IMG/VR virus record: IMGVR_UViG_3300037042_003348 | Coordinates: 3,965 to 67,964 of that record | Length of the DNA: 64,000 bases | Origin: a virus | Direction: 5' to 3' (one strand) | Part shown: positions 1 to 64,000 of the stretch, in pieces | How positions within the stretch are numbered: position 1 is the first letter of the stretch | How the letters are laid out: every line of letters begins with the position of its first letter | Notes under the pieces: generated by a model | The model's database searches: none | Told to the model about the DNA's origin: nothing | What the model saw: only the letters and a program-made list of their open reading frames with translations | Made by a program: the position numbers and the translations under genes

Positions 1-1
1 A

Positions 2-583
2 ACGCGAAAGGGCTTTCAGAGATACGCAGAGAAGTGTGACGCAGATTACGTCGAGCTTACAACTGATGCCTATCCTGCTTGGCCTATGTTTAACAAGCTC
101 ATTCAAGTTCCTTGGGTTACTGGTCATTACTCTCGAACATTCTATTTTGATTGTGATATTGTGGTCAAATCAAACATGCCAGACTTGTTTGATGAGCTAG
201 CAATCGATCATTACATGGTGCAAGATGAATTGCCGACCATCAAGAAACTAAATTACGATGGACACTACTTTCGTCAATTTGGAGACTTGCGTTCAATTAG
301 CAAAGTTCCGAACGGGGGTGTTCTTGGTTTACCGCGACATGCAGCCGCTTATGCAATACCCAATAAGTCAACTGTAGAGGATTGGTGTATCGATCAATTT
401 GTTCTTGCGACTCAGTTGCCAGAACGTGAGACGATTTGGATGGACGACCGTTACAACTGGGGGTGGATTCGAGATGACTGGCAACAAGGGCTAGACAACG
501 CCTATGCAATCCATTTGAACGGCTGTTTAGATCGAGAATTGCGGATGAAGTGGTTGCGCGAGCTAACGGAGAAGTACCAATGA
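2..583 (+). CDS. Glycosyltransferase (GT-A, DxD), 5'-truncated by window edge
   Basis: Frame is open from base 2 (..RYAEKCDADYVEL..MFNK..); DxD motif 'YFDCDIVV', 'PNGGVLGL', 'DQ', C-terminal 'IHLNG' are typical GT-A motifs. Confidence 0.65.
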   Translation, partial: TRKGFQRYAEKCDADYVELTTDAYPAWPMFNKLIQVPWVTGHYSRTFYFDCDIVVKSNMPDLFDELAIDHYMVQDELPTIKKLNYDGHYFRQFGDLRSISKVPNGGVLGLPRHAAAYAIPNKSTVEDWCIDQFVLATQLPERETIWMDDRYNWGWIRDDWQQGLDNAYAIHLNGCLDRELRMKWLRELTEKYQ

Positions 584-978
584 TATTCTTTCTGTTAGCC
601 TCTATCGCACAATCGTTTGCCCGAGCAGAGCACGTTGACATGCTCGAGCTGAATCACCATTACGACATGCGAGGATGCCATATCTTCGATCAGATGATCG
701 TCTGGCGACAAAACCCCGCCACATTGCGATTTGAGGTGGGCTATTGGACCCTGTGCGACATTCAGGACAAATATCCAGTTAGAGGCTACAATGGCCTGTA
801 TCGAGCGGTATGGAGCGATTCCGGCAAGCGGATAGGTGTCTTTTCAAGGCAGTTCCGAGAGAGCTGGACACAAGTTGACCCTGAAAGAGCTGACCAACGA
901 AAACTGCACGTTGACGATCGAATTAGACTTTCCTCTGAGTCGGATCAGAAAGCACTACAAGAAAGATCCAAGGAGTAG
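580..978 (+). CDS. Hypothetical protein with signal-peptide-like N-terminus
   Basis: ATG overlaps upstream stop (ATGA); GGAG upstream; MIFFLLASIAQSFARA N-terminus. Confidence 0.6.
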   Translation: MIFFLLASIAQSFARAEHVDMLELNHHYDMRGCHIFDQMIVWRQNPATLRFEVGYWTLCDIQDKYPVRGYNGLYRAVWSDSGKRIGVFSRQFRESWTQVDPERADQRKLHVDDRIRLSSESDQKALQERSKE

Positions 979-984
979 GCCCAC

Positions 985-3114
985 ATGCCAATCAGATTAA
1001 AATACGACGTTGTTGGGGTTCCTCTTAGTGAGGCTGGTGTTAGCCCTGCAAAGCGTAAGTTCGGCCAGGAGCTCATAGCTCAGCAGCGGAAGTATGACTT
1101 CGACACCAAGCAGTTACAGCAAAAGCAGTACAACGACAACCTGAACGCCAATCGAGATTTTGCTCGCGATCTGCAGATGGACCAGAACAAGAGGCAATTC
1201 GAAGGAGACGCCGAGAAGGCACGGCGAGCAACCGCTCTGGCGGATCGAGATGAACAACGAGGTTACAACAAGTCAGAGAAACTTGAAGATCGCGATTGGC
1301 GGGCGGCTGAGCAGGAGAAGATTGCACAGCGACAGGCAGAGAAGGAGGCTAAGATGGCCGAAAGAGCTGACATTCGGGATGGTATTGAGAATGGTGAATT
1401 TGGCGATGCAAATAGCCCAACTGTTCGAAGGCTAAAAGAACTTGAGCTTGCAGAAATGAATGCGAGGGCTGGCAAGACAAAAGACGGCAGGATTGATCCG
1501 GCTCAACAAGCCGAAGCTCTCCAAAAGATTGAAGCAGAACGGGCTGGCTTAGTTCAGAACAGGCTACCACGCAAAGCTCCTCCATCAGCCGATGCTCAGA
1601 TTAAATCAAGAACCAGCAGTGACGGAAGGCAGCGCGTACAACCAGGAGGAAAGATCGAGGATGTTCCACCGCCACCACAGCAAGGTCCAATACCTTCTTG
1701 GGAAGGGTTCAGAAAAGATCCGAAGGAGCAGGCAAGATACCAAGAGCAAGCAAGAAATGAGCTGACAGAAAATGGCAAAAACCCTGCGGGGTCTAGCGAC
1801 CCAAGAGCCGTCAACAGGAGAGCAGCCGAGCTTTGGGATATTGATGAAGAGGCACGCCAAGCTCCTCCTCAAGCAGTAACGCCAGAACCCAGCCCTCCTG
1901 GACCTCGAGGGTATTTTAATCCAGCAAACGTTGTAAAACCGCCCATGACTGGCGCTCCAAGCAGAGCCAGCCTTCTTGCAGTACAAAGTGATGCCAGTGC
2001 TAACGCTGACGCAGCTTGGATGTATGGGAATAATCCAGCTCCAGCCCCATCAGCCTCGGAAGCCGATGCCGCTGCCGCAGCAATGTACGGAAACCCAGAA
2101 TCTAGCGCCAATGCCGCTGCCGCAGCAATGTACGGTGCTCCTCCTGTAGCAACTTCTCCTGCTGCCTCCGCCCAATCAACTCCAGCCCAGGAAGAGCTGA
2201 TGGATGCAGATAGTGTTAAATGGAGTCAACAACCTATAGGGACACGGCTTCGGAGAAAAGACGGCACGATAGTTGTTAAAAACAGAAGGAATGGATGGAA
2301 CATAGAGCAACCTGTCGCTGCTGGGCAGGCTGCACCTCCAGTAGCGAGCCAGCCTGAAGATCCAGCTGCCGCTAATGCTGCAGCTGCTTCCATGTACGGT
2401 TCGGCTCCTGCTGCTGCAGCAACAGGACAGCCTGCTGCTGCTCAACCAGCAGTACCACAAACGCCAGTAACATCCACCAACTCCTATTATCAAAACCAAC
2501 CAGCACCTCAAGTCCAAGAGAAGCCACAAGTTCCAGTAACGGCTACTAATTCCTACTACCAAAACCAACCTGCTGCGACACCATCGCCGCAAGCCGCGTC
2601 CGCTAATTCGAACTACCAAAACCAACTAGCAGCTGCAGCCGCAGCAGCCAGTTGGCAAGGAGCAAAAAATCAGCCTACTGCCAACACAGAGGCGGAGTCG
2701 TTTCTTAACAGGTCACCTGTAACTAACAGAAATGATCCTAAGCAAGTTGCTGCAACACAACAAGCAAGATTATTCCTTGCTAATCAAAGCAAGCAATCTA
2801 AGGCATCTGCTCTCGAGACGAAAAACTTTTGGGACGCTAAGGTTGCAGGAGCTGGGAATAAAGTTGAAAAAAATGAATACACTGCTATCAAAAACTTTGT
2901 AACTAAAAACCAATCGCCAGCTGTGCAGAATGCCATTATGAAAGGCTATGACCCTGCTGCGTCATTGGAGGAAAAGCAAGAAGCAATGAGGTTCCTTCTT
3001 GATAACGGTATAGATCTGGAAGAAATTACTAAAAAGCAACGTGTAGCTTCTTCTGCGCGTGGCTCAGCTCGTTCAGCGTTCGATCGCGACTTTCCTCGTG
3101 GCCCTAAGTATTAA
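985..3114 (+). CDS. Putative internal virion/ejection protein, Ala/Pro/Gln-rich with internal repeats
   Basis: AAGGAG RBS; coiled-coil N-terminus; low complexity; lies directly upstream of the giant virion gene. Confidence 0.55.
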   Translation: MPIRLKYDVVGVPLSEAGVSPAKRKFGQELIAQQRKYDFDTKQLQQKQYNDNLNANRDFARDLQMDQNKRQFEGDAEKARRATALADRDEQRGYNKSEKLEDRDWRAAEQEKIAQRQAEKEAKMAERADIRDGIENGEFGDANSPTVRRLKELELAEMNARAGKTKDGRIDPAQQAEALQKIEAERAGLVQNRLPRKAPPSADAQIKSRTSSDGRQRVQPGGKIEDVPPPPQQGPIPSWEGFRKDPKEQARYQEQARNELTENGKNPAGSSDPRAVNRRAAELWDIDEEARQAPPQAVTPEPSPPGPRGYFNPANVVKPPMTGAPSRASLLAVQSDASANADAAWMYGNNPAPAPSASEADAAAAAMYGNPESSANAAAAAMYGAPPVATSPAASAQSTPAQEELMDADSVKWSQQPIGTRLRRKDGTIVVKNRRNGWNIEQPVAAGQAAPPVASQPEDPAAANAAAASMYGSAPAAAATGQPAAAQPAVPQTPVTSTNSYYQNQPAPQVQEKPQVPVTATNSYYQNQPAATPSPQAASANSNYQNQLAAAAAAASWQGAKNQPTANTEAESFLNRSPVTNRNDPKQVAATQQARLFLANQSKQSKASALETKNFWDAKVAGAGNKVEKNEYTAIKNFVTKNQSPAVQNAIMKGYDPAASLEEKQEAMRFLLDNGIDLEEITKKQRVASSARGSARSAFDRDFPRGPKY

Positions 3115-3123
3115 GGTATTGCA

Positions 3124-6100
3124 ATGAGTGACTTTCTTGAAATGTTCAAAGCAGAGAAGGCCAAGAGAACTGCTGAAAAGGCGAAGGAGAACTCCGCAAA
3201 TCGCAGTGAGCTCGAGAGAGGCTGGGATCGTGGTGTTGCTGGCATGAAGTCCAGTTTTGCTGGCGCTGGGGCTATAGGTTCGACTCTGCTCGGAGACGAG
3301 GAAGGAGCACAGCAGTATATTGACTCGTACCAAGAATACGAACGACAAGCTTCAGAAAACCCAGCCACTGTGGATAAGTTTTTTTCAACTGATCCAAAAA
3401 GTGGTGCTTTTGGAAGCGTTAGTAATTTTGCAGGATACACAGGAGGCTTAATAGGTTCTACGGGACCGTCGTTAATAGAGTCGGCGGGGGCGTCGATTGG
3501 CGGAGCGATGATAGGAGGAGCACTTGTTCCTGCGCCAGATCCAGCAGACGTTGCCACAGTACCGATTGGTGCAGCTGCAGGCTTCTTTGGCAAGAAGTAT
3601 GTCAAGAAGCTTATCGCTGACAAAGTAGAGCAATACGTTAAGGACGGTATTGCTAAAGATGCTGCCGAAAGAATGGCAAATCAAGCTGTCAAAAAAAATC
3701 TTGCTGCGAAAGCTGGAGCTGGACTTGCAAGCTCGCAGGCCACAGCTGTGCCAGCAAGTGGACAAATGTACGGGAAGGGAAGGAAAGATGGATATGACAA
3801 TCCTTATAGTGCTTTAGCTCTTGGTCAGTTGTCCGGTCTTTCGGAAGCTGTGCTTGGTTCTGTTCCTGGAGCTGTTATGAGCTTTATCGGTAAATCTGCC
3901 GCTAAAGACGTTGCAAAGGAATTTGGGTTAAAGGAAGCTGCTGGTTACGTTTACGATTTAGTGACGGCTGCTCCTAAGGCGGGTGCAAAAGAAGGTATTC
4001 AAGAAGCCTTTCAAGCTTCTCTTGAAAGTGTCAACGAAACTATCAATGATCCCAAGAAGAAGTTGTTCACTCGCGAGAACTTCATGAACTGGGCGGAAGC
4101 TTTTGCTGGCGGTGCTTTTATTGGTGGTTTGATTGGTAGTGGATCAACAACATACAAAGCCGCGAGCGATACTAAGTCTGCAATACAGGCTAGGCGAGCT
4201 CAGTTAGAAAAAGCTCGCACTAAGGGATGGGTTTCAAAACCTGAGGCTGCTGAACTGGGTATTGCTGGCGAGAACCGCCCAGACCGTAAGGCTGATCTTG
4301 AAAGACAACTGGAAGAAGTAAAGGCAGCTGAAGCGCAAGCAATTGCAGCCGAGGAGGAAGCGAAGGCTGCAGAAGAACAAGGAGAGACTCCTCCTGGCTT
4401 ATTGGTTGGTCGAGGACGATCAGGTGGCGGTGTTAGCCAATCACCACCTTCTTTGCCGCCACAAGCTACACCTCCTGCTGTAGTGGCCCCCACGACAGAC
4501 CAACAAGTACCTCCAACCACCCCACCCGCGACTCTTCCTTCGCAACCGCAGCAACTCCAGCAGCAACCACAAGTACAACCTGACGATATTTTATCAAGAG
4601 ACCCGACAGATGGAGATATGACGCCTGAGGAGTACGAAGCTTGGAAGCGTGCAAAGGCAGCTAGGGATGCGGCCTCTCAGTCACAATCACCGCAACAGCA
4701 GCCTCCTGTACCACCAGCGGTTACACCAACTGCACCACCAACTGCACCACCAGTACCTCCATCAGGCATGACACCTGAAGAACAAGAGGCGTTTGAGAGG
4801 GCAAGTGTAGATGAAGAACAGTCTGCTGCTCAGTCGCAAACGCCACCACCACCGACTGCTGAAACGCCCCCATCTGCGCCACGCAAGGAGCGTTCTGTAC
4901 GAAAGGACCGGCTAGTCGCTTCGCCTGAATCGGAGCCCGCTCCTTCAGCAACGTCGCAAAGAAGCCAGCCGGAATCCGAGCAGGCTGCTGTTGCTGAAAC
5001 ACCAGAAGCTGAGCAAGTATCTGATACTACGCCTCCGTCGTCGTCTAGCCGAGCGGCTGCACCACAAGATCCTTCGCGACCTACAACCCAAAGCGAAGAG
5101 TCGACTGAGACACCCGCAACTTCCTATGAGCCATCAGAAGCCGAGATAACAGATGAGCTTACGAAAAGATTCGCTGGGAAGGTGGAACGCCCAGGAGTTC
5201 CTTTGCATGGCGTGCAAAGGGGTGTCGCTCGCCGAAGCGTGATAGGCAAGAAGTACGTGAGTGAAGGATTAGCTGACCTGGAAAAGGAAATGACGGGCGC
5301 TGGTTTCAATGAGGGTAGCACGGTCGCAATGATTCAAGGGTTGGCCGACCCTTGGACAATGAATCCAGAAGGCAATGTGGACGAAAAGACAGGAAAGGCC
5401 ATCCCAGGAGGCTTGCAAGACGAATCAGGCCGTTCTTTAGAAACAGGTGTGAAGCTCGGCGAGAAGCTGTGGAATCAGCATTTCTCAGAGATGGAAGCAC
5501 TTGGGATAGGGACAAAGATTGACGCCAACACCAAGCAATCTGTTCTGAACAAAGCTTGGGCATCAAAGGGTAAGCAAGGGTTGGTTCGTATCGGAAAGAT
5601 GCAGGGCGGAAAGTTTGTTGAGGATAAAGAGAGGACTGCAAAAGCCAGGAAGGTAATCGAGGACGCATTCCGATTTAGCCACGGAAAACCACTCGAGACA
5701 TCGAAGCAAGCACCAAGCAAGCCCACAACACCATCGAAGCCATCCAGACCTGCTGTTACGCCTGTGGCATCATCTGTAGTAGCTCCAGTGACAAGCACAC
5801 CTGTAGCATTGCCAGCTGATCCTGTGGGAAAAACTACTACTTCTTCCCCACAAGCATCGCCACCACCGCTTCCAAAGACTGCCACGCCACCACCTCTGCC
5901 ATCCAACCAGGGAACCCGATCGCCGATCGATCCTGCGTCTATTCCGGCACCTGTCTCTCGCGTGCAGCTTGATGCAGTCCCTGAGAACGAGATCTATTCT
6001 CGAAAGGGCAGTGACGACAAAGTTCGTTACCTTGTCAAGGATAGCGAAGGCATGGACTCGATATACGACACTATCGAGGAAGCACAGGAAGAGTCAGAGC

Positions 6101-9100
6101 GAAAGAAGAGCACTAAGGCCGAAAGCAAGGCCAAGCAAGAACCAAAGTCTTCTGGCGCGGTGTCAGAAGAGTCTCAACGTGACGAGGAGGCGAAAGATGC
6201 TCCAAAGACCAAGAAGGGAGGTGATTCTAATGAAGTCCAAGCCAAAGAGCGGCAGCAAGGGCAAACCAATGCCGATGCCGATGCCAAAGCCGAAGCCGAA
6301 GGGCAAGTAGGTGATAAGGGAGCCCAGGCGGCGGATAAAACTCCGTCGCCTGGATCTTCTTCTGTTGACAGTACCAAAACCCCAAGTACAAGCGAACCAA
6401 AAGCTCCACCGAAGCGATTGTCTGAGTGGGAACAGGGTGTGATGGAACTGCTTAATACCATCACCGCGTTCAAGGGTGCGTCGTTTGAATTGAGCGAGGC
6501 CGATCAGACGGTCAAGGTCACTCGACCAGACGGGCTTTCAACAAAAATCCATTTTGGTGCTGACGAGTTGCTAGATAGAATTGCTAAGCGAAGAGGCGAA
6601 CCGCAATGGAATGGTGCGTACATCTTCAAGAGCGGACGGCCTGAAGACGGGAACATTTACCTTCGATCAGATACAGACCACACCTACGTTCTTAACCACG
6701 AGGTTGTGCATTGGCTCGAAGACGCTGGTATCATCACGCCAGCAGAAGTTAAGAAGTATGGTGGTCGAGAAGGACTCGCTGAAGCTTATGGTGAATGGGC
6801 AGCAACTAGAGCAAGACCTGAGAACACGCTGTTTGAGAAGATCTATGACTTCTTTGAGCAGATCTTTGACCTTGACGCAAGGTTTTTCAAGAAGCTGAAC
6901 GAAAGGGTCGACTCGACCAAGGGCGAAGCTAAAGCACCGACGCAAAAAACAACGTCTACCAAGGTAGACAAAAAGACTCCCGCTCCTGATGTTGACGCTA
7001 AGAGCGAAACCAAGGCGGAAACTGCCAAGCAGACTGCTGCTAAGGATCTTTTTGATGGCTACGACTTACCTCGGCTGCAAGAGCTTGTTAGCCGTCTAGG
7101 CGAGGCAGGCGTCGATATAAAAGCAACCGACCGAGATGGCATCATAAAAGAGCTTGTCGGGATGCCTAAGGTTATGGCTCTCCTGGAACAGCGATTGCCC
7201 AAGCCAAAGCCTAAAGCAAAGTCCAAGCCACCTAAGTCGCCAACACAGCGACCAAAGCCCGCACCGGCAGGGTACGTTCCGCAACAAATTGGTGATGCGA
7301 CTGTGGTGGAACCAGAAACCAAAGTTGAAAAGCAACAGGAAAAGATCCTGAATGACATGGGTGTCACCCTTAGGGTTTTTGTTGGCGGCAGTAGAAATAT
7401 CCCTGGTTATTACGATGGCACGAATAATACGATTTGGCTTAATCGTGCCTACATAGCTTTTATGGATGAAAAATGGAAAAGAGAGGGAAAGCCAGATAAT
7501 TCAATGGCATGGGGGCTCTTCATGCACGAGGGGCTCCACGCGATCCGTGACAAATACCCAAAGACCTGGAAGAAGCTTTACGAATGGGTTAATGCTCGCG
7601 ACGAGGCTGGTTTGATAGAGGCTGGAGAAAATTACGTCTCGGACTTTACGAGTGTTCGTGATGAAGGCGGACCAGAAGCAGCTTTCGCTGATCAGTACCT
7701 AGAAAGGCTAAAAATCGACGAAGCTTTAATGCAGGACGAGCAGCTATCAAGATACATAGAGGATAGGGCCGGTACATTTGAATTTTGGAACGAACTCGGT
7801 AAGAGCGAGCCAGGGATCTTAGCAAAGATCGGTCAGTGGTTTCGCAAAGCATTGCGGTTTGCTGAGCCCAGCACGACTGATCCAGACACGCTAGCTGGTC
7901 AAGTGCGACTTGCTATCGAGTCTGCGATGAAGGAGAACGGAATTGAAACTTCAGGCAGTCGTGCATCGCCAGCAAGGACAGACTCATCATCCGTAAAAAA
8001 GAAAAAGAGCAGTTCTGGAGTTGAAAATGAGCGTAAGGCTCGCACATTAGACGAAGTGCGATCTCGCGTGGCAAAAGACTACGATCTAACAGTATCCTCT
8101 GAGCCAATACAGATGATCGATGGGCGGTCGTTCTCTTCGCTTGATCCTGACGTAGTAGGCACTGGCTTGCTTGTTCAAGATGCAGATGCTGCCATGCAAC
8201 GCATGATGACTGAGTCGTTGCAGGAAGCTGGGGTTCCTGAAGAAATCGCATCAACTGTAAAAGCGCCTTCTAGTGCAGAAGTGGATTACGCATTTCGTCT
8301 AACGGATGGTTCTCGCTACTGGTATGAGTTGTCTGCTACAGGTTTTGTAAAAGACTTTTTTGGCTTAAGCCGCAAGCTGACAGAACGCTTAATTGACATT
8401 GTTGCCGGAACCTCTGGAGGGCAGAAGCCAACAGACAACTTAAGAGTTGCTGTGGCATCTATGGCTCAAGACATGCAAGGCAGGCCAGTATCCGTTGGAA
8501 CTAGAGATGAATCGTCGCTAACTGCTGCTCTTTCTCCTGCTATGCTAGAGACCCACAAGTTTGGGAACTTTTCTGATACTATGCAGGTGCTCGGCGGATT
8601 GCGTCCTGGCGTCAAGCCATTGCCAACAATCGACTTGCAAATGGCTAAGGTGTTTGGTGTTCAGCATGCTGCAATCGCCAGTGATCCTCGCATGTATGAG
8701 GCAATGTCACGCTTCTTGATCAAACTACGAGACGCACAGAACGCCATGCTTAAAAATGGTGAGCAGCCGTATGAGTCTTGGCAGATTCAGGCTCTGCTTT
8801 GGGTTGCCCAGCGTGACACCAGCGATCCTGACTCCTTTAATATCGGGATGCCTAAAATAGTTGCTCAGCTAAAAAAAGCTGGAATCCCAACACCAGGAGG
8901 AAAAATCACTGAAGAGACATTGATGGATCCACGCACGTCTGATGTGCTTGCTCCAACGTCAAAAATTATTCCCGAGTCGTATACTGCTACGATAGGGACG
9001 TGGAACAACCTGACAAAAGTTGGCAAGGAGTCTGCTGAAGTTCTTGAGGAACTAAAGGCAATTGACGCTCCGTGGGCCAGAAAAATGGTTGATGAGTTTG

Positions 9101-12100
9101 AGAAGATTCAGCGGCGTACCATGCGTGCTTTTGGTAATCGTCGTCCGCCAAAGCCAGGGAATAAAACACGCCAGAAAAGCGTGGCTTCTTGGTTATTATC
9201 CGTAATCATGAACAAGTCTCCAAACTCGCACGAGCTGTCGCGGGTTGACACAGACGCATGGGGCACGTTTGAGGGTGCTGCCAGTCCTAACATCAGGTTC
9301 CCGCTCAATCTGGGTGCTGTTGGCGACACCGAGGAGGGTGGTGGAACCAAGCGATACGTGCCAACAAAAGATCATCGAGAGCAGTTCTTGTCTGTCTTGG
9401 GAAAATACCTCAAGCAGGAATCGCAAGCTGCGAGTCAGTTTATTCCGGCCGATCTCGGATCGCATGATACGTTCTCTATTCTTGTCCGGCGGTATGACAA
9501 GGTTGGTATCACCGAGTCCGAATTGGAGGAGATTAGTGACGGCCTTGGTCGCCCTATCAGCTATAAGCAAGTACCCAACGGATGGCAGCTGGACATCAAC
9601 ATAAGAGGATTTGATAAGACGGAGGGGCAAAAGGCGGAGAGTAGTGATGTGCAACGCATCCACGATGTAATGCAAAAATTCGCTTTGAAAGGGGCAGTTA
9701 GATACGATGTCCTTCCAAGATTGTACGAATCTAGCTACATTAAAAAGTCTGATTACAACAAACACATAAGGAACCTAGAGAATGAAATTCGGAAAAATTC
9801 TGACACCGGAGGAAGCGGAGAGGCTTTGGGGTATACCGAGGACGGGGGAGCTAGTGATTATGCCGCAGTTGTCGAGCAAATCAAAGGCATCGCAACAAAG
9901 CAAGAATCAGCCTTCAGGAAGTGGACAAAAGATGCAAGAGAGCGCGTCGCAAAGCGAAAAGTCCAATTTGGCGATCAACAAGGACCAGACTCAGGACAAA
10001 GATATTCCCCAGGACGACGATCCGAACCGGCCGGAGACGGAAGAGGACGCGATCAGAGCAGAAAGTATTCGCCGCTTGAAGGCGCACCATCAAGCCAAGG
10101 GGCGACAGGGCCAGACCCGAGGTTAGTTGATGTTGCTGAGAAGTACGCACGCGAAAACGGCATCGATCTCAAGCGACAAGCCGAATACGTTAAGGTAGAC
10201 GAGGATAGGGCTAAGCGGATCTCTAAAGCGTATGAGGATATGCCTCACGACCCGCAAGATCCAAAAGTTAAAGAAGCGTACCAAGAATTAGCCAAGCAAA
10301 CCAAAGCTCAATATGATGCTTTGGTGGCGGACGGATACACGTTCACGTTTTACGACAACGAATCTGATCCCTACGCTGGCAATCCAATGAATGCCATGCG
10401 TGACTTGCGACAAAACAAGTCAATGGCGGTTTATGGTACGTCTGCTGGCTTTGGTACTAAGGGCGTCACTAGTGGTTATGTTGACGACAACCCATTACTT
10501 GTAGACACAGGCGTGCGATGGAAAGACCAGAATGAAGTAGAACGCCCAGTTAATGCCGTTGAGCTCTTTCGTGCGGTTCATGATACGTTTGGGCATGGTT
10601 TAGAGGGATCTGGCTTCCGAGCTCGAGGCGAAGAAAATGCTTGGCAAGCTCACGTCCGGCTATTTACCGGCTCCGCTATAGGTGCTATGACCACTGGGAC
10701 TCGCGGACAAAACTCTTGGCTCAACTTTGGACCATACGGAGAAAAAAACAAGACTGCAAAGGTTGAAGATACAATCTTTGCGGATCAAAAGACTGGCTTG
10801 ATGCCCGAGTGGACCTGGACGGAAGGGCGTGCTGCAGATTATGATTCTAGTCGAGCATCTGTTGGAAGAAGAGACATTCCACAGCCACCTTCAATAATTG
10901 CAAAAGTTCTTTCTGAAAAATCCGATGCGGATGTGCTGAAGGAGTACACGCAAAAATGGAAGGGTGCACCAAACCGTGGTCCGTTTTTGCGTGTGATTCG
11001 TGGTCAAGTTCCAACGCAACAAGACAGCATTGCGGTGTGGGAGGATGATCGGGCCGCAAGGTTGTTGCTTGACGAGATCGACGGATCGCCAGAGATAAAC
11101 CGAGTACTTTACAGAGGTACAACAGCCACTGAGCTTGATCGATTTGTTGCTGACTCTGAGGTGCGTGAACTTCCAAGGGGGTTCTCTACCGATAAGAAAA
11201 TTGCAAGGAAGTTCAGCGACGGTGGTGTAATTGTTGTCGAACAGGGAGCTCGTGGAGTATCTGTTGGAGGGAAGTATGAAAGCGAAGTAATATCGCGGGG
11301 GCCGTTTGAGATCATTTCAGATAAAACGGAATCTGGGTCTCGTGTTTTGAGAGTCCGGCAACTAAACTATTCAGACACCACAAACAAGGAGATTGATGAT
11401 GGTACAACCAGACAAGAAACAGGAAGATCGCAAGACGACGGTAGCCGAGCAGCAGCCGGACGAAGCGGAAAAGAAGCAACCGCCGCCATCAGGAGTCGTA
11501 TTGGACCTAATGGAAGAGCTTGGAGTCGATCGCAAAACAGCCGAACGGTGGGCGGATATGGCGTAGTCGCCAGCTACAAGTCCGATTCTCCTGAGTGGAA
11601 CGAGGTTGGGGTTGCTACTCCTAATTTTGTAGAGCTGCAGAAGTCAGGGAAATCTGCAGCTCAGTTTGCCTCGGCCATCAATGCAGCGCGTGAAAGCCAA
11701 GGAAAACTTGGCGCGTCTGTCTACGTCTACCCTGAAGAAGACTATCGCGACATGCGACTGTTCCTAACCGAAGACGGTAAAGCTGGTTTTGCTTTGAAGG
11801 ACAGCGGCGAGGTTGGCGTATCTGACATTGTCTCGGTGTTTAACACAGCCAATAACGCACATCGTGGTGTCAGTTATTCGATGATACGTCTTGCTGTAGA
11901 AGAGGGCGGAAACACGCTTGACGCATTTGATACGTTTCTGCCTGTTCTTTATAGCGTAAATGGCTTTAAGGTAATTTCTCGTACTAAGTGGAACGGCGAG
12001 TTTGCTCCAGATGGCTGGAGCAAGGAAGAGTATTTAGATTTTAATAACGGTGAGCCGGATGTGGTCTTTATGGCTTACGATCCAAAGCGAACCGACATCT

Positions 12101-15100
12101 ATCGCCACGGCAGTGGCGAAGGTAAAGTTTTTGATGACTACGACGAAGCAGTCGAGTCGCAGCGATTGGCAGCTTTGAACTATTTAGAAACAGCAAACGA
12201 GGAGATTGATGATGGCGGTAAGAAACGAGACGGAAGAAGAGCAGCGGTCACCAGAGGAGATCTACGCGACGATTCAGAACAAGATCGACCAGGAATGGGG
12301 TCAAACTCTGGGTCAACCCCAAGCTACGGGCGAGCTAAAGAAGGAGCCGTCAGCTACGTCGGAAGGCACTACTCAAAGGAAGCTCGAGAGTCGCTAGATG
12401 TTAAGTTCCGTGGTACTGGAATCCCTGGTGCTGAAAATAGAAGGCTGCGTGGGACAGATGATGATCGCATAAAGAAACGCATCTACTTTTACATCGACAC
12501 TGCCGGAGAAATCAAGCCAGAGATGGGTGTTGGTAGCTTTGCTCACGAGGTTAAGCTAGACAATCTTTACGATCCAGATTCGAAACTCATCGAGTACCCT
12601 GGCGATCCTAATAAGTTTGAGTCAGCTATCGTTGACGCAGGTTACGACGGCTACATCTCGAAGTCCTTTGGTATGGCCGTTCTTCTCGGCCCCCAGCACA
12701 CTAACGTCCCTGTGCGTCGTGCGAAAGAATATGAAAAAGGTCAAGGCGATCGTTACTCCCCAGTTCGCCAAGCAAAGAGAAAGCGTGATCCCGAGGTCAC
12801 GAAAGCTGCGCAAGATCTGAAGGCTGGTCTAATCGATCGTGATCAGTATCAGAGGATCGTGGACATGAGAATGCCTCTCCGCAAGTTTGATGAGGTGCCG
12901 ATTCCAGCAAGCAAGGAAGATATGCTTCGCGGATTGGGCAAACGCAAAGCTGGTGAGCGACTCAAGAGAGATCTAATTCAAAATCCTGAAGACATCGCCA
13001 AAGGAACATTGCTTGAAGCCCGACTGGACATTCCTGCCTACGATGAAGAAAACGTCTGGATAGTCTCTTTGCATGAACCTCGCTCAGACCTGAATAAGGG
13101 AAGTGCCGGTCGAGTTGTCGCCTATACTCCGACATCTGTATTGAGAAATGTTACTTTCGGGGTCACCGAAACAGCCGCTCTGAATATCGCCGCTGGCAAG
13201 CCCAAGTCCACAATAGCTACCATGCGAGGCGAGTATGTGCCGATGACGGCAAAGCAAGCCTATGAGCTCGCAGAGACCAATAAGGATCAGTGGGTTGAGA
13301 TTGGGATGAATCCCGTACGCCACACTTACTTCTACGATAAAAATACGCAGGCTCCAGTGGAGTCGGCAGAAGAAGTAGTGCAAGTAGGCGGCATGGTGTT
13401 GGCTAAGAATCCTGTGCTGGGAAAACGAGAGAACTATCGTTACTCCCCTAGCCGTAAGGACGACTTGCTGGATTGGCTAATCCAGAACCTTGAAGAGCAG
13501 GGCGTAATCAAGCCAGAGAAGACGCCAGATCCGAAGCCTACTGGCACGAAGTACGCAAGGACTGAAGGACAGCGAACATTTGTTGGTGACTCGCCTAGAG
13601 AATCGTATGGCCCTCGTAAAGTCGAAGAGAGGCAACAGAAGGCGATCGCTGAGCTTGCTGCCAATCCAGGTCGTCCTTACGAGATCATCGCGCAGATGGA
13701 CGCGAAGCCAGCACCGTTGACGGACATGGAAGATGCGATCCTCAACGCTCGCATCAGGCAACTGAAGAATGATGGCGACATCCAGGGATCCGACAGGAAG
13801 GAATGGCTCGATCTTAATCGCACTGTTCAGCGAGGACATTCTGAATGGGGCTACGCAGGCCATGCAGCACAGGCTGAACTGGCGGATGACTTCTCGGTTG
13901 AAGGATTGACACGCAGACACACGGATCACGTTGGAGAAGATCCTAAGTCTGAAAAACTGGCAACGTATGCAGATCTTGCTGATCGCATCGACAAGATGGA
14001 AACGGAGAAGGCTGACCTTATTGAGAAGCTTGCGCAAGAAGCGATTGCTCGTCAGAAGGCCGAAGAGAACCAGAAGCCACCTCCTAAGGAGAAAATTGGG
14101 ACGAAGCGAGCTACCTTGATGAAAAAGGTTGCTGATGGCTTTGCTGCATTCCAGAACGCCTGGAGTGGTGGTACGACTGGCCGACCTGCAGTTGCTCGTC
14201 AAGCTGAGTCGTCTGCTTTCAAGAAGTGGTTTGGCAACAGTAAGGTAGTCGACGACAACGGCGATCCGTTGGTTATGTACCACGGAACAGACAAAGACTT
14301 CAATGTGTTTGAAAACCGTGGCGGTAAGGTCTCGGTCTTGTTCTCCACGTTTGATGTTGATCGCAAGGGGTTTTTCTTCGCTAAGGATAAGGGTCTTTCC
14401 CTTGAGTACGGCAGCAAGCTTGTGCCAGTCTATTTGTCGATTCAGAAGCCAGCTAACTTCCTTGACAGTAAGGAATGGCCAAAGATCAAGGAAGGTCTTG
14501 TTGAGAGAGGGTGGAATGAAAGATATCTCGATCGAACTGATGCTTGGGAGCTGTTTGATGTAGATGAGTCGAACGATGGTGCTAAGCTCATTAAAGACCT
14601 AAAGTCGATGGGTTACGATGGAGCAATCATCGAAGAGCCATCATGGCAAGATGAGAACGGCGAATATGGTGTGTCTCACGTTGCGTTTGATAACACCCAG
14701 ATTAAGTCCGCCACTGGTAACGTCGGCACATTCGACGCAACAAACCCAGACATCCGCTACTCCCCAAGTCGGCAAGAACCTGATATTAAGGCTGCGGCTG
14801 CTAGCATCGTTGCAACATTGCGTGAGATGGGCGTGAGTTCCGAGTTGGAGCTCGAGTCTCAGGTTAATGCGAACATGCCAAATGTTACACCCGAGCAGAT
14901 GCAGGTGATTAAGGAAGCATGGGACGAAAGCGTCAAGAAGACCAAGCTTGAGTCTCCTTTGGGTGACAATCCAGATCAGGCAGAAATTGGTGCTCGAGCA
15001 AAGGAGCTGATGAAGCTTGCGATCGAGGCTGGTCATGGAGCCACACCAGGTACATGGCAAGAAGTCGTTGATGTTGTGCATGCACAGTTGTCAATCGAAG

Positions 15101-18090
15101 TCCCTGGTATCTTCGAATATGACACTATGCAAGCCATGTCGGATTACGGCGAATGGACGGCATTGCAGCGTGGTGATGTGGTTGACAAAATCAGAGCCAT
15201 TCGTGGCAAGGTCAGACAGACACTAAAGATCGAGGACACACTTGATGCTATTCAGCAAGCTAAAGAATGGCTTGAGAATGGCGTCAGTCCTGAAGAGGTG
15301 TCACGACGGCTGGTTGAAGAAGGTCGACTTCCAAAATCAACAGGTCGTGAGCAGGCGACACCTGACAGTATTGAGCGTGACTTGATCGCTGAGTTCAACA
15401 AGCTTAAGAAGGGATTGCCGGTATCTGCAGAGTCTCGAGAAGGACAACTGAAGACTGCATTAAGCACAGCCAAGACAGCTGGCCGAAACAGGCTCGAGTT
15501 GCTGGACAAGGATATTGAACTGCTTGAAGAAGCAGTCGCTAAACGTACAGCGATAGTGAAGTCTGTTGATGAGCGGACCCCGTTAAAGCCAGATACCGAA
15601 CTGGCTGAGATCAGAAAGAAGCTAGAGGACAAGAGGAAGCGAAGAGACGAGCTTAAGGCTGAGTATGAGACGATATTCCCACCAACCAAGAAACAGCGAC
15701 TAGAAACAGCTGAGGCGCAGACAGAGCGAGCTCGAGAGTCGATCAAAAGACTGCAAGATAAGTTGCGTCAACTCAAGGAAGGTAAAGACATAAGCCCAAC
15801 GCGACAGCCTGATCTTTTGCCGAACGAAATCCGAACTGAGCTCAAGATGTGGCAGGAGCGGTTCAAGGCCGCTAAGCAGGCCGCAAAAGAAGCCAATGAG
15901 GCACAGTACGAAGGCGAGGGAGGTGCCTTACTTCCTCCATCCGGCCGCAAGCAGCTTACTGAGGCTCAGAAGCTGAAGGCGTCTGAGAGAATGCTGCGAG
16001 AGCAGATTGACGCAATCAAGGCTGACATCAAGGCACTCGAGAACGGCACATGGGCTCCAGCTAGTTTGGCTGCAACTACGCCAACTTCAGAGCTCAAGAC
16101 TGCTTTGAAGGCCGAGCTTGATGCCTTGAGGGCTGTTCGTAAGAAGGCTCAAGAGGCTAGCCCTGCGTACCAAGCCAACCAGGAACGAAAGTATTGGGAG
16201 CGATACCGCAAAGGTCAGGAAAAGCGTCTGGCGTTCTGGGAGAAGCGTCGTGTCGAAGCGGCTGGCGGAATACTTCCTGTTCCACGCAAGAAGCGTACGA
16301 TTACAGAGGAAGCCATCCTCGACAAGAACTTGGAGATCGAGAAGCTTAAGTACGAAGCCATGTACGAGATCGAGAAGGCGAAACGTGCAACCTGGAACGC
16401 AGGTCAATGGATTGGTTATGGGCTGCTCGAGGCGACATCGTTAATACCGAAGACATTGATGCTCGGTATGGAAATGTCTTTCGTTCTTAGGCAAGGGTTC
16501 TTCTACTTGAGATCGCATCCAATCAAGGCATTCATGGCTGTGGTCGAGTCGATGCCTGCAGTGTGGAGTCAGCGATATGCTTTAGCTTCTGTCGACAGGC
16601 TTGAAAGTCGTCCGAACGCTAAGGAATATCTGCAAGGCGGTGTGGAGTTCACTAAGAAGGATGGCCCACAAGCGAAACTGGAAGAGATGTATCAGTCAGC
16701 TGTTATTCGCTGGCTCGAGAACACGAAGACTCCATGGCTGTTCCCGTTTCGTAAGTGGGTAGCTGCCTACGGGGCTTTCGAACGAGGCAACCGGACTTTT
16801 GCCAACATTATGAAAGCTGACTTGTACGACATTCAAAAGCGTGACACGTTAGCTGCGCGTGAGCTCTTCAAGGTTAGTACCGAATGGACCGAGGATGACG
16901 TTAAGGAGACTGGCAGGATAACAAACATCTTCAGCGGGCGAGGAACCGGTCTCAAGGGTGGAAACCCATGGCTCGACTTCTTCTTCTTAGCTAGGCGATG
17001 GACGTGGTCTAGGATCCAGGCTGATTTTATTGTGCCATTCCAGTTAGCGACTCCGCAATGGCTAGGCCAATGGAATGCCGATCGCGGGATGCGAGTGTCG
17101 CTGGCTAAGCTGTACATTCAAACTCTTATGGGTCACGCTACGAAAATAGCCATGGGTCATTTCATCTACTCACTTCTTGCTGGTGATGATGAAGAAAAGA
17201 AGCCTACCTGGGAATGGGACACTCGGTCTAGTGACGCATGGGCTACTAAGGTTGGCGAGACGCGATTCAAGGATGATGGTGGCTTGATGCCAGCTATCGT
17301 TTTAGCTTCGCGGCTGCTGACTGGAACAATGAAGACGGCCGATGGCGAGATCAAGTCGATCTATGGAGAGGATGTTAACTATGGAGGCAAGGCTGCATCA
17401 GACTTCATAATCGATTTTGCTAGATACAAGATGGGTACTGGACCTGCAGGTATCATGGAGTGGTTTTCTGGAAAGGATGCTGTCGGAAGGAACATAGCAA
17501 AGAAGGATGATCCAACGGCAGTGTATAGACATATTGTGTGGTCTCGTGTTAAGCCGTTAACATGGGGCGAAATAGCTTCAGCCGAGAAGGAGCTAGGAGT
17601 CGCAACTGGAACGCTTGCATCGCTCGAGGCGTTGTTTGGTACGTCTGTTTCGACTTACGGCGACCGGACTACTTACCGAAATGCTAATGAAAAAGACAGG
17701 GAGGACCAGATCAAGACGGATCTCAGGGGAATGAAGTGGGACTCGCCAGATCCTGCGTACGAAGAGTTCTTAAACGCCGACCAGAAAGAAGCGTTCCGGC
17801 TGCGACGTGAAGAGCGGAAGGGAGCTTTGATGGCAGAAGCCTTCACTGATCCTAAGCTGGAGAACTTCAAGGATCAGGAAGGTTTCGACAAAGCTGTCGA
17901 AAGTCGTGACGAGGCTCTCAAGGAAGTTATTGGGGCTGGCATGACCTACGAGGATATTCAGACCCAGCTCATCGAATACTGGAAGCAAAACCATGGTTCA
18001 GCGTACGAACGCAAAGGAAATGGCTGGGTTTTGAAAGCCGCGATCGTTAACCGATTGCGAGTGGCTAGGGACGCACTTGAAGAAAAATAG
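3124..18090 (+). CDS. Giant (4988 aa) polyvalent virion/ejection protein: two zincin HExxH motifs, several ADP-ribosyltransferase-like domains, GNAT-like and glycosylase-like domains
   Basis: HEVVH (6697) and HEGLH (7525); R-S-E ART 'LYRG..FSTD..ESEV' (~11100-11290); polyvalent-type ART 'FKKWFGNSKVVDDNGDPLVMYHGT' (~14220); GNAT-like 'LDAFDTFLPVLYSVNGF'; Ala/Gly-rich N-terminus typical of ejection proteins. Confidence 0.8.
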   Translation: MSDFLEMFKAEKAKRTAEKAKENSANRSELERGWDRGVAGMKSSFAGAGAIGSTLLGDEEGAQQYIDSYQEYERQASENPATVDKFFSTDPKSGAFGSVSNFAGYTGGLIGSTGPSLIESAGASIGGAMIGGALVPAPDPADVATVPIGAAAGFFGKKYVKKLIADKVEQYVKDGIAKDAAERMANQAVKKNLAAKAGAGLASSQATAVPASGQMYGKGRKDGYDNPYSALALGQLSGLSEAVLGSVPGAVMSFIGKSAAKDVAKEFGLKEAAGYVYDLVTAAPKAGAKEGIQEAFQASLESVNETINDPKKKLFTRENFMNWAEAFAGGAFIGGLIGSGSTTYKAASDTKSAIQARRAQLEKARTKGWVSKPEAAELGIAGENRPDRKADLERQLEEVKAAEAQAIAAEEEAKAAEEQGETPPGLLVGRGRSGGGVSQSPPSLPPQATPPAVVAPTTDQQVPPTTPPATLPSQPQQLQQQPQVQPDDILSRDPTDGDMTPEEYEAWKRAKAARDAASQSQSPQQQPPVPPAVTPTAPPTAPPVPPSGMTPEEQEAFERASVDEEQSAAQSQTPPPPTAETPPSAPRKERSVRKDRLVASPESEPAPSATSQRSQPESEQAAVAETPEAEQVSDTTPPSSSSRAAAPQDPSRPTTQSEESTETPATSYEPSEAEITDELTKRFAGKVERPGVPLHGVQRGVARRSVIGKKYVSEGLADLEKEMTGAGFNEGSTVAMIQGLADPWTMNPEGNVDEKTGKAIPGGLQDESGRSLETGVKLGEKLWNQHFSEMEALGIGTKIDANTKQSVLNKAWASKGKQGLVRIGKMQGGKFVEDKERTAKARKVIEDAFRFSHGKPLETSKQAPSKPTTPSKPSRPAVTPVASSVVAPVTSTPVALPADPVGKTTTSSPQASPPPLPKTATPPPLPSNQGTRSPIDPASIPAPVSRVQLDAVPENEIYSRKGSDDKVRYLVKDSEGMDSIYDTIEEAQEESERKKSTKAESKAKQEPKSSGAVSEESQRDEEAKDAPKTKKGGDSNEVQAKERQQGQTNADADAKAEAEGQVGDKGAQAADKTPSPGSSSVDSTKTPSTSEPKAPPKRLSEWEQGVMELLNTITAFKGASFELSEADQTVKVTRPDGLSTKIHFGADELLDRIAKRRGEPQWNGAYIFKSGRPEDGNIYLRSDTDHTYVLNHEVVHWLEDAGIITPAEVKKYGGREGLAEAYGEWAATRARPENTLFEKIYDFFEQIFDLDARFFKKLNERVDSTKGEAKAPTQKTTSTKVDKKTPAPDVDAKSETKAETAKQTAAKDLFDGYDLPRLQELVSRLGEAGVDIKATDRDGIIKELVGMPKVMALLEQRLPKPKPKAKSKPPKSPTQRPKPAPAGYVPQQIGDATVVEPETKVEKQQEKILNDMGVTLRVFVGGSRNIPGYYDGTNNTIWLNRAYIAFMDEKWKREGKPDNSMAWGLFMHEGLHAIRDKYPKTWKKLYEWVNARDEAGLIEAGENYVSDFTSVRDEGGPEAAFADQYLERLKIDEALMQDEQLSRYIEDRAGTFEFWNELGKSEPGILAKIGQWFRKALRFAEPSTTDPDTLAGQVRLAIESAMKENGIETSGSRASPARTDSSSVKKKKSSSGVENERKARTLDEVRSRVAKDYDLTVSSEPIQMIDGRSFSSLDPDVVGTGLLVQDADAAMQRMMTESLQEAGVPEEIASTVKAPSSAEVDYAFRLTDGSRYWYELSATGFVKDFFGLSRKLTERLIDIVAGTSGGQKPTDNLRVAVASMAQDMQGRPVSVGTRDESSLTAALSPAMLETHKFGNFSDTMQVLGGLRPGVKPLPTIDLQMAKVFGVQHAAIASDPRMYEAMSRFLIKLRDAQNAMLKNGEQPYESWQIQALLWVAQRDTSDPDSFNIGMPKIVAQLKKAGIPTPGGKITEETLMDPRTSDVLAPTSKIIPESYTATIGTWNNLTKVGKESAEVLEELKAIDAPWARKMVDEFEKIQRRTMRAFGNRRPPKPGNKTRQKSVASWLLSVIMNKSPNSHELSRVDTDAWGTFEGAASPNIRFPLNLGAVGDTEEGGGTKRYVPTKDHREQFLSVLGKYLKQESQAASQFIPADLGSHDTFSILVRRYDKVGITESELEEISDGLGRPISYKQVPNGWQLDINIRGFDKTEGQKAESSDVQRIHDVMQKFALKGAVRYDVLPRLYESSYIKKSDYNKHIRNLENEIRKNSDTGGSGEALGYTEDGGASDYAAVVEQIKGIATKQESAFRKWTKDARERVAKRKVQFGDQQGPDSGQRYSPGRRSEPAGDGRGRDQSRKYSPLEGAPSSQGATGPDPRLVDVAEKYARENGIDLKRQAEYVKVDEDRAKRISKAYEDMPHDPQDPKVKEAYQELAKQTKAQYDALVADGYTFTFYDNESDPYAGNPMNAMRDLRQNKSMAVYGTSAGFGTKGVTSGYVDDNPLLVDTGVRWKDQNEVERPVNAVELFRAVHDTFGHGLEGSGFRARGEENAWQAHVRLFTGSAIGAMTTGTRGQNSWLNFGPYGEKNKTAKVEDTIFADQKTGLMPEWTWTEGRAADYDSSRASVGRRDIPQPPSIIAKVLSEKSDADVLKEYTQKWKGAPNRGPFLRVIRGQVPTQQDSIAVWEDDRAARLLLDEIDGSPEINRVLYRGTTATELDRFVADSEVRELPRGFSTDKKIARKFSDGGVIVVEQGARGVSVGGKYESEVISRGPFEIISDKTESGSRVLRVRQLNYSDTTNKEIDDGTTRQETGRSQDDGSRAAAGRSGKEATAAIRSRIGPNGRAWSRSQNSRTVGGYGVVASYKSDSPEWNEVGVATPNFVELQKSGKSAAQFASAINAARESQGKLGASVYVYPEEDYRDMRLFLTEDGKAGFALKDSGEVGVSDIVSVFNTANNAHRGVSYSMIRLAVEEGGNTLDAFDTFLPVLYSVNGFKVISRTKWNGEFAPDGWSKEEYLDFNNGEPDVVFMAYDPKRTDIYRHGSGEGKVFDDYDEAVESQRLAALNYLETANEEIDDGGKKRDGRRAAVTRGDLRDDSEQDRPGMGSNSGSTPSYGRAKEGAVSYVGRHYSKEARESLDVKFRGTGIPGAENRRLRGTDDDRIKKRIYFYIDTAGEIKPEMGVGSFAHEVKLDNLYDPDSKLIEYPGDPNKFESAIVDAGYDGYISKSFGMAVLLGPQHTNVPVRRAKEYEKGQGDRYSPVRQAKRKRDPEVTKAAQDLKAGLIDRDQYQRIVDMRMPLRKFDEVPIPASKEDMLRGLGKRKAGERLKRDLIQNPEDIAKGTLLEARLDIPAYDEENVWIVSLHEPRSDLNKGSAGRVVAYTPTSVLRNVTFGVTETAALNIAAGKPKSTIATMRGEYVPMTAKQAYELAETNKDQWVEIGMNPVRHTYFYDKNTQAPVESAEEVVQVGGMVLAKNPVLGKRENYRYSPSRKDDLLDWLIQNLEEQGVIKPEKTPDPKPTGTKYARTEGQRTFVGDSPRESYGPRKVEERQQKAIAELAANPGRPYEIIAQMDAKPAPLTDMEDAILNARIRQLKNDGDIQGSDRKEWLDLNRTVQRGHSEWGYAGHAAQAELADDFSVEGLTRRHTDHVGEDPKSEKLATYADLADRIDKMETEKADLIEKLAQEAIARQKAEENQKPPPKEKIGTKRATLMKKVADGFAAFQNAWSGGTTGRPAVARQAESSAFKKWFGNSKVVDDNGDPLVMYHGTDKDFNVFENRGGKVSVLFSTFDVDRKGFFFAKDKGLSLEYGSKLVPVYLSIQKPANFLDSKEWPKIKEGLVERGWNERYLDRTDAWELFDVDESNDGAKLIKDLKSMGYDGAIIEEPSWQDENGEYGVSHVAFDNTQIKSATGNVGTFDATNPDIRYSPSRQEPDIKAAAASIVATLREMGVSSELELESQVNANMPNVTPEQMQVIKEAWDESVKKTKLESPLGDNPDQAEIGARAKELMKLAIEAGHGATPGTWQEVVDVVHAQLSIEVPGIFEYDTMQAMSDYGEWTALQRGDVVDKIRAIRGKVRQTLKIEDTLDAIQQAKEWLENGVSPEEVSRRLVEEGRLPKSTGREQATPDSIERDLIAEFNKLKKGLPVSAESREGQLKTALSTAKTAGRNRLELLDKDIELLEEAVAKRTAIVKSVDERTPLKPDTELAEIRKKLEDKRKRRDELKAEYETIFPPTKKQRLETAEAQTERARESIKRLQDKLRQLKEGKDISPTRQPDLLPNEIRTELKMWQERFKAAKQAAKEANEAQYEGEGGALLPPSGRKQLTEAQKLKASERMLREQIDAIKADIKALENGTWAPASLAATTPTSELKTALKAELDALRAVRKKAQEASPAYQANQERKYWERYRKGQEKRLAFWEKRRVEAAGGILPVPRKKRTITEEAILDKNLEIEKLKYEAMYEIEKAKRATWNAGQWIGYGLLEATSLIPKTLMLGMEMSFVLRQGFFYLRSHPIKAFMAVVESMPAVWSQRYALASVDRLESRPNAKEYLQGGVEFTKKDGPQAKLEEMYQSAVIRWLENTKTPWLFPFRKWVAAYGAFERGNRTFANIMKADLYDIQKRDTLAARELFKVSTEWTEDDVKETGRITNIFSGRGTGLKGGNPWLDFFFLARRWTWSRIQADFIVPFQLATPQWLGQWNADRGMRVSLAKLYIQTLMGHATKIAMGHFIYSLLAGDDEEKKPTWEWDTRSSDAWATKVGETRFKDDGGLMPAIVLASRLLTGTMKTADGEIKSIYGEDVNYGGKAASDFIIDFARYKMGTGPAGIMEWFSGKDAVGRNIAKKDDPTAVYRHIVWSRVKPLTWGEIASAEKELGVATGTLASLEALFGTSVSTYGDRTTYRNANEKDREDQIKTDLRGMKWDSPDPAYEEFLNADQKEAFRLRREERKGALMAEAFTDPKLENFKDQEGFDKAVESRDEALKEVIGAGMTYEDIQTQLIEYWKQNHGSAYERKGNGWVLKAAIVNRLRVARDALEEK
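6230..6310 (+). CDS. Overprinted small basic peptide (26 aa, MKSKPKSGSKGKPMPMPMPKPKPKGK), +1 frame of the giant gene
   Basis: Strong SD GGAGGTGA 5 nt before ATG; Lys/Pro-rich composition like small basic phage peptides. Confidence 0.55.
   Translation: MKSKPKSGSKGKPMPMPMPKPKPKGK
9782..10126 (+). CDS. Overprinted small protein (114 aa), +1 frame of the giant gene
   Basis: AAGGA upstream; protein-like N-terminus (MKFGKILTPEEAERLWGIP..); spans the RYSPGR linker. Confidence 0.45.
   Translation: MKFGKILTPEEAERLWGIPRTGELVIMPQLSSKSKASQQSKNQPSGSGQKMQESASQSEKSNLAINKDQTQDKDIPQDDDPNRPETEEDAIRAESIRRLKAHHQAKGRQGQTRG
11396..11566 (+). CDS. Overprinted small protein (56 aa, ..LDLMEELGVDRKTAERWADMA), +1 frame
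   Basis: Start context AGGAGATTGATGATGG is identical to that of the stand-alone gene at 38889; follows the R-S-E ART domain. Confidence 0.55.
   Translation: MMVQPDKKQEDRKTTVAEQQPDEAEKKQPPPSGVVLDLMEELGVDRKTAERWADMA
12209..12397 (+). CDS. Overprinted small protein (62 aa), +1 frame
   Basis: Same AGGAGATTGATGATGG start context; amphipathic helix SPEEIYATIQNKIDQEW; follows the GNAT-like domain. Confidence 0.5.
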   Translation: MMAVRNETEEEQRSPEEIYATIQNKIDQEWGQTLGQPQATGELKKEPSATSEGTTQRKLESR

Positions 18091-18191
18091 GATGAATTTC
18101 ATACTAAGCACGTACTGGTCAAATTAGTTGGCCAGTACAATGTTTGTCTGATTGTTGTTTAGTTTCGCAGGTTTTTTGAAAGGGTTTTTGT

Positions 18192-18602
18192 ATGTCGCAA
18201 GCACTTTTGCTTTTGATCCAGTTGCTGAATTTGTTTCTTAGAAAAGCTGCTATCCACAAGGATTGTCCAGACGGAGCGTGCGTTGCTCCTCTTGCGACAG
18301 CAGCTGTGCTGTCAACACAGTTACAGGCTCCAAACGTGTCGTTTGGTATCTTTGATCTCTTTCGATTCCTGCGGTGCTTTCCAATGGATCGCGTACTTGC
18401 TGTCGGTAAGCGGATCGTGGCGGTGTTCCAAGGTTGCGGTAAGTGCCCAGACGGCGAATGCGACTTTATGGATATCTTGAGCTGCATTGATCTAAAGGAA
18501 GCGATTGCAATCGTCACCGAGATCTTCGCGATCATCAAGGACAGTCAAGTCTGTGATGACAGCAGCAGCAACGAGATCACGCTTGGTGAAGCTGTCTCTT
18601 AA
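18192..18602 (+). CDS. Hypothetical Cys-containing protein, possibly membrane-associated (lysis-module position)
   Basis: Hydrophobic N-terminus; two CPDGxC motifs; AAGGG upstream. Confidence 0.55.
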   Translation: MSQALLLLIQLLNLFLRKAAIHKDCPDGACVAPLATAAVLSTQLQAPNVSFGIFDLFRFLRCFPMDRVLAVGKRIVAVFQGCGKCPDGECDFMDILSCIDLKEAIAIVTEIFAIIKDSQVCDDSSSNEITLGEAVS

Positions 18603-18640
18603 TTGACGTAGTGTTACAAACCAGAAAGGATGGAGACAGA

Positions 18641-19345
18641 ATGCTTAGGTCAACTGTTATTACGCTGTGGCTTGTGTTGTCGGTTTACTCGATTGCCACG
18701 CCGCAAGAGACGCTCGCAGAGAAATCGTTCGTTCAGTCTCCATCTGTAGTTAAGCGAGATCGGCCGCTTAAGATCAATCACCCAGCTGGAACAAAGATCC
18801 AGGCGATCTTCGCTAATGCTGAGCGTGGTGTTGTGTCGTGGGTGTACCTGTCTGAAGATCACTTCGATCGATCAAGTACGTTCACGATCTTTGTAGCGCC
18901 TCCTGGTGAGTACCTAATCACTACTGGCGAGTCAACAATCGTTAAGGTTATTGAGGAGGGTATTCCAGGACCAAAGCCAACTCCTTCTCCGCCTGACCCG
19001 AAGCCAGATCCAGATCCAAATCCGACACCATCGCCTCAGCCAAGTCCGAAGCTAAAACTTGAGTGGGCAGTGTGGATCTACGAGCAGGCTGACGCGATCA
19101 ATCAGGTTCCTGAGACCAACACTAGGCTGTCAATTGAGACACGTCGATTTCTTGAGAGCCGAGGCATTAAGCTAGTCGCGTACGACGATGATCAAGAAGC
19201 CGCAAAAGCTAAGCCCTTTCTTGCTGCGGCTGGAGACCTTCCGTCGCTGCTGTTAATGCAAGACTCCACTAAGTATGTCGTTCGAAAGGCACCTAAATCG
19301 CTCGACGAACTGAAAGCAATGATTAAGGAGGTGACAGGTGAGTGA
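18641..19345 (+). CDS. Secreted protein with Pro-rich linker and thioredoxin-like C-terminal region
   Basis: Signal peptide; PKPTPSPPDPKPDPDP linker; GGAG RBS. Confidence 0.6.
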   Translation: MLRSTVITLWLVLSVYSIATPQETLAEKSFVQSPSVVKRDRPLKINHPAGTKIQAIFANAERGVVSWVYLSEDHFDRSSTFTIFVAPPGEYLITTGESTIVKVIEEGIPGPKPTPSPPDPKPDPDPNPTPSPQPSPKLKLEWAVWIYEQADAINQVPETNTRLSIETRRFLESRGIKLVAYDDDQEAAKAKPFLAAAGDLPSLLLMQDSTKYVVRKAPKSLDELKAMIKEVTGE

Positions 19346-20483
19346 GATCATATTCGAAGACGGCAAGGAGAGCTTCGTTACGCCAGAAGGACAAAGGTTC
19401 AGCCTGGGGCTCGTCCCTGACTTGGACCCACCAAGGTTAACAACGCTAGGACGACTTCTTGGAAGCTTACCGAGTCGCGCCGAACTGGTTGATCTTGTTG
19501 AATCACAAGAGTACCAAAAAAACATTGGTGGCATGGCTCATTTTGACAGCACATGGACAAAGAACCAGAACGGTTGGGGTAAGTGTGCATCCAGCGCGGC
19601 AACTTATGCCGAGGAGAAGGCTCGCTACAGGGGTGGGCAGCCTCGTGTAGAGCTCAGCGATGATTACTTGTACTCTTTGTGTAATGGTGGTCAGGACGCT
19701 GGAGGAACGCTTGGAGAGAACCTCAGAGCAATCACCGAGCGTGGCATCGCAACACGAGCGACTGTGAAGGAGGGACAGATTTATCGTCACATGTACGACA
19801 AGTCGAAGGCCGACAAAGAGGCACTTCGGTTCCGAGCTCACGAAGGCTTTGCCACGCCGAGCGAGCAGGAAGTAGTCGCTGCTTTGGTTGGAGGAAGTCC
19901 TGTGGTCATTGCAATCCATGTCGGACGCAATTGGAGGAACTTTGATAGCCAGGGTGTGTTGATCGGCGACCGAGGGCCAGGGAATCACTCTGAGCACCTC
20001 GATCACGTTCGTTACAACCGTGCCAAAGGTCGATTTGAGTTCCGCGAACATTCGTCTCACGGAAAGGGGCAAGGCGAAGGAGGCTTTTTCTGGGTGACCT
20101 GGGACCAGCATTTGGCCACAGTGCATCCATCCCACACGTTCTACTGCGTCCCGAACGCCATTCAAGATCCGTTCGGTTTGTCTCCAATTGGAGACAAAAA
20201 GCAAGACGACGACCGTGTAGATCCACAACCGATCGCCACTGCACGTTTGGTTATGACCAGTAGTGAGTTCTGCTCCTGGTGCAAGAAGTGGAATCAGATA
20301 GATCGGCCAATCATCCAAAAGGCAAACATTGACATCGTGGCAGGCGAAGTGGCTGGCCAGGGCGTTCCAAGGTTCCGTTTGGAAGTCGGCAGCAAGTCAA
20401 TCGAAAAGGTTGGCTACTGGGAAGCCGATGCGATCCTTCGCGAAGCTGCCAATCTAAAAATGGAACTTGCTTACGATCTCTAA
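19338..20483 (+). CDS. Papain-like (C1) cysteine peptidase fused to a C-terminal thioredoxin-like CxxC domain
   Basis: 'KNQNGWGKCASSA' (oxyanion Gln, catalytic Cys), 'LSDDYLY..CNGGQDAGG', 'GNHS' His; 'FCSWCKKW..GVPRF'; AAGGAGGTG RBS with GTG start. Confidence 0.75.
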   Translation: MSEIIFEDGKESFVTPEGQRFSLGLVPDLDPPRLTTLGRLLGSLPSRAELVDLVESQEYQKNIGGMAHFDSTWTKNQNGWGKCASSAATYAEEKARYRGGQPRVELSDDYLYSLCNGGQDAGGTLGENLRAITERGIATRATVKEGQIYRHMYDKSKADKEALRFRAHEGFATPSEQEVVAALVGGSPVVIAIHVGRNWRNFDSQGVLIGDRGPGNHSEHLDHVRYNRAKGRFEFREHSSHGKGQGEGGFFWVTWDQHLATVHPSHTFYCVPNAIQDPFGLSPIGDKKQDDDRVDPQPIATARLVMTSSEFCSWCKKWNQIDRPIIQKANIDIVAGEVAGQGVPRFRLEVGSKSIEKVGYWEADAILREAANLKMELAYDL

Positions 20484-20512
20484 AAAACTCCAAAATAATT
20501 CCCAAGGTGCTA

Positions 20513-20540
20513 TTGCACGCTGAGGGGTCCATGCTAAGAT
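20513..20540 (+). promoter_or_regulatory. Putative sigma70-type promoter of the replication module
   Basis: TTGCAC-16-TAAGAT with extended -10 TG; intergenic. Confidence 0.5.
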
Positions 20541-20598
20541 CTATTGCGTCATGACAACTTCGTCATGGCGACGGTTTTAGCATCTTGGGAGATTTGCT

Positions 20599-21432
20599 AT
20601 GGTTGTAAAGTTCCGTGCGTCGTCTGCTGGCAATCTGCTGGTCGGCGGCAACGCGATCACTGATTCGCAGCTAGCTAGGCTGCAAGAACTTGCGGGTCGA
20701 AAATTCGATTCTGAGCAGGCTGATTCAAAGGTTAAGCCTTTGACCGATAAGATGGAGCTGGAGCTCGCTGAGTTGATTGAGAAGCGAGACGGCCCACATA
20801 AGTTTGGCACTACTGCTTTGTCCTACATTCGCGACGTATGGCTCAAGAACAATTTCGGTTACGAAGAGCCTGTAGCTACGCCAGAGATGCTTAAAGGCAT
20901 CATGTGTGAAGATGATGCGATTGATATTGTGTCTCGCACGATTCCTGGTGGCTTTCGCCTTAAGAATGAAGACTCATTCGAGGATGATCACTTCACTGGC
21001 ACTCCAGACGTTATCTTGGATGATGAATGGGTGGAAGATATTAAGTGCTCGTGGACGATCAGGACGTTCTTCGACACGGTCAAGCCTGACCCTCTTTATT
21101 ACTCACAGGGTCAAGTTTACTTAGCACTCTCTGAACGAACTCGCTTTCGCTTGATTCACGTTTTGCTAGATACCCCAACTGAGCTCGTTGAAGAAGAGCG
21201 AAAAAGGTTCTTCTATCGGTTTGGTTGTAACGAGAATAACCCTCGCTATATCGAGGCCAGCAAAAGGCTGGACATGATGCATTACGCCAGTCGCTTGGTT
21301 CCAGAAGATCAGCGAATAAAATGCTTCGAGTTTGCTCGAAACGAAAAACACATCAGCAACTTGCGATCTCACGCGGAGCTCGCTAGACAGGTCTACAGCA
21401 CATTAACATTAGGTGGTGGTTATCATGAGTGA
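20599..21432 (+). CDS. YqaJ/lambda-exonuclease-like PD-(D/E)xK nuclease
   Basis: 'FRASS', 'GIMCE', 'GTPDV..EDIKCSW', 'YYSQGQVY'. Confidence 0.8.
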   Translation: MVVKFRASSAGNLLVGGNAITDSQLARLQELAGRKFDSEQADSKVKPLTDKMELELAELIEKRDGPHKFGTTALSYIRDVWLKNNFGYEEPVATPEMLKGIMCEDDAIDIVSRTIPGGFRLKNEDSFEDDHFTGTPDVILDDEWVEDIKCSWTIRTFFDTVKPDPLYYSQGQVYLALSERTRFRLIHVLLDTPTELVEEERKRFFYRFGCNENNPRYIEASKRLDMMHYASRLVPEDQRIKCFEFARNEKHISNLRSHAELARQVYSTLTLGGGYHE

Positions 21433-22297
21433 AGTAAAGGTAAAGAATCTGCATCAGCGACTTGTTGAAGTCATGCGAACGATGGGTGCGGTTGGTAAGG
21501 GCGGGAAGACGAACTACGGCGATAAGTTCGAGTATCACCGCATTGACGATGTTGACGCAGCCTTGCGTGAAGCATTGGTTGAGCATGGTGTCGTGGCTTT
21601 GATGGTTAATGTTGGCGATCGCCAGTCTGAAAGGCATCTTGAAGTCGACAAGTACAACAATCCAAGAACGCTTTATCAGACCGAGTGCGTGGTCACGATC
21701 AGGTTCTTCAACGCTGACGACCCAGCAGACACGGTTGATATTGTTGGATGGGGGCAAGGTCTTGATTACCAGGACAAAGCCACAGGAAAAGCGATCTCGT
21801 ACGCAGCCAAGTCTGCTTATCTTTCATCGCTGCACCTGCGAGGCCAGCCTGATAATGAGGCTGATAACATTCCAGCTCCTGTCGTGAAGAATGCACCTGC
21901 GACAGTGCCGCCACCGGCGAAGCCAGCAGCTACAAAGCCAGCTGCACCAAAGCCGTCAGTGCAGATCCCTAAGAAGGTTGAGTTACCAGACTACGACAGT
22001 CTTCCACTGAAGGCGAGAGAGTGTGTTGACGGCATTCGAGGATCTGATGGAATAGAGAGTCTTTTGGCTCTTGTTCCTGGTTTCAAAGAAGAGACTCGTG
22101 AGGTTCAGAATCTTGTCAAACCCTACTTTGAAGAGCAGAAAAAGGTGCACTATGCGAACGACATCAGCCGATGCCAAGACATAGCTTCACTAAAGAAGCT
22201 CGGTGCGGAGATCTCTGCTGAAAAGAATGCAGATTTATTTGCCGCATTGAAGGGTTTGTACGCGGCACAAGATAGTGCTTTGAAAGCGAGTTCGTAA
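21425..22297 (+). CDS. erf: ERF-family single-strand annealing recombinase
   Basis: 'GQGLDYQDKATGKAISYAAKSAYL' ERF signature; paired with the exonuclease. Confidence 0.85.
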   Translation: MSEVKVKNLHQRLVEVMRTMGAVGKGGKTNYGDKFEYHRIDDVDAALREALVEHGVVALMVNVGDRQSERHLEVDKYNNPRTLYQTECVVTIRFFNADDPADTVDIVGWGQGLDYQDKATGKAISYAAKSAYLSSLHLRGQPDNEADNIPAPVVKNAPATVPPPAKPAATKPAAPKPSVQIPKKVELPDYDSLPLKARECVDGIRGSDGIESLLALVPGFKEETREVQNLVKPYFEEQKKVHYANDISRCQDIASLKKLGAEISAEKNADLFAALKGLYAAQDSALKASS

Positions 22298-22488
22298 TGA
22301 GTAAGCAAGTGTACATCGGGCCGCAAGGTCAAAAGGCCACTGTCCTGCGTGAGGACGAATCTAGCGTAACGTTGCTGATCGTAGTTAAGTACAGTGAGGA
22401 TCCACATCAATGGACTTCGACTCGACGCAACTTCGAATCGCGATGGAAGCCGTTTGTGAGCGAATGCGATGATGTCGCATCCGTATAG
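22297..22488 (+). CDS. Hypothetical protein
   Basis: TAATG coupling to erf. Confidence 0.55.
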   Translation: MSKQVYIGPQGQKATVLREDESSVTLLIVVKYSEDPHQWTSTRRNFESRWKPFVSECDDVASV

Positions 22489-22515
22489 TTTTGTTTTAGT
22501 AACTTTAATTGGAGA

Positions 22516-22878
22516 ATGAAGATGTCAGTAGAACGAGTAGCAGTTGTGCATGATGACGAGTTGGCAGCAATCAAGGACAGTCGGCAGCGAGATCTGCCGT
22601 TGTTCTCTTTGATCAGGCCGTTCGCCGTCTCGGCTGAAGAAGAGAAGCAGCCGTTGTGGATCGTGGCGGTGAGCGAGCACCAAGCAAACCTTGCCTTGGT
22701 AGATTACCTGTTCCCTATTGAGAAGTGTGCCAAGAAGGATCGCGACGAACGCTATACCGAGCTGCTCGAGCTTGCTGTGGGTGAGATCGCCAAGGATGAG
22801 GCTGCAGCAGATCAGGCAGCTGTCGACCTTCGTGGTGTGCTTGGCGAAGCCGTCAGTGATCTTGTTATTGGCGGCTGA
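22516..22878 (+). CDS. Hypothetical protein
   Basis: GGAG RBS; operon position. Confidence 0.55.
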   Translation: MKMSVERVAVVHDDELAAIKDSRQRDLPLFSLIRPFAVSAEEEKQPLWIVAVSEHQANLALVDYLFPIEKCAKKDRDERYTELLELAVGEIAKDEAAADQAAVDLRGVLGEAVSDLVIGG

Positions 22879-23074
22879 ACAGAAGAAGACTGCCCAGACT
22901 TTAAGTTCGTCGAGATTAGTCCTCGGCGAGCTGCTCGTGGCGCAAGGGCTGCGAGAATGGAAGTCGATGGAGAGTGGATGTGGATGTCGACGTTTGACCT
23001 TCACCTTAATGTTCGTGATTTTGGACCGCACCTAGAGCTGATTAAAGCATTGGGTGCCTACAAGCGAGGGTGAG

Positions 23075-23878
23075 ATGGGCAAAGCAGAATTATCAAACGT
23101 ATTAAGCATGACCGAGTTACAGTCTTTTCAGTCGCTGGAAAAAGTGATTTTGCGTGGCGTCGAGTCGTTCCTAGCAACCGGATCAGCTCTGAAGGAGATT
23201 CGAGACAGGAAGCTGTTTCGAGAAGACTTCCAGACGTTCGAGGCGTACGTGAAAGACAGATGGGGCTTCCGTAAAAGCAGGGCTTACCAGTTGATTGATG
23301 CGGCTGACATCAAGGCGGATTTGTCCACCATGGTGGACAAAAACCCAAAGCTTAGTGAGATCAATACTGAGCGGCAACTACGAGAGCTTGCGTCTGTTCC
23401 TGCCGACTCGCTTGAAAAGGTTCTTGGAAAAGCAGCTGAGATCGCTGGAGACGAGCCAATGACCTCTAAGATCATCAAGGAGGCTCGCGAGCAAGTTCTT
23501 CCAGAAGAGCCAGATGATGAAGAGCTCGATTGGCTTGGCGTGCCTGACGAGCCAGAGGAGCCAGTCTTTGAAGATGTTGAACCTGAGCCTGAGCCTGAAC
23601 TGACAGGTCCACTGCAATGTGTTCCTTGGTTTAAGGAACAGCTAAAGATTATCAATGAGCTCAAGCGTAATCTTAATCAAGTCAAAGAGTCGCTTGGGAA
23701 CGAACTGTTCTTTTCTAGGCGGAACACCATCCTTCGCGAGGTGGAGCACGTCAAGGGAGGGCTGCTTGCAGCAATGCCTCACGCGATCTGTCCGAGGTGT
23801 AATGGGAAGCGCTGTGCCCAATGTGGAAACATGGGCTGGGTAAACAAGCAACGATACGACGAACTAGAGGTTAAGTAA
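23075..23878 (+). CDS. Putative DNA-binding protein with C-terminal Zn finger
   Basis: N-terminal 'GSALKEIRDRKLF..TFEAYVKDRWGFRKSRAYQLI' motif common in phage replication regions; CPRC..CAQC. Confidence 0.6.
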   Translation: MGKAELSNVLSMTELQSFQSLEKVILRGVESFLATGSALKEIRDRKLFREDFQTFEAYVKDRWGFRKSRAYQLIDAADIKADLSTMVDKNPKLSEINTERQLRELASVPADSLEKVLGKAAEIAGDEPMTSKIIKEAREQVLPEEPDDEELDWLGVPDEPEEPVFEDVEPEPEPELTGPLQCVPWFKEQLKIINELKRNLNQVKESLGNELFFSRRNTILREVEHVKGGLLAAMPHAICPRCNGKRCAQCGNMGWVNKQRYDELEVK

Positions 23879-23887
23879 GGTGGAAAC

Positions 23888-25517
23888 ATGGCAGCAGACA
23901 TTACCTTTCGAGACTACCAGCTCGACGCAATCAGGAGCATCTATCGTGACTGTGGACTACTCCCAGCAGGACCAAGTACTGACGAGATCGTTGCTTGTTG
24001 TGGCGGCGACTGGACTCGGCAAGACAGTGATCATGGGAGGGCTGGCTCGGAGTTGGCCGGTGGGTCGAGTGATGATGATTTCGCACCGTTTTGAGCTCAA
24101 CACCCAAGCGATCAAATCGTTCGAATGGATCTGCGGCGAAGACGTAGATCTCGAGCAGGCTGAGTTCGTGGCTGATCAACGGTCTGTCCCTACTCGGATA
24201 GTTGTTGCGTCTGTCCAGTCTCTCAACAGCAAACGCAAAAGCCACTATCGCATGGAGAAGTTCGATCCTAATGAGTTCGGCTTGTTGCTTATTGATGAGG
24301 CTCACCGATCGGCAGCTGTAAGCTATCGAAGAATCATCGAATACATGCAGAAGAATCCGAATCTGGTTGTGATCGGAGTTACTGCTACTCCTGACAGGCT
24401 GGATGGTGTCGGTCTTGGTTGTGTGTACGAAAAAGTGTCTTGCAACCTGGATATGTTGTGGGGTGTTAACAACGGATGGCTTGTGTCGCCTCGTCAGGTG
24501 ATCATTGAGCTCGAGCGATTGGATCTTACGAAGATTAAGACCGTTGGTGGTGACCTTGATGAGAAGCAGCTTGCGAAGGCTGTTATGGACGAGGAGAACC
24601 TACACGGTATGGCTAAGCCTATTGTGGACTTCGCTGGTAAAGATAAGCAGTCGATCGTATTTGCAGCGTCAGTAGAGCACGCGACAAGGCTTGCAGAGCT
24701 GATTCGCGATTACTGGGTGAGGGAGCATGGACCTACGGAAGATCAGATAGCTGTTTCGATCGATGGTTCACTGCCACCGCAACATCCTAGACGAGTTCAG
24801 ATAGTTAAAGACTTCAAAGAAGGAAGGATTCAGTTCCTTTGCAACTGCGGAGTAGCAACAGAAGGTTTCGATGCACCGAACGTAAAGCTAGTTGCGATCG
24901 GTCGGCCGACGAAATCTAGAGCTATGTACACACAGATGATTGGTCGCGGAACAAGGCCTCTCGTGGGTGTTGTTGATCAACTTGGTATGACAGTAGCAGA
25001 CAGACTTGCGGCGATCGAGGCAAGCAACAAGAAGCATGTTGACGTACTTGACTTCGTTGGTCAGTCAGGACATCACAAGCTGATATGCACAGCAAGTATC
25101 CTCGCTGGAGATGAGCCACCTGATATCGTCGAGCGAGCAAACAAGATTAGCAGCCAGAAAGAGTTCACCGGATCAACCCTCGATGCTATCGAAGAAGCTA
25201 AAGAAGCTAAGCGACTTGAAAAGGAAGCGAAGCGAAAGAAGGTGACTGTTGGAGTCGAGTACAGAACGAGAGAGCAATCGGAAGGTGTGTGGAGGCTTGA
25301 TGAGATGCCGGCAACATCAACGCCAGGATTCTTGATGCGAAAGAGACCAAGTGAGAATCAGGCTAAGATGCTTATCCGATTAGGTTTTACTACCGCGCAG
25401 ATCGAGTCAATGACGATTCGTCAGGCGTCGTCCAACATCGATCATGCTATTCGCAATCCTCGAACAAGCTTCGCTAAGTGGCTTAACGAGCAGAAGCGAA
25501 AAAACGGAGAGTTGTAG
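23888..25517 (+). CDS. SF2 DEAD/DEAH (Res-III-like) helicase, split by a frameshift near 23990
   Basis: Q-motif 'FRDYQ' in the frame starting at 23888; Walker A 'AATGLGKT', DEAH, TAT, 'EGFDAP', 'QMIGRGTR' in the +1 frame. Confidence 0.85.
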
Positions 25518-25539
25518 TATTGTTTTCAAAACAGGAGAA

Positions 25540-25848
25540 ATGCAGATGGCAACAAAAGTTAAGAAGCTTACGGATGAGCAGCGATTCATAGCTGCAAAGA
25601 AGCTCTGTGAAATGGATTTTCAGTTGTGGTTCAAGTCGTTAAACAAATCGCAGGCTTTACTAGAGCTTGAAGAAGCCTGTGGGTTCAGAATGAGTCCAGG
25701 GGCGTTTAAGTCGATACGCGAAGAGGAACGCGACAATAACCGGCTGAAGTGGTTTACGGTTCAGCGACGACCGAAGCCTTCGAGCGTGAAGCTTCTTAAG
25801 TCTGAAGAATGGGAACGCACTGAAAAGTGCTTAGGTTGGATGGAATAA
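25540..25848 (+). CDS. Hypothetical protein
   Basis: ACAGGAG RBS. Confidence 0.55.
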   Translation: MQMATKVKKLTDEQRFIAAKKLCEMDFQLWFKSLNKSQALLELEEACGFRMSPGAFKSIREEERDNNRLKWFTVQRRPKPSSVKLLKSEEWERTEKCLGWME

Positions 25849-25857
25849 AGGCAAACT

Positions 25858-26415
25858 ATGAACAAGTATGAATTGATAAGCCCAAAAACTAATCAGCCAT
25901 GCGGTGTCTTTGTGTGCGGAGAATGCAATATTGTTCGTCCAAAGGACTTGGTTGACCAATGTTGTTTGCCTTGCGATTGTGGAAAACCATCACGTAATCG
26001 ATTCGAAGCGAAGTGCTCAGATTGCGCACACGTTGAATACGCACAGCGGCGAGCGAAGCAGCTAGAAGAGGCTGAGTTGGTTGAGTGGGACGGAGAGTCT
26101 ATGATTTTCAGCGAAGAAGTCAGTGGACATCGCGATGGTTGGTTTGATTCACCAGACGATCTTGCTGACTACATGGCAGGCGAAGGAGATGATGACTGCC
26201 CAGAGTTTGCGTTCCTTGGTCGCAAGTCAGTTAAAGAACTTGATTTGTATCGATCGATTGAACAGATGACTGAAGATACATACGAGGATGCTGAGCTACA
26301 CGTACCTCTTGAAGATATGTCGCCTCTTATAGCAGCAGTGGGTTTTTTCAACGCAAAATATGCGGTGACGTACTACGAGCATGACTACAAACGGAAAGTT
26401 CGTGTTAGACCATGA
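25858..26415 (+). CDS. Hypothetical Cys-rich protein
   Basis: Multiple CxxC motifs; operon position. Confidence 0.6.
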   Translation: MNKYELISPKTNQPCGVFVCGECNIVRPKDLVDQCCLPCDCGKPSRNRFEAKCSDCAHVEYAQRRAKQLEEAELVEWDGESMIFSEEVSGHRDGWFDSPDDLADYMAGEGDDDCPEFAFLGRKSVKELDLYRSIEQMTEDTYEDAELHVPLEDMSPLIAAVGFFNAKYAVTYYEHDYKRKVRVRP

Positions 26416-26753
26416 CAAAAAACGTGTTTTGGTCGACTCTGGCTACTCTCGATGATCTCGGTCACGGGAGTAGCTTAGAGGTGCTTATAATTTACACCGT
26501 CAATCCAGCAGAGCCAATGGTGCGATACGATCGCGACGGATCTGGCTATCCAGGTTGTGATGCATCAGCTGAGTTGTGCAGCGTCAGCGTCATCAGGTGG
26601 GACGTTGGTGATGAGGAACGAAAGCCAGATGATCATTGGATCTGGTTATCACTCACTGAGATTGCTACTAAGGCAGTGGCAGAACAGTGGAGATCTAGAT
26701 TCGAAGATTTGTGCCTCGAGGAGATTAGTGATTACTTGGAGGGGGAATTCTGA
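26412..26753 (+). CDS. Hypothetical protein
   Basis: ATGA overlap with upstream gene. Confidence 0.6.
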   Translation: MTKNVFWSTLATLDDLGHGSSLEVLIIYTVNPAEPMVRYDRDGSGYPGCDASAELCSVSVIRWDVGDEERKPDDHWIWLSLTEIATKAVAEQWRSRFEDLCLEEISDYLEGEF

Positions 26754-27622
26754 TGGCTGGCGAATGGAGGCGAGTGTCGAGAAAGGAACCGTGTCCAGTC
26801 TGTGGTAAGCCCGATTATTGCACTCGAAAGGCTAATGGAGAGGTTGTGCTATGCATGCGAGTCGAGTCGGACAAGCCTGCTAAAGAAGGACAGGGAGTAG
26901 GTGGGTGGATACACTTGCTTAAAAACCCTCTGCCTCCTTTGCCGCTGGCTAAACCAGTCGAGAAGAAGGCTGATTGGACTAAAGAATGCCGAGCTATGTT
27001 TAATCATCCAGAGGCACATTCAAAGCGATGTGCAGTGGCTGACTTATTGTCGGTTAGTGTGGATTCGCTAGAGATGTTGCGAGTTGGGATCGGGTGGGAT
27101 GAATGGAATGGTGCCGAGTTCTCGAGTTGGCCTAGCAGGGACAACAACGGAATGGTTATTGGCTACGTTCGAAGATACGATGATGGTTCGAAGCGGACGA
27201 ATCTTGGAGGGTCCACAGGAGTGTTCTACACTGCCGAATGGTTCTCGAGACCTGGACCGCTCTGGATCGTCGAAGGAGGGTCTGATGTGGCTGCATGTGA
27301 GTCATCTGGCCTGTCGGCGATCGGACGCGCTAGCAACACACATGGAGGCCAGTACATCGAGAAAATGATTAAGCAGTGCTGCCCAAACAAGAAGGTTATT
27401 GTGGTGGGTGAGCGAGACGAAGCACCTGATCGCCGAGGTGTTGTCCCGAGCTGCACTACAAGCTGTCGTGGCTGTGCTTTTTGCTGGCCAGGACTGTATG
27501 GCGCGAAGAAGGTGGCGGCTGAGATGCAAGCGTCATGGGTGCTTGTGCCGAGGCCATACAAGGACATGAGAGAGCTATTAGCCGCAGGTGGTCTGTGGCT
27601 TGACTTGATGGAATTATTTTAA
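26753..27622 (+). CDS. DNA primase (Zn-binding + TOPRIM)
   Basis: CPVCGKPDYC..C zinc domain; TOPRIM 'WIVEGGSD', 'GERD', 'YKDMRE'. Confidence 0.8.
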   Translation: MAGEWRRVSRKEPCPVCGKPDYCTRKANGEVVLCMRVESDKPAKEGQGVGGWIHLLKNPLPPLPLAKPVEKKADWTKECRAMFNHPEAHSKRCAVADLLSVSVDSLEMLRVGIGWDEWNGAEFSSWPSRDNNGMVIGYVRRYDDGSKRTNLGGSTGVFYTAEWFSRPGPLWIVEGGSDVAACESSGLSAIGRASNTHGGQYIEKMIKQCCPNKKVIVVGERDEAPDRRGVVPSCTTSCRGCAFCWPGLYGAKKVAAEMQASWVLVPRPYKDMRELLAAGGLWLDLMELF

Positions 27623-27636
27623 GTGGAGATTAGTTA

Positions 27637-28083
27637 ATGAAGAGCAATGACATAGCGTTGGGAGATATGACGTTGAGGGATCATTTTGCAGCTGAGGCAA
27701 TGAGCGGTTGGCTGGCAACATTCGGTCCTGACAATACGCATCCTGCAACTAACCATCATCATCCAGATGCGAGCTTTAATATCGCTGAAGCCAGTTACAT
27801 CATAGCTGATGCTATGCTTGCAGCAAGGAAGCCAAGGATCAAAGATACCCACGTCGATTCCGAGCCTGACCCTTTTTCCTTGGTGCTATTCGTTGGTGGA
27901 ACGCTCGAGGGAATGCAACCCATGAAGACGTTGCCACGGTACATTGATCATGAAAGCGAACAGTATCACCGGTATGATATCGAGATCGATGGCGTTCTGG
28001 TTAAGGTCTTTTACGTTTGGTCTGGGTTGACCAAAGAGGCTGCGTCCCAGTCAGTAGATATTGTTTTTGGAAAGAAGCAATGA
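27637..28083 (+). CDS. Hypothetical phage protein
   Basis: Common phage motif 'MTLRDHFAAEAM..SYIIADAMLAAR'. Confidence 0.65.
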   Translation: MKSNDIALGDMTLRDHFAAEAMSGWLATFGPDNTHPATNHHHPDASFNIAEASYIIADAMLAARKPRIKDTHVDSEPDPFSLVLFVGGTLEGMQPMKTLPRYIDHESEQYHRYDIEIDGVLVKVFYVWSGLTKEAASQSVDIVFGKKQ

Positions 28084-28454
28084 AGCGAAAGCTAGTACCG
28101 AGGACCAGGGCAGGTGGGACCATGACAGAGGCTCAATTTTGGGCCTTCTTACGGTCCAACCTGCGATTGGCGTCCAGGAAGTGGGCACCGCGTAAACAGG
28201 TGGAGATTGCAGCCAGGAGGCCAAGCCAGAGCGATAACAAGAAGTTGAAGTGGGAATACCAGTGCTCAGGATGCGGCGGCTGGTTCCCCCACAAAGAAAC
28301 AGCAGTCGACCATATCGTCCCTGCTGGCACATTGCTTTCGTTTGCGGACGTAGCAGGATTCGTCGAGAGATTATTTTGTGAACCAAACGGTCTGGTGGTG
28401 CTATGCGAGCGGTGCCATCATACCAAAACTTATAGCTCGAAAGAGGAAGAATAG
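28080..28454 (+). CDS. HNH endonuclease
   Basis: 'YQCSGC..VDHIVP..LCERCHHTKT'. Confidence 0.8.
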   Translation: MKRKLVPRTRAGGTMTEAQFWAFLRSNLRLASRKWAPRKQVEIAARRPSQSDNKKLKWEYQCSGCGGWFPHKETAVDHIVPAGTLLSFADVAGFVERLFCEPNGLVVLCERCHHTKTYSSKEEE

Positions 28455-28455
28455 C

Positions 28456-28710
28456 ATGGCGTACGAACAACGAGACAACAGCGGATCTCTCTTCAAGAAC
28501 GATCGCAAAGAAGAAGGGTCCAATCATGCCGATTGGAATGGAACAGTGCTGATCGGTGGTCGTGAATATTGGATCAATGCATGGACGAAGCAGGGCAAGA
28601 GCGGATCCGAGTTCTATAGCCTGTCTTTCAAGCCTAAGCAAGGTGGTGGTGGAGGTGGTGGAGGTGCTCCGAGACAACAGCCCTCGAACAGCGATCAGGC
28701 TCCTTTCTAA
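28456..28710 (+). CDS. Short single-stranded DNA-binding protein
   Basis: 'GSLFKNDRK..DWNG..YWINAW..FYSLS'; Gly linker; DQAPF tail. Confidence 0.7.
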   Translation: MAYEQRDNSGSLFKNDRKEEGSNHADWNGTVLIGGREYWINAWTKQGKSGSEFYSLSFKPKQGGGGGGGGAPRQQPSNSDQAPF

Positions 28711-28719
28711 GGCGTCCCA

Positions 28720-28926
28720 ATGAAACCAGCAGACAAGCTATTAAAAGTCGAAGAGGTCGCCAGCAAGATGCGCGTCAACCGCCGCACCGTGCAGACCTGG
28801 ATCGATAGTGGAAATCTGGCCGCGACTGATGTGCGGCCGGATGGGGCTCAACGTGCCATGTGGCGAATTGAGTCAAGCGATCTCGTGCAATTCGCTAAGA
28901 GACGCAAGAAAGAACGCCAGAGCTAA
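28720..28926 (+). CDS. Excisionase-like helix-turn-helix protein
   Basis: 'LLKVEEVASKMRVNRRTVQTWIDSGNLAA..WRI'. Confidence 0.8.
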   Translation: MKPADKLLKVEEVASKMRVNRRTVQTWIDSGNLAATDVRPDGAQRAMWRIESSDLVQFAKRRKKERQS

Positions 28927-28965
28927 CTTCAGCTTTGGTAAAACGACTTTACGAAAGACAAGATC

Positions 28966-29265
28966 ATGATCCCAAGACTTATCTCGATGTTCGCATTGGC
29001 TGTGTTGGCCTCGAATACATTCGCGCAAGATCCTCTTGCAAGCAGCACCTCCTACACGATCGGCAATATCACATACGCAACCTACGAGACTCCTAGAGGG
29101 CGGGTGACTGCAAGTTATCAGAAGATCGGTAACTTTGAGTACGGAACCTACAGCAATGGAGCCACCTCAACTACTCATCAGATTGGAAGGTTCCGTTACA
29201 CGGACTATCGTGAGCCATCTCGCTGGACACCAAGTCAGTACGTTCCGACTTATCGTCGACGGTAA
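28966..29265 (+). CDS. Secreted hypothetical protein with beta-hairpin repeats
   Basis: Signal peptide; three IG(N/R)xxY repeats. Confidence 0.6.
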   Translation: MIPRLISMFALAVLASNTFAQDPLASSTSYTIGNITYATYETPRGRVTASYQKIGNFEYGTYSNGATSTTHQIGRFRYTDYREPSRWTPSQYVPTYRRR

Positions 29266-29348
29266 TGCAATGATTATCCAGTCGCGGCAGCAACGCATCC
29301 ACTGCCTAGCGACTGTTTACGCGACTTGGATGCAATCAATTGTTCACC
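29260..29348 (-). mobile_element. attC-like site 1 (partly degenerate)
   Basis: Minus strand: GGTGAAC-AATTG-ATTGCATC..stem..GGATAAT-CATTGC-ATTACCG (R''-5-L''...L'-6-R' geometry; GTT replaced by ATT). Confidence 0.55.
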
Positions 29349-29468
29349 GTCGATGAAGTACCGATTGATTCTGATTACTACCGAGACACCTCCAGACGGA
29401 ACAGTCGGCATTGTATTCACGGAAGACTTTTTACGACCAAAGCGATATTACTGGTTAGTGGAGAAAAC

Positions 29469-29804
29469 ATGATTTCAGCATTAGTAGGGCATCTCGTTGG
29501 CGATTACCTCGCCCAAAGCGATTGGATGGCGTTGAACAAAAAGAAGTCAACGCTGCATTGTGCGGTTCATTGTGCAATCTGGACGGCGTGCGTTGTCCTC
29601 TTCGCGTGGTGGCCATTGTGGACAGCGATACCGTTGTTCGTGACGCATTTTATTCAGGACAGAACGCAGATCATCAATTGGTGGATGGACCTTGTTGGCC
29701 AGAAGCAATTCCGCACCGGCATTTGTGCCCCGTGGTCGATGATCGTAGTGGACAACGTGTGGCACATCGTAACGATTTGGGCCGTGTGGCTTATCGTCCG
29801 GTGA
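29469..29804 (+). CDS. DUF3307-like membrane protein (cassette 1)
   Basis: 'HLVGDYLAQSDWMALNK..H..THFIQD..VDNVWH'. Confidence 0.75.
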   Translation: MISALVGHLVGDYLAQSDWMALNKKKSTLHCAVHCAIWTACVVLFAWWPLWTAIPLFVTHFIQDRTQIINWWMDLVGQKQFRTGICAPWSMIVVDNVWHIVTIWAVWLIVR

Positions 29805-29889
29805 ACGCTTTGATTGATTTAGCTGCCGATGCAAAGCCGCCATCGGGTAAACGGTTGTTCGGCGGCTTAAATCCAATCAATTGTTATGG
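29800..29889 (-). mobile_element. attC-like site 2
   Basis: Minus strand: CCATAAC-AATTG-ATTGGATT-TAAGCCGCCGA...TCGGCAGCTA-AATCAAT-CAAAGC-GTTCACC; two extrahelical bases. Confidence 0.7.
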
Positions 29890-29895
29890 TGTATC

Positions 29896-30255
29896 ATGAC
29901 AGACATTGAAGCGGTTTTGAAGACACAGGTAAGCGACACGTTCCTAGCTGGAATGGTCGCAAGAATGGAGATGTCGTATTTCAAGTACGGCGACGTGAGG
30001 GAAGCGTACCCGGAAAAGATTGACGCATTAGCGAGCCTGCAACAGCGATTAAGGAAGTACGAGGACACAGGAAACACCGAGTTCCTAATGGACGTTGCCA
30101 ATTTCGCAATGATTGAGTTCATGTTCCCTCGCAAGGAAGGTGCGTTTTTCCAAGCCACGGATAGCGACCAATCCCCTGGCAGGACAACGACACTAGGAAT
30201 CGAAACGGATCGCCCAAACATCGTCCGGCACCACTACAGCCACGATGGCGACTAA
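29896..30255 (+). CDS. Hypothetical phage protein, possibly all-alpha NTP-pyrophosphatase-like (cassette 2)
   Basis: 'SYFKYGD..YEDTGNTEFLMDVANFAMIEF'. Confidence 0.6.
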   Translation: MTDIEAVLKTQVSDTFLAGMVARMEMSYFKYGDVREAYPEKIDALASLQQRLRKYEDTGNTEFLMDVANFAMIEFMFPRKEGAFFQATDSDQSPGRTTTLGIETDRPNIVRHHYSHDGD

Positions 30256-30257
30256 AT

Positions 30258-30327
30258 CACCATAACAATGAATTAACCGTGTCGGCGCAAATAACACGTT
30301 ACTTGCGCGTTTGGTTGGTTGTTAAAT
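30258..30327. mobile_element. Degenerate attC-like site 3 / hairpin between convergent genes
   Basis: CACCATAAC is the perfect complement of GTTATGGTG at 29883; internal hairpin GCGCAAATAAC/GTTACTTGCGC; ends in GTTAAAT; L boxes do not pair. Confidence 0.4.
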
Positions 30328-30328
30328 G

Positions 30329-30796
30329 TCACGACTGGATAGAGTTGGCTTCTTCTTGGATCGAGTACCGAAACGCGAATGCATCTTCGTTGCAGTCTTT
30401 GTAGAAATTCGGCAAAATGTTCATTGCACGAAACCCAAGCGATCGTAGAAACAACTGTGCGTCCAGATTGGTCTCTCGCACTCCCAAGGTGATTCGGTTT
30501 CGACGTTGGAAAGCCAACTTGGAAACCAATTTCTCAATCATGGCTTTTCCAACTCCTGATCTTCGGAAGTCGGGATGAACTGCGAACGCAAGAATATGGA
30601 TTCTGTTCTTGTGTAGTTCGTAGATCATGAAGCCAGCAACCACCTCATTTCGCTCGGCCACCATGCCAATGCAGGTTCTTTGGCGTAACGCACGAATGAA
30701 CTCTTCTTCGGTCCAAGGATCTGGTGAGCCGTCTCTTTCAATCGCCAGCACATCTGGCATGTCTCGCCTGATTAGCCATCGTACGTGCATACTCAT
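30329..30796 (-). CDS. rimI: RimI-like GNAT N-acetyltransferase
   Basis: 'VRWLIRRDMPDVLAIE..WTEEEF..AVHPDFRRSGVG..VRETNLDAQLF..GF..FY..EDA'. Confidence 0.85.
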   Translation of the reverse strand: MSMHVRWLIRRDMPDVLAIERDGSPDPWTEEEFIRALRQRTCIGMVAERNEVVAGFMIYELHKNRIHILAFAVHPDFRRSGVGKAMIEKLVSKLAFQRRNRITLGVRETNLDAQLFLRSLGFRAMNILPNFYKDCNEDAFAFRYSIQEEANSIQS

Positions 30797-30972
30797 TCTG
30801 CCTGCTCCTTTTGCTTATCAACCTTGGCCTGGACTTCGCTGCGATTCACCGACACGTCTTTCGGCGCGACGATCCCTAATCTTACCTTATCGCCACGAAT
30901 TTGCACGACAGTTATCGTGATCCCACCTTCGATGACGATCTGCTCGTTGGTCTTGCGACTTAGTATTAACAT
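30793..30972 (-). CDS. csrA: Carbon storage regulator CsrA (59 aa; absent from ORF track)
   Basis: Hand translation: MLILSRKTNEQIVIEGGITITVVQIRGDKVRLGIVAPKDVSVNRSEVQAKVDKQKEQAE; ATGA overlap with rimI. Confidence 0.92.
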   Translation of the reverse strand: MLILSRKTNEQIVIEGGITITVVQIRGDKVRLGIVAPKDVSVNRSEVQAKVDKQKEQAE

Positions 30973-30984
30973 TCCATGTTCCCT

Positions 30985-31149
30985 TTACTTTCGATCTTCG
31001 AACTCAATGCTCACCGCAGGCTGACCATCAACCCTGGTTACTGTAATCTTCGTTCTGTGGCTTGCACACCCACAGAACACACAAACCACCACCAACAAAA
31101 TCCATTTCGACACTGCTCGGTTGTAGTCTTCAGTCCTGTCCTCAAACAT
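30985..31149 (-). CDS. Small putative lipoprotein (54 aa; absent from ORF track)
   Basis: MFEDRTEDYNRAVSKWILLVVVCVFCGCASHRTKITV..; hydrophobic stretch then lipobox-like FCGC; AAGGA RBS. Confidence 0.6.
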   Translation of the reverse strand: MFEDRTEDYNRAVSKWILLVVVCVFCGCASHRTKITVTRVDGQPAVSIEFEDRK

Positions 31150-31242
31150 CCTTTTTCTCCTTGAATGAATAGTTTACCGCAATAGCGCGGGCAGTTGGAG
31201 CCTGGGCGAGGCTCCTCGTGTTCGTGCTAGTCAGTAAAGGTC

Positions 31243-31527
31243 TTACACTCGGAAAAGGTGTGACAGTGCGAGATCCAACGCATTACGCTCTCTGACGAGG
31301 GTCTGTTCCGTTTGATCGATGTAGCCGCGTTGTCGCTCAGTGAAAGCAGCAACGGCCTCCTCGATGGTTGCGTAGTAGCTTCTCGAGTCAGCTGAGAAAA
31401 CATGACCATGGTCGTTACGAATGATCATGTCGCATCCTTCCACTGGAGTAATACCAACGTGCTCGTGTGGCTCAAGCTTGGTGTACTGCGAGAGGTTGCC
31501 GTTAATCGTTATGAAGTAAACTTTCAT
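31243..31527 (-). CDS. Hypothetical early protein
   Basis: ATGA coupling within the minus-strand operon. Confidence 0.6.
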   Translation of the reverse strand: MKVYFITINGNLSQYTKLEPHEHVGITPVEGCDMIIRNDHGHVFSADSRSYYATIEEAVAAFTERQRGYIDQTEQTLVRERNALDLALSHLFRV

Positions 31528-31898
31528 TCGTCTTGTGTCCTTTTGGATTGTTGTTCCATTTTCTTGTTAACTCTGTCAACGAGAGTTATTTTCTCATTTA
31601 TCACTTCGACTTTTGCCATCTTGAAATCTGCTAGCCACGATGGACCGAAGTTGTTTCGAATTGATATCGACTCTTGCGGACCTTCGGCGTTGAACCATTG
31701 GTCACTAAGCTTCTTCTTCCAGCTCTTCCCGTTCTCTCGAGCGAACTTCAGTATGAATGCACGTTGTTCAGGGGTAAGGCATGGACGATCATCAAGCATC
31801 CATTTGCCGCACCATGCACACTTATTCTGCGCAGGTTGTCGACCAACCAGAGCGATATGCCCTGGTTTAGTTCTCATTAGTCGTTTACTTGGTTGCAT
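31524..31898 (-). CDS. Hypothetical early protein
   Basis: AAGGA RBS before MQPSKRL; 'FARENGKSWKKKL..W..IRNNFGPSWL' phage motif. Confidence 0.55.
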   Translation of the reverse strand: MQPSKRLMRTKPGHIALVGRQPAQNKCAWCGKWMLDDRPCLTPEQRAFILKFARENGKSWKKKLSDQWFNAEGPQESISIRNNFGPSWLADFKMAKVEVINEKITLVDRVNKKMEQQSKRTQDE

Positions 31899-32247
31899 TT
31901 GTTTCTTCCTTAAGGCAATCTTGAGCATGCAAGAAGCAGTTACCGAACTCCACCATCGCAGCCCCGAGCGATCCGTGGAACGTGTGCTGCAGGCCGTAGT
32001 GAACGCGGTAAGTTGTTTTGCACAATCTCCTGCGTCTCTTTCTGGTAACCTGAAATACAACTTCAAAATCCCCTACACTTCCACTGACAAGCTTTGCCGT
32101 CCACAAAGCTGGAACGCAGTACAAAGCAGCCCTGTCTCTTGCTGTGTCGATCGCAAGATTCGCCAACTGTTGTAAGGCTTCGTCCTCGCTGAATACGTCG
32201 CCTGGAACTTTGACTTTGTAGCAGTCGATAACATATTCACTGGCCAT
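31885..32247 (-). CDS. Hypothetical early protein
   Basis: AAGGGG before MASEYV; overlaps flanking genes. Confidence 0.55.
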   Translation of the reverse strand: MASEYVIDCYKVKVPGDVFSEDEALQQLANLAIDTARDRAALYCVPALWTAKLVSGSVGDFEVVFQVTRKRRRRLCKTTYRVHYGLQHTFHGSLGAAMVEFGNCFLHAQDCLKEETNATK

Positions 32248-33061
32248 GAATAACCCCTTCCACTTCGTAAAGATCGAAACTTCCATAAGGCTTGCAAGCA
32301 TCCGAAAGCTTGTCGCCAATGTCCTCAAGCCCGCGATCCCAGAAACCTGCGCCATGCCCGTTACGTGTTAGCCAAAAGTCATGACCGCATTGTCCAGGAT
32401 CCAGGCCATTAAGCAGCTTCGCGTTGGCTTTGATGAAGTCCTTGCAGTCTGCACGCATTGTCTCGAGCACCATCGGATCAATTTCGTCCTTATCGAACAG
32501 GCCCAACGGCTCACCATTGTCATCAGTCGACGACCACAGAGCACACTCAACGTAGGCTGTGAAGAACTTATCGAAGTCCAATGGCTCAATAGCCTTGCGG
32601 ACTTTGCGAACCTTTCCGGCCTTCGTTAGCGTGGCTTGGTATTCCATAGCCAACACAAGTCGCTCGGCCAGTACCGACTCGCTCGCTAGCTTCTTGACTG
32701 TACAACCGATAAAGTTGCTTGAATGCAGCAGGCCGGTGGTAGTGTTGACTGTCAGCACGATGACCGGAAGCTCGTACGGCACACCGTTTGAACTTCCGCG
32801 TTGCACGCTTTCCTTGACTTCCAGAACCTTCGTCTTCGAGTAACCAGTAAGCTTAACCCAGTCACCCGCAGCGATCGTCTCCACAGGAACCTCGAACATA
32901 GCCGAGTAATACCGATGAGCCTCAGTTCCGCGTTTGGTGAACGCCCGTCCACGGCCGCCGCACTTAAAGCATTTTGTGCCGTGCATTGTGCAGTACGAAT
33001 ACTGACCCGATCCGCCGCAACGACCACATGTCTCCACCTCAAAACCGTTTGCGTCGTACAT
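32237..33061 (-). CDS. Early protein: N-terminal CxxCxGxG Zn finger fused to a conserved phage domain
   Basis: CGRCGGSG..CFKCGGRG; 'AYVECALWSS..GHDFWLTRNGHGAGFWDRG'; ACAGGAG RBS. Confidence 0.65.
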   Translation of the reverse strand: MYDANGFEVETCGRCGGSGQYSYCTMHGTKCFKCGGRGRAFTKRGTEAHRYYSAMFEVPVETIAAGDWVKLTGYSKTKVLEVKESVQRGSSNGVPYELPVIVLTVNTTTGLLHSSNFIGCTVKKLASESVLAERLVLAMEYQATLTKAGKVRKVRKAIEPLDFDKFFTAYVECALWSSTDDNGEPLGLFDKDEIDPMVLETMRADCKDFIKANAKLLNGLDPGQCGHDFWLTRNGHGAGFWDRGLEDIGDKLSDACKPYGSFDLYEVEGVIHGQ

Positions 33062-33084
33062 CTCTCAATCTCCTGTGTTGTGTG

Positions 33085-33468
33085 TTAGTTGTAATTGCCG
33101 CGTTCGACGATATCACCCCAACAACCGATTCGGAACCGGCCTCGAACGTACATGATCGTCAGTTCGTAACTGTCGCCTGTGTTTAGGTAATCGATCGATG
33201 GTGATCGTTTATTGCTGCCCCTGTAAATGTGCTCAACACCGAATGTTCCAAGGTCAGGGAACCATTGCTCGACGACCAACAACGTGTCGCGAACCAGGAA
33301 GCTGGTATGGCATCGCTTGTATTCATCTAATGAAGCCAGCTTAAAAAACGCTACGCGACACGCACGACGAGCTCGAGTCAAATACGCTGAACGTGTCTCG
33401 CCCGTCTTCTGGAGCCGTTTGCGACCACTGGAAGCCAAGTCGATTGCAGATTGGAAGTTCGTAAGCAT
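33085..33468 (-). CDS. Hypothetical early protein
   Basis: 'TFGVE..YLNTGDSYELTI..FRIGCWGDIVE' phage motif; ACAGGAG RBS. Confidence 0.65.
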   Translation of the reverse strand: MLTNFQSAIDLASSGRKRLQKTGETRSAYLTRARRACRVAFFKLASLDEYKRCHTSFLVRDTLLVVEQWFPDLGTFGVEHIYRGSNKRSPSIDYLNTGDSYELTIMYVRGRFRIGCWGDIVERGNYN

Positions 33469-33498
33469 TGAAAAGTCTCCTGTGATTGTTTCTGAACC

Positions 33499-33546
33499 TG
33501 GGGACGCAGCCCGCAGGCTGCCGCACTTGGCCTAACCCCACCAAGC
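33499..33546 (-). ncRNA. Pseudoknot RNA motif, copy A
   Basis: GCUUGG-UGGGG-UUAGG-CCAAGU-GCGG-CAGCC(UGCG)GGCUG-CGU-CCCCA. Confidence 0.75.
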
Positions 33547-33547
33547 C

Positions 33548-34516
33548 TCAATACTTTGGATGTTCTCTCCATTCCAGCTTTACGCCTTCAGGCAGGTTTG
33601 CTGTCCTGAACGTCTTGAACACTTCGACCATGTGATCGAACTCTTCCTTGGTTACAAGCTTGCAAGTACTGCTCCAGTTCACGGCCAGTTCGTTGGAGTG
33701 TTCGTAGTAAATGCAATTCACTTTGGTTCCAAAATTATCGAGAACAAACAGCTCAACCTCCAGCTTCTTCTCAGCTTTTCGAACAGTCTTGTCGTGAGCA
33801 GTCAGTAGCTCAGCACGTTTCTTCGCTTTCATAGCTGCAGCCTTTTCGGCATCTCGGGCTGCAATCGCTTCAGCTGAGTAGTACCCTGATGCGCGACGTT
33901 CTGCGACCAGCTCACGAGTTGCGATCGTAACAGGTAACCAATGTCCACGAGTTGCTTCCGACTCAAACTCCTTGCCCGTCCATAGCTCGAGCTGTTTGAT
34001 AGCTGCATCAGCCTCGTTCTTCCATCGATCGACAATACCAAGATCCTCAAAAGCAATACTAAGCTCATCGGCCGATCGGCACTCAAGCAACGCAGGAAGC
34101 TCGTCTCCTGTGCATCGAACGTGATCGCGAAAGATCCGCAAGCAATCTTCCTTGCTCTTGGCATCGCTTCCGTTGCTGCCATGGTGTTCCACGTAGCTCA
34201 GCCCGAGGTGACCGGCAAGCCAATAGAACGCATTGGATGCGCAGTGCATTGGGACGCCTTGCCATGTGCTCAGGTGCAGGTCCACGAACGGCTTCAGCTC
34301 TGGGCGAAGCGACAGGATGAGCTCGTGACAGCAACCCCCTCCAGCGTCGACCATTACACCTCGAGCGTTTCGTTCTCTGATGTTAGCAGTGATGGAGAAG
34401 TCCTCGTGCCCGTTCTTGCATTCGTCATCCAGACGGATACGAATGTCGACAATCCGATTGCTATTGCCTTCAACGATCGAGTGACGGAGCGTGTTTGTTT
34501 TGGTCGCGGTTTTCAT
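33548..34516 (-). CDS. Hypothetical early protein
   Basis: ACAGGAG RBS before MKTATK; 'IRLDDECKNGHEDFSITA..GGCCHE..LHLS..GVPMH..NAFY' phage motif. Confidence 0.7.
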   Translation of the reverse strand: MKTATKTNTLRHSIVEGNSNRIVDIRIRLDDECKNGHEDFSITANIRERNARGVMVDAGGGCCHELILSLRPELKPFVDLHLSTWQGVPMHCASNAFYWLAGHLGLSYVEHHGSNGSDAKSKEDCLRIFRDHVRCTGDELPALLECRSADELSIAFEDLGIVDRWKNEADAAIKQLELWTGKEFESEATRGHWLPVTIATRELVAERRASGYYSAEAIAARDAEKAAAMKAKKRAELLTAHDKTVRKAEKKLEVELFVLDNFGTKVNCIYYEHSNELAVNWSSTCKLVTKEEFDHMVEVFKTFRTANLPEGVKLEWREHPKY

Positions 34517-34562
34517 TGTCTTGATCTCCTGTGGTGTGTGGGTTGGTTGGTGGTGGTTAATA

Positions 34563-34901
34563 CTAGTCTGCAGCCGATTCGCCATCGCTCGTGAATGCAT
34601 CACAACCATGCTCATCAGTGCATTGATATCCGCAATACTGGCAAGGAATCGCCTCGAACTGCACCGTGAACGCATCATCAGGGCATGAGAAGTCGAACTC
34701 CTTCGCAAACCCGCCATCACTTTGAATAGCCTGTCCAACAGTCGCGAGCAGTAATCCAAAGGACGCTGGGTACTCCTCAAAATCGAGCTCTACAGCGATT
34801 CCAGCCGCAAGGGCTGCGATTGTCTGCGAAAGTGTCTCGCCCTCGTATGCGTAGCTGTGGGCAGGGTTCTCGATGCTGGTGATCGTGATCTTGAACGACA
34901 T
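34563..34901 (-). CDS. Hypothetical early protein
   Basis: ACAGGAG RBS; acidic, C-terminal CxxC. Confidence 0.6.
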   Translation of the reverse strand: MSFKITITSIENPAHSYAYEGETLSQTIAALAAGIAVELDFEEYPASFGLLLATVGQAIQSDGGFAKEFDFSCPDDAFTVQFEAIPCQYCGYQCTDEHGCDAFTSDGESAAD

Positions 34902-34932
34902 TTTCTTATCTCCTGTAAATGTAAATGAAACC

Positions 34933-34982
34933 TGGGGACGCAGGCTGTAAAACCTGCCGCACTCGGCCTAACCCCTCCGAGT
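34933..34982 (-). ncRNA. Pseudoknot RNA motif, copy B
   Basis: ACUCGG-AGGGG-UUAGG-CCGAGU-GCGG-CAGGUU(UUAC)AGCCUG-CGU-CCCCA. Confidence 0.75.
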
Positions 34983-35620
34983 TATGATCGCTTCGCGATC
35001 GCTATCCTGACCGCGTTGCGTGTTCTGTTGCTGTCCTCGAGCGACAGCAAGTAATCAGCTCGAACCGCCCCGCAATCGCCCAGTCTGTGCTGTTGCGCAA
35101 AGCTTTTACTACCGTGCTCGCAGTTACCTGACTTAACGCTATCCTCGAGCGTTACCCACGTCGTGCTAGCAAGCTTGAAGATCCTCGCGTTGATCTTAGC
35201 TATCCTTTTGCGAGTGATGACCGCTTCGCGAAGCAGCTTCGCGATCGCTTTTGCGCCGAGCAGCATTTGGTCTCGGGTCGGGTGAAAAGTCTCACCCGAC
35301 CGTAGCTGCACAAGACAGATGCCGAGCTCGTCCAGAGACCATTGGTAGCCTCGAGGTGCTGCGAGGAACTTGCAAAGCCAGTAGGGATTGAGTTGGATCT
35401 CGAGCGTTGACGGGTGGTAGCACTTTGGCCACCTGTACGCAGCCGGATGATAGATCGGCTTGCCTGTTAGTGTTGTGTAGTGAAAGCTTCGTCCAATGCT
35501 TTTGTGCGTTTTAATTTGCGTTGTGTAATCGACTGGGCATCTGCCGTACTTGCTGAACAGTGCAGCGCGAAAGAACGAGTAGAGGCGGCTTTTGGTGGTT
35601 TTTGTGGCTTGTGCGTTCAT
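34982..35620 (-). CDS. Hypothetical early protein
   Basis: ACAGGAG RBS; 'VTLEDSVKSGNCEHGSKSF' motif. Confidence 0.6.
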   Translation of the reverse strand: MNAQATKTTKSRLYSFFRAALFSKYGRCPVDYTTQIKTHKSIGRSFHYTTLTGKPIYHPAAYRWPKCYHPSTLEIQLNPYWLCKFLAAPRGYQWSLDELGICLVQLRSGETFHPTRDQMLLGAKAIAKLLREAVITRKRIAKINARIFKLASTTWVTLEDSVKSGNCEHGSKSFAQQHRLGDCGAVRADYLLSLEDSNRTRNAVRIAIAKRS

Positions 35621-35651
35621 TGTCTTGATCTCCTGTGTTGTTGTGTGTGAA

Positions 35652-35837
35652 TTACAGAGGGGCAGGTCCGACAGTGGAAGTCTGCACTAGATCCCAGCCC
35701 TGGGTGGCTCCTTCGATATCCTCGAGTCGCATCCAACCGATCGACCGTGCATTACCGATGCAGGCTGCAGCGATCATGTACGACCGTCTCGAGGTGCCCT
35801 TAACGAATACTACGTTGTACCAATGATTCTTAGCCAT
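35652..35837 (-). CDS. Hypothetical early protein
   Basis: ACAGGAG RBS before MAKNHWY. Confidence 0.55.
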   Translation of the reverse strand: MAKNHWYNVVFVKGTSRRSYMIAAACIGNARSIGWMRLEDIEGATQGWDLVQTSTVGPAPL

Positions 35838-35865
35838 TTTCGATCTCCTGTGAATGAAACTAAAC

Positions 35866-35911
35866 CGGGGACGCGCCCGAAAGCGCCGCACTAGGCCTAA
35901 CCCCTCCTAGT
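35866..35911 (-). ncRNA. Pseudoknot RNA motif, copy C (overlaps the upstream stop codon)
   Basis: ACUAGG-AGGGG-UUAGG-CCUAGU-GCGG-CGCU(UUCG)GGCG-CGU-CCCCG. Confidence 0.75.
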
Positions 35912-36292
35912 TAATCGCTCAACCTCTTTGCTGTAAGCTGCCGCAGCTTTTGACCGTGCGCTGAAGTACTGATATTCGAGCTCGTTGAAACCCTCCATAG
36001 GGTCAAAACCTAAGTCCGTGACGACAGCATATTTGCCGTTATCTCGGCAGTCATCCTGCATCTCTACTAACGCCACTCGAAAGGCTGGGTTGAACTTCAG
36101 AATCTTGTTGCCGTCGATGTCTTCCAGCTTGTCTTCCAGTCGCGATACGTGTTCCTTAGTTAACTCTTCCGACAAAGTCCGAAGGACGCATGGAACTGAC
36201 GTTTCGTCACACTCCATGTCTTCGACTCGTCCAGATGTGAGGTCCATGAGCACTGCAATTTCTTCGATTGACAACTTATTGAATTTTTCCAT
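35897..36292 (-). CDS. Hypothetical early protein
   Basis: ACAGGAG RBS. Confidence 0.6.
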   Translation of the reverse strand: MEKFNKLSIEEIAVLMDLTSGRVEDMECDETSVPCVLRTLSEELTKEHVSRLEDKLEDIDGNKILKFNPAFRVALVEMQDDCRDNGKYAVVTDLGFDPMEGFNELEYQYFSARSKAAAAYSKEVERLTRRG

Positions 36293-36321
36293 TTTCTTAC
36301 TCCTGTGATTGTTTCTGAACC

Positions 36322-36367
36322 TGGGGACGCCCCCGAAGGGGCCGCACTCGGCCTAACCCCACCGAGC
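36322..36367 (-). ncRNA. Pseudoknot RNA motif, copy D
   Basis: GCUCGG-UGGGG-UUAGG-CCGAGU-GCGG-CCCC(UUCG)GGGG-CGU-CCCCA. Confidence 0.75.
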
Positions 36368-36574
36368 CTAGCAGTCGATCCGCCTGTACTCGCGAGAATA
36401 GCCTTCCTCCGACACGTTCCAGAACAGATACTTGTCACCGTTGGCGGTCTTGCCGTGGAACGCCTGCTCAGACTCGATCCAGCAAATATTGTAGACAGTC
36501 GCGTGGACCGCCGCGCCGAAGGGACTTAGTCCAGCGATCAGCCGAACCTCCTCGATGGTGTTGGTTTTTGGCAT
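36368..36574 (-). CDS. Hypothetical early protein
   Basis: AAGGA RBS; bounded by motif copies D and E. Confidence 0.6.
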   Translation of the reverse strand: MPKTNTIEEVRLIAGLSPFGAAVHATVYNICWIESEQAFHGKTANGDKYLFWNVSEEGYSREYRRIDC

Positions 36575-36608
36575 TTGTTTTATCCTTCTTAGGTAATTTG
36601 AGAAACAT

Positions 36609-36656
36609 TGGGAACGCTCCCTTGCGGGAGCCGCACTCGGCCTAATCCCCCCGAGC
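36609..36656 (-). ncRNA. Pseudoknot RNA motif, copy E
   Basis: GCUCGG-GGGGA-UUAGG-CCGAGU-GCGG-CUCCC(GCAA)GGGAG-CGU-UCCCA. Confidence 0.75.
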
Positions 36657-37160
36657 CTAGAACGGTGCTGGTGACTCGTTTTGAACCACTACTTGCTCGA
36701 CAGCCGAGTTGTCGTACCACTGCTTGTTAAAAGCGTAACCAAGGCTCTTCTTGCCTTCCTTGATACCAAACTGGCGGTAGTCGCTGCAGAGCTCGATTGC
36801 TTTGGCGATCGCTGCGGCCAAGTCGTCGAAGCTTGCCACAACGCGTTCCTCTGCGTACTCGGAATCATCCTGAGTCACGACCGTGAACTTCTTGATCTCA
36901 ACCAGCTTTCCGCCTGCCCAGTCGTAGAACTGAAAGTCTCGATACCCGTCGCAGTATTCGAACTTACCCACATCGCCGAGCGTGAAGCCAACCAGCACAT
37001 ACTGAGCGTAATCTGTACCCATCACATCCATACCAGACAAGTATTCAGCACCTTGGTATCGTTCCGACAAATATTTTCCAGCTGCCGCCAACGAGCTGAA
37101 CGAGCTGACCGAGTTGCCATCAATGCCTTCGTACTTGACTTTGAACTTTTTGGCTGCCAT
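36657..37160 (-). CDS. Hypothetical early protein, first gene of the operon
   Basis: ACAGGAG RBS downstream of a consensus promoter. Confidence 0.65.
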   Translation of the reverse strand: MAAKKFKVKYEGIDGNSVSSFSSLAAAGKYLSERYQGAEYLSGMDVMGTDYAQYVLVGFTLGDVGKFEYCDGYRDFQFYDWAGGKLVEIKKFTVVTQDDSEYAEERVVASFDDLAAAIAKAIELCSDYRQFGIKEGKKSLGYAFNKQWYDNSAVEQVVVQNESPAPF

Positions 37161-37229
37161 TTTCTTAATCTCCTGTGTTTTTGACTGTTTTCGACTCAGC
37201 GTTTCCGCCGCCCCCCCGTGGGGACTTAC

Positions 37230-37258
37230 ATCTTATCGACCAGGGTCAACCGTGTCAA
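37230..37258 (-). promoter_or_regulatory. Strong sigma70 promoter of the early operon
   Basis: TTGACA-17 nt-TAAGAT on the minus strand; AT-rich upstream. Confidence 0.8.
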
Positions 37259-37596
37259 ATAGGATATTATCGGAAATCTATTTGGCACACTATCCAGAAG
37301 TGTGTTTCACCAATGATTTGACAGGGTAAACGCGATGGAATATATTTTTGGAAGATTATTCGGGATGTGGCATCCCCAAGCGTCCAAGGCGAGAGCACAG
37401 ACCAAGATGTCACCGTAGTCCACGCGGACTCGAGGAGTGATCGGTAAGCAGGCGGAAGCCTACACCACCGAGCGACGTGAGGGGGCGGCAATAGCCGGTT
37501 CGGGGCACTTGGAAGCGACATGCTAGCCAGGGCTGATGCAGCGTCGATAAACAAATGCGGTCATAGGAATCTTTGCGCTCAGAAAGGTACTTTACG

Positions 37597-38337
37597 ATGG
37601 AACAGTCACTCAAATCTCAAGTGTTCCAAAGGCTCAGCCGTGACGGAAGGTGGTCGGAAGCGTCGCTGATCAAGGATCGCTTGATCCGCGAGGCGAGGCA
37701 ACGAGGGATGGCGAGAGACGATGCCCACGAGGCAGCCTACCGGACGATCGACGCCATGTTTCCGCCGGCCGATCGTGCAACGCCAAGCAACGTAGCGAAG
37801 TCGACCTGCGAGGGGCGACCTGACGCAGTGCAAGCAGACGAGCTGCAGACCCTTCGAGTGAATACAGCCGAAGAGCTGGGGGACAACAACCAACAACCTC
37901 GAGAAGAGCACCTAGCGAGGCTGGGGGACAACCGATTTCTCGATGGTAGCCAACCTGCTGCGACGACGACCGGCGAGTCACGCGGGCGCGGCGAGTCGAC
38001 GGTGGCAGGGCTCAGCGAAATCCCTTCAGAGTGGCCCCAGCTGCCTCCTAACGCAAGCCTAGGAGCCGAAGTGGCCTGGGTACTGGCTAACCGGATCCGC
38101 GTCATCCGTGAGGACAGCGACGGTGCGGTGGTCGACCTGTCGAAGGCCTTAACCCCGGCACCAAGCTATGCAGCGCTGGGCTGGCTCGAGACCAGTATCC
38201 GAGCCTTCGCTAAGTTCGTTGATGTGAGTGCCAGAGCTTCAGCCAGTGGGCAGGATGATGCAGACAAGATCAAGCGTGAACGCATAGCGATCGCTGAGAT
38301 CCGCAGCCTGCTGGAGCAGATGCGTCAAGAGGCATAA
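37597..38337 (+). CDS. Hypothetical protein (terminase small subunit candidate)
   Basis: AAAGG RBS; helical; isolated, followed by a GT-skewed non-coding tract; TerS role inferred from position only. Confidence 0.5.
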   Translation: MEQSLKSQVFQRLSRDGRWSEASLIKDRLIREARQRGMARDDAHEAAYRTIDAMFPPADRATPSNVAKSTCEGRPDAVQADELQTLRVNTAEELGDNNQQPREEHLARLGDNRFLDGSQPAATTTGESRGRGESTVAGLSEIPSEWPQLPPNASLGAEVAWVLANRIRVIREDSDGAVVDLSKALTPAPSYAALGWLETSIRAFAKFVDVSARASASGQDDADKIKRERIAIAEIRSLLEQMRQEA

Positions 38338-38678
38338 CGTCCACCACGGTGGACGAACGTCAGATACGGTATACCCGATGTGCCACACCTCGAGGCGTGC
38401 TGTTTTGTGTGGTTTTCCCTGTGTTTCTGTGTGCTGCGTGTGTGCCACCCTATTTGATACTGTTGTGGGGCTGTGGTGCGTAGCTTGGTGGCTGCAACGT
38501 GTGTGTGCTGTGTATTCGTTGGTGATCGATGCGATGCGAAGCGGCTGCAGCCAGGGCGGCGGCCTCGAGGCTGCGAAACGAAGGCGAAGCGGCAGTCGAC
38601 CGGAAACCAACCCAGACCCCCCCGCCCCGCCACGGGACTCCATGACGATATCCACTTTTGGCGCTACCCATTTTTCTC

Positions 38679-38707
38679 TTGCGTCACAGGGGCTATCCTG
38701 ATACTAT
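38679..38707 (+). promoter_or_regulatory. Phage promoter family, copy 1
   Basis: TTGCGT-CACA-GGGGCTAT-CCTGA-TACTAT. Confidence 0.6.
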
Positions 38708-38762
38708 AGTGTTTGGGGTGGTTGTGTGGACGGTAGCTGCACAGGGCGTTGAGTTGGCGGTT

Positions 38763-38855
38763 GGAGCGGAAGCTAATCATGATGATGTATCCGACTGATT
38801 GCTGAGGAGCCTTGCACGAAGGTGTTAAATCTGGGTTCGATTCCTAGTCGCTCCA
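38763..38855 (+). ncRNA. tRNA-like element (acceptor stem and T-arm, no canonical anticodon arm)
   Basis: GGAGCGG/TCGCTCC+A; CTGGG-TTCGATT-CCTAG. Confidence 0.55.
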
Positions 38856-38888
38856 TTGTTTTCATTAAAGGGTTTTAACAGGAGATTG

Positions 38889-39164
38889 ATGATGGGTGTT
38901 GTAATGTTTGCGAAGGTGAGGTGTTATCAGCATGGCTTTCATGTGCCACCAATCGATTACGCTTTGAATGTTGGTCAAGTCGTTGGTTTCTTTCAGCGAA
39001 GTTTCAAAGATGACGACGAAAAGATGGTGTCATTCGTCGCCCTCGAAACCGCGAGCCGAAACCAGCTTGCGATCGAAGGTACGCTTGACGATCTGTTTGC
39101 CGCGTTCAAGGACGCTGAGGCTAGCACGAAAAGAGCTTGGGTGCCTTATATCCAAGGTAAGTGA
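38889..39164 (+). CDS. Hypothetical protein
   Basis: ACAGGAG RBS. Confidence 0.6.
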   Translation: MMGVVMFAKVRCYQHGFHVPPIDYALNVGQVVGFFQRSFKDDDEKMVSFVALETASRNQLAIEGTLDDLFAAFKDAEASTKRAWVPYIQGK

Positions 39165-39242
39165 CCGCCGGAAATCAATCCAGACCGGCCACACCTCTTC
39201 GGATATCGAGAATGTACCAGCGGAATAATTCCATGAAATAAC

Positions 39243-39271
39243 TTGCGTTGACGGGTCAATGTGGTTATGCT
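39243..39271 (+). promoter_or_regulatory. Phage promoter family, copy 2
   Basis: TTGCGT-TGAC-GGGTCAAT-GTGGT-TATGCT; contains palindrome TTGACGGGTCAA. Confidence 0.65.
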
Positions 39272-39283
39272 CTATGGTACGAC

Positions 39284-39412
39284 TGCCGCAGGGTCTTTAA
39301 GAATGATGGCCATCGACTACGCGAGTAAGATTGCAACTGAAAGCGAGACAGCATGTTATTGCGGAGTGGTTCACATCCATTCGCATGCAACTTGAAGATC
39401 CTGCGATTGGCA
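39284..39412 (+). ncRNA. Structured RNA with 14-bp closing stem and T-loop-like hairpin
   Basis: GCAGGGTCTTTAAG/CTTGAAGATCCTGC; GAGTGG-TTCACAT-CCATTC; T-rich tail. Confidence 0.5.
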
Positions 39413-39446
39413 CAAACGGTTTTGTTTTTTTACAAGGGGATTTGTT

Positions 39447-39668
39447 ATGTCGTCAGAAATGAAGCTTACTCCGTTCGGGTTCTTTCTCGGTTTTCTAGTG
39501 ACGAAAATGAACGTCAGTCCAGAGCAAGCTGTTGAGTTCTGGGATCTGCTTGGTGCGTTTGTGCTGGAGCGAGCTCAAGAGAACGATCCCGAGGCTAAAC
39601 ATGGTGCTTTGGTGTTCGATGGTGAGAACGGCGATGTTGTTGGTGTCGAGCCAGAGGAGGTGACATAA
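39447..39668 (+). CDS. Hypothetical protein
   Basis: AAGGGG RBS. Confidence 0.55.
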   Translation: MSSEMKLTPFGFFLGFLVTKMNVSPEQAVEFWDLLGAFVLERAQENDPEAKHGALVFDGENGDVVGVEPEEVT

Positions 39669-39907
39669 TGTCAGGAGCTGAAATCATGAATTTGTCGAAA
39701 ATAATCTCGAAGCTTGAAAAAAACGAAAGCGTCAAGTTCGTTGGTCAGGTAGATGCGATTCGTGTTGTGGTTAAAAAGGGCGACCATCCAAGAAACAACA
39801 AAACGATAGCGTTATCAATTCGCAGAAGCGACATCGAGCAATGTGCGATGGATGTTATCGAATTGGAAGTCGAGCGTGCTCTCGAAATGATTAGGACCAA
39901 ACGCTAA
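39668..39907 (+). CDS. Hypothetical protein
   Basis: GGAGGTG RBS; TAATG coupling. Confidence 0.6.
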   Translation: MSGAEIMNLSKIISKLEKNESVKFVGQVDAIRVVVKKGDHPRNNKTIALSIRRSDIEQCAMDVIELEVERALEMIRTKR

Positions 39908-39994
39908 AGCCGGTCCTGCGCAGCTCCATCGTGTACGCCGGATCCGTTTGGTCGATCGACTGATTTAACGCAACGACAACGAAAAGGTTGGTAA

Positions 39995-40327
39995 ATGTCG
40001 GAAAAACGCAAACCGGAACTGGTTTTTGATGCCTACTATCAAGGCAATAATAGGAGTACTCGAAGCAAAGTCATTAAGGTTGAGCTGTTTCGCGCCGAGC
40101 AGTGGTCCGATCGAGCTGCTGCTTTTGGAGAGGGTAGATCAACAGGTTTGCGTTTTTGGGAGACTCGAGGCGATGTTTATCGTATCCGAGTGAACGGCAA
40201 GTGGTACAAGCCAAAAGGTCAGCAGCAAACGTTGACGATTTCGGAGTTCTTCTCGCTGTTTAGGCGATCAATTATTGCAGCTAGGACGAACGAGCGGAAA
40301 AAAGACCGTAAGTCAAAAAAGAGCTGA
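39995..40327 (+). CDS. Hypothetical protein
   Basis: AAGGT RBS. Confidence 0.55.
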   Translation: MSEKRKPELVFDAYYQGNNRSTRSKVIKVELFRAEQWSDRAAAFGEGRSTGLRFWETRGDVYRIRVNGKWYKPKGQQQTLTISEFFSLFRRSIIAARTNERKKDRKSKKS

Positions 40328-40380
40328 CGCAGTGTCGGCAGATGTTTCGGTGTGTTTCACGATATTTTGGGAGGTTGGCA

Positions 40381-40686
40381 ATGTTGGATATGAGATTGTG
40401 GTCGGAACGTGTTCACCAATGGGCGATCGATCGCAACTTGGTTGGTGGCTCAACACCGAAGGATCAGATATCGAAGCTCGAAGAAGAAGTAGATGAGCTT
40501 ACCGAAGCGATCTATGCTGGCGACACAGCCGAGATCGTGGACGCGATTGGCGACATCCAGGTGGTTCTCGGAGTGATGTGCGCTCAAATGGGCCTCGACA
40601 TCGATGCATGCAGGGAAGCAGCTTGGAACGAGATCAAGGACCGCACTGGCAAGATGGTTGATGGCGTATTCGTAAAGGACGCTTAG
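40381..40686 (+). CDS. MazG-like nucleotide pyrophosphohydrolase
   Basis: 'WAIDRNL..QISKLEEEVDEL..DAIGDIQVVL..AWNEIKDRTGKMVDGVFVK'; GGAGG RBS. Confidence 0.85.
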   Translation: MLDMRLWSERVHQWAIDRNLVGGSTPKDQISKLEEEVDELTEAIYAGDTAEIVDAIGDIQVVLGVMCAQMGLDIDACREAAWNEIKDRTGKMVDGVFVKDA

Positions 40687-40938
40687 ATGCCCAGGAAGCC
40701 CAAACCGGTTAAGCCTAAGAAGACGTGTGTCAAGTGCAACGAGTATTTTGCGGTTAACGACGAGAAGTATTGCAGCAGCTGCCGAGCGGAAGTTTTGAAA
40801 AAGATGAAGGACGAGGGCTACCTTGCAAGTCCTGTTATTCCTGTGGCGGTTAACCGAGAGAGGCGTGATCGTTCTCAAAGAAGCACAAACACTGTTGGTG
40901 GCACTTCGGAGATGAACCAAGACGGTGATGATTGGTAG
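40687..40938 (+). CDS. Hypothetical Zn-ribbon protein
   Basis: CVKC..YCSSC. Confidence 0.55.
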   Translation: MPRKPKPVKPKKTCVKCNEYFAVNDEKYCSSCRAEVLKKMKDEGYLASPVIPVAVNRERRDRSQRSTNTVGGTSEMNQDGDDW

Positions 40939-40997
40939 CGAAGTTATTGCGGTTTAGCAATTAACAATAAGATTGGCATTTAAGGGAAGGTGTTTTG

Positions 40998-41498
40998 ATG
41001 AGACAGGAAAAGATGGTTAGTAGGGATGAAGAGCATGACTTGATTGTGAAGCTCAAGGACAAGCTTCAAGAGGTTGGTTTTAACGCATCCAACTCAACGC
41101 TCGTGGCTGTGTCGTCCGACTACTCGTCAATCGCTTGGCAGGTCTTGCGTCATCAGCTCAGTTACGATGGCGAGGTTTGTGATGGCTTTACGGTGGATGT
41201 TCCTTACCCAGACCAGGAGTGGACCCGAGATACTTCAAACAAGATCCTGAACGCATGTTTGGGGGTCGAGTTCAAAAAGAACTTGATTTTGATTGAGGCC
41301 GGCGTGATTCGTGGAAGCAATTACAGAATGTTAAGTAAATTGCTTTCATTTCATTACCCAGATCAAAAGGTCGTCACAGCAACGCTGTTTGAAAACGTTC
41401 TGTCGGCGTTTAAGTCAGACTTCGTTGCCGAGTATTACGACGACATCGTGTCAGATTTGACGTTTTGGTGGGAAACCTACAACAACCATTGGAAGTAG
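40998..41498 (+). CDS. Type I phosphoribosyltransferase-like protein
   Basis: Divergent PRPP-loop 'LILIEAGVIRGSN'; 'VVTATL..SDF..FWWE' resembles the Gpt-like C-terminus. Confidence 0.55.
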   Translation: MRQEKMVSRDEEHDLIVKLKDKLQEVGFNASNSTLVAVSSDYSSIAWQVLRHQLSYDGEVCDGFTVDVPYPDQEWTRDTSNKILNACLGVEFKKNLILIEAGVIRGSNYRMLSKLLSFHYPDQKVVTATLFENVLSAFKSDFVAEYYDDIVSDLTFWWETYNNHWK

Positions 41499-41600
41499 TG
41501 CGAAAATTGCTTTTCGTTGACAATTCGTTTATGCTTGCGGCTGCTTTCATCGCGATTGAAGCGAGAATTTGCGTTAGCGACCTCTCTGGAGTAGCGTTAA

Positions 41601-42473
41601 ATGGCAGCGTCGAAAACAAAGCGGGATGTCATTGAGCACGTTGGTCGGAATAGCACGGTAGTCACGTTTGACGATATTTCTGAAGGATGGGAGAAGTGGC
41701 TTCTTCTTCGAACGGACGCACACCACGACAACCCGAAGTGCGATCAGGCAATGGAAAAGAAGCACTTAGATCAGGCAATGGAGTACGACGCCTTGATCAT
41801 CGACAATGGCGACTTGTTTTGCGCGATGCAGGGCAAATGGGACAAGCGAAGTTCCAAAGATGCGATTCGCCCCGAGCACCAGCGTGGTGACTATCTGGAT
41901 TCGTTGGTGAATACGGCAGCTGATTTTTACAAGCCGTACGCTAAAAACTGGCTTTTGTTCGGTCGTGGCAATCACGAAACTGCAATTCGCAAGTCGCACG
42001 AAACCGACCTCACCGACAGGCTAGTTGATCGCATGAGGCAATATGGCTCACCAGCTTTGGGTGGAGGCTACGGAGGCTATGTTCGTTTTCAGTTTACTAT
42101 TCACAAGTCAACCAGGACAAGTCGTGTCTTGCACCACTTCCACGGAGCGGGAGGTGGTGGTCCCGTTACGCGAGGTGTGATCCAAACAAACCGAATGGCC
42201 GTCGTCCACCCAGACGCTGACATTATCTTCACTGGCCATACACACGACGATTGGTACGTTCCTATCCAAAGGCAAAGAGTTAACGACTCAGGAAGGATTT
42301 ACCAAGACACGCAGCACCACATTCGAGCAGCTGGCTACAAAGACGCTTGGGAGGATGGAAACTGTGGCTGGGAAGTTGAGCGAATGATGATGCCAAAGCC
42401 CAAAAGTGCAGTTTGGCTGCGTTTTTATTACGAGGCGAGAGGAATAAAAATCGAACTACAGAGGGCAATATGA
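41601..42473 (+). CDS. Calcineurin-like metallophosphoesterase
   Basis: DxH, NGD, GNHE, HG and GHTH motifs. Confidence 0.85.
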   Translation: MAASKTKRDVIEHVGRNSTVVTFDDISEGWEKWLLLRTDAHHDNPKCDQAMEKKHLDQAMEYDALIIDNGDLFCAMQGKWDKRSSKDAIRPEHQRGDYLDSLVNTAADFYKPYAKNWLLFGRGNHETAIRKSHETDLTDRLVDRMRQYGSPALGGGYGGYVRFQFTIHKSTRTSRVLHHFHGAGGGGPVTRGVIQTNRMAVVHPDADIIFTGHTHDDWYVPIQRQRVNDSGRIYQDTQHHIRAAGYKDAWEDGNCGWEVERMMMPKPKSAVWLRFYYEARGIKIELQRAI

Positions 42474-42769
42474 GCTTGCGATCGCTGTCGCATAGACTGC
42501 GGAAGCGATTTCCCAACGTCCTTGTTAAGGTTCGTCGCGTCAAGATTACGGACAGCGTGTTCGCCACCACCGAATACGTTGACACCGAGACAGGCTTTTT
42601 GATTTTAATCGACAGAGAGCTGCGAGAAGACTTTGCTGCTTTCATTCTGGCACACGAGTTTGCCCACGTTGTCGATCGCTGCCACACAAAAAAGGATGTG
42701 CATGGGCCAACATTCTGGCAAGCCTACCAAGATTGTTTTCAGGTTTATATTGACTGGTGCCGAGAATAG
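42470..42769 (+). CDS. Small zincin metallopeptidase-like protein
   Basis: 'LAHEFAH..HGPTFW'. Confidence 0.7.
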   Translation: MSLRSLSHRLRKRFPNVLVKVRRVKITDSVFATTEYVDTETGFLILIDRELREDFAAFILAHEFAHVVDRCHTKKDVHGPTFWQAYQDCFQVYIDWCRE

Positions 42770-42774
42770 TCCTC

Positions 42775-42802
42775 TTGCGTCGGCGGGGCAATGCTGTACA
42801 AT
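42775..42802 (+). promoter_or_regulatory. Phage promoter family, copy 3
   Basis: TTGCGT-CGGC-GGGGCAAT-GCTG-TACAAT. Confidence 0.65.
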
Positions 42803-42811
42803 TTTCGAAAT

Positions 42812-42949
42812 GGATCGTTGGCGTGTGTGAAACGCGGCATAACGGCAATGCCAAATCTCGCAATCGCATCGGAGCTGTAGGACACGACGCAGCAATGAGC
42901 GGTGCCATCGTGAAGCGAGAGTGATCAGGTTCAAATCCTGAACGATCCA
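42812..42949 (+). ncRNA. tRNA-like RNA with ~70-nt variable-arm insertion
   Basis: Acceptor GGATCGT/ACGATCC+A; D GCGT/ACGC; GGCAT-AACGGCA-ATGCC; T TCAGG-TTCAAAT-CCTGA; insert closed by CTCGC/GCGAG. Confidence 0.65.
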
Positions 42950-42979
42950 TTGAGTTTACTTATCAAAAGGAGATTTAGC

Positions 42980-43330
42980 ATGGCAATTGAACTCGACAAG
43001 CAGTACAAGACGCGCGGCGGACGCGATGTCAGGATTTACGCAGTGGATGGAGGTGGTGGTTATCCTGTTCATGGCTCTTATAACATTGGTGCTGGTTGGC
43101 AAACTGCTGCATGGACAACTGAAGGGTTTTTTGCAAATGTTCATGAACTTGACCTCGTTGCAGTCAAGCCACGGATCCAGCGTACTTATTGGGTAAACAT
43201 TTACCCAAAGAAGGACGTTGAGAATTTTTGGGATAACGAACGGATGGCTAAAGAAGCAGCGACCTTGGGAAGTGCGCTCGCTCGCGTCAAAATCGACATC
43301 GACGTTGAAGAGGGCCATGGGTTAGAATGA
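42980..43330 (+). CDS. Hypothetical phage protein
   Basis: AAGGAG RBS; 'YKTRGGRDVRIYAVDG..YPVHG..WTTEG' common phage motif. Confidence 0.7.
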   Translation: MAIELDKQYKTRGGRDVRIYAVDGGGGYPVHGSYNIGAGWQTAAWTTEGFFANVHELDLVAVKPRIQRTYWVNIYPKKDVENFWDNERMAKEAATLGSALARVKIDIDVEEGHGLE

Positions 43331-43375
43331 CTGAACAGCATCGTTTGCCGAGGGCTTATTAAATATCGGCTGCAC

Positions 43376-43448
43376 ACGCACCAATGTTCCAAGGCTGGCG
43401 AGTTGGTTTCCAAAACCGACTGGCAGGGTTCGATTCCCTGGGGGCGTG
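43376..43448 (+). tRNA. tRNA-Trp (CCA)
   Basis: Acceptor ACGCACC/GGGGCGT (one mismatch), discriminator G; anticodon arm TTGGT-TTCCAAA-ACCGA; T CAGGG-TTCGATT-CCCTG; weak D-stem; no encoded CCA end. Confidence 0.75.
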
Positions 43449-43484
43449 CTGGTTTGTTTCGATACTTTTTCGCGGAGCGATAAG

Positions 43485-43718
43485 ATGAAAAGTTTTGTAC
43501 TGGCGATGTTCATCGGTTTACTCGGTAGTAAATCTACCTGTTTCGGTGATTGCCCGAATGGCACATGCCCACGTCCCGTCAAGGAAGTGGTTCAGAAGGC
43601 CGCTGTTGTTGTCGTAACTCCAGTGAAGCATGTTGTTAATACAACAACGAAGGCTGTTGACATCGTGTCAACCCAACGCCCTGTACGACGTTTCTTCCGA
43701 AAGCTGCGTTGCCGATAA
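43485..43718 (+). CDS. Small secreted Planctomycete-type peptide
   Basis: Signal peptide; GDCPNGTCP; C-terminal RPVRRFFR. Confidence 0.65.
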   Translation: MKSFVLAMFIGLLGSKSTCFGDCPNGTCPRPVKEVVQKAAVVVVTPVKHVVNTTTKAVDIVSTQRPVRRFFRKLRCR

Positions 43719-43969
43719 TGCACGAGCCTAATGTTCAATGGCTGTTTGATCAAATGCGCAACGCCACCAATGTTGGTGCGTTGCTGACCATCCAAACGAT
43801 CATCAAGCTTGAATTCGAGTCGAAAGAAGCCTACACCAAAGATGCAGAGTTGATGCAACAACTGCGCGACTGCTGGAAGAACCAGAACGCTCGCTTGGCC
43901 GAAGAAGCGATCTCGCAAGAGAAGTATGGCGAAGCTCGGGATGATTCCAAAGAAAGGTTTTCTGTTTAA
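43718..43969 (+). CDS. Hypothetical protein
   Basis: TAATG coupling. Confidence 0.55.
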   Translation: MHEPNVQWLFDQMRNATNVGALLTIQTIIKLEFESKEAYTKDAELMQQLRDCWKNQNARLAEEAISQEKYGEARDDSKERFSV

Positions 43970-44246
43970 TGAATGCGCACGACATTACCAATTTGATTGT
44001 GCAGAAGTTTGGCGGGAATCGGGTCAAGTTTGACGTGGTTGAGAAGCAGTATGTTGACTTTGTTTTAGGACACAACCCCTACCAATGCGGATTTAACTTT
44101 AAGCTACAGAGGGTTCTAGTTCTTCGGTCGTGAGGCGCAATTGGTTCGAAAACGATGCGCAAATGAGCGCAAGCGACTTGCTGACAGCGCTTCATGCTTT
44201 GATGGCCGTGCCTAAGGACGACTTGCTTCATGTGGTTACGGAATAG
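43969..44246 (+). pseudogene. Hypothetical gene apparently frameshifted near 44127
   Basis: MNAHDIT..RVLVLRS* continues plausibly in the -1 frame as VVRRNWFEND..VVTE*. Confidence 0.4.
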
Positions 44247-44286
44247 AAAGTTGCTATGGACGCGATCAATAAGGCAATTAAGTAAC

Positions 44287-44583
44287 ATGGTGACACTCGA
44301 AGACTTGCGAAACTTCCAGACCGAGCTAGAAGCTGAGTTCGGATCTGGAACGACAGTGGCTTACGCAAACGTCTGCATGGGGCAATTGTCGACGGCTAGG
44401 TGGTTCGGCGGGGCTAGCGTGGCAGGCCACTTATGCGTTTACAACCCTGCCGATGATTCGCTTATTCGCGAAGATGTGGTCAAATGGGTGGTGGATCGAA
44501 AGAACACACTCAAAGACGAAGAAAGACACGTTCCATGCCAGCAGTTGCTACCATTCGACAAATCGCTTACCAAGCCTTCCTGA
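44287..44583 (+). CDS. Hypothetical protein
   Basis: 'NVCMGQLSTARWFGG..YNPADDSLIREDV' phage motif. Confidence 0.6.
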   Translation: MVTLEDLRNFQTELEAEFGSGTTVAYANVCMGQLSTARWFGGASVAGHLCVYNPADDSLIREDVVKWVVDRKNTLKDEERHVPCQQLLPFDKSLTKPS

Positions 44584-44783
44584 TCTGCCTAAACGATCGT
44601 GAGCTATTTAGTAAGCTAGTTCGTGCAGATATTATTGAACTTGGTTACAGTAAGATCATTGTGTCGCTAGTGAATCGAATGGCTTTGATGCTGTTCGATC
44701 ACTGGATGACCAATGGTGTTGAAGCAAATTACCTTCCAGCAGAATTTCTGGAACTTTACTCAGCCGCTTTCCAGGATGATTGA
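44535..44783 (+). CDS. Hypothetical protein
   Basis: Operon position; protein-like composition. Confidence 0.45.
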   Translation: MPAVATIRQIAYQAFLICLNDRELFSKLVRADIIELGYSKIIVSLVNRMALMLFDHWMTNGVEANYLPAEFLELYSAAFQDD

Positions 44784-45081
44784 CACCTTGTCAGTAGAAA
44801 CAACAGATATTGATGAACTTGCGGAGTGGCACCGGAACAAAGCCAAAGCAATAAGAGGTCTCCTGCGTCGGTGCGACCTGGGGGAAAAAGAACTGGAGGC
44901 TTATGACTTCCATTCTGACGCTGCCAAACTGGTTGAGTCGTTCTCTTGCATCTACCAGCAACGCAGGCTCGCTGAAGCCCAACGTAACGTGCTTGAGAGG
45001 GCGATCGTCTCGTTCGAACAGACGGCAAAAATTTTGCTGATTGATTCGAAGGACTTAAAAAAGTTCGTCACTGATCTGTAG
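44776..45081 (+). CDS. Hypothetical protein
   Basis: Overlaps upstream stop; helical composition. Confidence 0.5.
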   Translation: MIDTLSVETTDIDELAEWHRNKAKAIRGLLRRCDLGEKELEAYDFHSDAAKLVESFSCIYQQRRLAEAQRNVLERAIVSFEQTAKILLIDSKDLKKFVTDL

Positions 45082-45087
45082 TGACAC

Positions 45088-45116
45088 TTGCCAGCCAAGA
45101 TCAACTTGGCTAAGAT
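45088..45116 (+). promoter_or_regulatory. Promoter with palindromic spacer (operator candidate)
   Basis: TTGCCA-17-TAAGAT; AGCCAAG-ATCAA-CTTGGCT. Confidence 0.6.
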
Positions 45117-45120
45117 TTAG

Positions 45121-45615
45121 GTGCTGAGTGGAATCAGCATGTAAGAGCAGAATATAGATCATCAATACTCGCCTTCGGGCGTGTCTATGTGCTTGCTCTT
45201 GCACAACCGCTCACCCCCCGATTCCACACCTGGGGGTTAGCACGTATTTGGGGCATGAGTGTAATGACGGGCAACCGTCGCTTATGCCAGCAATCGTTTG
45301 AGCTAATTGCCCAATCTGTGGAAGACCGCCAATGTGCATGGGAACGAGTCTGGGAAGCGCCCTGTGGCGTGGATCTTGCTCCTAACCTCAAGGGTCGTAC
45401 AGGAGCAACAGGCTGACGGTGGGTGGACGCGAGCAAAAGGGAACGGTGATCTGTCTTGTCTACCTTGGTAGACAAGACTTTAAGCGGCGCAGGCCGATCA
45501 CTCTTACCAGAGCTAAATAAACCCGTTGGTCAGTACCAGGAAGAAAATTCCTGGTTTTCGGCAAGTAGCGAGATTGCTTATCCTTATATGGGCCTGGGGT
45601 GCGCAAAAAACGCAC
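45121..45615 (+). ncRNA. Candidate long structured non-coding RNA
   Basis: Many stems; GTGGAATC/GATTCCAC complementarity; perfect 12-bp inverted repeat at 45453-45478; no convincing ORF. Confidence 0.45.
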
Positions 45616-46223
45616 TAACACGTCGCGGGCTCTTCGACACGCTGTCGGTAGCGAATAACCGAGCTGACTGACACGCCAAGAGCTTGTGCGATCTCCTTGT
45701 TGGTTAACCCCTTTTCTCGAAGCTTAGCTACTCGCTTAAGATCGACTCCTGGCTTGATCGCGCCGAGCTTCCTTCCTGTGTAAACACCACGTTCCTTCGC
45801 TGCTGCGACACCGGCTGCTTGACGCTCCTTGCGGTTAACTTGCTCGAGTTCTGCTACAGCGAAGAGGACTGACGCAATCATCTTCCCAATAGCACCATTA
45901 AAGTCGATCTGCTGGGAAACTGATACGACCCGAACGCCGTGTTCACACCAAGTGCATAGCGTCTGAACGCCATCCTTAATTGATCGAGAAATCCTATCCA
46001 TTTTGTAAACTACAATAGTTCCGATACCTCCTGCAAATACGTCTTTCTGGAGCTGCTCAAACTCTGGCCTGTCAAGGTTGTCTCCTGACTTACGATCGGA
46101 GTACCAAAGAACGTTAGCGGTGTTGAATCCATTTCCGATAAGCCACTTATTGATCTCTCGCCTTTGTCCTTGTTCGTTTTGTGAATCGGTACTGACGCGA
46201 ACGTAAACTGCTGTTAAAGTCAT
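45615..46223 (-). CDS. Small serine recombinase (resolvase/invertase) with C-terminal HTH
   Basis: 'YVRVSTDSQ..Q', 'SG..RP', 'VYKMDRISR', 'ERQAAG..A..G..GR'; AAAGGAG RBS. Confidence 0.92.
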   Translation of the reverse strand: MTLTAVYVRVSTDSQNEQGQRREINKWLIGNGFNTANVLWYSDRKSGDNLDRPEFEQLQKDVFAGGIGTIVVYKMDRISRSIKDGVQTLCTWCEHGVRVVSVSQQIDFNGAIGKMIASVLFAVAELEQVNRKERQAAGVAAAKERGVYTGRKLGAIKPGVDLKRVAKLREKGLTNKEIAQALGVSVSSVIRYRQRVEEPATC

Positions 46224-46239
46224 AGAAAATCTCCTTTGA

Positions 46240-46773
46240 TTAAACATGTTTCCAACTGTGACGATTGACGATTGACCAGATTCGGGTCATTGAAACAGAA
46301 AACTTCTTTGCGATGTTCACTGGTTTTTCTCCGGCTTCGTGTTGATTTCGAATTTCGATAATGTCAGCTTCTTTCAGTACTGACCTCCCATGTGTTTCTC
46401 CACGGCATCCCGTATCATGCAAAACCTTGTCGCTCTGGTTTTCAACAGCTGTGCCCCAACACAAATTGTCAAGATTATTATTTGAGCGGCAACCATCTAA
46501 ATGGCGACACTGATGACTGTTAGGCTTTGGTCCAACGTAAGTCTCAAGTACTAAGGAGTGGATGTAGGCTTGTCTTAACCCATTGTCGTTTTTGATTTTT
46601 ACGCACAAGTATCCTCTTTTGTTCAAAGGCGATACTGGTTTAGCTTTGCTCCAAGGTCTTGGCCCATGCTTTCCACGCACTGAAAGAACAGCTCCATTTT
46701 TGCTGATTGAGTAATCTGGAAAATTAGGAATTACTCGAAACCCGTCAGGTGGGTTAAAATCTACTTTAAGCAT
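46240..46773 (-). CDS. NUMOD4-HNH homing endonuclease
   Basis: 'IPNFPDYSISKNGAVLS', 'YIHSLVLETYVG..CRHLDG..NNNLDNLCWGT..N'; AAGGAG RBS. Confidence 0.88.
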   Translation of the reverse strand: MLKVDFNPPDGFRVIPNFPDYSISKNGAVLSVRGKHGPRPWSKAKPVSPLNKRGYLCVKIKNDNGLRQAYIHSLVLETYVGPKPNSHQCRHLDGCRSNNNLDNLCWGTAVENQSDKVLHDTGCRGETHGRSVLKEADIIEIRNQHEAGEKPVNIAKKFSVSMTRIWSIVNRHSWKHV

Positions 46774-46912
46774 CGTCTTGCTCCTTACGGCGAGATTGGT
46801 GTTCAAAAGCCTTCGTAGTTCACTACAACTGCGAGGGCTTTGTTTATTACATACTCGATTGTACCGCTAGCATCAATTAGAGTCAACAGCGGTCAATCCT
46901 AAATGACTAGTT

Positions 46913-46940
46913 TTGCGTAATTGGGTCAATCTGCTACACT
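46913..46940 (+). promoter_or_regulatory. Phage promoter family, copy 4
   Basis: TTGCGT-AATT-GGGTCAAT-CTGC-TACACT. Confidence 0.6.
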
Positions 46941-46969
46941 GATGTGATGTCATTCAAAAGGAAAGCAGC

Positions 46970-47269
46970 ATGAAAGCCATCAAAATCGAGCCAGGAACTA
47001 AGTATGGCGACCTCATGGTTGTCAAAGAGGTCGAGTCTGACGGCAAGCGCAAGTTCCTTTGCAAATGCCAGTGTGGGAACGTGGCTAGCGTTCGCTTAGA
47101 TCACCTTCGAAGTGGTCACACCTCCAGTTGTGGCGAGTGTGGCGTTGAACATGGTGGCAAGCGAATGACGATCGTTCAGTGGGCTGAGGCAAACGGGATC
47201 AAAGAATCGACTCTTCGGGCAAGACTCAAGAAAATGGACATGAGGGAGGCGTTGTTACGTCGTGGTTGA
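46970..47269 (+). CDS. Homing-endonuclease-derived DNA-binding protein lacking the nuclease core
   Basis: 'GTKYGDLMV..FLCKCQCGN..LRSGHTSSCG' joined directly to 'MTIVQWAE..GIKESTLRARL'. Confidence 0.65.
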   Translation: MKAIKIEPGTKYGDLMVVKEVESDGKRKFLCKCQCGNVASVRLDHLRSGHTSSCGECGVEHGGKRMTIVQWAEANGIKESTLRARLKKMDMREALLRRG

Positions 47270-47615
47270 GATTAAAGAGGGGTCAGAACTAGACCGCGTT
47301 ATTGCTGAATCGATAAGATTAGTAATCGCCCATCGGGTTCTTGGTTATAATAACATGGAGTTTTGGTCTGATCCGCGATCTCCAAGCGAGGTTCCAAGAA
47401 CATTCAAACCAAGTACGAATTTGAACAATGCTTTTTATGCTGCGGAAGTGATAGGAGTGTTCAATAACTACCGTATGCTCCGCAAAAACAGACTTCAATG
47501 GGAAGTCATTGAAATTGGTGAAAGCCTAGACCGTATCATCTCTTCTGGAGAGACTCCGGCGTTGGCGATATGTGCAGCTGTATTGGATATGGGTGAAGCA
47601 AATGTCCGAAAATAA
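47262..47615 (+). CDS. Phage ABA-sandwich-like protein
   Basis: 'ELDRVIAE..FKPSTNLNNAF..GETPALAICAAVL'. Confidence 0.6.
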   Translation: MVEIKEGSELDRVIAESIRLVIAHRVLGYNNMEFWSDPRSPSEVPRTFKPSTNLNNAFYAAEVIGVFNNYRMLRKNRLQWEVIEIGESLDRIISSGETPALAICAAVLDMGEANVRK

Positions 47616-47904
47616 AATGCTACCTTGCCCATTCTGTGGATCGGAAGCAGAGATGTGGGAAGGCGACATATTGTGTAAAAAGGAAGGTTGCTTTGTGTCG
47701 GCAGGAACTTCCTACTACTACGAAGAGGAAAAGGACTTGCTTGCGGCATGGAACAGGCGTCCTTTAGTCGACGCAATGTCAGTCGTAAAAGCCATGCAAT
47801 TAGAGCCACCTAACGTGCATTTTATGGATGGGAACTCACTGAGCGGCCATGAAGCTTGGGATGTGTGTTTACGAACGGTCTTACAAAGACTGCAATCCAC
47901 TTGA
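47602..47904 (+). CDS. Lar-family restriction alleviation protein
   Basis: 'LPCPFCGSEA..C..C..AAWNRR'. Confidence 0.75.
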   Translation: MSENKMLPCPFCGSEAEMWEGDILCKKEGCFVSAGTSYYYEEEKDLLAAWNRRPLVDAMSVVKAMQLEPPNVHFMDGNSLSGHEAWDVCLRTVLQRLQST

Positions 47905-47930
47905 CTCCGATAGCAAACATAGTGTATAGT
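47901..47930 (+). promoter_or_regulatory. Putative promoter of the packaging/structural operon
   Basis: TTGACT-18-TATAGT upstream of the terminase. Confidence 0.45.
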
Positions 47931-48021
47931 TTAAGAGCCTTTGTCGGGCAAATCTCCTGTGAGGTCACGCAGCGTCCTGCAAAAACGTTGCGTGACCTTT
48001 CTTCATTTACAAGGAGCTGAC

Positions 48022-49923
48022 ATGGAGTCGCCGTTCTACGACCTTGTCCCAAAAGACCTCATTGAGAACCTCGAGTGGCGAATTCGATGTCGAGAACGAG
48101 CGTTGGTCGACGAGCGATTCAAGACAGCTCTGGTCCAAGCTTGCGAGAGGGATGTTCTCTTCTTCTTTGCATTCGCTTTGTGGGTGCATGAGCCTCGCGC
48201 CAAAATCAAGATGCGTCCATTCATCCCTTGGGATCACCAAGAAAAAGTGATCGTGGCGATCGATGATGCGATCTCGGAAGCCATGGAGTTTGAGCAGCCG
48301 GTGTCGGTGACTATCAAGAAAAGCCGAGCACAAGGCGGGACGTACGTCTACCTTGGCGTGCAGATCAAGCGAGCGTTGTACGAGCAAGGATTCTCGTCAG
48401 GACTGGTCACGCGGAACGAGAAGATGATGGATTCCAAGGATCCGTCTGCTGTAATGAACAAGCTCTCAGCGATGCTCGACAAGCTTCCGGTTTGGATGTT
48501 GGATGGGTACGACCGAAACATCAGCGATCATACGATCAGGATCCCAGACACAGGGGCTGTGTGGATTGGGTTTGCTGCGACGGCCGACGTGGCGCGGGGT
48601 GGTAGAACAACGATGTTCGCGTTCGACGAAGTGGGTTCGGAAGAGTTCATCTCGGGTGGCATCGACTACAAAATTATGAGCTCGGTCGCCCACGTCACTA
48701 ACTGCGCCGTTCTCTGCTCGACCTTCGGTGCTGACTCTGGTGTGTTCTACGACTCCGCAATGGACCCAGACAACCACCGCGTCTACTCCCTCGACTGGAA
48801 ACACAACCCAGAGCACGCAAAGCTGTCTTACGTCAAGCAGGATGGCTTAGTGAAGGCGATCAAGCCAGCTGACCAAGCAGAAGTCGACAAGTACATTGCT
48901 TCCCATGAACGTGAGATGCGAGCCATTGAGCGACGTGGTCATAAAATCGAAGGCAAGGTCAGGTCACCCTGGTACGACTCGCATTGCCTCATTCCAGGGG
49001 CCACGCCGCGTTACATTGCCCGTGAACTTGACATGGATGCAAAGGGCTCAGCTGGCAAGGTCTTTTCGACTGAGCTGCTCGATCGCGTCAAGATTACCCA
49101 TGGCAAGAAACCAGTGTGGCGGGGGGTTCCTGTGTTTGACGAGGAGACCCTGGAGCTGAAAGGGCTCATTCCTCGTGGAGACGGTCCTCTGTCGCTCTGG
49201 TTTAAGCCAGGAATCGACAATAGCCCTCCGCTTGGTCCTTTCACGATCGCTTGCGACATCGCGTCAGGAGGAGTTAGCGAATACTCCTCCAACTCGGTCG
49301 CGTCAGGGATCGACAACCGCACGGGAGAGCAAGTGCTTGAATACGTGATCAAAGGTCTTGAGCCTCGTCCGTTTGCACGACGTGTCGTTGGCCTGAGCCT
49401 TTGGATGAGGAAGGCACTGCTTGGCTGGGAGGATTCGGGTGTTTCAGGTGGCTTTGCTAAAGAAGTCATGGAAGTGCTTTATTATGGCAATGTTTTTTTT
49501 CGGGACGTGTTGCAGCTAGGGTCTCAAAAGAAAAGTCGGAAGCCTGGGTTTCCTTGCCGAGACTCTGACAAGGCCGATATGTTTGAGATGTTTGCCCTGG
49601 CGATGGAGCAGGGAAAGTACACACCTCGATCGGAAGAAATGATCATCGAGTGCGGGGAATATGAATGGGACGGGGCTAAGATTGTCCATGCTCCGACTAA
49701 GAATAAAGGAGCTCCAGAGAAGAATCACGGTGACCGTGCAGTGGCAGCAGCTGGTGCGTGGCTCGTGTTTGATAACGAAAACGCTTCCGACAAAGTTGAC
49801 AGCAATGAAGAAAATGGTCAGAATGCTGAATACGGAAGCTTTTTGTGGCGAGAGCGACAGGAGCGGAAAAGCCTTAATTCAGGCAGTCCCAGGTACGGTA
49901 TTCGTGATGTCATGGGATATTAG
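48022..49923 (+). CDS. terL: Terminase large subunit
   Basis: Walker A variant 'KKSRAQGGT', 'ARGGR', Walker B 'FAFDE', coupling motif 'ST', nuclease 'IACDIASG', 'HGDRAVA'; AAGGAG RBS. Confidence 0.9.
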   Translation: MESPFYDLVPKDLIENLEWRIRCRERALVDERFKTALVQACERDVLFFFAFALWVHEPRAKIKMRPFIPWDHQEKVIVAIDDAISEAMEFEQPVSVTIKKSRAQGGTYVYLGVQIKRALYEQGFSSGLVTRNEKMMDSKDPSAVMNKLSAMLDKLPVWMLDGYDRNISDHTIRIPDTGAVWIGFAATADVARGGRTTMFAFDEVGSEEFISGGIDYKIMSSVAHVTNCAVLCSTFGADSGVFYDSAMDPDNHRVYSLDWKHNPEHAKLSYVKQDGLVKAIKPADQAEVDKYIASHEREMRAIERRGHKIEGKVRSPWYDSHCLIPGATPRYIARELDMDAKGSAGKVFSTELLDRVKITHGKKPVWRGVPVFDEETLELKGLIPRGDGPLSLWFKPGIDNSPPLGPFTIACDIASGGVSEYSSNSVASGIDNRTGEQVLEYVIKGLEPRPFARRVVGLSLWMRKALLGWEDSGVSGGFAKEVMEVLYYGNVFFRDVLQLGSQKKSRKPGFPCRDSDKADMFEMFALAMEQGKYTPRSEEMIIECGEYEWDGAKIVHAPTKNKGAPEKNHGDRAVAAAGAWLVFDNENASDKVDSNEENGQNAEYGSFLWRERQERKSLNSGSPRYGIRDVMGY

Positions 49924-49966
49924 GAACGCCTTTACGATTTAAGATAAATCAAAAGGATTGAGTTTT

Positions 49967-50299
49967 ATGCACGATGTCAGCTTGTTAGTCGAAAAACTCG
50001 AGATGGCTATTTGCAAAATAACAGATCAGGCAAAGTCAGAGCAGGTCGGCTTGAATGCTCTTCAGAAAGCCCAGGCTGTTCAGTGTTTGTCTCAGTCGAG
50101 ATTCAACAAGTGCGGAAAATCAGACAATCTTGAAATGCAAGGCAAGTTGGTTTCTGCGGTGATTAAGCTAACCGAAATGGCCGCAGCCGCTCCTGCCTCG
50201 CCGACTCAGCAGCAATTTAGCCAAGCAGCACAGTGCTTGTCTCACTCAGACATGACAATGTTTGACAACAAGCCGACTCCAGCAAAAAAATCCAACTGA
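49967..50299 (+). CDS. Hypothetical protein with tandem duplicated helical unit
   Basis: KL..A..K.T..A...AQAVQCLS / SQAAQCLS. Confidence 0.55.
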   Translation: MHDVSLLVEKLEMAICKITDQAKSEQVGLNALQKAQAVQCLSQSRFNKCGKSDNLEMQGKLVSAVIKLTEMAAAAPASPTQQQFSQAAQCLSHSDMTMFDNKPTPAKKSN

Positions 50300-50386
50300 C
50301 GCCGTGTCCGTTAGGTAAACATGGAAGACTGGAGATAAAACCCAGTCGGAAGTAAACCGGAAAACTCCGTACTACTCCGACTGTGG

Positions 50387-52177
50387 ATGATTGATCTAAA
50401 AGACGACGAAAAACGAGGTAGGTTTCTTAAGGCCATACGCTCTTCGCGAACCGCGATGGAGCCCTTTCGTCGGGTTCGCAAAGAACTTATCAAGGATTAC
50501 GTTGGATCCTGGTACGCCGAGTCTGGGGCTGAATCAAAAACTCTAGTCAACCTCATCAACCAAACCGCCCGTATCTACACGGTGTCTCTCGCGGCGAACA
50601 ACCCGCAGGTTTTGGTTTCGACTCCCAAAATGGACATGGAGCCATTTGCGAGACGCTTTGAGATCAACCTGAATAAACTCATTAGCGACATGGCGCTCGA
50701 CAAGACGTTTCGAGCGATCGTCATGGATGCGTTTTTCGGCATTGGCTGTGGCGTTGTCATGATGCGCGACACAGACACGCGGTTCCATGGATTGCTTGAG
50801 TCAGAAGAGGACGTATGGCTTGATCCAGGTGAGCCTTGGTTCAATCGCGTCTCGCTTGACGACCTAATATTGGATATGCCAGCTAAAGAGCTGACAAAAA
50901 TGCGGTATTGCGGTCATCGGTATCGCGCTGACTACGAAAAGGTCATGGATGAGCCTGGGTACAACAAAAAGGTCAAGGATAAGCTCCAGCCAACTGGCCG
51001 TCGCCACCAAGACTCCGTAGGTGCAGCTCGCGACATCGCGTCAGAGTGGGGAAGTGCCGAAGACGATGATCTTAAAGATATGATTTGGCTCATGGATGTG
51101 TGGGTCGCTGAAAACAACTCGATTGTTACCATGGCTTGCGACCAGCACGACCTGCCTCCATTGATTGAGCGAGAGTGGATCGGCTCTCAAGCAGGGCCGT
51201 ATAAGTTTCTTTCGTTCGGTGACACGCCTGACAATGTCATGCCGACATCGCCAGCTATCAATCTTAAGGGCATGCACGATCTTCAGAACCGTCTACATAG
51301 ACGCATGGAAGACGACTCTGATGCTCACCGCGTTGTGAACGTCTACCCGCCTGGGATGGAAGATCAAGCTGAGCGATTGAGGACTGCTGAGCGTAACGGA
51401 TGGTATCAAGCTCGCAGCCCAGAAATGATCAAGCAGTTTGAATCTGGTGGTGTTGATCAGCGAGACATGGCTCTTGCTACGTTCTTACAAGGTGAGTACG
51501 ACCGATTCGCTGGCAACTTGCAAGCGATGGGTGGCTTAGGGCAGCAAGCGACCACGCTAGGTCAAGAAGAACTAATTCACGGCAACGTCTCTAAGAATGT
51601 TGCCGATATGCGAATGTCTATGGTGTCTTTTGCTTCAGACACCATTTTGGATCTTGGGCGATTGATGTGGAATGATGTAAATCTTGAGCTGCAAACGTCA
51701 ATGCCGCTGGGCGATACAGGAATTACTGTCGGATCCAACTGGACTCCTGATAATCGCCAAGGGAAATTTGAAGACTACGAGTTCAAGGTCGAGCCATACT
51801 CAATGGTGTTCAAAACACCAGAGCAAAAGCTTCAAGAGCTGTTCCAGGTGTTGCGAGAGATTGCTCCGCTCTGGCCAATGTTCCAGGAGTCGGGAGCCTC
51901 GATCAATGCCGAAGCTATCGTCGATGAAATTGCTCGACTAAAAAATCGCCCTGAGTTCAAGCGTTTTATTACGTTTGCCAGTCCATCCATGGGGCTTAAT
52001 GGCGACGAGAACACAATCAGGTCGCCATCCACAACGACCAGAGAGACGATCCGCAAGAACGTGCCGTCTGGCGGTACGCCTGAAGCTCGTAACAACGCAC
52101 TTATTCAAACGTTGATGGGTGGAAGTCCGCAAGTAAATAGCCAGCAGTCCGAGATGTTGCAAAGGGGTCCAGCGTAA
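50387..52177 (+). CDS. Portal protein
   Basis: 596 aa after TerL; podovirus-like portal features ('TTLGQEE', helical C-terminus). Confidence 0.8.
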   Translation: MIDLKDDEKRGRFLKAIRSSRTAMEPFRRVRKELIKDYVGSWYAESGAESKTLVNLINQTARIYTVSLAANNPQVLVSTPKMDMEPFARRFEINLNKLISDMALDKTFRAIVMDAFFGIGCGVVMMRDTDTRFHGLLESEEDVWLDPGEPWFNRVSLDDLILDMPAKELTKMRYCGHRYRADYEKVMDEPGYNKKVKDKLQPTGRRHQDSVGAARDIASEWGSAEDDDLKDMIWLMDVWVAENNSIVTMACDQHDLPPLIEREWIGSQAGPYKFLSFGDTPDNVMPTSPAINLKGMHDLQNRLHRRMEDDSDAHRVVNVYPPGMEDQAERLRTAERNGWYQARSPEMIKQFESGGVDQRDMALATFLQGEYDRFAGNLQAMGGLGQQATTLGQEELIHGNVSKNVADMRMSMVSFASDTILDLGRLMWNDVNLELQTSMPLGDTGITVGSNWTPDNRQGKFEDYEFKVEPYSMVFKTPEQKLQELFQVLREIAPLWPMFQESGASINAEAIVDEIARLKNRPEFKRFITFASPSMGLNGDENTIRSPSTTTRETIRKNVPSGGTPEARNNALIQTLMGGSPQVNSQQSEMLQRGPA

Positions 52178-52497
52178 TGAGTGGTGTTTTACGAAAGTAC
52201 CGAGGCAAGGTTGTTACGCAAGAGGAGCTTGATGTCCTTGTGCCTAACAAACCCAACTGGCTTGAAAAGCCGCCTATGGCTTCAAACACATACACAGAGC
52301 ATGACCCTTTGGTTTCCGAGGGTTGCGGCGTCATGAAGTCGCAAGTCAAAGAAACTCGCGACCTAGTCAAGTATCACGGAATACAAGGAGCTGCTGTACT
52401 GGACAGCGGCCAAGTTCAATTCACAAGTCGTCGCGCAAGAAAAGACTTTCTTCGCATGCGAGGATTTGTAGACAACGATGGTTCGTACGGAGATTAG
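52177..52497 (+). CDS. Hypothetical protein
   Basis: TAATG coupling; 'FTSRRARKDFLRMRGFVD' motif seen in post-portal genes. Confidence 0.6.
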   Translation: MSGVLRKYRGKVVTQEELDVLVPNKPNWLEKPPMASNTYTEHDPLVSEGCGVMKSQVKETRDLVKYHGIQGAAVLDSGQVQFTSRRARKDFLRMRGFVDNDGSYGD

Positions 52498-52498
52498 T

Positions 52499-53479
52499 AT
52501 GCCTGAAACAATCGAATTAAACGAAGACATGACCAGCGAAGACATCAAGTCGTTTGCTGAGAGCATTGTTGAAGAAGTTCAGCAAGAGCGACAAGGTGAA
52601 AGCAAGTCAGACGCAGAGATTGTAACTGACGTTGCTTCAGTAGAAAAACCAAGTGCTGAGGAAAAGTCCAGCACAAAGACCGCTGAGGTTGAAGACCTTG
52701 GTGAGAAGACCGGCAGTAAATCGAAAGCCCCTAAGTGGCTTAGTGATGATGTGATTGCCGAGGCAACCGCGTATGGCATTGATGAGGAAGACTTGTCTGA
52801 TTTTGCCAGCCGCGAGGAGTTGGAAAAGGTATTTCGAATCTTTGACAAAAGGGCACTTGATGTCGGCCGCAAGGCAATGGCTGATGGTGACGAAGGGAAA
52901 GCTCGCAATGAGAAAGGCCGCTTTGTCAAGAGCGAAGATACTAAAGAGGATGACGAGCCGAGCGAGTCTCGAAAGAGAAGCGATCGGTACGAGATTACTT
53001 TGAGCAAAGATCTTTACGATGACGAGATTGTAGACGAGTTCGCAAGAATGCGTGACTACTACGAATCTCGGATGGAAAAGCTCGAGTCGCACTTCACTGT
53101 CTCCAGCGCAAAGTCAGAAGAAGAGCGTTTTGATAACTTTGTTGACTCTTTAGGTCATGCCGAACTGTTTGGCAAGACTGGCAAAGAGTCCGAAAAAGAG
53201 CTTCAGCGTCGTACAGACCTTCATGTGGCCGTTAAGGCACAAATGATTGGCTTGGAGCAGTTGGGTCGTCCTGTGGAGTTCAGCGATAAATTAGTGGACC
53301 GAGTGGCTCACATGTTGTTCGCTGAGGAACTTAGCAAAAAGCGTCTTAAACAACAAACTCAAAAGGTCTTTAAGCAGAACCAGCTTCGCCAAGGCGGAAG
53401 TCCTATCAAGCCACAGCCTGTTAGTGACAACCCCCGTGACGAATTTGACCGCCTGTACAAAGAGCTTGAGCGGTCTTAA
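52499..53479 (+). CDS. Scaffolding protein
   Basis: Acidic and helical; 'RNEKGRF' motif; directly upstream of MCP. Confidence 0.7.
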   Translation: MPETIELNEDMTSEDIKSFAESIVEEVQQERQGESKSDAEIVTDVASVEKPSAEEKSSTKTAEVEDLGEKTGSKSKAPKWLSDDVIAEATAYGIDEEDLSDFASREELEKVFRIFDKRALDVGRKAMADGDEGKARNEKGRFVKSEDTKEDDEPSESRKRSDRYEITLSKDLYDDEIVDEFARMRDYYESRMEKLESHFTVSSAKSEEERFDNFVDSLGHAELFGKTGKESEKELQRRTDLHVAVKAQMIGLEQLGRPVEFSDKLVDRVAHMLFAEELSKKRLKQQTQKVFKQNQLRQGGSPIKPQPVSDNPRDEFDRLYKELERS

Positions 53480-53494
53480 TAAAGGAAGAAGAAA

Positions 53495-54613
53495 ATGGCT
53501 TTAGGTATTGAGCAGATTGATGATTTCGTAAACAGTATTCAGCAAAAGTTTGCTGGTGAGGAAGCTCTTGCAGCGCAGGACTTGTCCTTGACGCTGCAAG
53601 ATTACAAGTACGCTTCGCGTCTATTCAGTGGAAATCTGAAGAAGGACACGATGAGTACGTCGCAGTGCAAGTGGAAGGTCAAGGTTGATACCAATGACAA
53701 CTTTCAAACGGTCGGACTGTACCATCGTGATTCCTCAACTCGCGTCAACACGCTGAGTGAAGGCGCTTTGAAGTGGGCGTTGACTACCAACAACTACCAC
53801 TACGACATCGACGAAGAGATCTTCCGAACAGGTGGACGCCAGATCTACGATTACATCGAAGGTTTGGAGCAAGACCTCATGACCTCGTTCTACACGGGCA
53901 TGGAAGATTTGGTGTTTGGCCCTGGCCCAACTGGACCTACCCAGTCGCCGTTCTCGGTTGCTTCGTTGCTGTGGTGGATCACCTCCACGAGCGACAGTGT
54001 CACCGAAAACAACGCTCTGGAAGGCTTTAACGGCTTCGAGCCTGTTGGTTGGGGAGCGAACGGTGTTGGGGGTATCTCTTGCACGACCTACCCACAATGG
54101 CGTAACCGAACCTTCCCTTACACCTCGGTGACACGAAGTGATTTTGTCGAGAAGACCATTGTGTCGATGGATCTTTGCTCGTTTACCCCTCCTGTTCAGC
54201 GACCTGACATCGTTGATCAGAAGAAGAACGACTGGGAGCTGCTCACTACACACAGTGTTCTCTCTGCTGGGCGACGCATGTTGCAACTGGGCAACGACAA
54301 CATTGGTGATGACATGGCCGCTCGAAGCGGCACGGTCTACCTCCGTGGTGTTCCGTTGACCTGGGTTCCAGCTTGGACTAACCAGTCGAGCGTCAATGCT
54401 CGTACGGACGGTATCGTCCTTGGCGTTAACTGGAACACTTTCAAGGCTTACTACGCAGCTGGTCGGCAAATGCGGAAACGAAAGGCATTCCAGCACCCAG
54501 AAATGAGTAACGTTCGCGTTCGCGCAATGGACGACTCGCTTCAAATGGTTTGCTTCAATCGCCGAGCCAACTTCCGTGGCTACTGCACCCAGACTGTAAC
54601 TGAGTCTGCATAA
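53495..54613 (+). CDS. Major capsid protein
   Basis: 372 aa after scaffold; 'GGISCTTYPQWRN' motif; strong codon bias; followed by a terminator. Confidence 0.82.
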   Translation: MALGIEQIDDFVNSIQQKFAGEEALAAQDLSLTLQDYKYASRLFSGNLKKDTMSTSQCKWKVKVDTNDNFQTVGLYHRDSSTRVNTLSEGALKWALTTNNYHYDIDEEIFRTGGRQIYDYIEGLEQDLMTSFYTGMEDLVFGPGPTGPTQSPFSVASLLWWITSTSDSVTENNALEGFNGFEPVGWGANGVGGISCTTYPQWRNRTFPYTSVTRSDFVEKTIVSMDLCSFTPPVQRPDIVDQKKNDWELLTTHSVLSAGRRMLQLGNDNIGDDMAARSGTVYLRGVPLTWVPAWTNQSSVNARTDGIVLGVNWNTFKAYYAAGRQMRKRKAFQHPEMSNVRVRAMDDSLQMVCFNRRANFRGYCTQTVTESA

Positions 54614-54653
54614 GCGAGCTGACCTAGAGTCAGTGGCTTTTTAGTAAACGTCT

Positions 54654-54690
54654 TTGGCTGGCAGACGTAAAATTCGCCAGCCAATTTTTT
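54654..54690 (+). terminator. Intrinsic terminator after MCP
   Basis: TTGGCTGGC..GCCAGCCAA + T6. Confidence 0.7.
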
Positions 54691-54754
54691 GTATGGGAAA
54701 ACGCCCACCCAAGGCTGGGATACTCCTAAAACTTCCTTGAAAGGAAACTGTAAG

Positions 54755-55603
54755 ATGGACACGCATTTTGAAGAACTATCGACCCGAATGTTTTCGCCCC
54801 GCTTGTGGAAAGGGTTTGGCTCTCCAACAAGCATGAATCCTACTGGAAGTTCGTTCCAGACTCCAAGCGGTAATTCTGCTTTTGGGTTCTTTGACGACTT
54901 CATGACGTTCAATGCAACGTCGCTCGTTGGCCCGTGGATGAACTTGCTCACGACTGGTTGTACGGCTGCTCTGGCTGCTGATACGGCGACCGAAAAGGGA
55001 GTTTTGGCGTTGGCAGTGGATGGTAATGCCGCAAACGATGAAGCGATCATTAAGTGGGGTGGATTGGCAAGTGCGCCGTTCTTCCTTGCAAACAGCGATT
55101 TGGCTTTCGAGTGTCGGTTGTCTGTTTCGGCGATCACAGCTGCCAAGTGGTCGTACGGTATTGGTCTTGGAGAGGCCAACATGATCGTGACTGATGGTTT
55201 GTTTGTGGACACAACGGGAGTCTTGGCAGACAGGAATTTTGTTGGGTTCAACCACCTTTCGGCTGAAGGGGCTGCGATTGATGCAGCTTATAAGGCTGAT
55301 GGCCAGACGTACCAAGACGGTGCGACTAAGACAAAGCTGAACGCTTTGCACACTGCGGTAGCTTCTTCTTATGTCAAGCTCGGGTTCCGTTACCGTGCCG
55401 CTTCGAAGTCGTTGGAATTTTATGTCAACGGCAGACTTGCTGGATCCGCTTCGTCGCCAGCACGCTTGACATCTTCTGAGCTTGATGCGGCAACGTTCCC
55501 TGACGATGCGTTCCTCGCTCCGATCATCGGCATTAAGGACATTGCTGGTAATGCTGCGTTGACAATCAATATCGATTGGGTGGCTGGCGCTCAATACGAG
55601 TAA
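54755..55603 (+). CDS. Putative capsid decoration/minor structural protein
   Basis: 'FFDDF..W..', 'KLGFRY..LEFYVNG', 'INIDWV' jelly-roll-like pattern; post-MCP position. Confidence 0.65.
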   Translation: MDTHFEELSTRMFSPRLWKGFGSPTSMNPTGSSFQTPSGNSAFGFFDDFMTFNATSLVGPWMNLLTTGCTAALAADTATEKGVLALAVDGNAANDEAIIKWGGLASAPFFLANSDLAFECRLSVSAITAAKWSYGIGLGEANMIVTDGLFVDTTGVLADRNFVGFNHLSAEGAAIDAAYKADGQTYQDGATKTKLNALHTAVASSYVKLGFRYRAASKSLEFYVNGRLAGSASSPARLTSSELDAATFPDDAFLAPIIGIKDIAGNAALTINIDWVAGAQYE

Positions 55604-55622
55604 GCATCGCTCGTGTTTGCTT

Positions 55623-55660
55623 ATGCTGGGGCGAGCATTCCCGCCCCAGCATTTGGCTTT
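55623..55660 (+). terminator. Putative terminator
   Basis: ATGCTGGGGCG/CGCCCCAGCAT stem with weak T tract. Confidence 0.5.
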
Positions 55661-55693
55661 AGCTTCTTTTCAGCTAACTTCTAGGGCAGGTCA

Positions 55694-56350
55694 ATGCAAG
55701 ATGATAAATGGATGTCCATTATGGATTGCGAATCAATCAGAGCTTTTGTTTGCAATTGCCACGTTCCAATCATTGTTTCTGGCACTGACGGCACGATCCA
55801 TTGGGCCAACGACGAGTTCTGCGAATGGTCTGGCTACACCGTTCAGGAGCTACGGCAGGTTGGCTGGGTCAAGCTTTCGGCAGATGGCGACAGCATTCAA
55901 TCGGATATGTCTCTCGCAAACGATCTCAACGGATACCGACTCACGTATAGCGTTCAAAAGCAGTATGTGCCAAAGAACGACAAGCCTCAGTGGGGGACGC
56001 TCACGGTCATGCGGTATCCTGCAAGCGGTCAAATACAGTATTGCTTTTGTACGTGGCATCCACATAAGAATGGGACGCAAGTAGCGTTCGACATGGCGAT
56101 GAAAGAACTAGGAAAACTTACCATGCAGATCGAAGGAAATAGAATTGAGATCGCCAAGCTTAACGCTGCTACGACGGAGGATGTGTTTATGTCGTCAGGG
56201 GTAAAGTTGCTCAAAGCAAATCCCAAGGTAGCATGGGCTTTGTTTGTTATTGTGCTAGGCATCTTTGGGTTCAATAACATCCTGCAAATAGTCACCGGCC
56301 TTAACTTGTTGCCTCAGCACCAAAATCACATTAACGGTCCAGCAAAGTAG
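55694..56350 (+). CDS. PAS-domain protein with coiled coil and C-terminal transmembrane helix
   Basis: 'PIIVSGTDGTIHWANDEFCEWSGYTVQEL', PAC-like 'QKQYVPKNDKPQW'; TM 'VAWALFVIVLGIFGF'. Confidence 0.75.
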   Translation: MQDDKWMSIMDCESIRAFVCNCHVPIIVSGTDGTIHWANDEFCEWSGYTVQELRQVGWVKLSADGDSIQSDMSLANDLNGYRLTYSVQKQYVPKNDKPQWGTLTVMRYPASGQIQYCFCTWHPHKNGTQVAFDMAMKELGKLTMQIEGNRIEIAKLNAATTEDVFMSSGVKLLKANPKVAWALFVIVLGIFGFNNILQIVTGLNLLPQHQNHINGPAK

Positions 56351-56377
56351 CAAACGGCTGGAAAGGTAGGTAGGTAA

Positions 56378-57637
56378 GTGCCACAGATCAATCCAACCGT
56401 CGTAGGTAAGCAGTTGATACTCAGCGCTGACGCCGCGTCAGCTCGGACTGTGCTTCAGCTTGGAAGCACCGACAGCCCCACTCTTGCTGGTTTGACGATC
56501 AATGGGAACTTGACTGCGACTGGAACGCTCACCTCGGCTAACGCTGCTTACCCGTTAGCTACTGTTAAAATCATGCAGGGCACAGGGACTGGTGTTTTTA
56601 CAGGCAGCACTACGACACAGGGTATAAAGTTTCAAGAGACCGCTGGTGTAGATAGAGGATCGATTTACTGCGACGACTCTGGCGTAATGAATTTTCGATC
56701 TGTATTTGGTACTTACGTATCCATACACAATGCGATAACTATGCAAGTTGGCTCGTCTTCTTTTGGAGCCACTCTTTACATTGGCACTCCTGGATTGGTT
56801 GTTAGAAACCGAACAGACACAGCCTTTGGTCCAGTATCGTGCAGTAATTTAGTAGGTAGCGGGACGATCACGGCATCAGGCACAGGCACCCACACATTTG
56901 GCACGACAAATACGGTGACGATGGCAGCGGGGGTGTTAAAAACCATTGCTGGTACTAAATCAGCCCCATCTCTTCAGCTAGGCTACGCGGCAAGCAATAC
57001 AGGTCTTTACGGTTCGGCAGGTGGCACAACTCCAGGACTTGGGCTTACGATTGGGGGCAATTCGTATTTTGTAACAGGGGACTCAAACACGGGGTTTTGC
57101 ATCCATCCCGCGTGGGGATATTGCTGGGGCAATTCGCAAGCAGATAGCACGGTTGATACGCGATTAACAAGGGCATCTGCTGGTGTTGTTCAACTTGGAA
57201 CCACAGCAGTTAATGCTCTTGGTTCTTTGCTACTCACTAACCTAACCGCTAGCGGGACTGTTCAGTTTGTTAATGCCAATCTGAATGAAACCAATGTGCA
57301 AGGATTACAAAACTTTACAGCCAGACTTAAAGGAAACGACACGTTAGAAGTGGCGATAACGTCCTCTGGCGTAGATGATGGTTGGCAACCTGCTTCGATG
57401 TTTCTTAATACAGAAGATGGGATAGGTTTAGCACACGGTTTAGGAAGGCTAGATATCGCAAATAACTTTGTATTTGTCGCTTCTAGTGGTAGAGAACTTG
57501 GTGTATCTCCTACTGGCTACCTCGTATCAAGTCCGACAGATTTCCGAACTGCTGCCCAGGCACAAAAAACAATCACTTCCGGCACACCAGCACCAAGCGG
57601 TGGTGTCGATGGCGACATTTATTTACGATACACATAG
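56378..57637 (+). CDS. Tail fibre protein
   Basis: Gly/Thr/Ser-rich; 'ADAASARTVLQLG', 'SPTLAGLTI'; C-terminal 'SGTPAPSGGVDGDIYLRY'. Confidence 0.75.
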   Translation: MPQINPTVVGKQLILSADAASARTVLQLGSTDSPTLAGLTINGNLTATGTLTSANAAYPLATVKIMQGTGTGVFTGSTTTQGIKFQETAGVDRGSIYCDDSGVMNFRSVFGTYVSIHNAITMQVGSSSFGATLYIGTPGLVVRNRTDTAFGPVSCSNLVGSGTITASGTGTHTFGTTNTVTMAAGVLKTIAGTKSAPSLQLGYAASNTGLYGSAGGTTPGLGLTIGGNSYFVTGDSNTGFCIHPAWGYCWGNSQADSTVDTRLTRASAGVVQLGTTAVNALGSLLLTNLTASGTVQFVNANLNETNVQGLQNFTARLKGNDTLEVAITSSGVDDGWQPASMFLNTEDGIGLAHGLGRLDIANNFVFVASSGRELGVSPTGYLVSSPTDFRTAAQAQKTITSGTPAPSGGVDGDIYLRYT

Positions 57638-57649
57638 GAGTAATATATA

Positions 57650-58048
57650 ATGCCAGACAACGTAGCATACACACCAGGATCGGGGGCGACGATTGCAGCC
57701 GATGAAATAAGCGGTGTGCTTTACCAACGGATCAAGCCGACTGTGGGTGACGATGGTGCAGCGGTTGACGTTAGCCATAGCAACCCAATGCCAGTGGTTG
57801 CAAATCAATCCGACGATTTACTTCGCATGCTTTCTCGGCTTGTAAAGCTAATGGAATCAAATGCTGTTGTCGATCAGCAACAGCGTCAACGAGTTACCAT
57901 TGACGCAATTAGTGGTAGCCTCACCCTGGCAGCCGTGTCCTCGGTTTCCAATGTCGTAAGTAATGCTGGCATGGATAGAGAACAGTACATCAACATTGCC
58001 AAGAACACGTATGCCAATTCAATTCGATCAAAGCTGGAGTTTGTCTAA
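57650..58048 (+). CDS. Putative tail-associated protein
   Basis: 'GATIAADEISGVLYQRIK..DVSHSNPMPV' structural motif; AGGAG RBS. Confidence 0.6.
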   Translation: MPDNVAYTPGSGATIAADEISGVLYQRIKPTVGDDGAAVDVSHSNPMPVVANQSDDLLRMLSRLVKLMESNAVVDQQQRQRVTIDAISGSLTLAAVSSVSNVVSNAGMDREQYINIAKNTYANSIRSKLEFV

Positions 58049-60678
58049 TGCCTGCACTTAATAAAAACACATTGACGCAACAAGTTGATTTACCAACCTG
58101 GGAATGGACTCGTTTTGCTCCAGTGGTGTCGTCAGCAGTTTCTTCGTCCTGCTCCGCAGATAACGGCAAATTTATGCCTTCTGAGCATGGGCGATATATT
58201 TACTACATGATATCTGCTGTGAACTTCTGGCGATATGACACGTGGACAGACGTGTACCAGCAGTTGCAGTCACCTCCAATCGCACCACTTACGTTTAGCT
58301 CGATGAAGTTTGCAGGTGCGATTGGTCCAGAAGGGAAAGTCCTTTCTGCAACATCAACGACTCTTCAGCTTCCTGCAATCACACAAAACGCGATGGTAGG
58401 ATATGACGTTGTTATTGTCAGCGGGACAGGTGCTGGACAGCGCCGAACAATCACAGCTTGTGCTGAACCTGTTGTCGCAAACAGCGGAGTTGCAACAGCA
58501 GTAGCCAATGCTCTTGGTGGCATTTCTATTACTGACACTCTCAAGTCTTTTAACGTAAACCAATACGAAGGGTACACGTTACGAGTCGCCAACACTCCAG
58601 CTGGCAATGCAGGGCAAATAAGAAGAATCCTAAGCAATACTGCGACGGTTTTGACTATTGCAGATACTACACAGATGAACAAGCCATGGAACAATCCAAC
58701 GATTTTCAATCCGGCTATTTCAGCAACAGCAGGTGCCCAGACTTTTTACAGCATTGAAAGCCAAGTTGTAACGGTTGATTCGGCGTGGGTTGTTACCCCT
58801 GACTCAACGTCAGTGTTTCGCATTCAAAGCGGTATGGTGCTTGTTGGCAGTGGTTCATCTGGGTCTCCATTTTACACAATGCAGGCATACGACATACTCA
58901 CCGACACGTGGTATATCCTGCCTTCCTACACGAACATGTTTGCTGCGGCACTTACAGACTTGTCGATTGAGCGAACAACCGAAAACTCGTGCATCTGGGA
59001 GCGTGGCATTGCGACAGGTGGCACAGCAACTACACTTGTTGACGCAACACATGGAGTTGATTCTGCTGCTTGGAAAACAAATGAGTGGGCTGGATACTAC
59101 GTGTATGTTTATTCAGGTGCGGCAGAGGGGCTAATTCGAAAGATCGATAGCAACACCGAAACGACGCTAACCTGGACAGGAAATGCTTCGCCACACACCA
59201 ACGCAACCAGTCGTTATTTAATACTAGGCTTTGATGCTGGAACCGCATCGTCTGGTGCTTCGACAACGATTACCGACTCCACAAAGGCATGGGAAGTAAA
59301 CCGCTGGGTAAATTACAAGGTGTGTATTCTTTTCGGAACTGGTCGTGGGCAAAGTCGAGTCATTTCTAGCAATACGTCTACTGCTATTACTGTTCAGAAC
59401 GCTTGGAGCGTCAGCCCAGACAGCACTTCTGTTTACGCAATTCAGAGTGATCCAGATAAGTTGTATTTAGTAAGCGGTGGCAATGCTGCATACTTAATGC
59501 ACAACATGGATTCAAGCACACCAACCTTTGGTCGGCAAACAGATTGGGGTATTGCTAGTGGTGCATCGGCATCAGTAGCGGGATACCAGCCAGTAGCAAT
59601 TGCTTCTGCGACATGGGCAGCAAACGTAGCAACTGTTACAACGGCACATCCTCACCAGTTTAAGGTTGGCGATTCAGTGACGGTGGCAGGTGTAACAACG
59701 GCAATAAGCCTCAACGGCACATTTTCCATTGCCACAGTTGCATCTGCTACCACCTTTGCTTACGCATTAACAGGTAGTGGTTCTCCAGCGGTAACGGCAC
59801 AGTCCACGACAACGCTGATTGATGCCACAAAGAACTGGACGACTAACGAACATGCTGGTCGTTTGTGTTACATGAACACCGTAGCCATTACAGCTGCTTC
59901 TGGCGCAACCACAGGGCAGGTTGTCAGGATAGCCAGCAACACGGCAAATACGTTGACGTTTGCGGCAACCGTAACTGCTCCAGTTAGCGGCGTTAGTAGA
60001 TACTCAATTGCAACAGGAAGTGCTATTAGCGCCTTGGATTCGGGAGTGGCAACAGGTACACAATCGACAACCACAATTCAAGACACATCAAAGTCTTGGG
60101 CGGTAAATATTTACGCAGGTCGTCGTGTGCGATTGTTGTCAGGGTCTGGATCACCAATCGAAGTTATTATCTCTAGCAACACATCCAACACCCTAACAGT
60201 TTCGACCATCACAACCCCAACAGCAGCCGCAACACAGTATGTGATTCTTGCTGCAAACGCAAAGGGTGTTGGAACAAGCGCAAACTGGGCTTTCGGCACA
60301 TCGCTTGCGTCGTACCGTGGCAAATACATCTTTGTGACTCGTGGTGGAGGTCAATATGGATTTGAGCGTATTGATTTAACGACTGATCAAGTCAGTGTTA
60401 TCAACACTCAGCCACTCAGCGAGACGCTGACGACAGGAACAATGACGGCATACGATGGGTTGGATTGCGTCTATTTCCACAAAGACAACACCCAACGAGT
60501 TATGTGCTTGAATGTCGTGACCGGAAGGATCAATGGAGGCAGTATGTACCCGTATGTTGCACCAACAGCAGTAATCGGAAATCGAATGGAAATCTTTACC
60601 ACGAAAGACGGACTGAAGTACTTATGGCTTAATCGTGCTAGTAACGCTGAATGTTTCCGCTGTCTCTTGTATTGGTAA
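58048..60678 (+). CDS. Large tail/receptor-binding protein: beta-propeller-like ends with repeated beta modules
   Basis: Repeats 'G.A....TT..D..K.W..N...G......G.G....I.SNT...LT'; 'YDTWTDVY', 'YDILTDTW'. Confidence 0.7.
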   Translation: MPALNKNTLTQQVDLPTWEWTRFAPVVSSAVSSSCSADNGKFMPSEHGRYIYYMISAVNFWRYDTWTDVYQQLQSPPIAPLTFSSMKFAGAIGPEGKVLSATSTTLQLPAITQNAMVGYDVVIVSGTGAGQRRTITACAEPVVANSGVATAVANALGGISITDTLKSFNVNQYEGYTLRVANTPAGNAGQIRRILSNTATVLTIADTTQMNKPWNNPTIFNPAISATAGAQTFYSIESQVVTVDSAWVVTPDSTSVFRIQSGMVLVGSGSSGSPFYTMQAYDILTDTWYILPSYTNMFAAALTDLSIERTTENSCIWERGIATGGTATTLVDATHGVDSAAWKTNEWAGYYVYVYSGAAEGLIRKIDSNTETTLTWTGNASPHTNATSRYLILGFDAGTASSGASTTITDSTKAWEVNRWVNYKVCILFGTGRGQSRVISSNTSTAITVQNAWSVSPDSTSVYAIQSDPDKLYLVSGGNAAYLMHNMDSSTPTFGRQTDWGIASGASASVAGYQPVAIASATWAANVATVTTAHPHQFKVGDSVTVAGVTTAISLNGTFSIATVASATTFAYALTGSGSPAVTAQSTTTLIDATKNWTTNEHAGRLCYMNTVAITAASGATTGQVVRIASNTANTLTFAATVTAPVSGVSRYSIATGSAISALDSGVATGTQSTTTIQDTSKSWAVNIYAGRRVRLLSGSGSPIEVIISSNTSNTLTVSTITTPTAAATQYVILAANAKGVGTSANWAFGTSLASYRGKYIFVTRGGGQYGFERIDLTTDQVSVINTQPLSETLTTGTMTAYDGLDCVYFHKDNTQRVMCLNVVTGRINGGSMYPYVAPTAVIGNRMEIFTTKDGLKYLWLNRASNAECFRCLLYW

Positions 60679-60683
60679 TCAAC

Positions 60684-60833
60684 ATGCTATTAACATTATT
60701 GTCACCTGCACCGACTAGGTTCTATATTCGAGTAGGTGGAGTTTGGAAAGAGGCGGCGGTTTTTATTCGCGTTGGTGGAGTTTGGAAAGCTGCTTTACCA
60801 GCAATTAAAGTAACAGGAACTTGGAACACATAA
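60684..60833 (+). CDS. Small tail-fibre adaptor-like peptide
   Basis: IRVGGVWK twice plus IKVTGTW. Confidence 0.55.
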   Translation: MLLTLLSPAPTRFYIRVGGVWKEAAVFIRVGGVWKAALPAIKVTGTWNT

Positions 60834-60835
60834 TT

Positions 60836-61159
60836 ATGGCAACAAAAAAAGTAGTTTTTGAATTTCCCGCTGAAGCATGGGAAGGCATTGTCATGGCTCT
60901 CACTCAATACGAGTGGCCTGCAACAATTCCCAACCCTGCTTACAACGGCAGCGACCCAACTATCCCTCCGATGATCCCCAACACGGGTGATCGAGGAGAG
61001 GCAGCAACTAGACATATTCAGAAGTATGTTGAAGAACGATTTAAGCAATGGGCGATCCAAGAAAGAATGTCTGTTGTAAATCAGCAAGCACAAGCCGAGG
61101 TATCGGCAATAGCTTTGGCGGTTACATCAGCAACCCTAACTTCTGTTGTCGATGCATGA
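60836..61159 (+). CDS. Hypothetical tail-associated protein
   Basis: 'IPNP..IPN' motif; operon position. Confidence 0.6.
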   Translation: MATKKVVFEFPAEAWEGIVMALTQYEWPATIPNPAYNGSDPTIPPMIPNTGDRGEAATRHIQKYVEERFKQWAIQERMSVVNQQAQAEVSAIALAVTSATLTSVVDA

Positions 61160-61323
61160 TACTCTACGACTTCATCGGTCCCTGGCTGTATTGGCCTTTG
61201 GTGGTAATCGTCATTGCTGGTACAGTCACTTGGACATCAAATTGTATTTCAGTAACTTGGTCGGAAGGCTTGAAGCAGATTCAAGAGATCCGACGCAACA
61301 TTAAATCGAAGGAAGACAGATGA
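61156..61323 (+). CDS. Small membrane protein
   Basis: ATGA coupling; one TM helix. Confidence 0.5.
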   Translation: MILYDFIGPWLYWPLVVIVIAGTVTWTSNCISVTWSEGLKQIQEIRRNIKSKEDR

Positions 61324-61481
61324 ACATTGCCGAACTATCCGACACCGAATTAAAGGCACTAGCTTTCGAGCAAATTTGTCAACGCGACCAAGCAGTGCAA
61401 AACCTGCAAGTGATTGTTGAGGAAATTACCAATCGCTCTAAGGCGAAGCAGGAAATCAAACCAGAAGCAGAGAAGTCGTAA
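61320..61481 (+). CDS. Small coiled-coil protein, chaperone-like (absent from ORF track)
   Basis: MNIAELSDTELKALAFEQICQRDQAVQNLQVIVEEITNR..; AAGGA RBS; ATGA coupling. Confidence 0.6.
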   Translation: MNIAELSDTELKALAFEQICQRDQAVQNLQVIVEEITNRSKAKQEIKPEAEKS

Positions 61482-61497
61482 CTTAATTGGAACCGCA

Positions 61498-61791
61498 ATG
61501 GCATCAATAACCTTGACAGTACTCGACACTCCAGGATTAACGCTATATGCGTTTCCAACAAACCAATCACTGGCGAGCTGGACGACGTATCGTGTGTTGA
61601 TGACCGGATCGTCTGGCCGTTACACCTGTACCATTGACGATACGAACGGGATGGAGTGGGGGATCTATGTCGGGGCGTCAGCTCCAGCAACGTATGACCT
61701 TGCACGGTGGACCCAGCAGTATGGCGATATGGCTGGCGGTGGTGGCTCAGTTAACGTAACAGTTGAAGATCAAAGTATAACCTTGGGGTAG
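61498..61791 (+). CDS. Hypothetical structural protein
   Basis: Beta-rich composition; operon position. Confidence 0.55.
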   Translation: MASITLTVLDTPGLTLYAFPTNQSLASWTTYRVLMTGSSGRYTCTIDDTNGMEWGIYVGASAPATYDLARWTQQYGDMAGGGGSVNVTVEDQSITLG

Positions 61792-61793
61792 CT

Positions 61794-63044
61794 ATGGCTC
61801 GCATCATTCGAAAAGTATTCAAGGTCGATAATGTTCCGACTGACGTAACGTCAGCAGTGCTGTCCGACCCCACCAATGCGTTTGGTGTAAAGCGGAACGA
61901 CACCAATGCGGTTGTGGTTGCAAACAATACGGCAATGACTAGGGTGTCTGCTGGAACGTACGAGTACGAGTTTAGCGACATCACAGGCGTTTCTTACACA
62001 GCCTACGTCGAAATGGTGTACGCTGGATCAACGTACAACTTTGAGGTGGACTTTGCAGCTCGCACCAGCCCCAACAGTGGCACTGTTAGCTACTTGAGCT
62101 TGGTCGATCGCGTGGGCCGATACTTGTTTGGAGGTGACGCAGGTGCCTCGTATGCTGCCGATCAGTTGACAAAAATTGGTGACTGTATTCACGACGGCCT
62201 CTATCGTGTCTACTCAGCTCACGAGTGGTCGTTCTTTCGTCCGTTGGCAGACGTAACCACAACCGCTCCGTACGTCACAGGAATGATTACGATCGCAGCT
62301 GGTGTTGTCACGCTTACTGGAGGCACGTTTCCATCCTGGGCGGCTGACGGAATCTTAAGGGTGAACAACAGGTACTATTCGGTAGCAAGCAGGGGAAGTG
62401 GAACGCAAGTGACTCTTAACGACACCTCTGTGGCTGTAGCCAGTGCCTCAAGCTACAGCCTTGCTAGGCCAGAGATTGACATGCCGTCAGCGTTCGACTC
62501 CGTTTCGAACGACAGCGATTTGGCTTACTACCCAGGCGAAGAAAACTGGTATCCATCTGTACGCTGGCGACACGACTCGGCGATCCGTTCTCTGGAAGCT
62601 GGCTCGCCAGAGTTTAATCGGCCTGCGTTGTATTCCGTAAGGACAAAAGAGTTTGATCCGTCAGTTGGAAGCCGAAAGTCGCTCGCGTTCTATCCCGCTC
62701 CCGATGCTGCCTATGTGCTTCGAGTCCCAATGATTTTGCGGCCTGTCGACCTGGATGACTCTAATCCTTATCCGATTGGAGGGGAAATGCTGAGTCAGGT
62801 CATTCTGGAGGCTTGCTTGGCCGCTGCGGAGCATAATTACGAGGAAAGGGAGCATGTTCACGAGAAGCGATTCATGGAAATGATTGTTTTTGCGATCCAA
62901 AAAGACCAGGAGCGATCTAGCCCAACGAGCCTCGGTTCAGACTCCCCGAGGGGCGTTGGTGGTAAATTTGGCGTTTTCGACTATGATTATCGTTCTCGGG
63001 AACAACGACTTGGTAGGCTGATATTTGATGGAGACACGTTATGA
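61794..63044 (+). CDS. Head-tail adaptor (podovirus tail-tubular-A-like) with extra beta domains
   Basis: 'IHDGLYRVYSAHEWSF', 'MPSAF', 'FYPAPDAAYVL' adaptor motifs. Confidence 0.7.
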   Translation: MARIIRKVFKVDNVPTDVTSAVLSDPTNAFGVKRNDTNAVVVANNTAMTRVSAGTYEYEFSDITGVSYTAYVEMVYAGSTYNFEVDFAARTSPNSGTVSYLSLVDRVGRYLFGGDAGASYAADQLTKIGDCIHDGLYRVYSAHEWSFFRPLADVTTTAPYVTGMITIAAGVVTLTGGTFPSWAADGILRVNNRYYSVASRGSGTQVTLNDTSVAVASASSYSLARPEIDMPSAFDSVSNDSDLAYYPGEENWYPSVRWRHDSAIRSLEAGSPEFNRPALYSVRTKEFDPSVGSRKSLAFYPAPDAAYVLRVPMILRPVDLDDSNPYPIGGEMLSQVILEACLAAAEHNYEEREHVHEKRFMEMIVFAIQKDQERSSPTSLGSDSPRGVGGKFGVFDYDYRSREQRLGRLIFDGDTL

Positions 63045-63364
63045 CAAATGCAAGATACAGTGCTTCGATTGAATCGGTGTCAGTCGGTACTGTCGCTGCG
63101 TCTAGCACGGCAATTAACTATGAAGACTCCAACTCTGGAATGGTCTATGTTCCAGTCGGGTCGACTATTACGACGCTTACGTGGCATGCCAGCACAAGCA
63201 TCAACGGAGCTTACCTAGCAGCTGATGACGCTGCGGGTGCTGCTTTGGTGCAAACCGTAGCGGCTGGCCAAGCACATCCGATTCCTGCTGCATTAAGCGG
63301 GGCTCGTTTTATCAAAATTACCGGCGATGTTGCTGGTGTTGTCGGAATTACCATGAAAGATTGA
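63041..63364 (+). CDS. Hypothetical structural protein
   Basis: ATGA coupling; GGAG RBS. Confidence 0.6.
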   Translation: MTNARYSASIESVSVGTVAASSTAINYEDSNSGMVYVPVGSTITTLTWHASTSINGAYLAADDAAGAALVQTVAAGQAHPIPAALSGARFIKITGDVAGVVGITMKD

Positions 63365-63393
63365 TTCTCGTTTTTTACTCAAAGGAAAAATTC

Positions 63394-63795
63394 ATGTCTG
63401 CTCCTCATACTGTTTTGTTTGATATGCTTAGGGCTTTCTCTAGCGAAGGTCCAGGGGCCGTTTCTCTAACAGCCACTTCGGCTGGAGTTCAAATTCCAGA
63501 CGAGCGGTTTATCATGCTCGTTAGGCCAACGTGGGGAGCGGTGGATAACATCCTTATCCTTCCTCCTGCGGTTCCAGGTCGGATCGTCATTGTTGCTGGT
63601 ACTGCAACTGGTGGTGAGCTCCGAACAACCTCGCCAACAACTATTGGCATCAACGGAGGTACTGGGGCTCTCGCGGAATCGGCGATCGCTGCTAACATGA
63701 TGGCGATCTTAATTTGCGAGTCGGCAACAAACTGGAAGGGTTTCACAATCGCTTCCAACGGAACCGTTACAACGCTCCAGGTTGCAGCACCGTAA
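63394..63795 (+). CDS. Hypothetical structural protein
   Basis: 'ILILPPAVPGRIV..INGG..ICESATNW' fibre/decoration-like motif. Confidence 0.6.
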   Translation: MSAPHTVLFDMLRAFSSEGPGAVSLTATSAGVQIPDERFIMLVRPTWGAVDNILILPPAVPGRIVIVAGTATGGELRTTSPTTIGINGGTGALAESAIAANMMAILICESATNWKGFTIASNGTVTTLQVAAP

Positions 63796-63803
63796 GCGAT
63801 GCT

Positions 63804-64000
63804 ATGGCCGCAAACAAAGAAATACAATTCCCCTCGGGGGTTAATAGGCGACTGTCGTTCCGTCAGGGAGCGGGAAGTCGTGACAAGTATTTCAGTCCAT
63901 GGGCAGTGAATGTTCGCACCGAGGATTTCCAAGGTCGGCTTCGCGGTGGTTCATGGGCTCAGGCGGGTGCGTCTTCAGTGCCAGCAACTCAAGCTCGATA
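63804..64000 (+). CDS. Probable tail nozzle/stabilisation protein, 3'-truncated by window edge
   Basis: MAANKEIQFPSGVNRRLSF..SPWAVNVR..GRLRGG resembles the N-terminus of podovirus nozzle proteins. Confidence 0.5.
   Translation, partial: MAANKEIQFPSGVNRRLSFRQGAGSRDKYFSPWAVNVRTEDFQGRLRGGSWAQAGASSVPATQAR

Follow-up and report, generated by a model that had tools for sequence, protein, structure and literature searches.

The window, which is the whole stretch of 64,000 nucleotides of viral DNA that we analyzed, contains a giant ORF whose inter-domain linkers hold four short ORFs (ORF1 to ORF4) on the same strand. We refer to the following features.

3124..18090, plus strand: main ORF, a polyvalent (multi-domain) virion-type protein of 4988 aa
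6230..6310, plus strand: ORF1, a 26-aa +1 ORF with K/P/E-rich low-complexity sequence
9782..10126, plus strand: ORF2, a 114-aa +1 nested ORF, probably a real gene
10108..10899, plus strand: domain X (GPDP...HDxFGH...) in the main frame, always behind block B (see below)
11387..11402, plus strand: copy 1 of the 16-mer AGGAGATTGATGATGG, with the Shine-Dalgarno (SD) motif and ATG ATG of ORF3; its main frame reads KEIDDG, the end of the preceding module
11396..11566, plus strand: ORF3, a 56-aa +1 nested ORF with alternative starts TTG 11393 and ATG 11399
11560..12201, plus strand: main-frame GNAT-fold acetyltransferase domain, to which the ORF3 product is predicted to bind
12200..12215, plus strand: copy 2 of the 16-mer, with the SD and ATG ATG of ORF4; main frame EEIDDG
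12209..12397, plus strand: ORF4, a 62-aa +1 nested candidate ORF between the GNAT domain (upstream) and the "AVSYVGRHYS..." domain (downstream)
38880..38895, plus strand: copy 3 of the 16-mer, ahead of a free-standing candidate 91-aa ORF (38889-39164)

The main ORF matches the Pfam families ART-PolyVal (PF18760; residues 3710-3870, E=7.5e-23) and Phage_L5_gp82 (residues 3324-3419). Its sequence also shows two HExxH motifs. Related genomes and loci are denoted here by G001 or by L and a number, and "win" in pairwise comparisons is the window itself. The open frames of the relatives comprise 5168 aa in G001 and >2000 codons in the others, and modules are clearly shuffled between these genomes. 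Among the domain labels given in an earlier note on this DNA, the GNAT-like one is borne out by the fold of the AlphaFold2 model (pLDDT 84.4) and by 77 PDB matches at E≤1e-3, the best of which are all GNAT acetyltransferases. This domain also matches phrog_2563 (E=5e-13), and stand-alone "acetyltransferase" genes of Streptomyces phages are 31 to 35% identical to it. The segments labelled "glycosylase-like" and "R-S-E ART" have no Pfam match at E≤0.1. Domain X is present in five sequence copies across the window, G001 (two copies), L010, and L013; it matches phrog_3170 (unknown function) but has no Pfam or PDB sequence match, and its model (pLDDT 59) has no fold match.

The earlier note described the four +1 ORFs as a candidate nested set of immunity or antitoxin genes, each with an SD, and its observations are partly confirmed. 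All four ORFs are present in the +1 frame relative to the main ORF (6230-6310, 9782-10126, 11393/11396-11566, and 12206/12209-12397), preceded by the SD-like motifs gggaggtga (6230), aagga (9782), and aaggag or gaggag (11396 and 12209). The abundance of such ORFs is at chance level: we counted 13 +1 ORFs of at least 57 aa in the main gene compared to 14.8 ± 2.8 in 500 synonymous shuffles, and the longest +1 ORF is 119 aa compared to 158 ± 40. The mean +1 open stretch is 25 codons. A strong SD (AGGAG or GGAGG) precedes 8 of the 141 +1-frame ATGs in the gene; because five of these eight ATGs are the note's own picks, the SD criterion amounts to a selection. When all 39 +1 open stretches were scored for codon usage, those of ORF3, ORF4, and ORF2 ranked first, second, and third. 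The main-frame scores at these three stretches are -0.08, -0.01, and 0.07, respectively, compared to 0.47 ± 0.16 gene-wide, in agreement with the claim that the +1 frame is protein-like there while the main frame is of low complexity. The longest +1 open stretch (5807-6310) contains ORF1; its codon score (-0.42) resembles that of non-coding sequence, and ORF1 could not be aligned to any relative. ORF1 is most likely a chance ORF rather than an overprinted gene.

Conservation and synonymous constraint, which the note had proposed as a check, support ORF3, support ORF2 more weakly, are suggestive for ORF4, and do not support ORF1. Synonymous change in the window ORFs, which were defined a priori, is about half of the level outside them; the win-L010 tests were not significant (p 0.11 to 0.13). 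Given the main-frame alignment, conservation of the +2 frame likewise exceeds that in a main-frame-only simulation (z 2.2 to 4.6, compared to 3.2 to 6.5 for the +1 frame), which indicates that part of the signal is plain nucleotide conservation.

ORF3 is the best-supported nested gene. Its conserved C-terminal part, block C (VLDLMEELGVDRKTAERWADMA, about 11489-11563), ends 6 nt into the modelled GNAT segment. In 11 loci spanning 41 to 82% GNAT identity, an intact +1 ORF of 56 to 110 codons stops at a shared position right before the GNAT-fold domain. Homologous +1 ORFs with this stop position occur in G001, L010, L013, L014, L015/L020, and L026 to L030; L016 and L021 have a C-terminal pattern similar to block C, and in L018 the resemblance is limited to a +1 ORF with the shared end position. 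One carrier of the nested ORF is the cultured Limnohabitans phage DC33. Across the 11 loci taken together, neither the main frame nor the +1 ORF frame contains a stop, compared to 68 stops in the next frame and, for the antisense frames, 47, 15, and 14, leaving the main and +1 frames as the only two that are stop-free in all 11 loci. Block C is always ahead of the GNAT domain in these loci, with at least six different upstream neighbors, and the +1 ORFs differ between genomes in their starts and N-terminal parts. An SD-like 5-mer precedes the first ATG in 6 of 11 C-ORF lineages, compared to 8 of 82 +1 stretches in the main gene; L013, L016, and L022 have no clear SD before the +1 ORF. Among 1.84 billion proteins, the C-ORF profile found a clade absent from the profile (P0007 and P0008, E=2e-6), and all five small matches end at block C. 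No C-like small gene was found upstream of the stand-alone GNAT relatives Lika gp75, Alpheus CDS0014, and HATV-2 gp117.

We also scanned pairs of loci in an unbiased manner for windows of low main-frame synonymous change (cutoff p<1e-3). For L014-L015, 14 of 346 windows passed the cutoff, all at 1509-1733 and 1779-1913, on the +1 ORF at 1576-1899, and two longer +1 open stretches showed no suppression. Third positions changed in 18 of 109 codons inside the ORF compared to 861 of 1644 outside, with positions 1 and 2 unchanged in this respect. The inside counts for the three positions (19, 10, and 18; chi-square p about 0.2) do not by themselves reject a neutral, recently homogenised linker. For L026-L027, the single low region among 348 windows (3018-3287) falls on the ORF at 3001/3022-3264, where synonymous change is 12/71 inside compared to 601/1049 outside (p=1.7e-11) and the three codon positions carry 16, 3, and 17 substitutions. 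For win-L013, the single low region among 202 windows is 11458-11562, and ORF3 has 3/20 synonymous changes compared to 380/667 outside. Main-frame synonymous sites are constrained in excess where the +1 ORF lies.

ORF2 has an N-terminal block A (9782-9867, MKFGKILTPEEAERLWGIPRTGELVI), which follows module M1, and a C-terminal block B (9997-10086, DDPNRPETEEDAIRAESIRRL), which precedes domain X. Its sequence comparisons suggest that it is probably a real gene, with constraint that is weaker than for ORF3 and partly unreplicated. A 113-aa protein from other contigs (P0002) is 72% identical to ORF2 over the full length and has the same stop, and the SD aagga and the ATG are kept in G001. Synonymous change inside compared to outside ORF2 is 17/69 and 824/1712 for win-G001 (p=1e-4), 9/27 and 380/667 for win-L013, 14/63 and 400/1082 for win-L032, and 13/46 and 277/635 for win-L033, with low-synonymous windows at 9871-9960 and 9802-9891. 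Suppression is absent from block B in L033-L013 (14/28 compared to 288/514) and L033-G001 (10/31 compared to 234/581). ORF4 is a candidate gene for which the data are suggestive only. G001 has a +1 ORF with the ORF4 blocks EE(I/M)..IQ..IDQ and KEPS.TSEGTT, and synonymous change is 7/32 compared to 824/1712 for win-G001 (p=0.004) and 7/14 compared to 380/667 for win-L013. Substitutions in ORF4 are nearly equal across the three codon positions, and no window in it reached p<1e-3 in the unbiased scans.

The 16-mer that the note had found at the starts of ORF3, ORF4, and the 91-aa ORF is present in three exact copies (chance expectation 0.02; none of 100 shuffles reached three). Both internal copies read (K/E)EIDDG in the main frame, and their likeness extends about 22 nt further upstream (LNYSDTTNKEIDDG / LNYLETANEEIDDG). 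Copy 3 has no similarity to the others beyond the 16 nt, and the 91-aa ORF has no PHROG family and no relative in four related virus records. A related junction, CAAACAAGGAAATAGGCGATG, opens both block-B ORFs of G001. The expected polarity, with an immunity gene after its toxin domain, was not upheld: block B is always ahead of the GPDP...HDxFGH domain (five sequence copies plus L033), and, as for block C, the conserved +1 block goes with the downstream domain, whatever lies upstream. Protein database and profile searches found no free-standing copy of any +1 peptide, and the +1 peptides contain no RHH/DUF1778 or other known antitoxin domain.

Co-folding of the ORF3 product with the adjacent GNAT domain, another check that the note had proposed, gave a score of 0.76, compared to 0.01 for the best of three controls. 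In benchmarking, 58 of 80 solved complexes and 2 of 110 mismatched pairs scored this high; because the co-fold used our own alignments, these counts are only approximate here. The runs share at least 76% of contacts, the partner pLDDT is at least 59, and neither chain has a PDB sequence relative. Peptide contacts (32-38, 41-42, 44, and 50-56) coincide with conserved block C, and domain contacts include 93-106 and 126-133. The two-helix C-terminal block of ORF3 is predicted to sit on the GNAT face with the beta4/P-loop/alpha4 region. In GNAT enzymes, this region binds acetyl-CoA; the model is ligand-free, and reading the contacts as the acetyl-CoA site draws on this general knowledge. The predicted binding fits an inhibitor or chaperone role.

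It is conceivable that the linkers are under constraint at the level of DNA or RNA (shuffling junctions, mRNA structure, or internal ribosome-loading sites), with no protein made and the open +1 frame a by-product of purine-rich composition. Junction sequences are indeed shared between different module boundaries (two copies of the 16-mer in the main gene and two of CAAACAAGGAAATAGGCGATG in G001), modules are shuffled between genomes, the +2 frame shares the excess conservation, and low-synonymous regions at 13036-13245 and in parts of 8377-9180 have no consistently open alternative frame. We nevertheless consider a nucleotide-level element unlikely, given that suppressed regions match +1 ORF boundaries in two independent clades (L014-L015 and L026-L027), that the most constrained position is main-frame position 2, which is +1-frame position 1 (3 of 36 changes in L026-L027), that the +1 frame is open in all 11 loci while the four frames other than it and the main frame have 14 to 68 stops, and that the +1 stop position is conserved. 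In addition, codon usage is gene-like in the +1 frame where the main frame loses it, and co-folding with controls pairs the +1 product, through its conserved block, with the adjacent domain. The ORFs could also be relics of captured two-gene cassettes, in which a small gene and an enzyme gene became part of the giant ORF through out-of-frame read-through and the small genes are now untranslated. As in such a cassette, the +1 blocks and the domains downstream of them move together, and main-frame codon usage in these spans resembles that of a shadow frame. A dead relic should, however, gather +1 stops and lose synonymous-site constraint, yet all 11 loci keep the ORF intact and recently diverged pairs show strong constraint. 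We found no free-standing cassette that could be ancestral, and we regard this origin as quite improbable.

Ribosomal frameshifting or natural split variants, with some ribosomes entering the +1 frame in the linker and giving truncated polyvalent isoforms that end in block C, would match the conservation of block C and its stop beside variable starts and N-terminal parts. P0006, a database protein of 144 aa, follows the main frame at first and switches to +1 before reaching the block-C stop, but its frame change may be a sequencing indel. Block A starts with a conserved ATG 2 to 5 codons after +1 stops in both genomes and so could not be entered from far upstream, SD-ATG pairs are enriched, no slippery site is evident, and the association of block C with the downstream domain is hard to square with a C-terminal tail of an upstream product; frameshifting therefore appears very unlikely. 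A long gene of this composition has many +1 ORFs, from which the note picked those with SD-like purine runs, and the unexceptional number and length of the ORFs and the share of strong SD sites taken (five of eight) agree with chance. This reading stands for ORF1, which fits it. It is contradicted for ORF3 by the L014-L015 and L026-L027 scans and the 11-locus stop counts, and the comparative evidence for ORF2 and ORF3 and the three top codon ranks make it highly improbable as a general account.

Same-strand nested phage genes include lambda Rz1 inside Rz and, in phiX174, B in A and E in D. The ORFs described here resemble them as complete +1 small ORFs inside a larger gene, each with its own SD-ATG and, here by prediction, a functional link to the host gene. 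They differ in that several occur in the linkers of one giant multi-domain gene, that each is tied to and reshuffled with the next domain, as judged from sequence and models, and that the host protein itself contains the domain predicted to be the partner. Polymorphic toxin-immunity cassettes, reportedly treated by Zhang et al. in 2012, are said to pair modular toxin domains each with a small cognate protective protein. Here, too, domain and small protein move as units; however, immunity genes of polymorphic toxins are separate and follow the toxin domain, whereas these small ORFs precede the domain and overlap the host gene out of frame. In type II pairs of a GNAT toxin and an RHH (DUF1778) antitoxin, such as KacAT and TacAT, a small protein is likewise encoded directly upstream of a GNAT-fold enzyme, and, in KacAT, C-terminal antitoxin helices wrap the toxin and impair acetyl-CoA binding (PMC6698736); the ORF3 two-helix block is predicted to contact the corresponding face. 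Unlike these pairs, the ORF3 system has no RHH/DUF1778 domain and no detectable sequence relation to them, its small gene overprints a linker within a fused polyprotein where theirs are upstream cistrons of their own, and its setting is a virion effector rather than a chromosomal addiction module. The host gene is typical of the polyvalent proteins of phages and conjugative elements, with many effector domains, including ART-PolyVal, in one polypeptide (Iyer et al. 2017, PMC5512222). The words "overlapping," "linker," and "frameshift" do not occur in the main text of that paper, nested linker genes are not part of the description it gives, and our literature searches found no published description of such genes for polyvalent proteins.

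Overall, the interpretation in the earlier note is partly supported: overprinting is backed by conservation, suppressed synonymous change, and codon use for ORF2, ORF3, and probably ORF4, and we infer the immunity or antitoxin role of the +1 peptides. With modest confidence, we favor the reading that ORF2, ORF3, and probably ORF4 are genuine +1 linker genes, each tied to the following domain, and that the ORF3 product quiets the GNAT domain until packaging. Read in the main frame, the linker DNA would provide a hydrophilic linker and an extension at the N terminus; read in the +1 frame, it would give a short protein whose translation starts at an SD-ATG of its own within the long mRNA. Each conserved +1 block would be tied evolutionarily to the next enzymatic domain, the two moving together when modules are shuffled. 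In the infected cell, the small protein would be made beside the giant protein and may bind its domain, so that the domain stays inactive, or folded and silent, up to the packaging of the giant protein. The small protein would be left out of the virion, and the effector would become active only after injection into the next host.

The window takes up the greater part of a virus record of 67,964 nt that is rated complete. A DNA similarity search found no related DNA among 50,697 deposited phage records, and the relatives used here came from IMG/VR and metagenome contigs. The features that concern us are the largest gene of the window, two of its domains, and the short ORFs in its +1 frame:

3124-18090, + strand: largest gene, encoding a 4988-aa multi-domain protein (the main frame)
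6230-6310, + strand: ORF1
9782-10126, + strand: ORF2, with block A (N-terminal part) and block B (C-terminal part)
10108-10899, + strand: domain X, a GPDP...HDxFGH domain of the main frame
11396-11566, + strand: ORF3, with block C (conserved C-terminal part)
11560-12201, + strand: GNAT domain of the main frame, directly after ORF3
12209-12397, + strand: ORF4

The 4988-aa protein contains an ART-PolyVal domain (PF18760, E=7.5e-23 in Pfam) and a Phage_L5_gp82 domain, which make it a polyvalent protein as defined by Iyer et al. 2017 (PMC5512222). In keeping with this class, it combines ART-PolyVal with a GNAT fold and with modules that are rearranged between relatives. The closest relative, genome G001, encodes a 5168-aa homologue whose domain order is unlike that of the window. 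A main-frame motif, R(Y/A)SP(G/S/V)R, occurs at nearly every domain junction in both the window (for example, at 9990-10080, 12870-12900, 13480-13500, and 14800-14830) and G001. Two HExxH motifs (LNHEVVHWLED and FMHEGLHAIRD) lie earlier in the polyvalent protein, and an internal metallopeptidase could perhaps cleave at the junction motif.

All four +1 ORFs described in the earlier note are in the sequence, as are the purine-rich motifs claimed upstream of them. Each ORF is complete in another frame and lies wholly within a larger same-strand ORF, as expected of overprinted genes. By sequence, ORF2 has the candidate start signal aagga-N9-ATG, and ORF3 and ORF4 have AGGAG-N4/N7-ATG. A strong SD precedes 8 of the 141 +1 ATGs of the window gene, five of them being the earlier reader's picks. 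Among the lineages compared, an SD-like motif lies ahead of the first ATG in 6 of 11, compared with a baseline of 8 of 82 first ATGs in +1 stretches of the window gene. The number and length of the +1 ORFs, taken alone, are unremarkable. In the +1 frame of the main gene there are 191 open stretches, which average 25 codons; we observed 13 +1 ORFs of ≥57 aa versus 14.8 ± 2.8 in shuffles, and shuffles of synonymous codons and of codon order yield equally many and longer +1 ORFs. The earlier observation holds in part: the features themselves exist and ORF statistics are at chance level, but three of the four ORFs are singled out by comparative and codon evidence. None of the +1 peptides was assigned to a family by Pfam or PHROG; the only matches, all sub-threshold, were UBA_HYPK for ORF3 (E=0.02) and, for a 113-aa TTG-start ORF at 5969-6310 that contains ORF1, HAT_Syf1_CNRKL1_C (E=0.02) and BRINP (E=0.033).

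A 16-mer holding an SD and an ATG ATG start context occurs exactly three times in the window, as had been noticed, versus 0.02 expected: ahead of ORF3 (11387), ahead of ORF4 (12200), and ahead of a free-standing 91-aa ORF (38880). The two internal copies translate as (K/E)EIDDG in the main frame and are alike over about 22 nt more upstream, so they also belong to a repeated module-end motif. The 91-aa ORF has no relatives in four related records, and the junction/TIR pattern was not found in the related genomes G002 to G004. T-loop-like strings are present near 38836 and 42940; a tRNA reading of the sequence before 38880 was dropped, as ARAGORN gives a single tRNA:

43376-43449: tRNA-Trp (cca), the sole tRNA reported by ARAGORN between 36000 and 46000

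Across relatives, the +1 ORFs recur as blocks. In G001, a 110-aa +1 ORF has a beginning that resembles the ORF2 start (block A, MKF..LTPEEAE..WGIP..GELVI) and an ending that resembles the ORF3 end (block C, VLGLMEEYGVDRQTAEKWADMI-stop). Two more +1 ORFs in G001 carry block B (DDPNRPETEED..., the second half of ORF2), and each precedes one of two copies of domain X; domain X and the preceding linker with its block-B ORF form a tandem duplicate there (L001:4300-6300), with identical start contexts for both nested ORFs. Wherever block B occurs, the GPDP...HDxFGH domain is next downstream. The model of domain X was poor (pLDDT 59) and had no fold match, and a PDB sequence search with the domain-X profile gave nothing significant. 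Block A comes after module M1, and its partner is block B (window and database protein P0002), block C (G001), or a third block, depending on the next domain. The third case is L032:3001-3375, where block A opens a 124-aa +1 ORF that ends in a different conserved-looking block (PPDEELTEEYWEGIYGPEVAGTMVELGLITP) with another downstream domain next. One further +1 block, LAAV(E/T)SWM(A/E)EN(M/L)P(D/E)P, is common to an ORF upstream of block B (L010:1880-2060) and an ORF upstream of block C (database protein P0003), so that the +1 proteins are mosaics of short blocks.

Block C stops at the identical place, just 5′ of the GNAT-like domain, in L010, L011 to L013 (identical to one another), L014, L015/L020, and L026 to L030. 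More distant +1 ORFs with the same end point are found in L016, L018, and the cultured Limnohabitans phage DC33; the C-terminal pattern is similar in L016 and DC33, and the likeness of L018 is loose only. The upstream neighbor of block C differs nearly every time (at least six kinds), and the sequence after the GNAT domain varies with the next domain; the constant element is the GNAT domain immediately downstream. This contradicts the polarity proposed earlier, in which a small immunity ORF comes after its toxin domain. The DC33 genome (PQ492659.1) is a 39-kb circle with a single CDS spanning 22242-31619, and its taxonomy line reads Inoviridae, an odd placement for a genome with a polyvalent-type giant gene. 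In Microbacterium phage UtzChips, gene 4, annotated as a minor capsid protein, ends in the same GNAT-like domain (47% identity), and a 47-codon +1 ORF (MALPITEEERLAFL...AAILTGW) stops approximately 30 codons before the domain core; this ORF, from a GC-rich genome, shows no evident homology to block C.

The cleanest evidence that selection may act on the +1 frame comes from pairs of relatives that do not include the window. Between L014 and L015 (1753 aligned codons), third-position changes drop to 18 of 109 inside a 107-codon +1 ORF from 861 of 1644 outside it, while positions 1 and 2 are unaltered relative to the outside. All 14 of the 346 scan windows with p<1e-3 fall on this ORF, and two longer +1 open stretches show none. 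Similarly, the L026-L027 scan has one low region in 348 windows, which is the +1 ORF (12/71 versus 601/1049, p=1.7e-11); main-frame position 2, which is +1 position 1, is almost invariant there (3 of the 36 changes). For the ORFs of the window chosen a priori, main-frame synonymous change is about half as frequent inside as outside (Table).

Table. Main-frame synonymous change inside and outside the nested ORFs of the window.
ORF2: 17/69 inside, 824/1712 outside
ORF3 (window versus L013): 3/20 inside, 380/667 outside
ORF4: 7/32 inside, 824/1712 outside

The window-L013 scan gave one low region in 202 windows, at 11458-11562, and the a priori test of the window ORFs against L010 was not significant. 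Whole-ORF phase tests of the a priori ORFs were modest (p 0.03-0.3), and ORF4 changes almost equally at the three codon positions. In the comparison of the window with G001, the only high-identity windows that combine a +1 translation better conserved than the main frame with more change at main-frame position 1 than at position 3 are those on blocks A, B, and C. Suppression over block B is strong among G001, L010, and L013 and missing in L033-L013 and L033-G001, two failed replications for this block. Only the main and +1 frames are stop-free in all 11 loci. By codon scores, the stretches with ORF3, ORF4, and ORF2 are the three most gene-like of 39 +1 stretches in the window, and the main frame under them scores like a shadow frame. 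Selection on the embedded frame, seen as suppression of main-frame synonymous change within the ORF only, is indicated for the ORF3 family, in part for ORF2, and weakly for ORF4.

Two other stretches of low synonymous change were observed. At 13036-13245, where the main protein is 95% conserved, change is low in comparisons of the window with G001, L032, and L033 (p down to 2e-6), and none of the alternative frames stays open in all four genomes. Within 8377-9180, inside the highly conserved M1, the low regions are 8881-9000 and 9076-9180 (versus G001) and 8377-8841 (versus L032); the first, second, and third codon positions are equally quiet there, so the cause may be a recent exchange or some other element.

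Co-folding of a nested peptide with its adjacent domain, a check proposed in the earlier note, was run for ORF3, with block C the only block co-folded. The GNAT domain model has a pLDDT of 84.4 and 77 PDB matches at E<=1e-3, the top ones all acetyltransferases. The 56-aa ORF3 product (alignment of 7) and the GNAT domain (alignment of 8) gave a predicted complex with a score of 0.76, versus 0.01 for the best of three controls, with at least 76% contact agreement between runs and a partner pLDDT of at least 59. Of 80 solved complexes, 58 come up to this mark, as do 2 of 110 mismatched pairs; this calibration holds only roughly because our own alignments were used for the co-fold. On the peptide side, the predicted contacts (residues 32-38, 41-42, 44, and 50-56) lie within 32-56, which is exactly the conserved block C. 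On the GNAT side, in the ligand-free co-fold, they include residues 93-106 (strand end, next loop, and helix start, as placed by the domain model) and helix 126-133, a region that makes up the acetyl-CoA site in GNAT enzymes. Neither the GNAT profile nor the peptide profile has significant sequence relatives in the PDB, which makes it unlikely that the co-fold passed by sequence memory; fold-level memory of GNAT toxin-antitoxin complexes is possible.

Several other explanations could account for the +1 ORFs. Chance ORFs fit ORF1 only, which aligns to none of the relatives and has a non-coding codon score. A nucleotide-level element would be consistent with part of the +1 signal being nucleotide conservation, since in a simulation conditional on the main-frame alignment the +2 frame is likewise over-conserved and the two frames are not separable. 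Against this explanation, the suppressed regions of the L014-L015 and L026-L027 pairs coincide with the +1 ORF. The ORFs could also be dead relics of absorbed two-gene cassettes. No free-standing cassette of a small gene plus an acetyltransferase was found in the annotated phages checked (HATV-2, Alpheus, and Lika): the small proteins upstream of HATV-2 gp117 and Alpheus CDS0014 have no block-C pattern, and Lika gp75 has no such small protein upstream. These stand-alone GNAT relatives thus have no block-C gene ahead of them. Database searches likewise returned no free-standing version of any +1 peptide.

The ORFs might instead supply alternative C-termini generated by frameshifting. The 144-aa database protein P0006 is the one lead for this: it begins in the main frame of a polyvalent gene resembling that of L014 and goes on in +1 to the block-C stop. 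Either a sequencing indel produced this protein, or its frame change or split occurs naturally; its source contig was not found in a scan of viral sequences. A +1 shift of the prfB type at the 16-mer with its SD was set aside, as there is no main-frame stop at that site.

We consider nested genes in the polyvalent-protein linkers likely. The earlier interpretation, in which each toxic module may carry its own overprinted inhibitor or chaperone, is supported in part, as to the probable nested genes and a predicted binder role of ORF3, with the polarity reversed. In the mechanism that we propose, translation of the small proteins would start at SD-ATG sites within the giant mRNA; each protein would bind the domain encoded next, may hold it inactive until packaging, and would be excluded from the virion. 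A broader proposal, which we put forward tentatively and think rather doubtful, is that the linkers are a general dual-coding device, in which each effector domain travels with a cognate +1 inhibitor encoded by its own N-terminal linker, translated internally, and left behind at packaging. Such inhibitors would silence all domains in the cell that makes them, and the virion would then arrive with its multi-enzyme warhead armed. The +1 ORFs are modular too, since A can be joined to B, C, or another block depending on the next domain; any shuffling of modules would therefore by itself reassemble inhibitors that match.

The predicted ORF3-GNAT arrangement resembles that of KacAT, in which the antitoxin embraces the GNAT toxin with its C-terminal helices, and these impair the binding of AcCoA (PMC6698736). 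In type II GNAT toxin/RHH antitoxin systems, the toxin is a GNAT-fold enzyme that acetylates aminoacyl-tRNA; the domain studied here has the fold and is a candidate toxin. The antitoxins of those systems carry a DNA-binding RHH/DUF1778 domain, whereas the ORF3 peptide has no such domain in Pfam, PHROG, or PDB sequence searches and is therefore not a member of that family. Polymorphic-toxin immunity genes directly follow the toxin domain that they neutralize, whereas here the small ORF precedes its domain. The main text of PMC5512222, on polyvalent proteins, makes no mention of overlapping genes, linkers, or frameshifts, and literature covered mostly at the title and abstract level included none on nested genes in polyvalent-protein linkers or on a phage inhibitor overprinted on the gene of its own target. 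Nested phage genes and cognate inhibitor-enzyme pairs are kinds already known, and the present system varies both.

The question is directly testable because the arrangement is present in the cultured Limnohabitans phage DC33. Translation of the +1 ORFs would mean that a second layer of genes, skipped by standard gene callers, is hidden in giant phage effector genes, and that polyvalent linkers are more than spacers because they encode partner proteins. If each domain has a cis-encoded inhibitor, this would explain how a string of potentially self-harming enzymes such as ADP-ribosyltransferases and acetyltransferases can be synthesized late in infection without harm to phage production. Domains whose function is unknown would also become directly approachable, because the partner peptide would mark the functional face of each domain. 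If translated, these ORFs would be a clean natural case of dual coding maintained over the long term, with selection on both frames.

What the first reader, a model, noticed from the sequence alone, without database searches (positions are those of the whole stretch)
33499..36656. Five copies of an unrecognised covarying pseudoknot RNA between early-operon cistrons
Seen (minus = mRNA strand): RCUNGG-N-GGGR-UUAGG-CCNAGU-GCGG-[hairpin]-CGU-YCCC at 33499, 34933, 35866, 36322 and 36609. Stem 1 covaries (CUCGG/CCGAG, CUUGG/CCAAG, CUAGG/CCUAG). The pseudoknot helix covaries (GGGG/CCCC to GGGA/UCCC in copy E). The inserted hairpin differs in every copy but always pairs, and in four of five is capped by UNCG or GNRA tetraloops, which points to RNA on this strand. 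UUAGG, UGCGG and CGU are invariant. Each copy starts at the upstream stop codon (copy C supplies the UAG) and ends ~15-25 nt before the next SD. There is no U-tract. I do not recognise a known family. Inference: a new small self-cleaving ribozyme, an exonuclease-blocking knot, a processing signal giving stable monocistronic mRNAs, or a protein/ligand-binding translational element.
Basis: partly seen in the sequence, partly recalled or inferred. Interest (0 to 1): 0.9.

Follow-up and report, generated by a model that had tools for sequence, protein, structure and literature searches.

The report
Pistol ribozymes lacking stem P1
Five gaps between genes of an uncultured phage each hold a stripped-down version of the known self-cutting "pistol" RNA that lacks a stem thought to be a fixed part of that class, so it probably chops one long message into shorter ones, though cutting is untested.

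Summary
The five repeats are real: 5 found against 0.22 expected by chance, and they are the only 5 in the 67,964-bp phage genome. They are not an unknown RNA class. Rfam's Pistol ribozyme model matches 4 of 5 below threshold (best 32.9 bits, cut-off 34.5).

Stem P1 and the A-rich linker are missing. One nucleotide joins the pseudoknot 5' strand to P2.

I found the same design in 18 other viral contigs and 15 metagenome loci, 47 distinct sequences in all. In 35 distinct sequences, 560 of 560 pair cells pair and 12 of 16 pairs show compensatory changes. Rfam's threshold finds canonical pistols in the same data but 0 of 17 P1-less copies.

Most likely these are working minimal pistol ribozymes that cut a host-promoter-driven nine-gene operon just after stop codons, 34-40 nt before the next start. 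Cleavage is untested.

I found no description in print. This scan noted the same design earlier in other phage genomes. Verdict: a new variant of a known kind.

The parts
36610..36656 (-). Copy A, P1-less pistol. PK-5' 36656-36651; linker 36650; P2-5' 36649-36646 (GGGA); UUAGG 36645-36641; PK-3' 36640-36635; GCG 36634-36632; P3 36631-36616 (GCAA loop); predicted cut G36615|U36614; P2-3' 36613-36610 (UCCC).
   Evidence: 62.5 bits with model R1. Rfam Pistol 22.5 bits, model positions 24-68. The upstream stop UAG at 36659-36657 abuts the element. The next ATG is at 36574.
36323..36367 (-). Copy B. PK-5' 36367-36362; P2-5' 36360-36357; UUAGG 36356-36352; PK-3' 36351-36346; GCG 36345-36343; P3 36342-36329 (UUCG loop); predicted cut G36328|U36327; P2-3' 36326-36323.
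   Evidence: 67.1 bits. Rfam Pistol 21.6 bits. Stop UAG at 36370-36368. The next ATG is at 36292.
35867..35911 (-). Copy C. PK-5' 35911-35906 (ACUAGG); P2-5' 35904-35901; UUAGG 35900-35896; PK-3' 35895-35890; GCG 35889-35887; P3 35886-35873; predicted cut G35872|U35871; P2-3' 35870-35867.
   Evidence: 63 bits. Rfam Pistol 19.2 bits. The upstream ORF ends ...LTRRG* on the UAG at 35899-35897 inside UUAGG. The next ATG is at 35837.
34934..34982 (-). Copy D. PK-5' 34982-34977; P2-5' 34975-34972; UUAGG 34971-34967; PK-3' 34966-34961; GCG 34960-34958; P3 34957-34940 (UUAC loop); predicted cut G34939|U34938; P2-3' 34937-34934.
   Evidence: 66.1 bits. Rfam Pistol 32.9 bits, E 0.0018, reached only by borrowing a hairpin in the upstream coding sequence as 'P1'. 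The stop UAA at 34984-34982 overlaps nt 1. The next ATG is at 34901.
33500..33546 (-). Copy E. PK-5' 33546-33541 (GCUUGG); P2-5' 33539-33536; UUAGG 33535-33531; PK-3' 33530-33525 (CCAAGU); GCG 33524-33522; P3 33521-33506 (UGCG loop); predicted cut G33505|U33504; P2-3' 33503-33500.
   Evidence: 67.1 bits. Not listed by Rfam even at E up to 10. Stop UGA at 33550-33548. The next ATG is at 33468.
32237..37160 (-). Nine-gene same-strand operon (167, 68, 131, 61, 212, 112, 322, 127 and 274 aa) with stereotyped ACAGGAG-type ribosome sites. The elements sit in 5 of its 8 internal junctions. The other three gaps are 31, 46 and 23 nt and have none.
   Evidence: gene map. Pfam and PHROGs find only unknown-function families or nothing.
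37230..37258 (-). Sigma-70-like promoter (TTGACA-17-TAAGAT, 10 of 12) about 70 nt upstream of the first gene. It is back to back with a plus-strand TTGACA-17-TATATT (11 of 12) at 37318-37346.
   Evidence: These are consensus matches only: the region's total count (14) is not above shuffles (15.5). They are, however, the two best matches and lie in the divergent gap.

Best explanation
Each repeat is a minimal, P1-less derivative of the pistol self-cleaving ribozyme.

Shown: a 6-bp pseudoknot (PK), a 4-bp P2 and a variable P3 hairpin, all supported by covariation. The pistol core is invariant: UUAGG, GCG, the closing G-C of P3 and a two-nucleotide G-U junction. P1 and the A-rich linker are absent, and one nucleotide joins PK-5' to P2-5'.

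Inferred by homology with solved pistols: once the 3' strand CGU-YCCC is transcribed, P2 closes the active site. The first G of GCG (pistol G40) then activates the 2'-OH of the G in CGU, with a hydrated Mg2+ as the acid, and the chain breaks between G and U.

Inferred consequences: the upstream message ends in a compact knot plus hairpin with a 2',3'-cyclic phosphate, which would hinder 3' exonucleases. The downstream message starts with 5'-OH-UCCCC and a 34-40 nt leader carrying its own ribosome site. That cuts a host-polymerase-driven nine-gene operon into six pieces with independent stability and translation.

Why losing P1 is tolerable (inferred from published geometry): P1 only caps the PK stack, the linker only docks into P1's minor groove, and P2 lies parallel to PK. 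So the 3' end of PK-5' and the 5' end of P2 are close together. An almost all-G-C P2 may compensate for the lost stem.
For: Core match to pistol: cmscan aligns UUAGG, the PK-3' strand, GCG, P3, GU and P2 of 4 of 5 copies to Pistol model positions 23/24-68.

Covariation: on a model-made alignment of 36 copies (35 distinct) from the window and 18 viral loci, 560 of 560 cells pair. 12 of 16 pairs change on both sides (PK 4 of 6, P2 3 of 4, P3 5 of 6). 0 of 500 shuffles reach any measure, and slid controls pair only 38-62%. The model encoded only P2 and P3, so PK pairing was not imposed. It found no member with a broken PK in 99 + 100 sources.

Invariant in 36 of 36: UUAGG, GCG, the P3 closing G-C, and G-U. 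This includes 5 copies that match neither scan pattern.

Strand: 37 wobble cells, for example G-U 19 times at PK pair 1, would be A-C mismatches on the other strand.

Placement: 32 of 36 have an ORF stop from -14 to +12 of element nt 1, and 32 of 36 have an SD and start 20-95 nt downstream.

P2 5' strand G+C is 71 of 76 in P1-less copies against 32 of 60 in canonical pistols found by the same pattern.

Geometry and roles: P1, PK and P3 are coaxial, P2 is adjacent and parallel to PK, and the linker forms an A-minor triplex on P1 (PMC11300833, passages). The G40.(G33-C41) triple, G42, purine 32 and the G53-U54 cut are from PMC6154101 (passages).

12 further distinct copies in metagenome loci all show 6 of 6 PK and 4 of 4 P2 pairs.
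Against: No cleavage was observed. The only RNA run that held any of the locus gave 5 short contigs from a 90-95% relative, and none lay on an element.

Every one of about 500 published pistols has P1 (PMC4604425, section 5), so activity without P1 and the linker is an extrapolation.

No copy reaches Rfam's gathering score.

Folding energies are not better than shuffles (z -0.9 to +0.95).

My scan patterns fixed TTAGG and TGCGG, so part of the core's invariance is by ascertainment. The copies within one phage, and the phages themselves, are related, so the counts are not independent events.

The proposed function (stability and uncoupling) rests on position alone. 'Early' rests on a consensus promoter match and on small ORFan genes.
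Confidence: 0.7

Rival explanations
1. A pistol-derived fold that no longer cleaves. It would be kept as a compact pseudoknot that blocks 3' exonucleases, stalls or releases ribosomes at the stop codon, or binds a phage or host protein. The processing, if any, would be done by a host RNase.
For: P1 and the linker are present in all published pistols and are gone here. The element abuts or overlaps stop codons in 32 of 36 copies. The phage encodes an RNA-binding CsrA in the same strand block. No cleavage data exist.
Against: A purely structural knot has no need to keep the unpaired catalytic positions (UUAGG, GCG, G-U) and the exact 2-nt P3/P2 junction invariant in 36 of 36 copies, while all helices drift freely. 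The missing parts are peripheral in the solved structures.
Confidence: 0.17
2. A DNA-level repeat, such as a phage promoter or operator, a recombination site, or a small mobile intergenic element. Its palindromes would then matter as DNA, not as RNA.
For: There are multiple copies per genome in intergenic DNA. About half of the relatives' copies are followed by a conserved palindromic hairpin.
Against: 37 G-U wobble cells pair only on the mRNA strand. The crossing PK/P2 arrangement with compensatory changes is an RNA pseudoknot signature. The core matches a known ribozyme. The orientation is always that of the flanking genes.
Confidence: 0.04
3. A different ribozyme class with the same wiring, for example a pseudoknot-type hammerhead or an HDV-like double pseudoknot, instead of a pistol.
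For: [quoted passage not shown] The helix order (stem, second stem 5' strand, first stem 3' strand, hairpin, second stem 3' strand) also recalls HDV P1/P2/P4.
Against: A permissive cmscan against all 4227 Rfam families lists only Pistol on the elements, with no hammerhead or HDV match. The loop is the short pistol-type UUAGG, not the longer hammerhead loop described. There is no P3/L3 for an HDV fold.
Confidence: 0.03

Closest known systems
Canonical pistol self-cleaving ribozyme (Rfam RF02679; Harris et al. 2015, PMC4604425; structures reviewed in PMC6154101)
   Same: 6-bp pseudoknot to the strand between P2 and P3; P2; variable P3; core U-U-A-R-G and G-C-G; a 2-nt G-U junction where cleavage occurs; phage association; placement between genes.
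   Different: There is no P1 hairpin and no A-rich linker. The PK 5' strand is a free 5' segment joined to P2 by a single nucleotide, instead of being the loop of P1. P2 is almost all G-C (71 of 76 against 32 of 60). The element is 45-49 nt here, against a 68-position Rfam model. It falls below Rfam's gathering score.
Pseudoknot-containing hammerhead ribozyme (PMC11300833)
   Same: Same helix connectivity and overall fold as pistol, and hence the same as the retained part of this element.
   Different: The hammerhead core and longer loop are absent here. That form also keeps the stem (helix IV) and the A-minor linker that this element lacks.
Minimal HDV-like 'theta' ribozymes of gut phages (PMC10879173)
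   Same: A natural stripped-down form of a known self-cleaving class that lacks a peripheral helix (P4 there, P1 here). Both are confined largely to tailed-phage genomes and are missed by earlier searches.
   Different: A different ribozyme class and active site. Theta ribozymes cut at their 5' end beside tRNAs. These would cut near their 3' end between protein-coding cistrons.
RNase III processing sites between early cistrons of T7-like phages, and synthetic ribozyme insulators of the RiboJ type (both recalled, no call)
   Same: They work the same way. They punctuate a polycistronic transcript, leave a structured 3' end upstream and give the next cistron a defined leader.
   Different: Those depend on a host enzyme (RNase III) or on an engineered hammerhead plus hairpin. 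Here the cut would be made by the RNA itself, in nature, by a pistol-type core.

Membership tests
Pistol ribozyme (RF02679) | Six-base-pair pseudoknot involving the strand that links the 5' sides of P2 and P3 | tested here: met
   6 pairs, 100% paired in 35 distinct sequences. 4 pairs show compensatory changes and 1 shows G-U/A-U/G-C. The search model did not encode this helix.
Pistol ribozyme (RF02679) | Stem P1, with the pseudoknot 5' strand being the loop of P1 | tested here: not met
   Only 1 nt lies between the PK 5' strand and P2 in all 36 copies, so no P1 3' strand can exist. Rfam aligns only model positions 23/24-68 for 3 copies. The one full-length alignment borrows an unrelated coding-region hairpin whose loop is not the PK partner.
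Pistol ribozyme (RF02679) | A-rich linker between P1 and P2 that docks in the P1 minor groove | tested here: not met
   It is replaced by one nucleotide (U 18, A 12, G 6, C 0 of 36). Canonical pistols from the same scan have TAAA(T/C)A-type linkers.
Pistol ribozyme (RF02679) | P2 and P3 helices in the canonical order | tested here: met
   P2: 4 pairs, 3 covary. P3: 6 counted pairs, 5 covary. All cells pair.
Pistol ribozyme (RF02679) | Conserved core: U-U-A-purine-G before the PK strand and G-C-G after it (G40 base, G33-C41 pair, G42, purine 32) | tested here: met
   UUAGG and GCG are invariant in 36 of 36 copies and align to the upper-case consensus of RF02679. The roles are from PMC6154101. 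Part of this invariance is fixed by my scan patterns. 5 copies outside both patterns also keep it.
Pistol ribozyme (RF02679) | G-U cleavage dinucleotide forming a junction of strictly conserved length between P3 and P2 | tested here: met
   G-U lies directly between the last P3 pair and P2-3' in 36 of 36 copies. The junction rule is from PMC4604425, section 5.
Pistol ribozyme (RF02679) | Score at or above Rfam's gathering cut-off (34.5 bits) | tested here: not met
   0 matches in the window at gathering. The best is 32.9 bits. 0 of 17 P1-less copies in 9 loci passed, while 10 canonical pistols in the same call scored 36-66 bits.
Pistol ribozyme (RF02679) | Mg2+-dependent site-specific self-cleavage giving 2',3'-cyclic phosphate and 5'-OH ends | not testable with these tools
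   This needs bench work or end-specific RNA-seq. The one RNA run available was uninformative.

The most novel reading that the evidence does not exclude
The 45-49-nt P1-less form is a fully active natural minimal pistol whose folding is gated by translation. The upstream stop codon abuts the pseudoknot/P2 strands or lies inside them, and in 6 of 36 copies it is the UAG of the catalytic UUAGG itself. A terminating ribosome must therefore melt the ribozyme. Cutting, and so the release and fate of the next cistron's message, would then depend on how heavily the upstream gene is being translated.
Probability: 0.15. Interest if true: 0.8.

Novelty: new variant of a known kind. Interest (0 to 1): 0.62.

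Why it matters
If these cut, three things follow.

1. Stem P1 and its A-minor linker would be dispensable. They are drawn as constant parts of every published pistol consensus. The natural minimal pistol would shrink to about 45 nt, which is useful for ribozyme mechanism work and for compact genetic insulators.
2. Standard annotation misses the form entirely. Rfam's threshold found 0 of 17, so phage genomes hold more ribozymes than catalogues show.
3. Pistol ribozymes have no established biological role (review PMC6765202, passages). Here they sit in a simple, testable setting: five sites in one host-promoter-driven operon, each fixed between a stop codon and the next ribosome site.

Tried and rejected
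Rfam at gathering score on the whole window gave nothing. Only the permissive mode showed the pistol link.

blastn of the 3.6-kb region against 50,697 phage records gave no match.

HDV-like and hammerhead readings were considered from the helix order. I dropped them because no such Rfam match appeared and the loop is pistol-type.

N4-like virion-polymerase hairpin promoters were considered because of the 4988-aa ORF. That ORF is a polyvalent protein with an ART domain, and the phage has Erf, exonuclease, helicase, primase and terminase genes, so the idea was dropped.

Folding energy gave z -0.9 to +0.95 for the five copies, with similar values on the opposite strand, so it is not evidence either way.

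RNA evidence: one metatranscriptome run held 0.11 of the sampled words. When laid, it gave 5 short contigs, 2 of them 90-95% alike, and none on an element. It says nothing about cleavage or expression.

My descriptor found only three weak 4-of-6 PK chance matches and no real copy. This does not show absence from prophages.

My first filter demanded perfect PK and P2 complementarity, so the 100% pairing on alignment A1 was partly by construction. I repeated the count on a model-made alignment. The script had an indexing bug and found 1 element. It was corrected.

Rows dropped: L309 (a duplicate of L296), L039 (an odd copy with a 5-nt P2 and a 95-nt span that scored only 16.4 bits), L026 and L355 (cut by contig ends).

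Literature: searches found no P1-less, minimal or truncated pistol. The 2015 discovery paper itself was not read.


Full report
WHAT IS THERE

On the minus strand the window carries five 45-49-nt elements at 36610-36656, 36323-36367, 35867-35911, 34934-34982 and 33500-33546. The 15-nt core occurs 5 times against 0.22 expected by chance. There are no further copies in the whole 67,964-bp virus record from which the window comes. Two details needed correcting: stem 1 is 6 bp, and copy C's upstream ORF stops on the UAG inside the invariant UUAGG.

WHAT IT IS

Rfam at gathering score finds nothing. In permissive mode the Pistol ribozyme model aligns four of the five copies (32.9, 22.5, 21.6 and 19.2 bits; cut-off 34.5), and copy E is not listed.
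- "Stem 1" is the pistol pseudoknot (PK).
- GGGR/YCCC is P2.
- The inserted hairpin is P3.
- UUAGG and GCG are the conserved core.
- The G-U of CGU is the cleavage dinucleotide.

Three of the four matches cover only model positions 23/24-68. The fourth is full-length only because a hairpin in the upstream coding sequence is borrowed as P1.

In every copy a single nucleotide separates the PK 5' strand from P2. The P1 3' strand and the A-rich linker therefore cannot exist. The published consensus of about 500 pistols has P1, P2, P3 and a pseudoknot formed by the P1 loop (PMC4604425, section 5).

THE SAME DESIGN ELSEWHERE

Pattern scans of the viral collection returned three kinds of hit, which I sorted by script:
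- chance hits in coding DNA;
- canonical pistols with a P1 and a TAAA(T/C)A linker;
- P1-less copies like these.

I built a covariance model that encodes only P2 and P3. It recovered 36 copies, 35 of them distinct, in the window and 18 viral loci. It found no copy with a broken pseudoknot in 99 + 100 sources. Complete related phage records of 61-73 kb carry 2-4 copies each.

The metagenome scan added 22 full-length copies in 15 loci, 12 of them new sequences, giving 47 distinct in all. Every new one has 6 of 6 PK and 4 of 4 P2 pairs.

As a control, Rfam's gathering threshold found 10 canonical pistols (36-66 bits) and 0 of 17 P1-less copies in one and the same call.

STRUCTURE SUPPORT

On the 36-copy alignment, 560 of 560 cells form standard pairs. 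12 of 16 pairs change on both sides (PK 4 of 6, P2 3 of 4, P3 5 of 6). 0 of 500 shuffles reach any measure, and partners slid by 1-3 columns pair in only 38-62% of cells.

UUAGG, GCG, the closing G-C of P3 and the G-U are invariant in 36 of 36 copies.

Caveats:
- My scan patterns fixed TTAGG and TGCGG. Five copies that match neither pattern still keep the core.
- Copies and phages are related, so cells are not independent events.
- Minimum-free-energy folding is not better than shuffles.

The 37 G-U wobble cells place the function on the mRNA strand.

WHY A PISTOL WITHOUT P1 IS PLAUSIBLE (INFERENCE)

[quoted passage not shown] P1 plus linker is thus a self-contained peripheral excursion that leaves and re-enters the core near the same point, and both are lost together here.

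The catalytic parts are the G40.(G33-C41) triple, G42, purine 32 and the G53-U54 junction, and all are retained.

P2 is nearly all G-C in P1-less copies (71 of 76) but mixed in canonical pistols found by the same pattern (32 of 60). This is consistent with compensation.

CONTEXT AND LIKELY ROLE

The elements lie in 5 of the 8 internal junctions of a nine-gene minus-strand operon (37160-32237) of small ORFans with ACAGGAG-type ribosome sites. The operon sits downstream of the better of two back-to-back sigma-70-like promoters. These are consensus matches only.

Each element begins 0-1 nt after the upstream stop codon, or overlaps it. It ends 29-35 nt before the next start. Cutting at G|U would therefore leave 34-40-nt leaders. 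Across the family, 32 of 36 copies have this stop-element-SD layout.

The most likely mechanism is self-cleavage. It would leave a knotted 3' end with a cyclic phosphate on the upstream piece and a 5'-OH leader on the next. That would split the transcript into three single-gene and three multi-gene pieces.

Processing of polycistronic transcripts has been suggested but not established for other bacterial ribozymes (PMC6765202, passages). That 5'-OH ends and structured 3' ends slow bacterial mRNA decay is recalled knowledge, not a call.

WHAT IS NOT SHOWN

Cleavage itself is not shown. The one RNA run with any match was uninformative.

NOVELTY

Seven literature searches found no P1-less, minimal or truncated pistol.

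Unchecked notes of this scan report the same design in other phage genomes. I reached the pistol reading, before I opened them, and their claims about other DNA were not re-tested.

I classify the finding as a new variant of a known kind. It works like a pistol and descends from one, but it fails three membership features: P1, the linker and the Rfam score.

Noticed in passing
L054:4333-4352, L072:7209-7225, L225:3130-3150, L262:2598-2615, L318 and others (relatives, not the window): In about 14 of 31 relatives' copies a stable hairpin follows P2-3' within 0-4 nt. It is often of the GACAC..GTGTC type and its stem covaries. None of the five window copies has one. It could be a 5'-end protector for the downstream piece (a RiboJ-like layout) or a stacking surrogate for P1, as earlier scan notes on 'permuted' pistols suggest.
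   Followed up: partly
window 30796-30972 (-): A 59-aa phage-encoded CsrA (PF02599, 77.5 bits) lies immediately upstream of an acetyltransferase gene (30329-30796), on the same strand as the ribozyme operon. It might act on the stereotyped ACAGGAG leaders that cleavage would release.
   Followed up: partly
window 3124-18090 (+): A 4988-aa single ORF with an ART-PolyVal ADP-ribosyltransferase domain and a phage L5 gp82-like domain. This is a 'polyvalent' multi-domain protein, not an N4-type virion RNA polymerase.
   Followed up: partly
window 35621-35654, 34517-34565, 33062-33084 (-): Three junctions of the same operon have no ribozyme. Instead they have short CA-rich leaders ending in ACAGGAGAT. 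The element is therefore optional per junction.
   Followed up: no
L061:4057-4710; L078:323-2090: Canonical pistols also come in clusters in other phage contigs. One sits about 250 nt upstream of two tRNA genes (L061), and three lie within 1.8 kb (L078).
   Followed up: no
L039:2738-2832: An odd relative: the same PK and core, but P2 is AUCCC/GGGA-like and P3 is a long branched insert of about 60 nt. It scores only 16.4 bits with my model.
   Followed up: no
window 45615-46806 (-): A serine-recombinase-type DNA invertase and an HNH endonuclease gene lie side by side.
   Followed up: no
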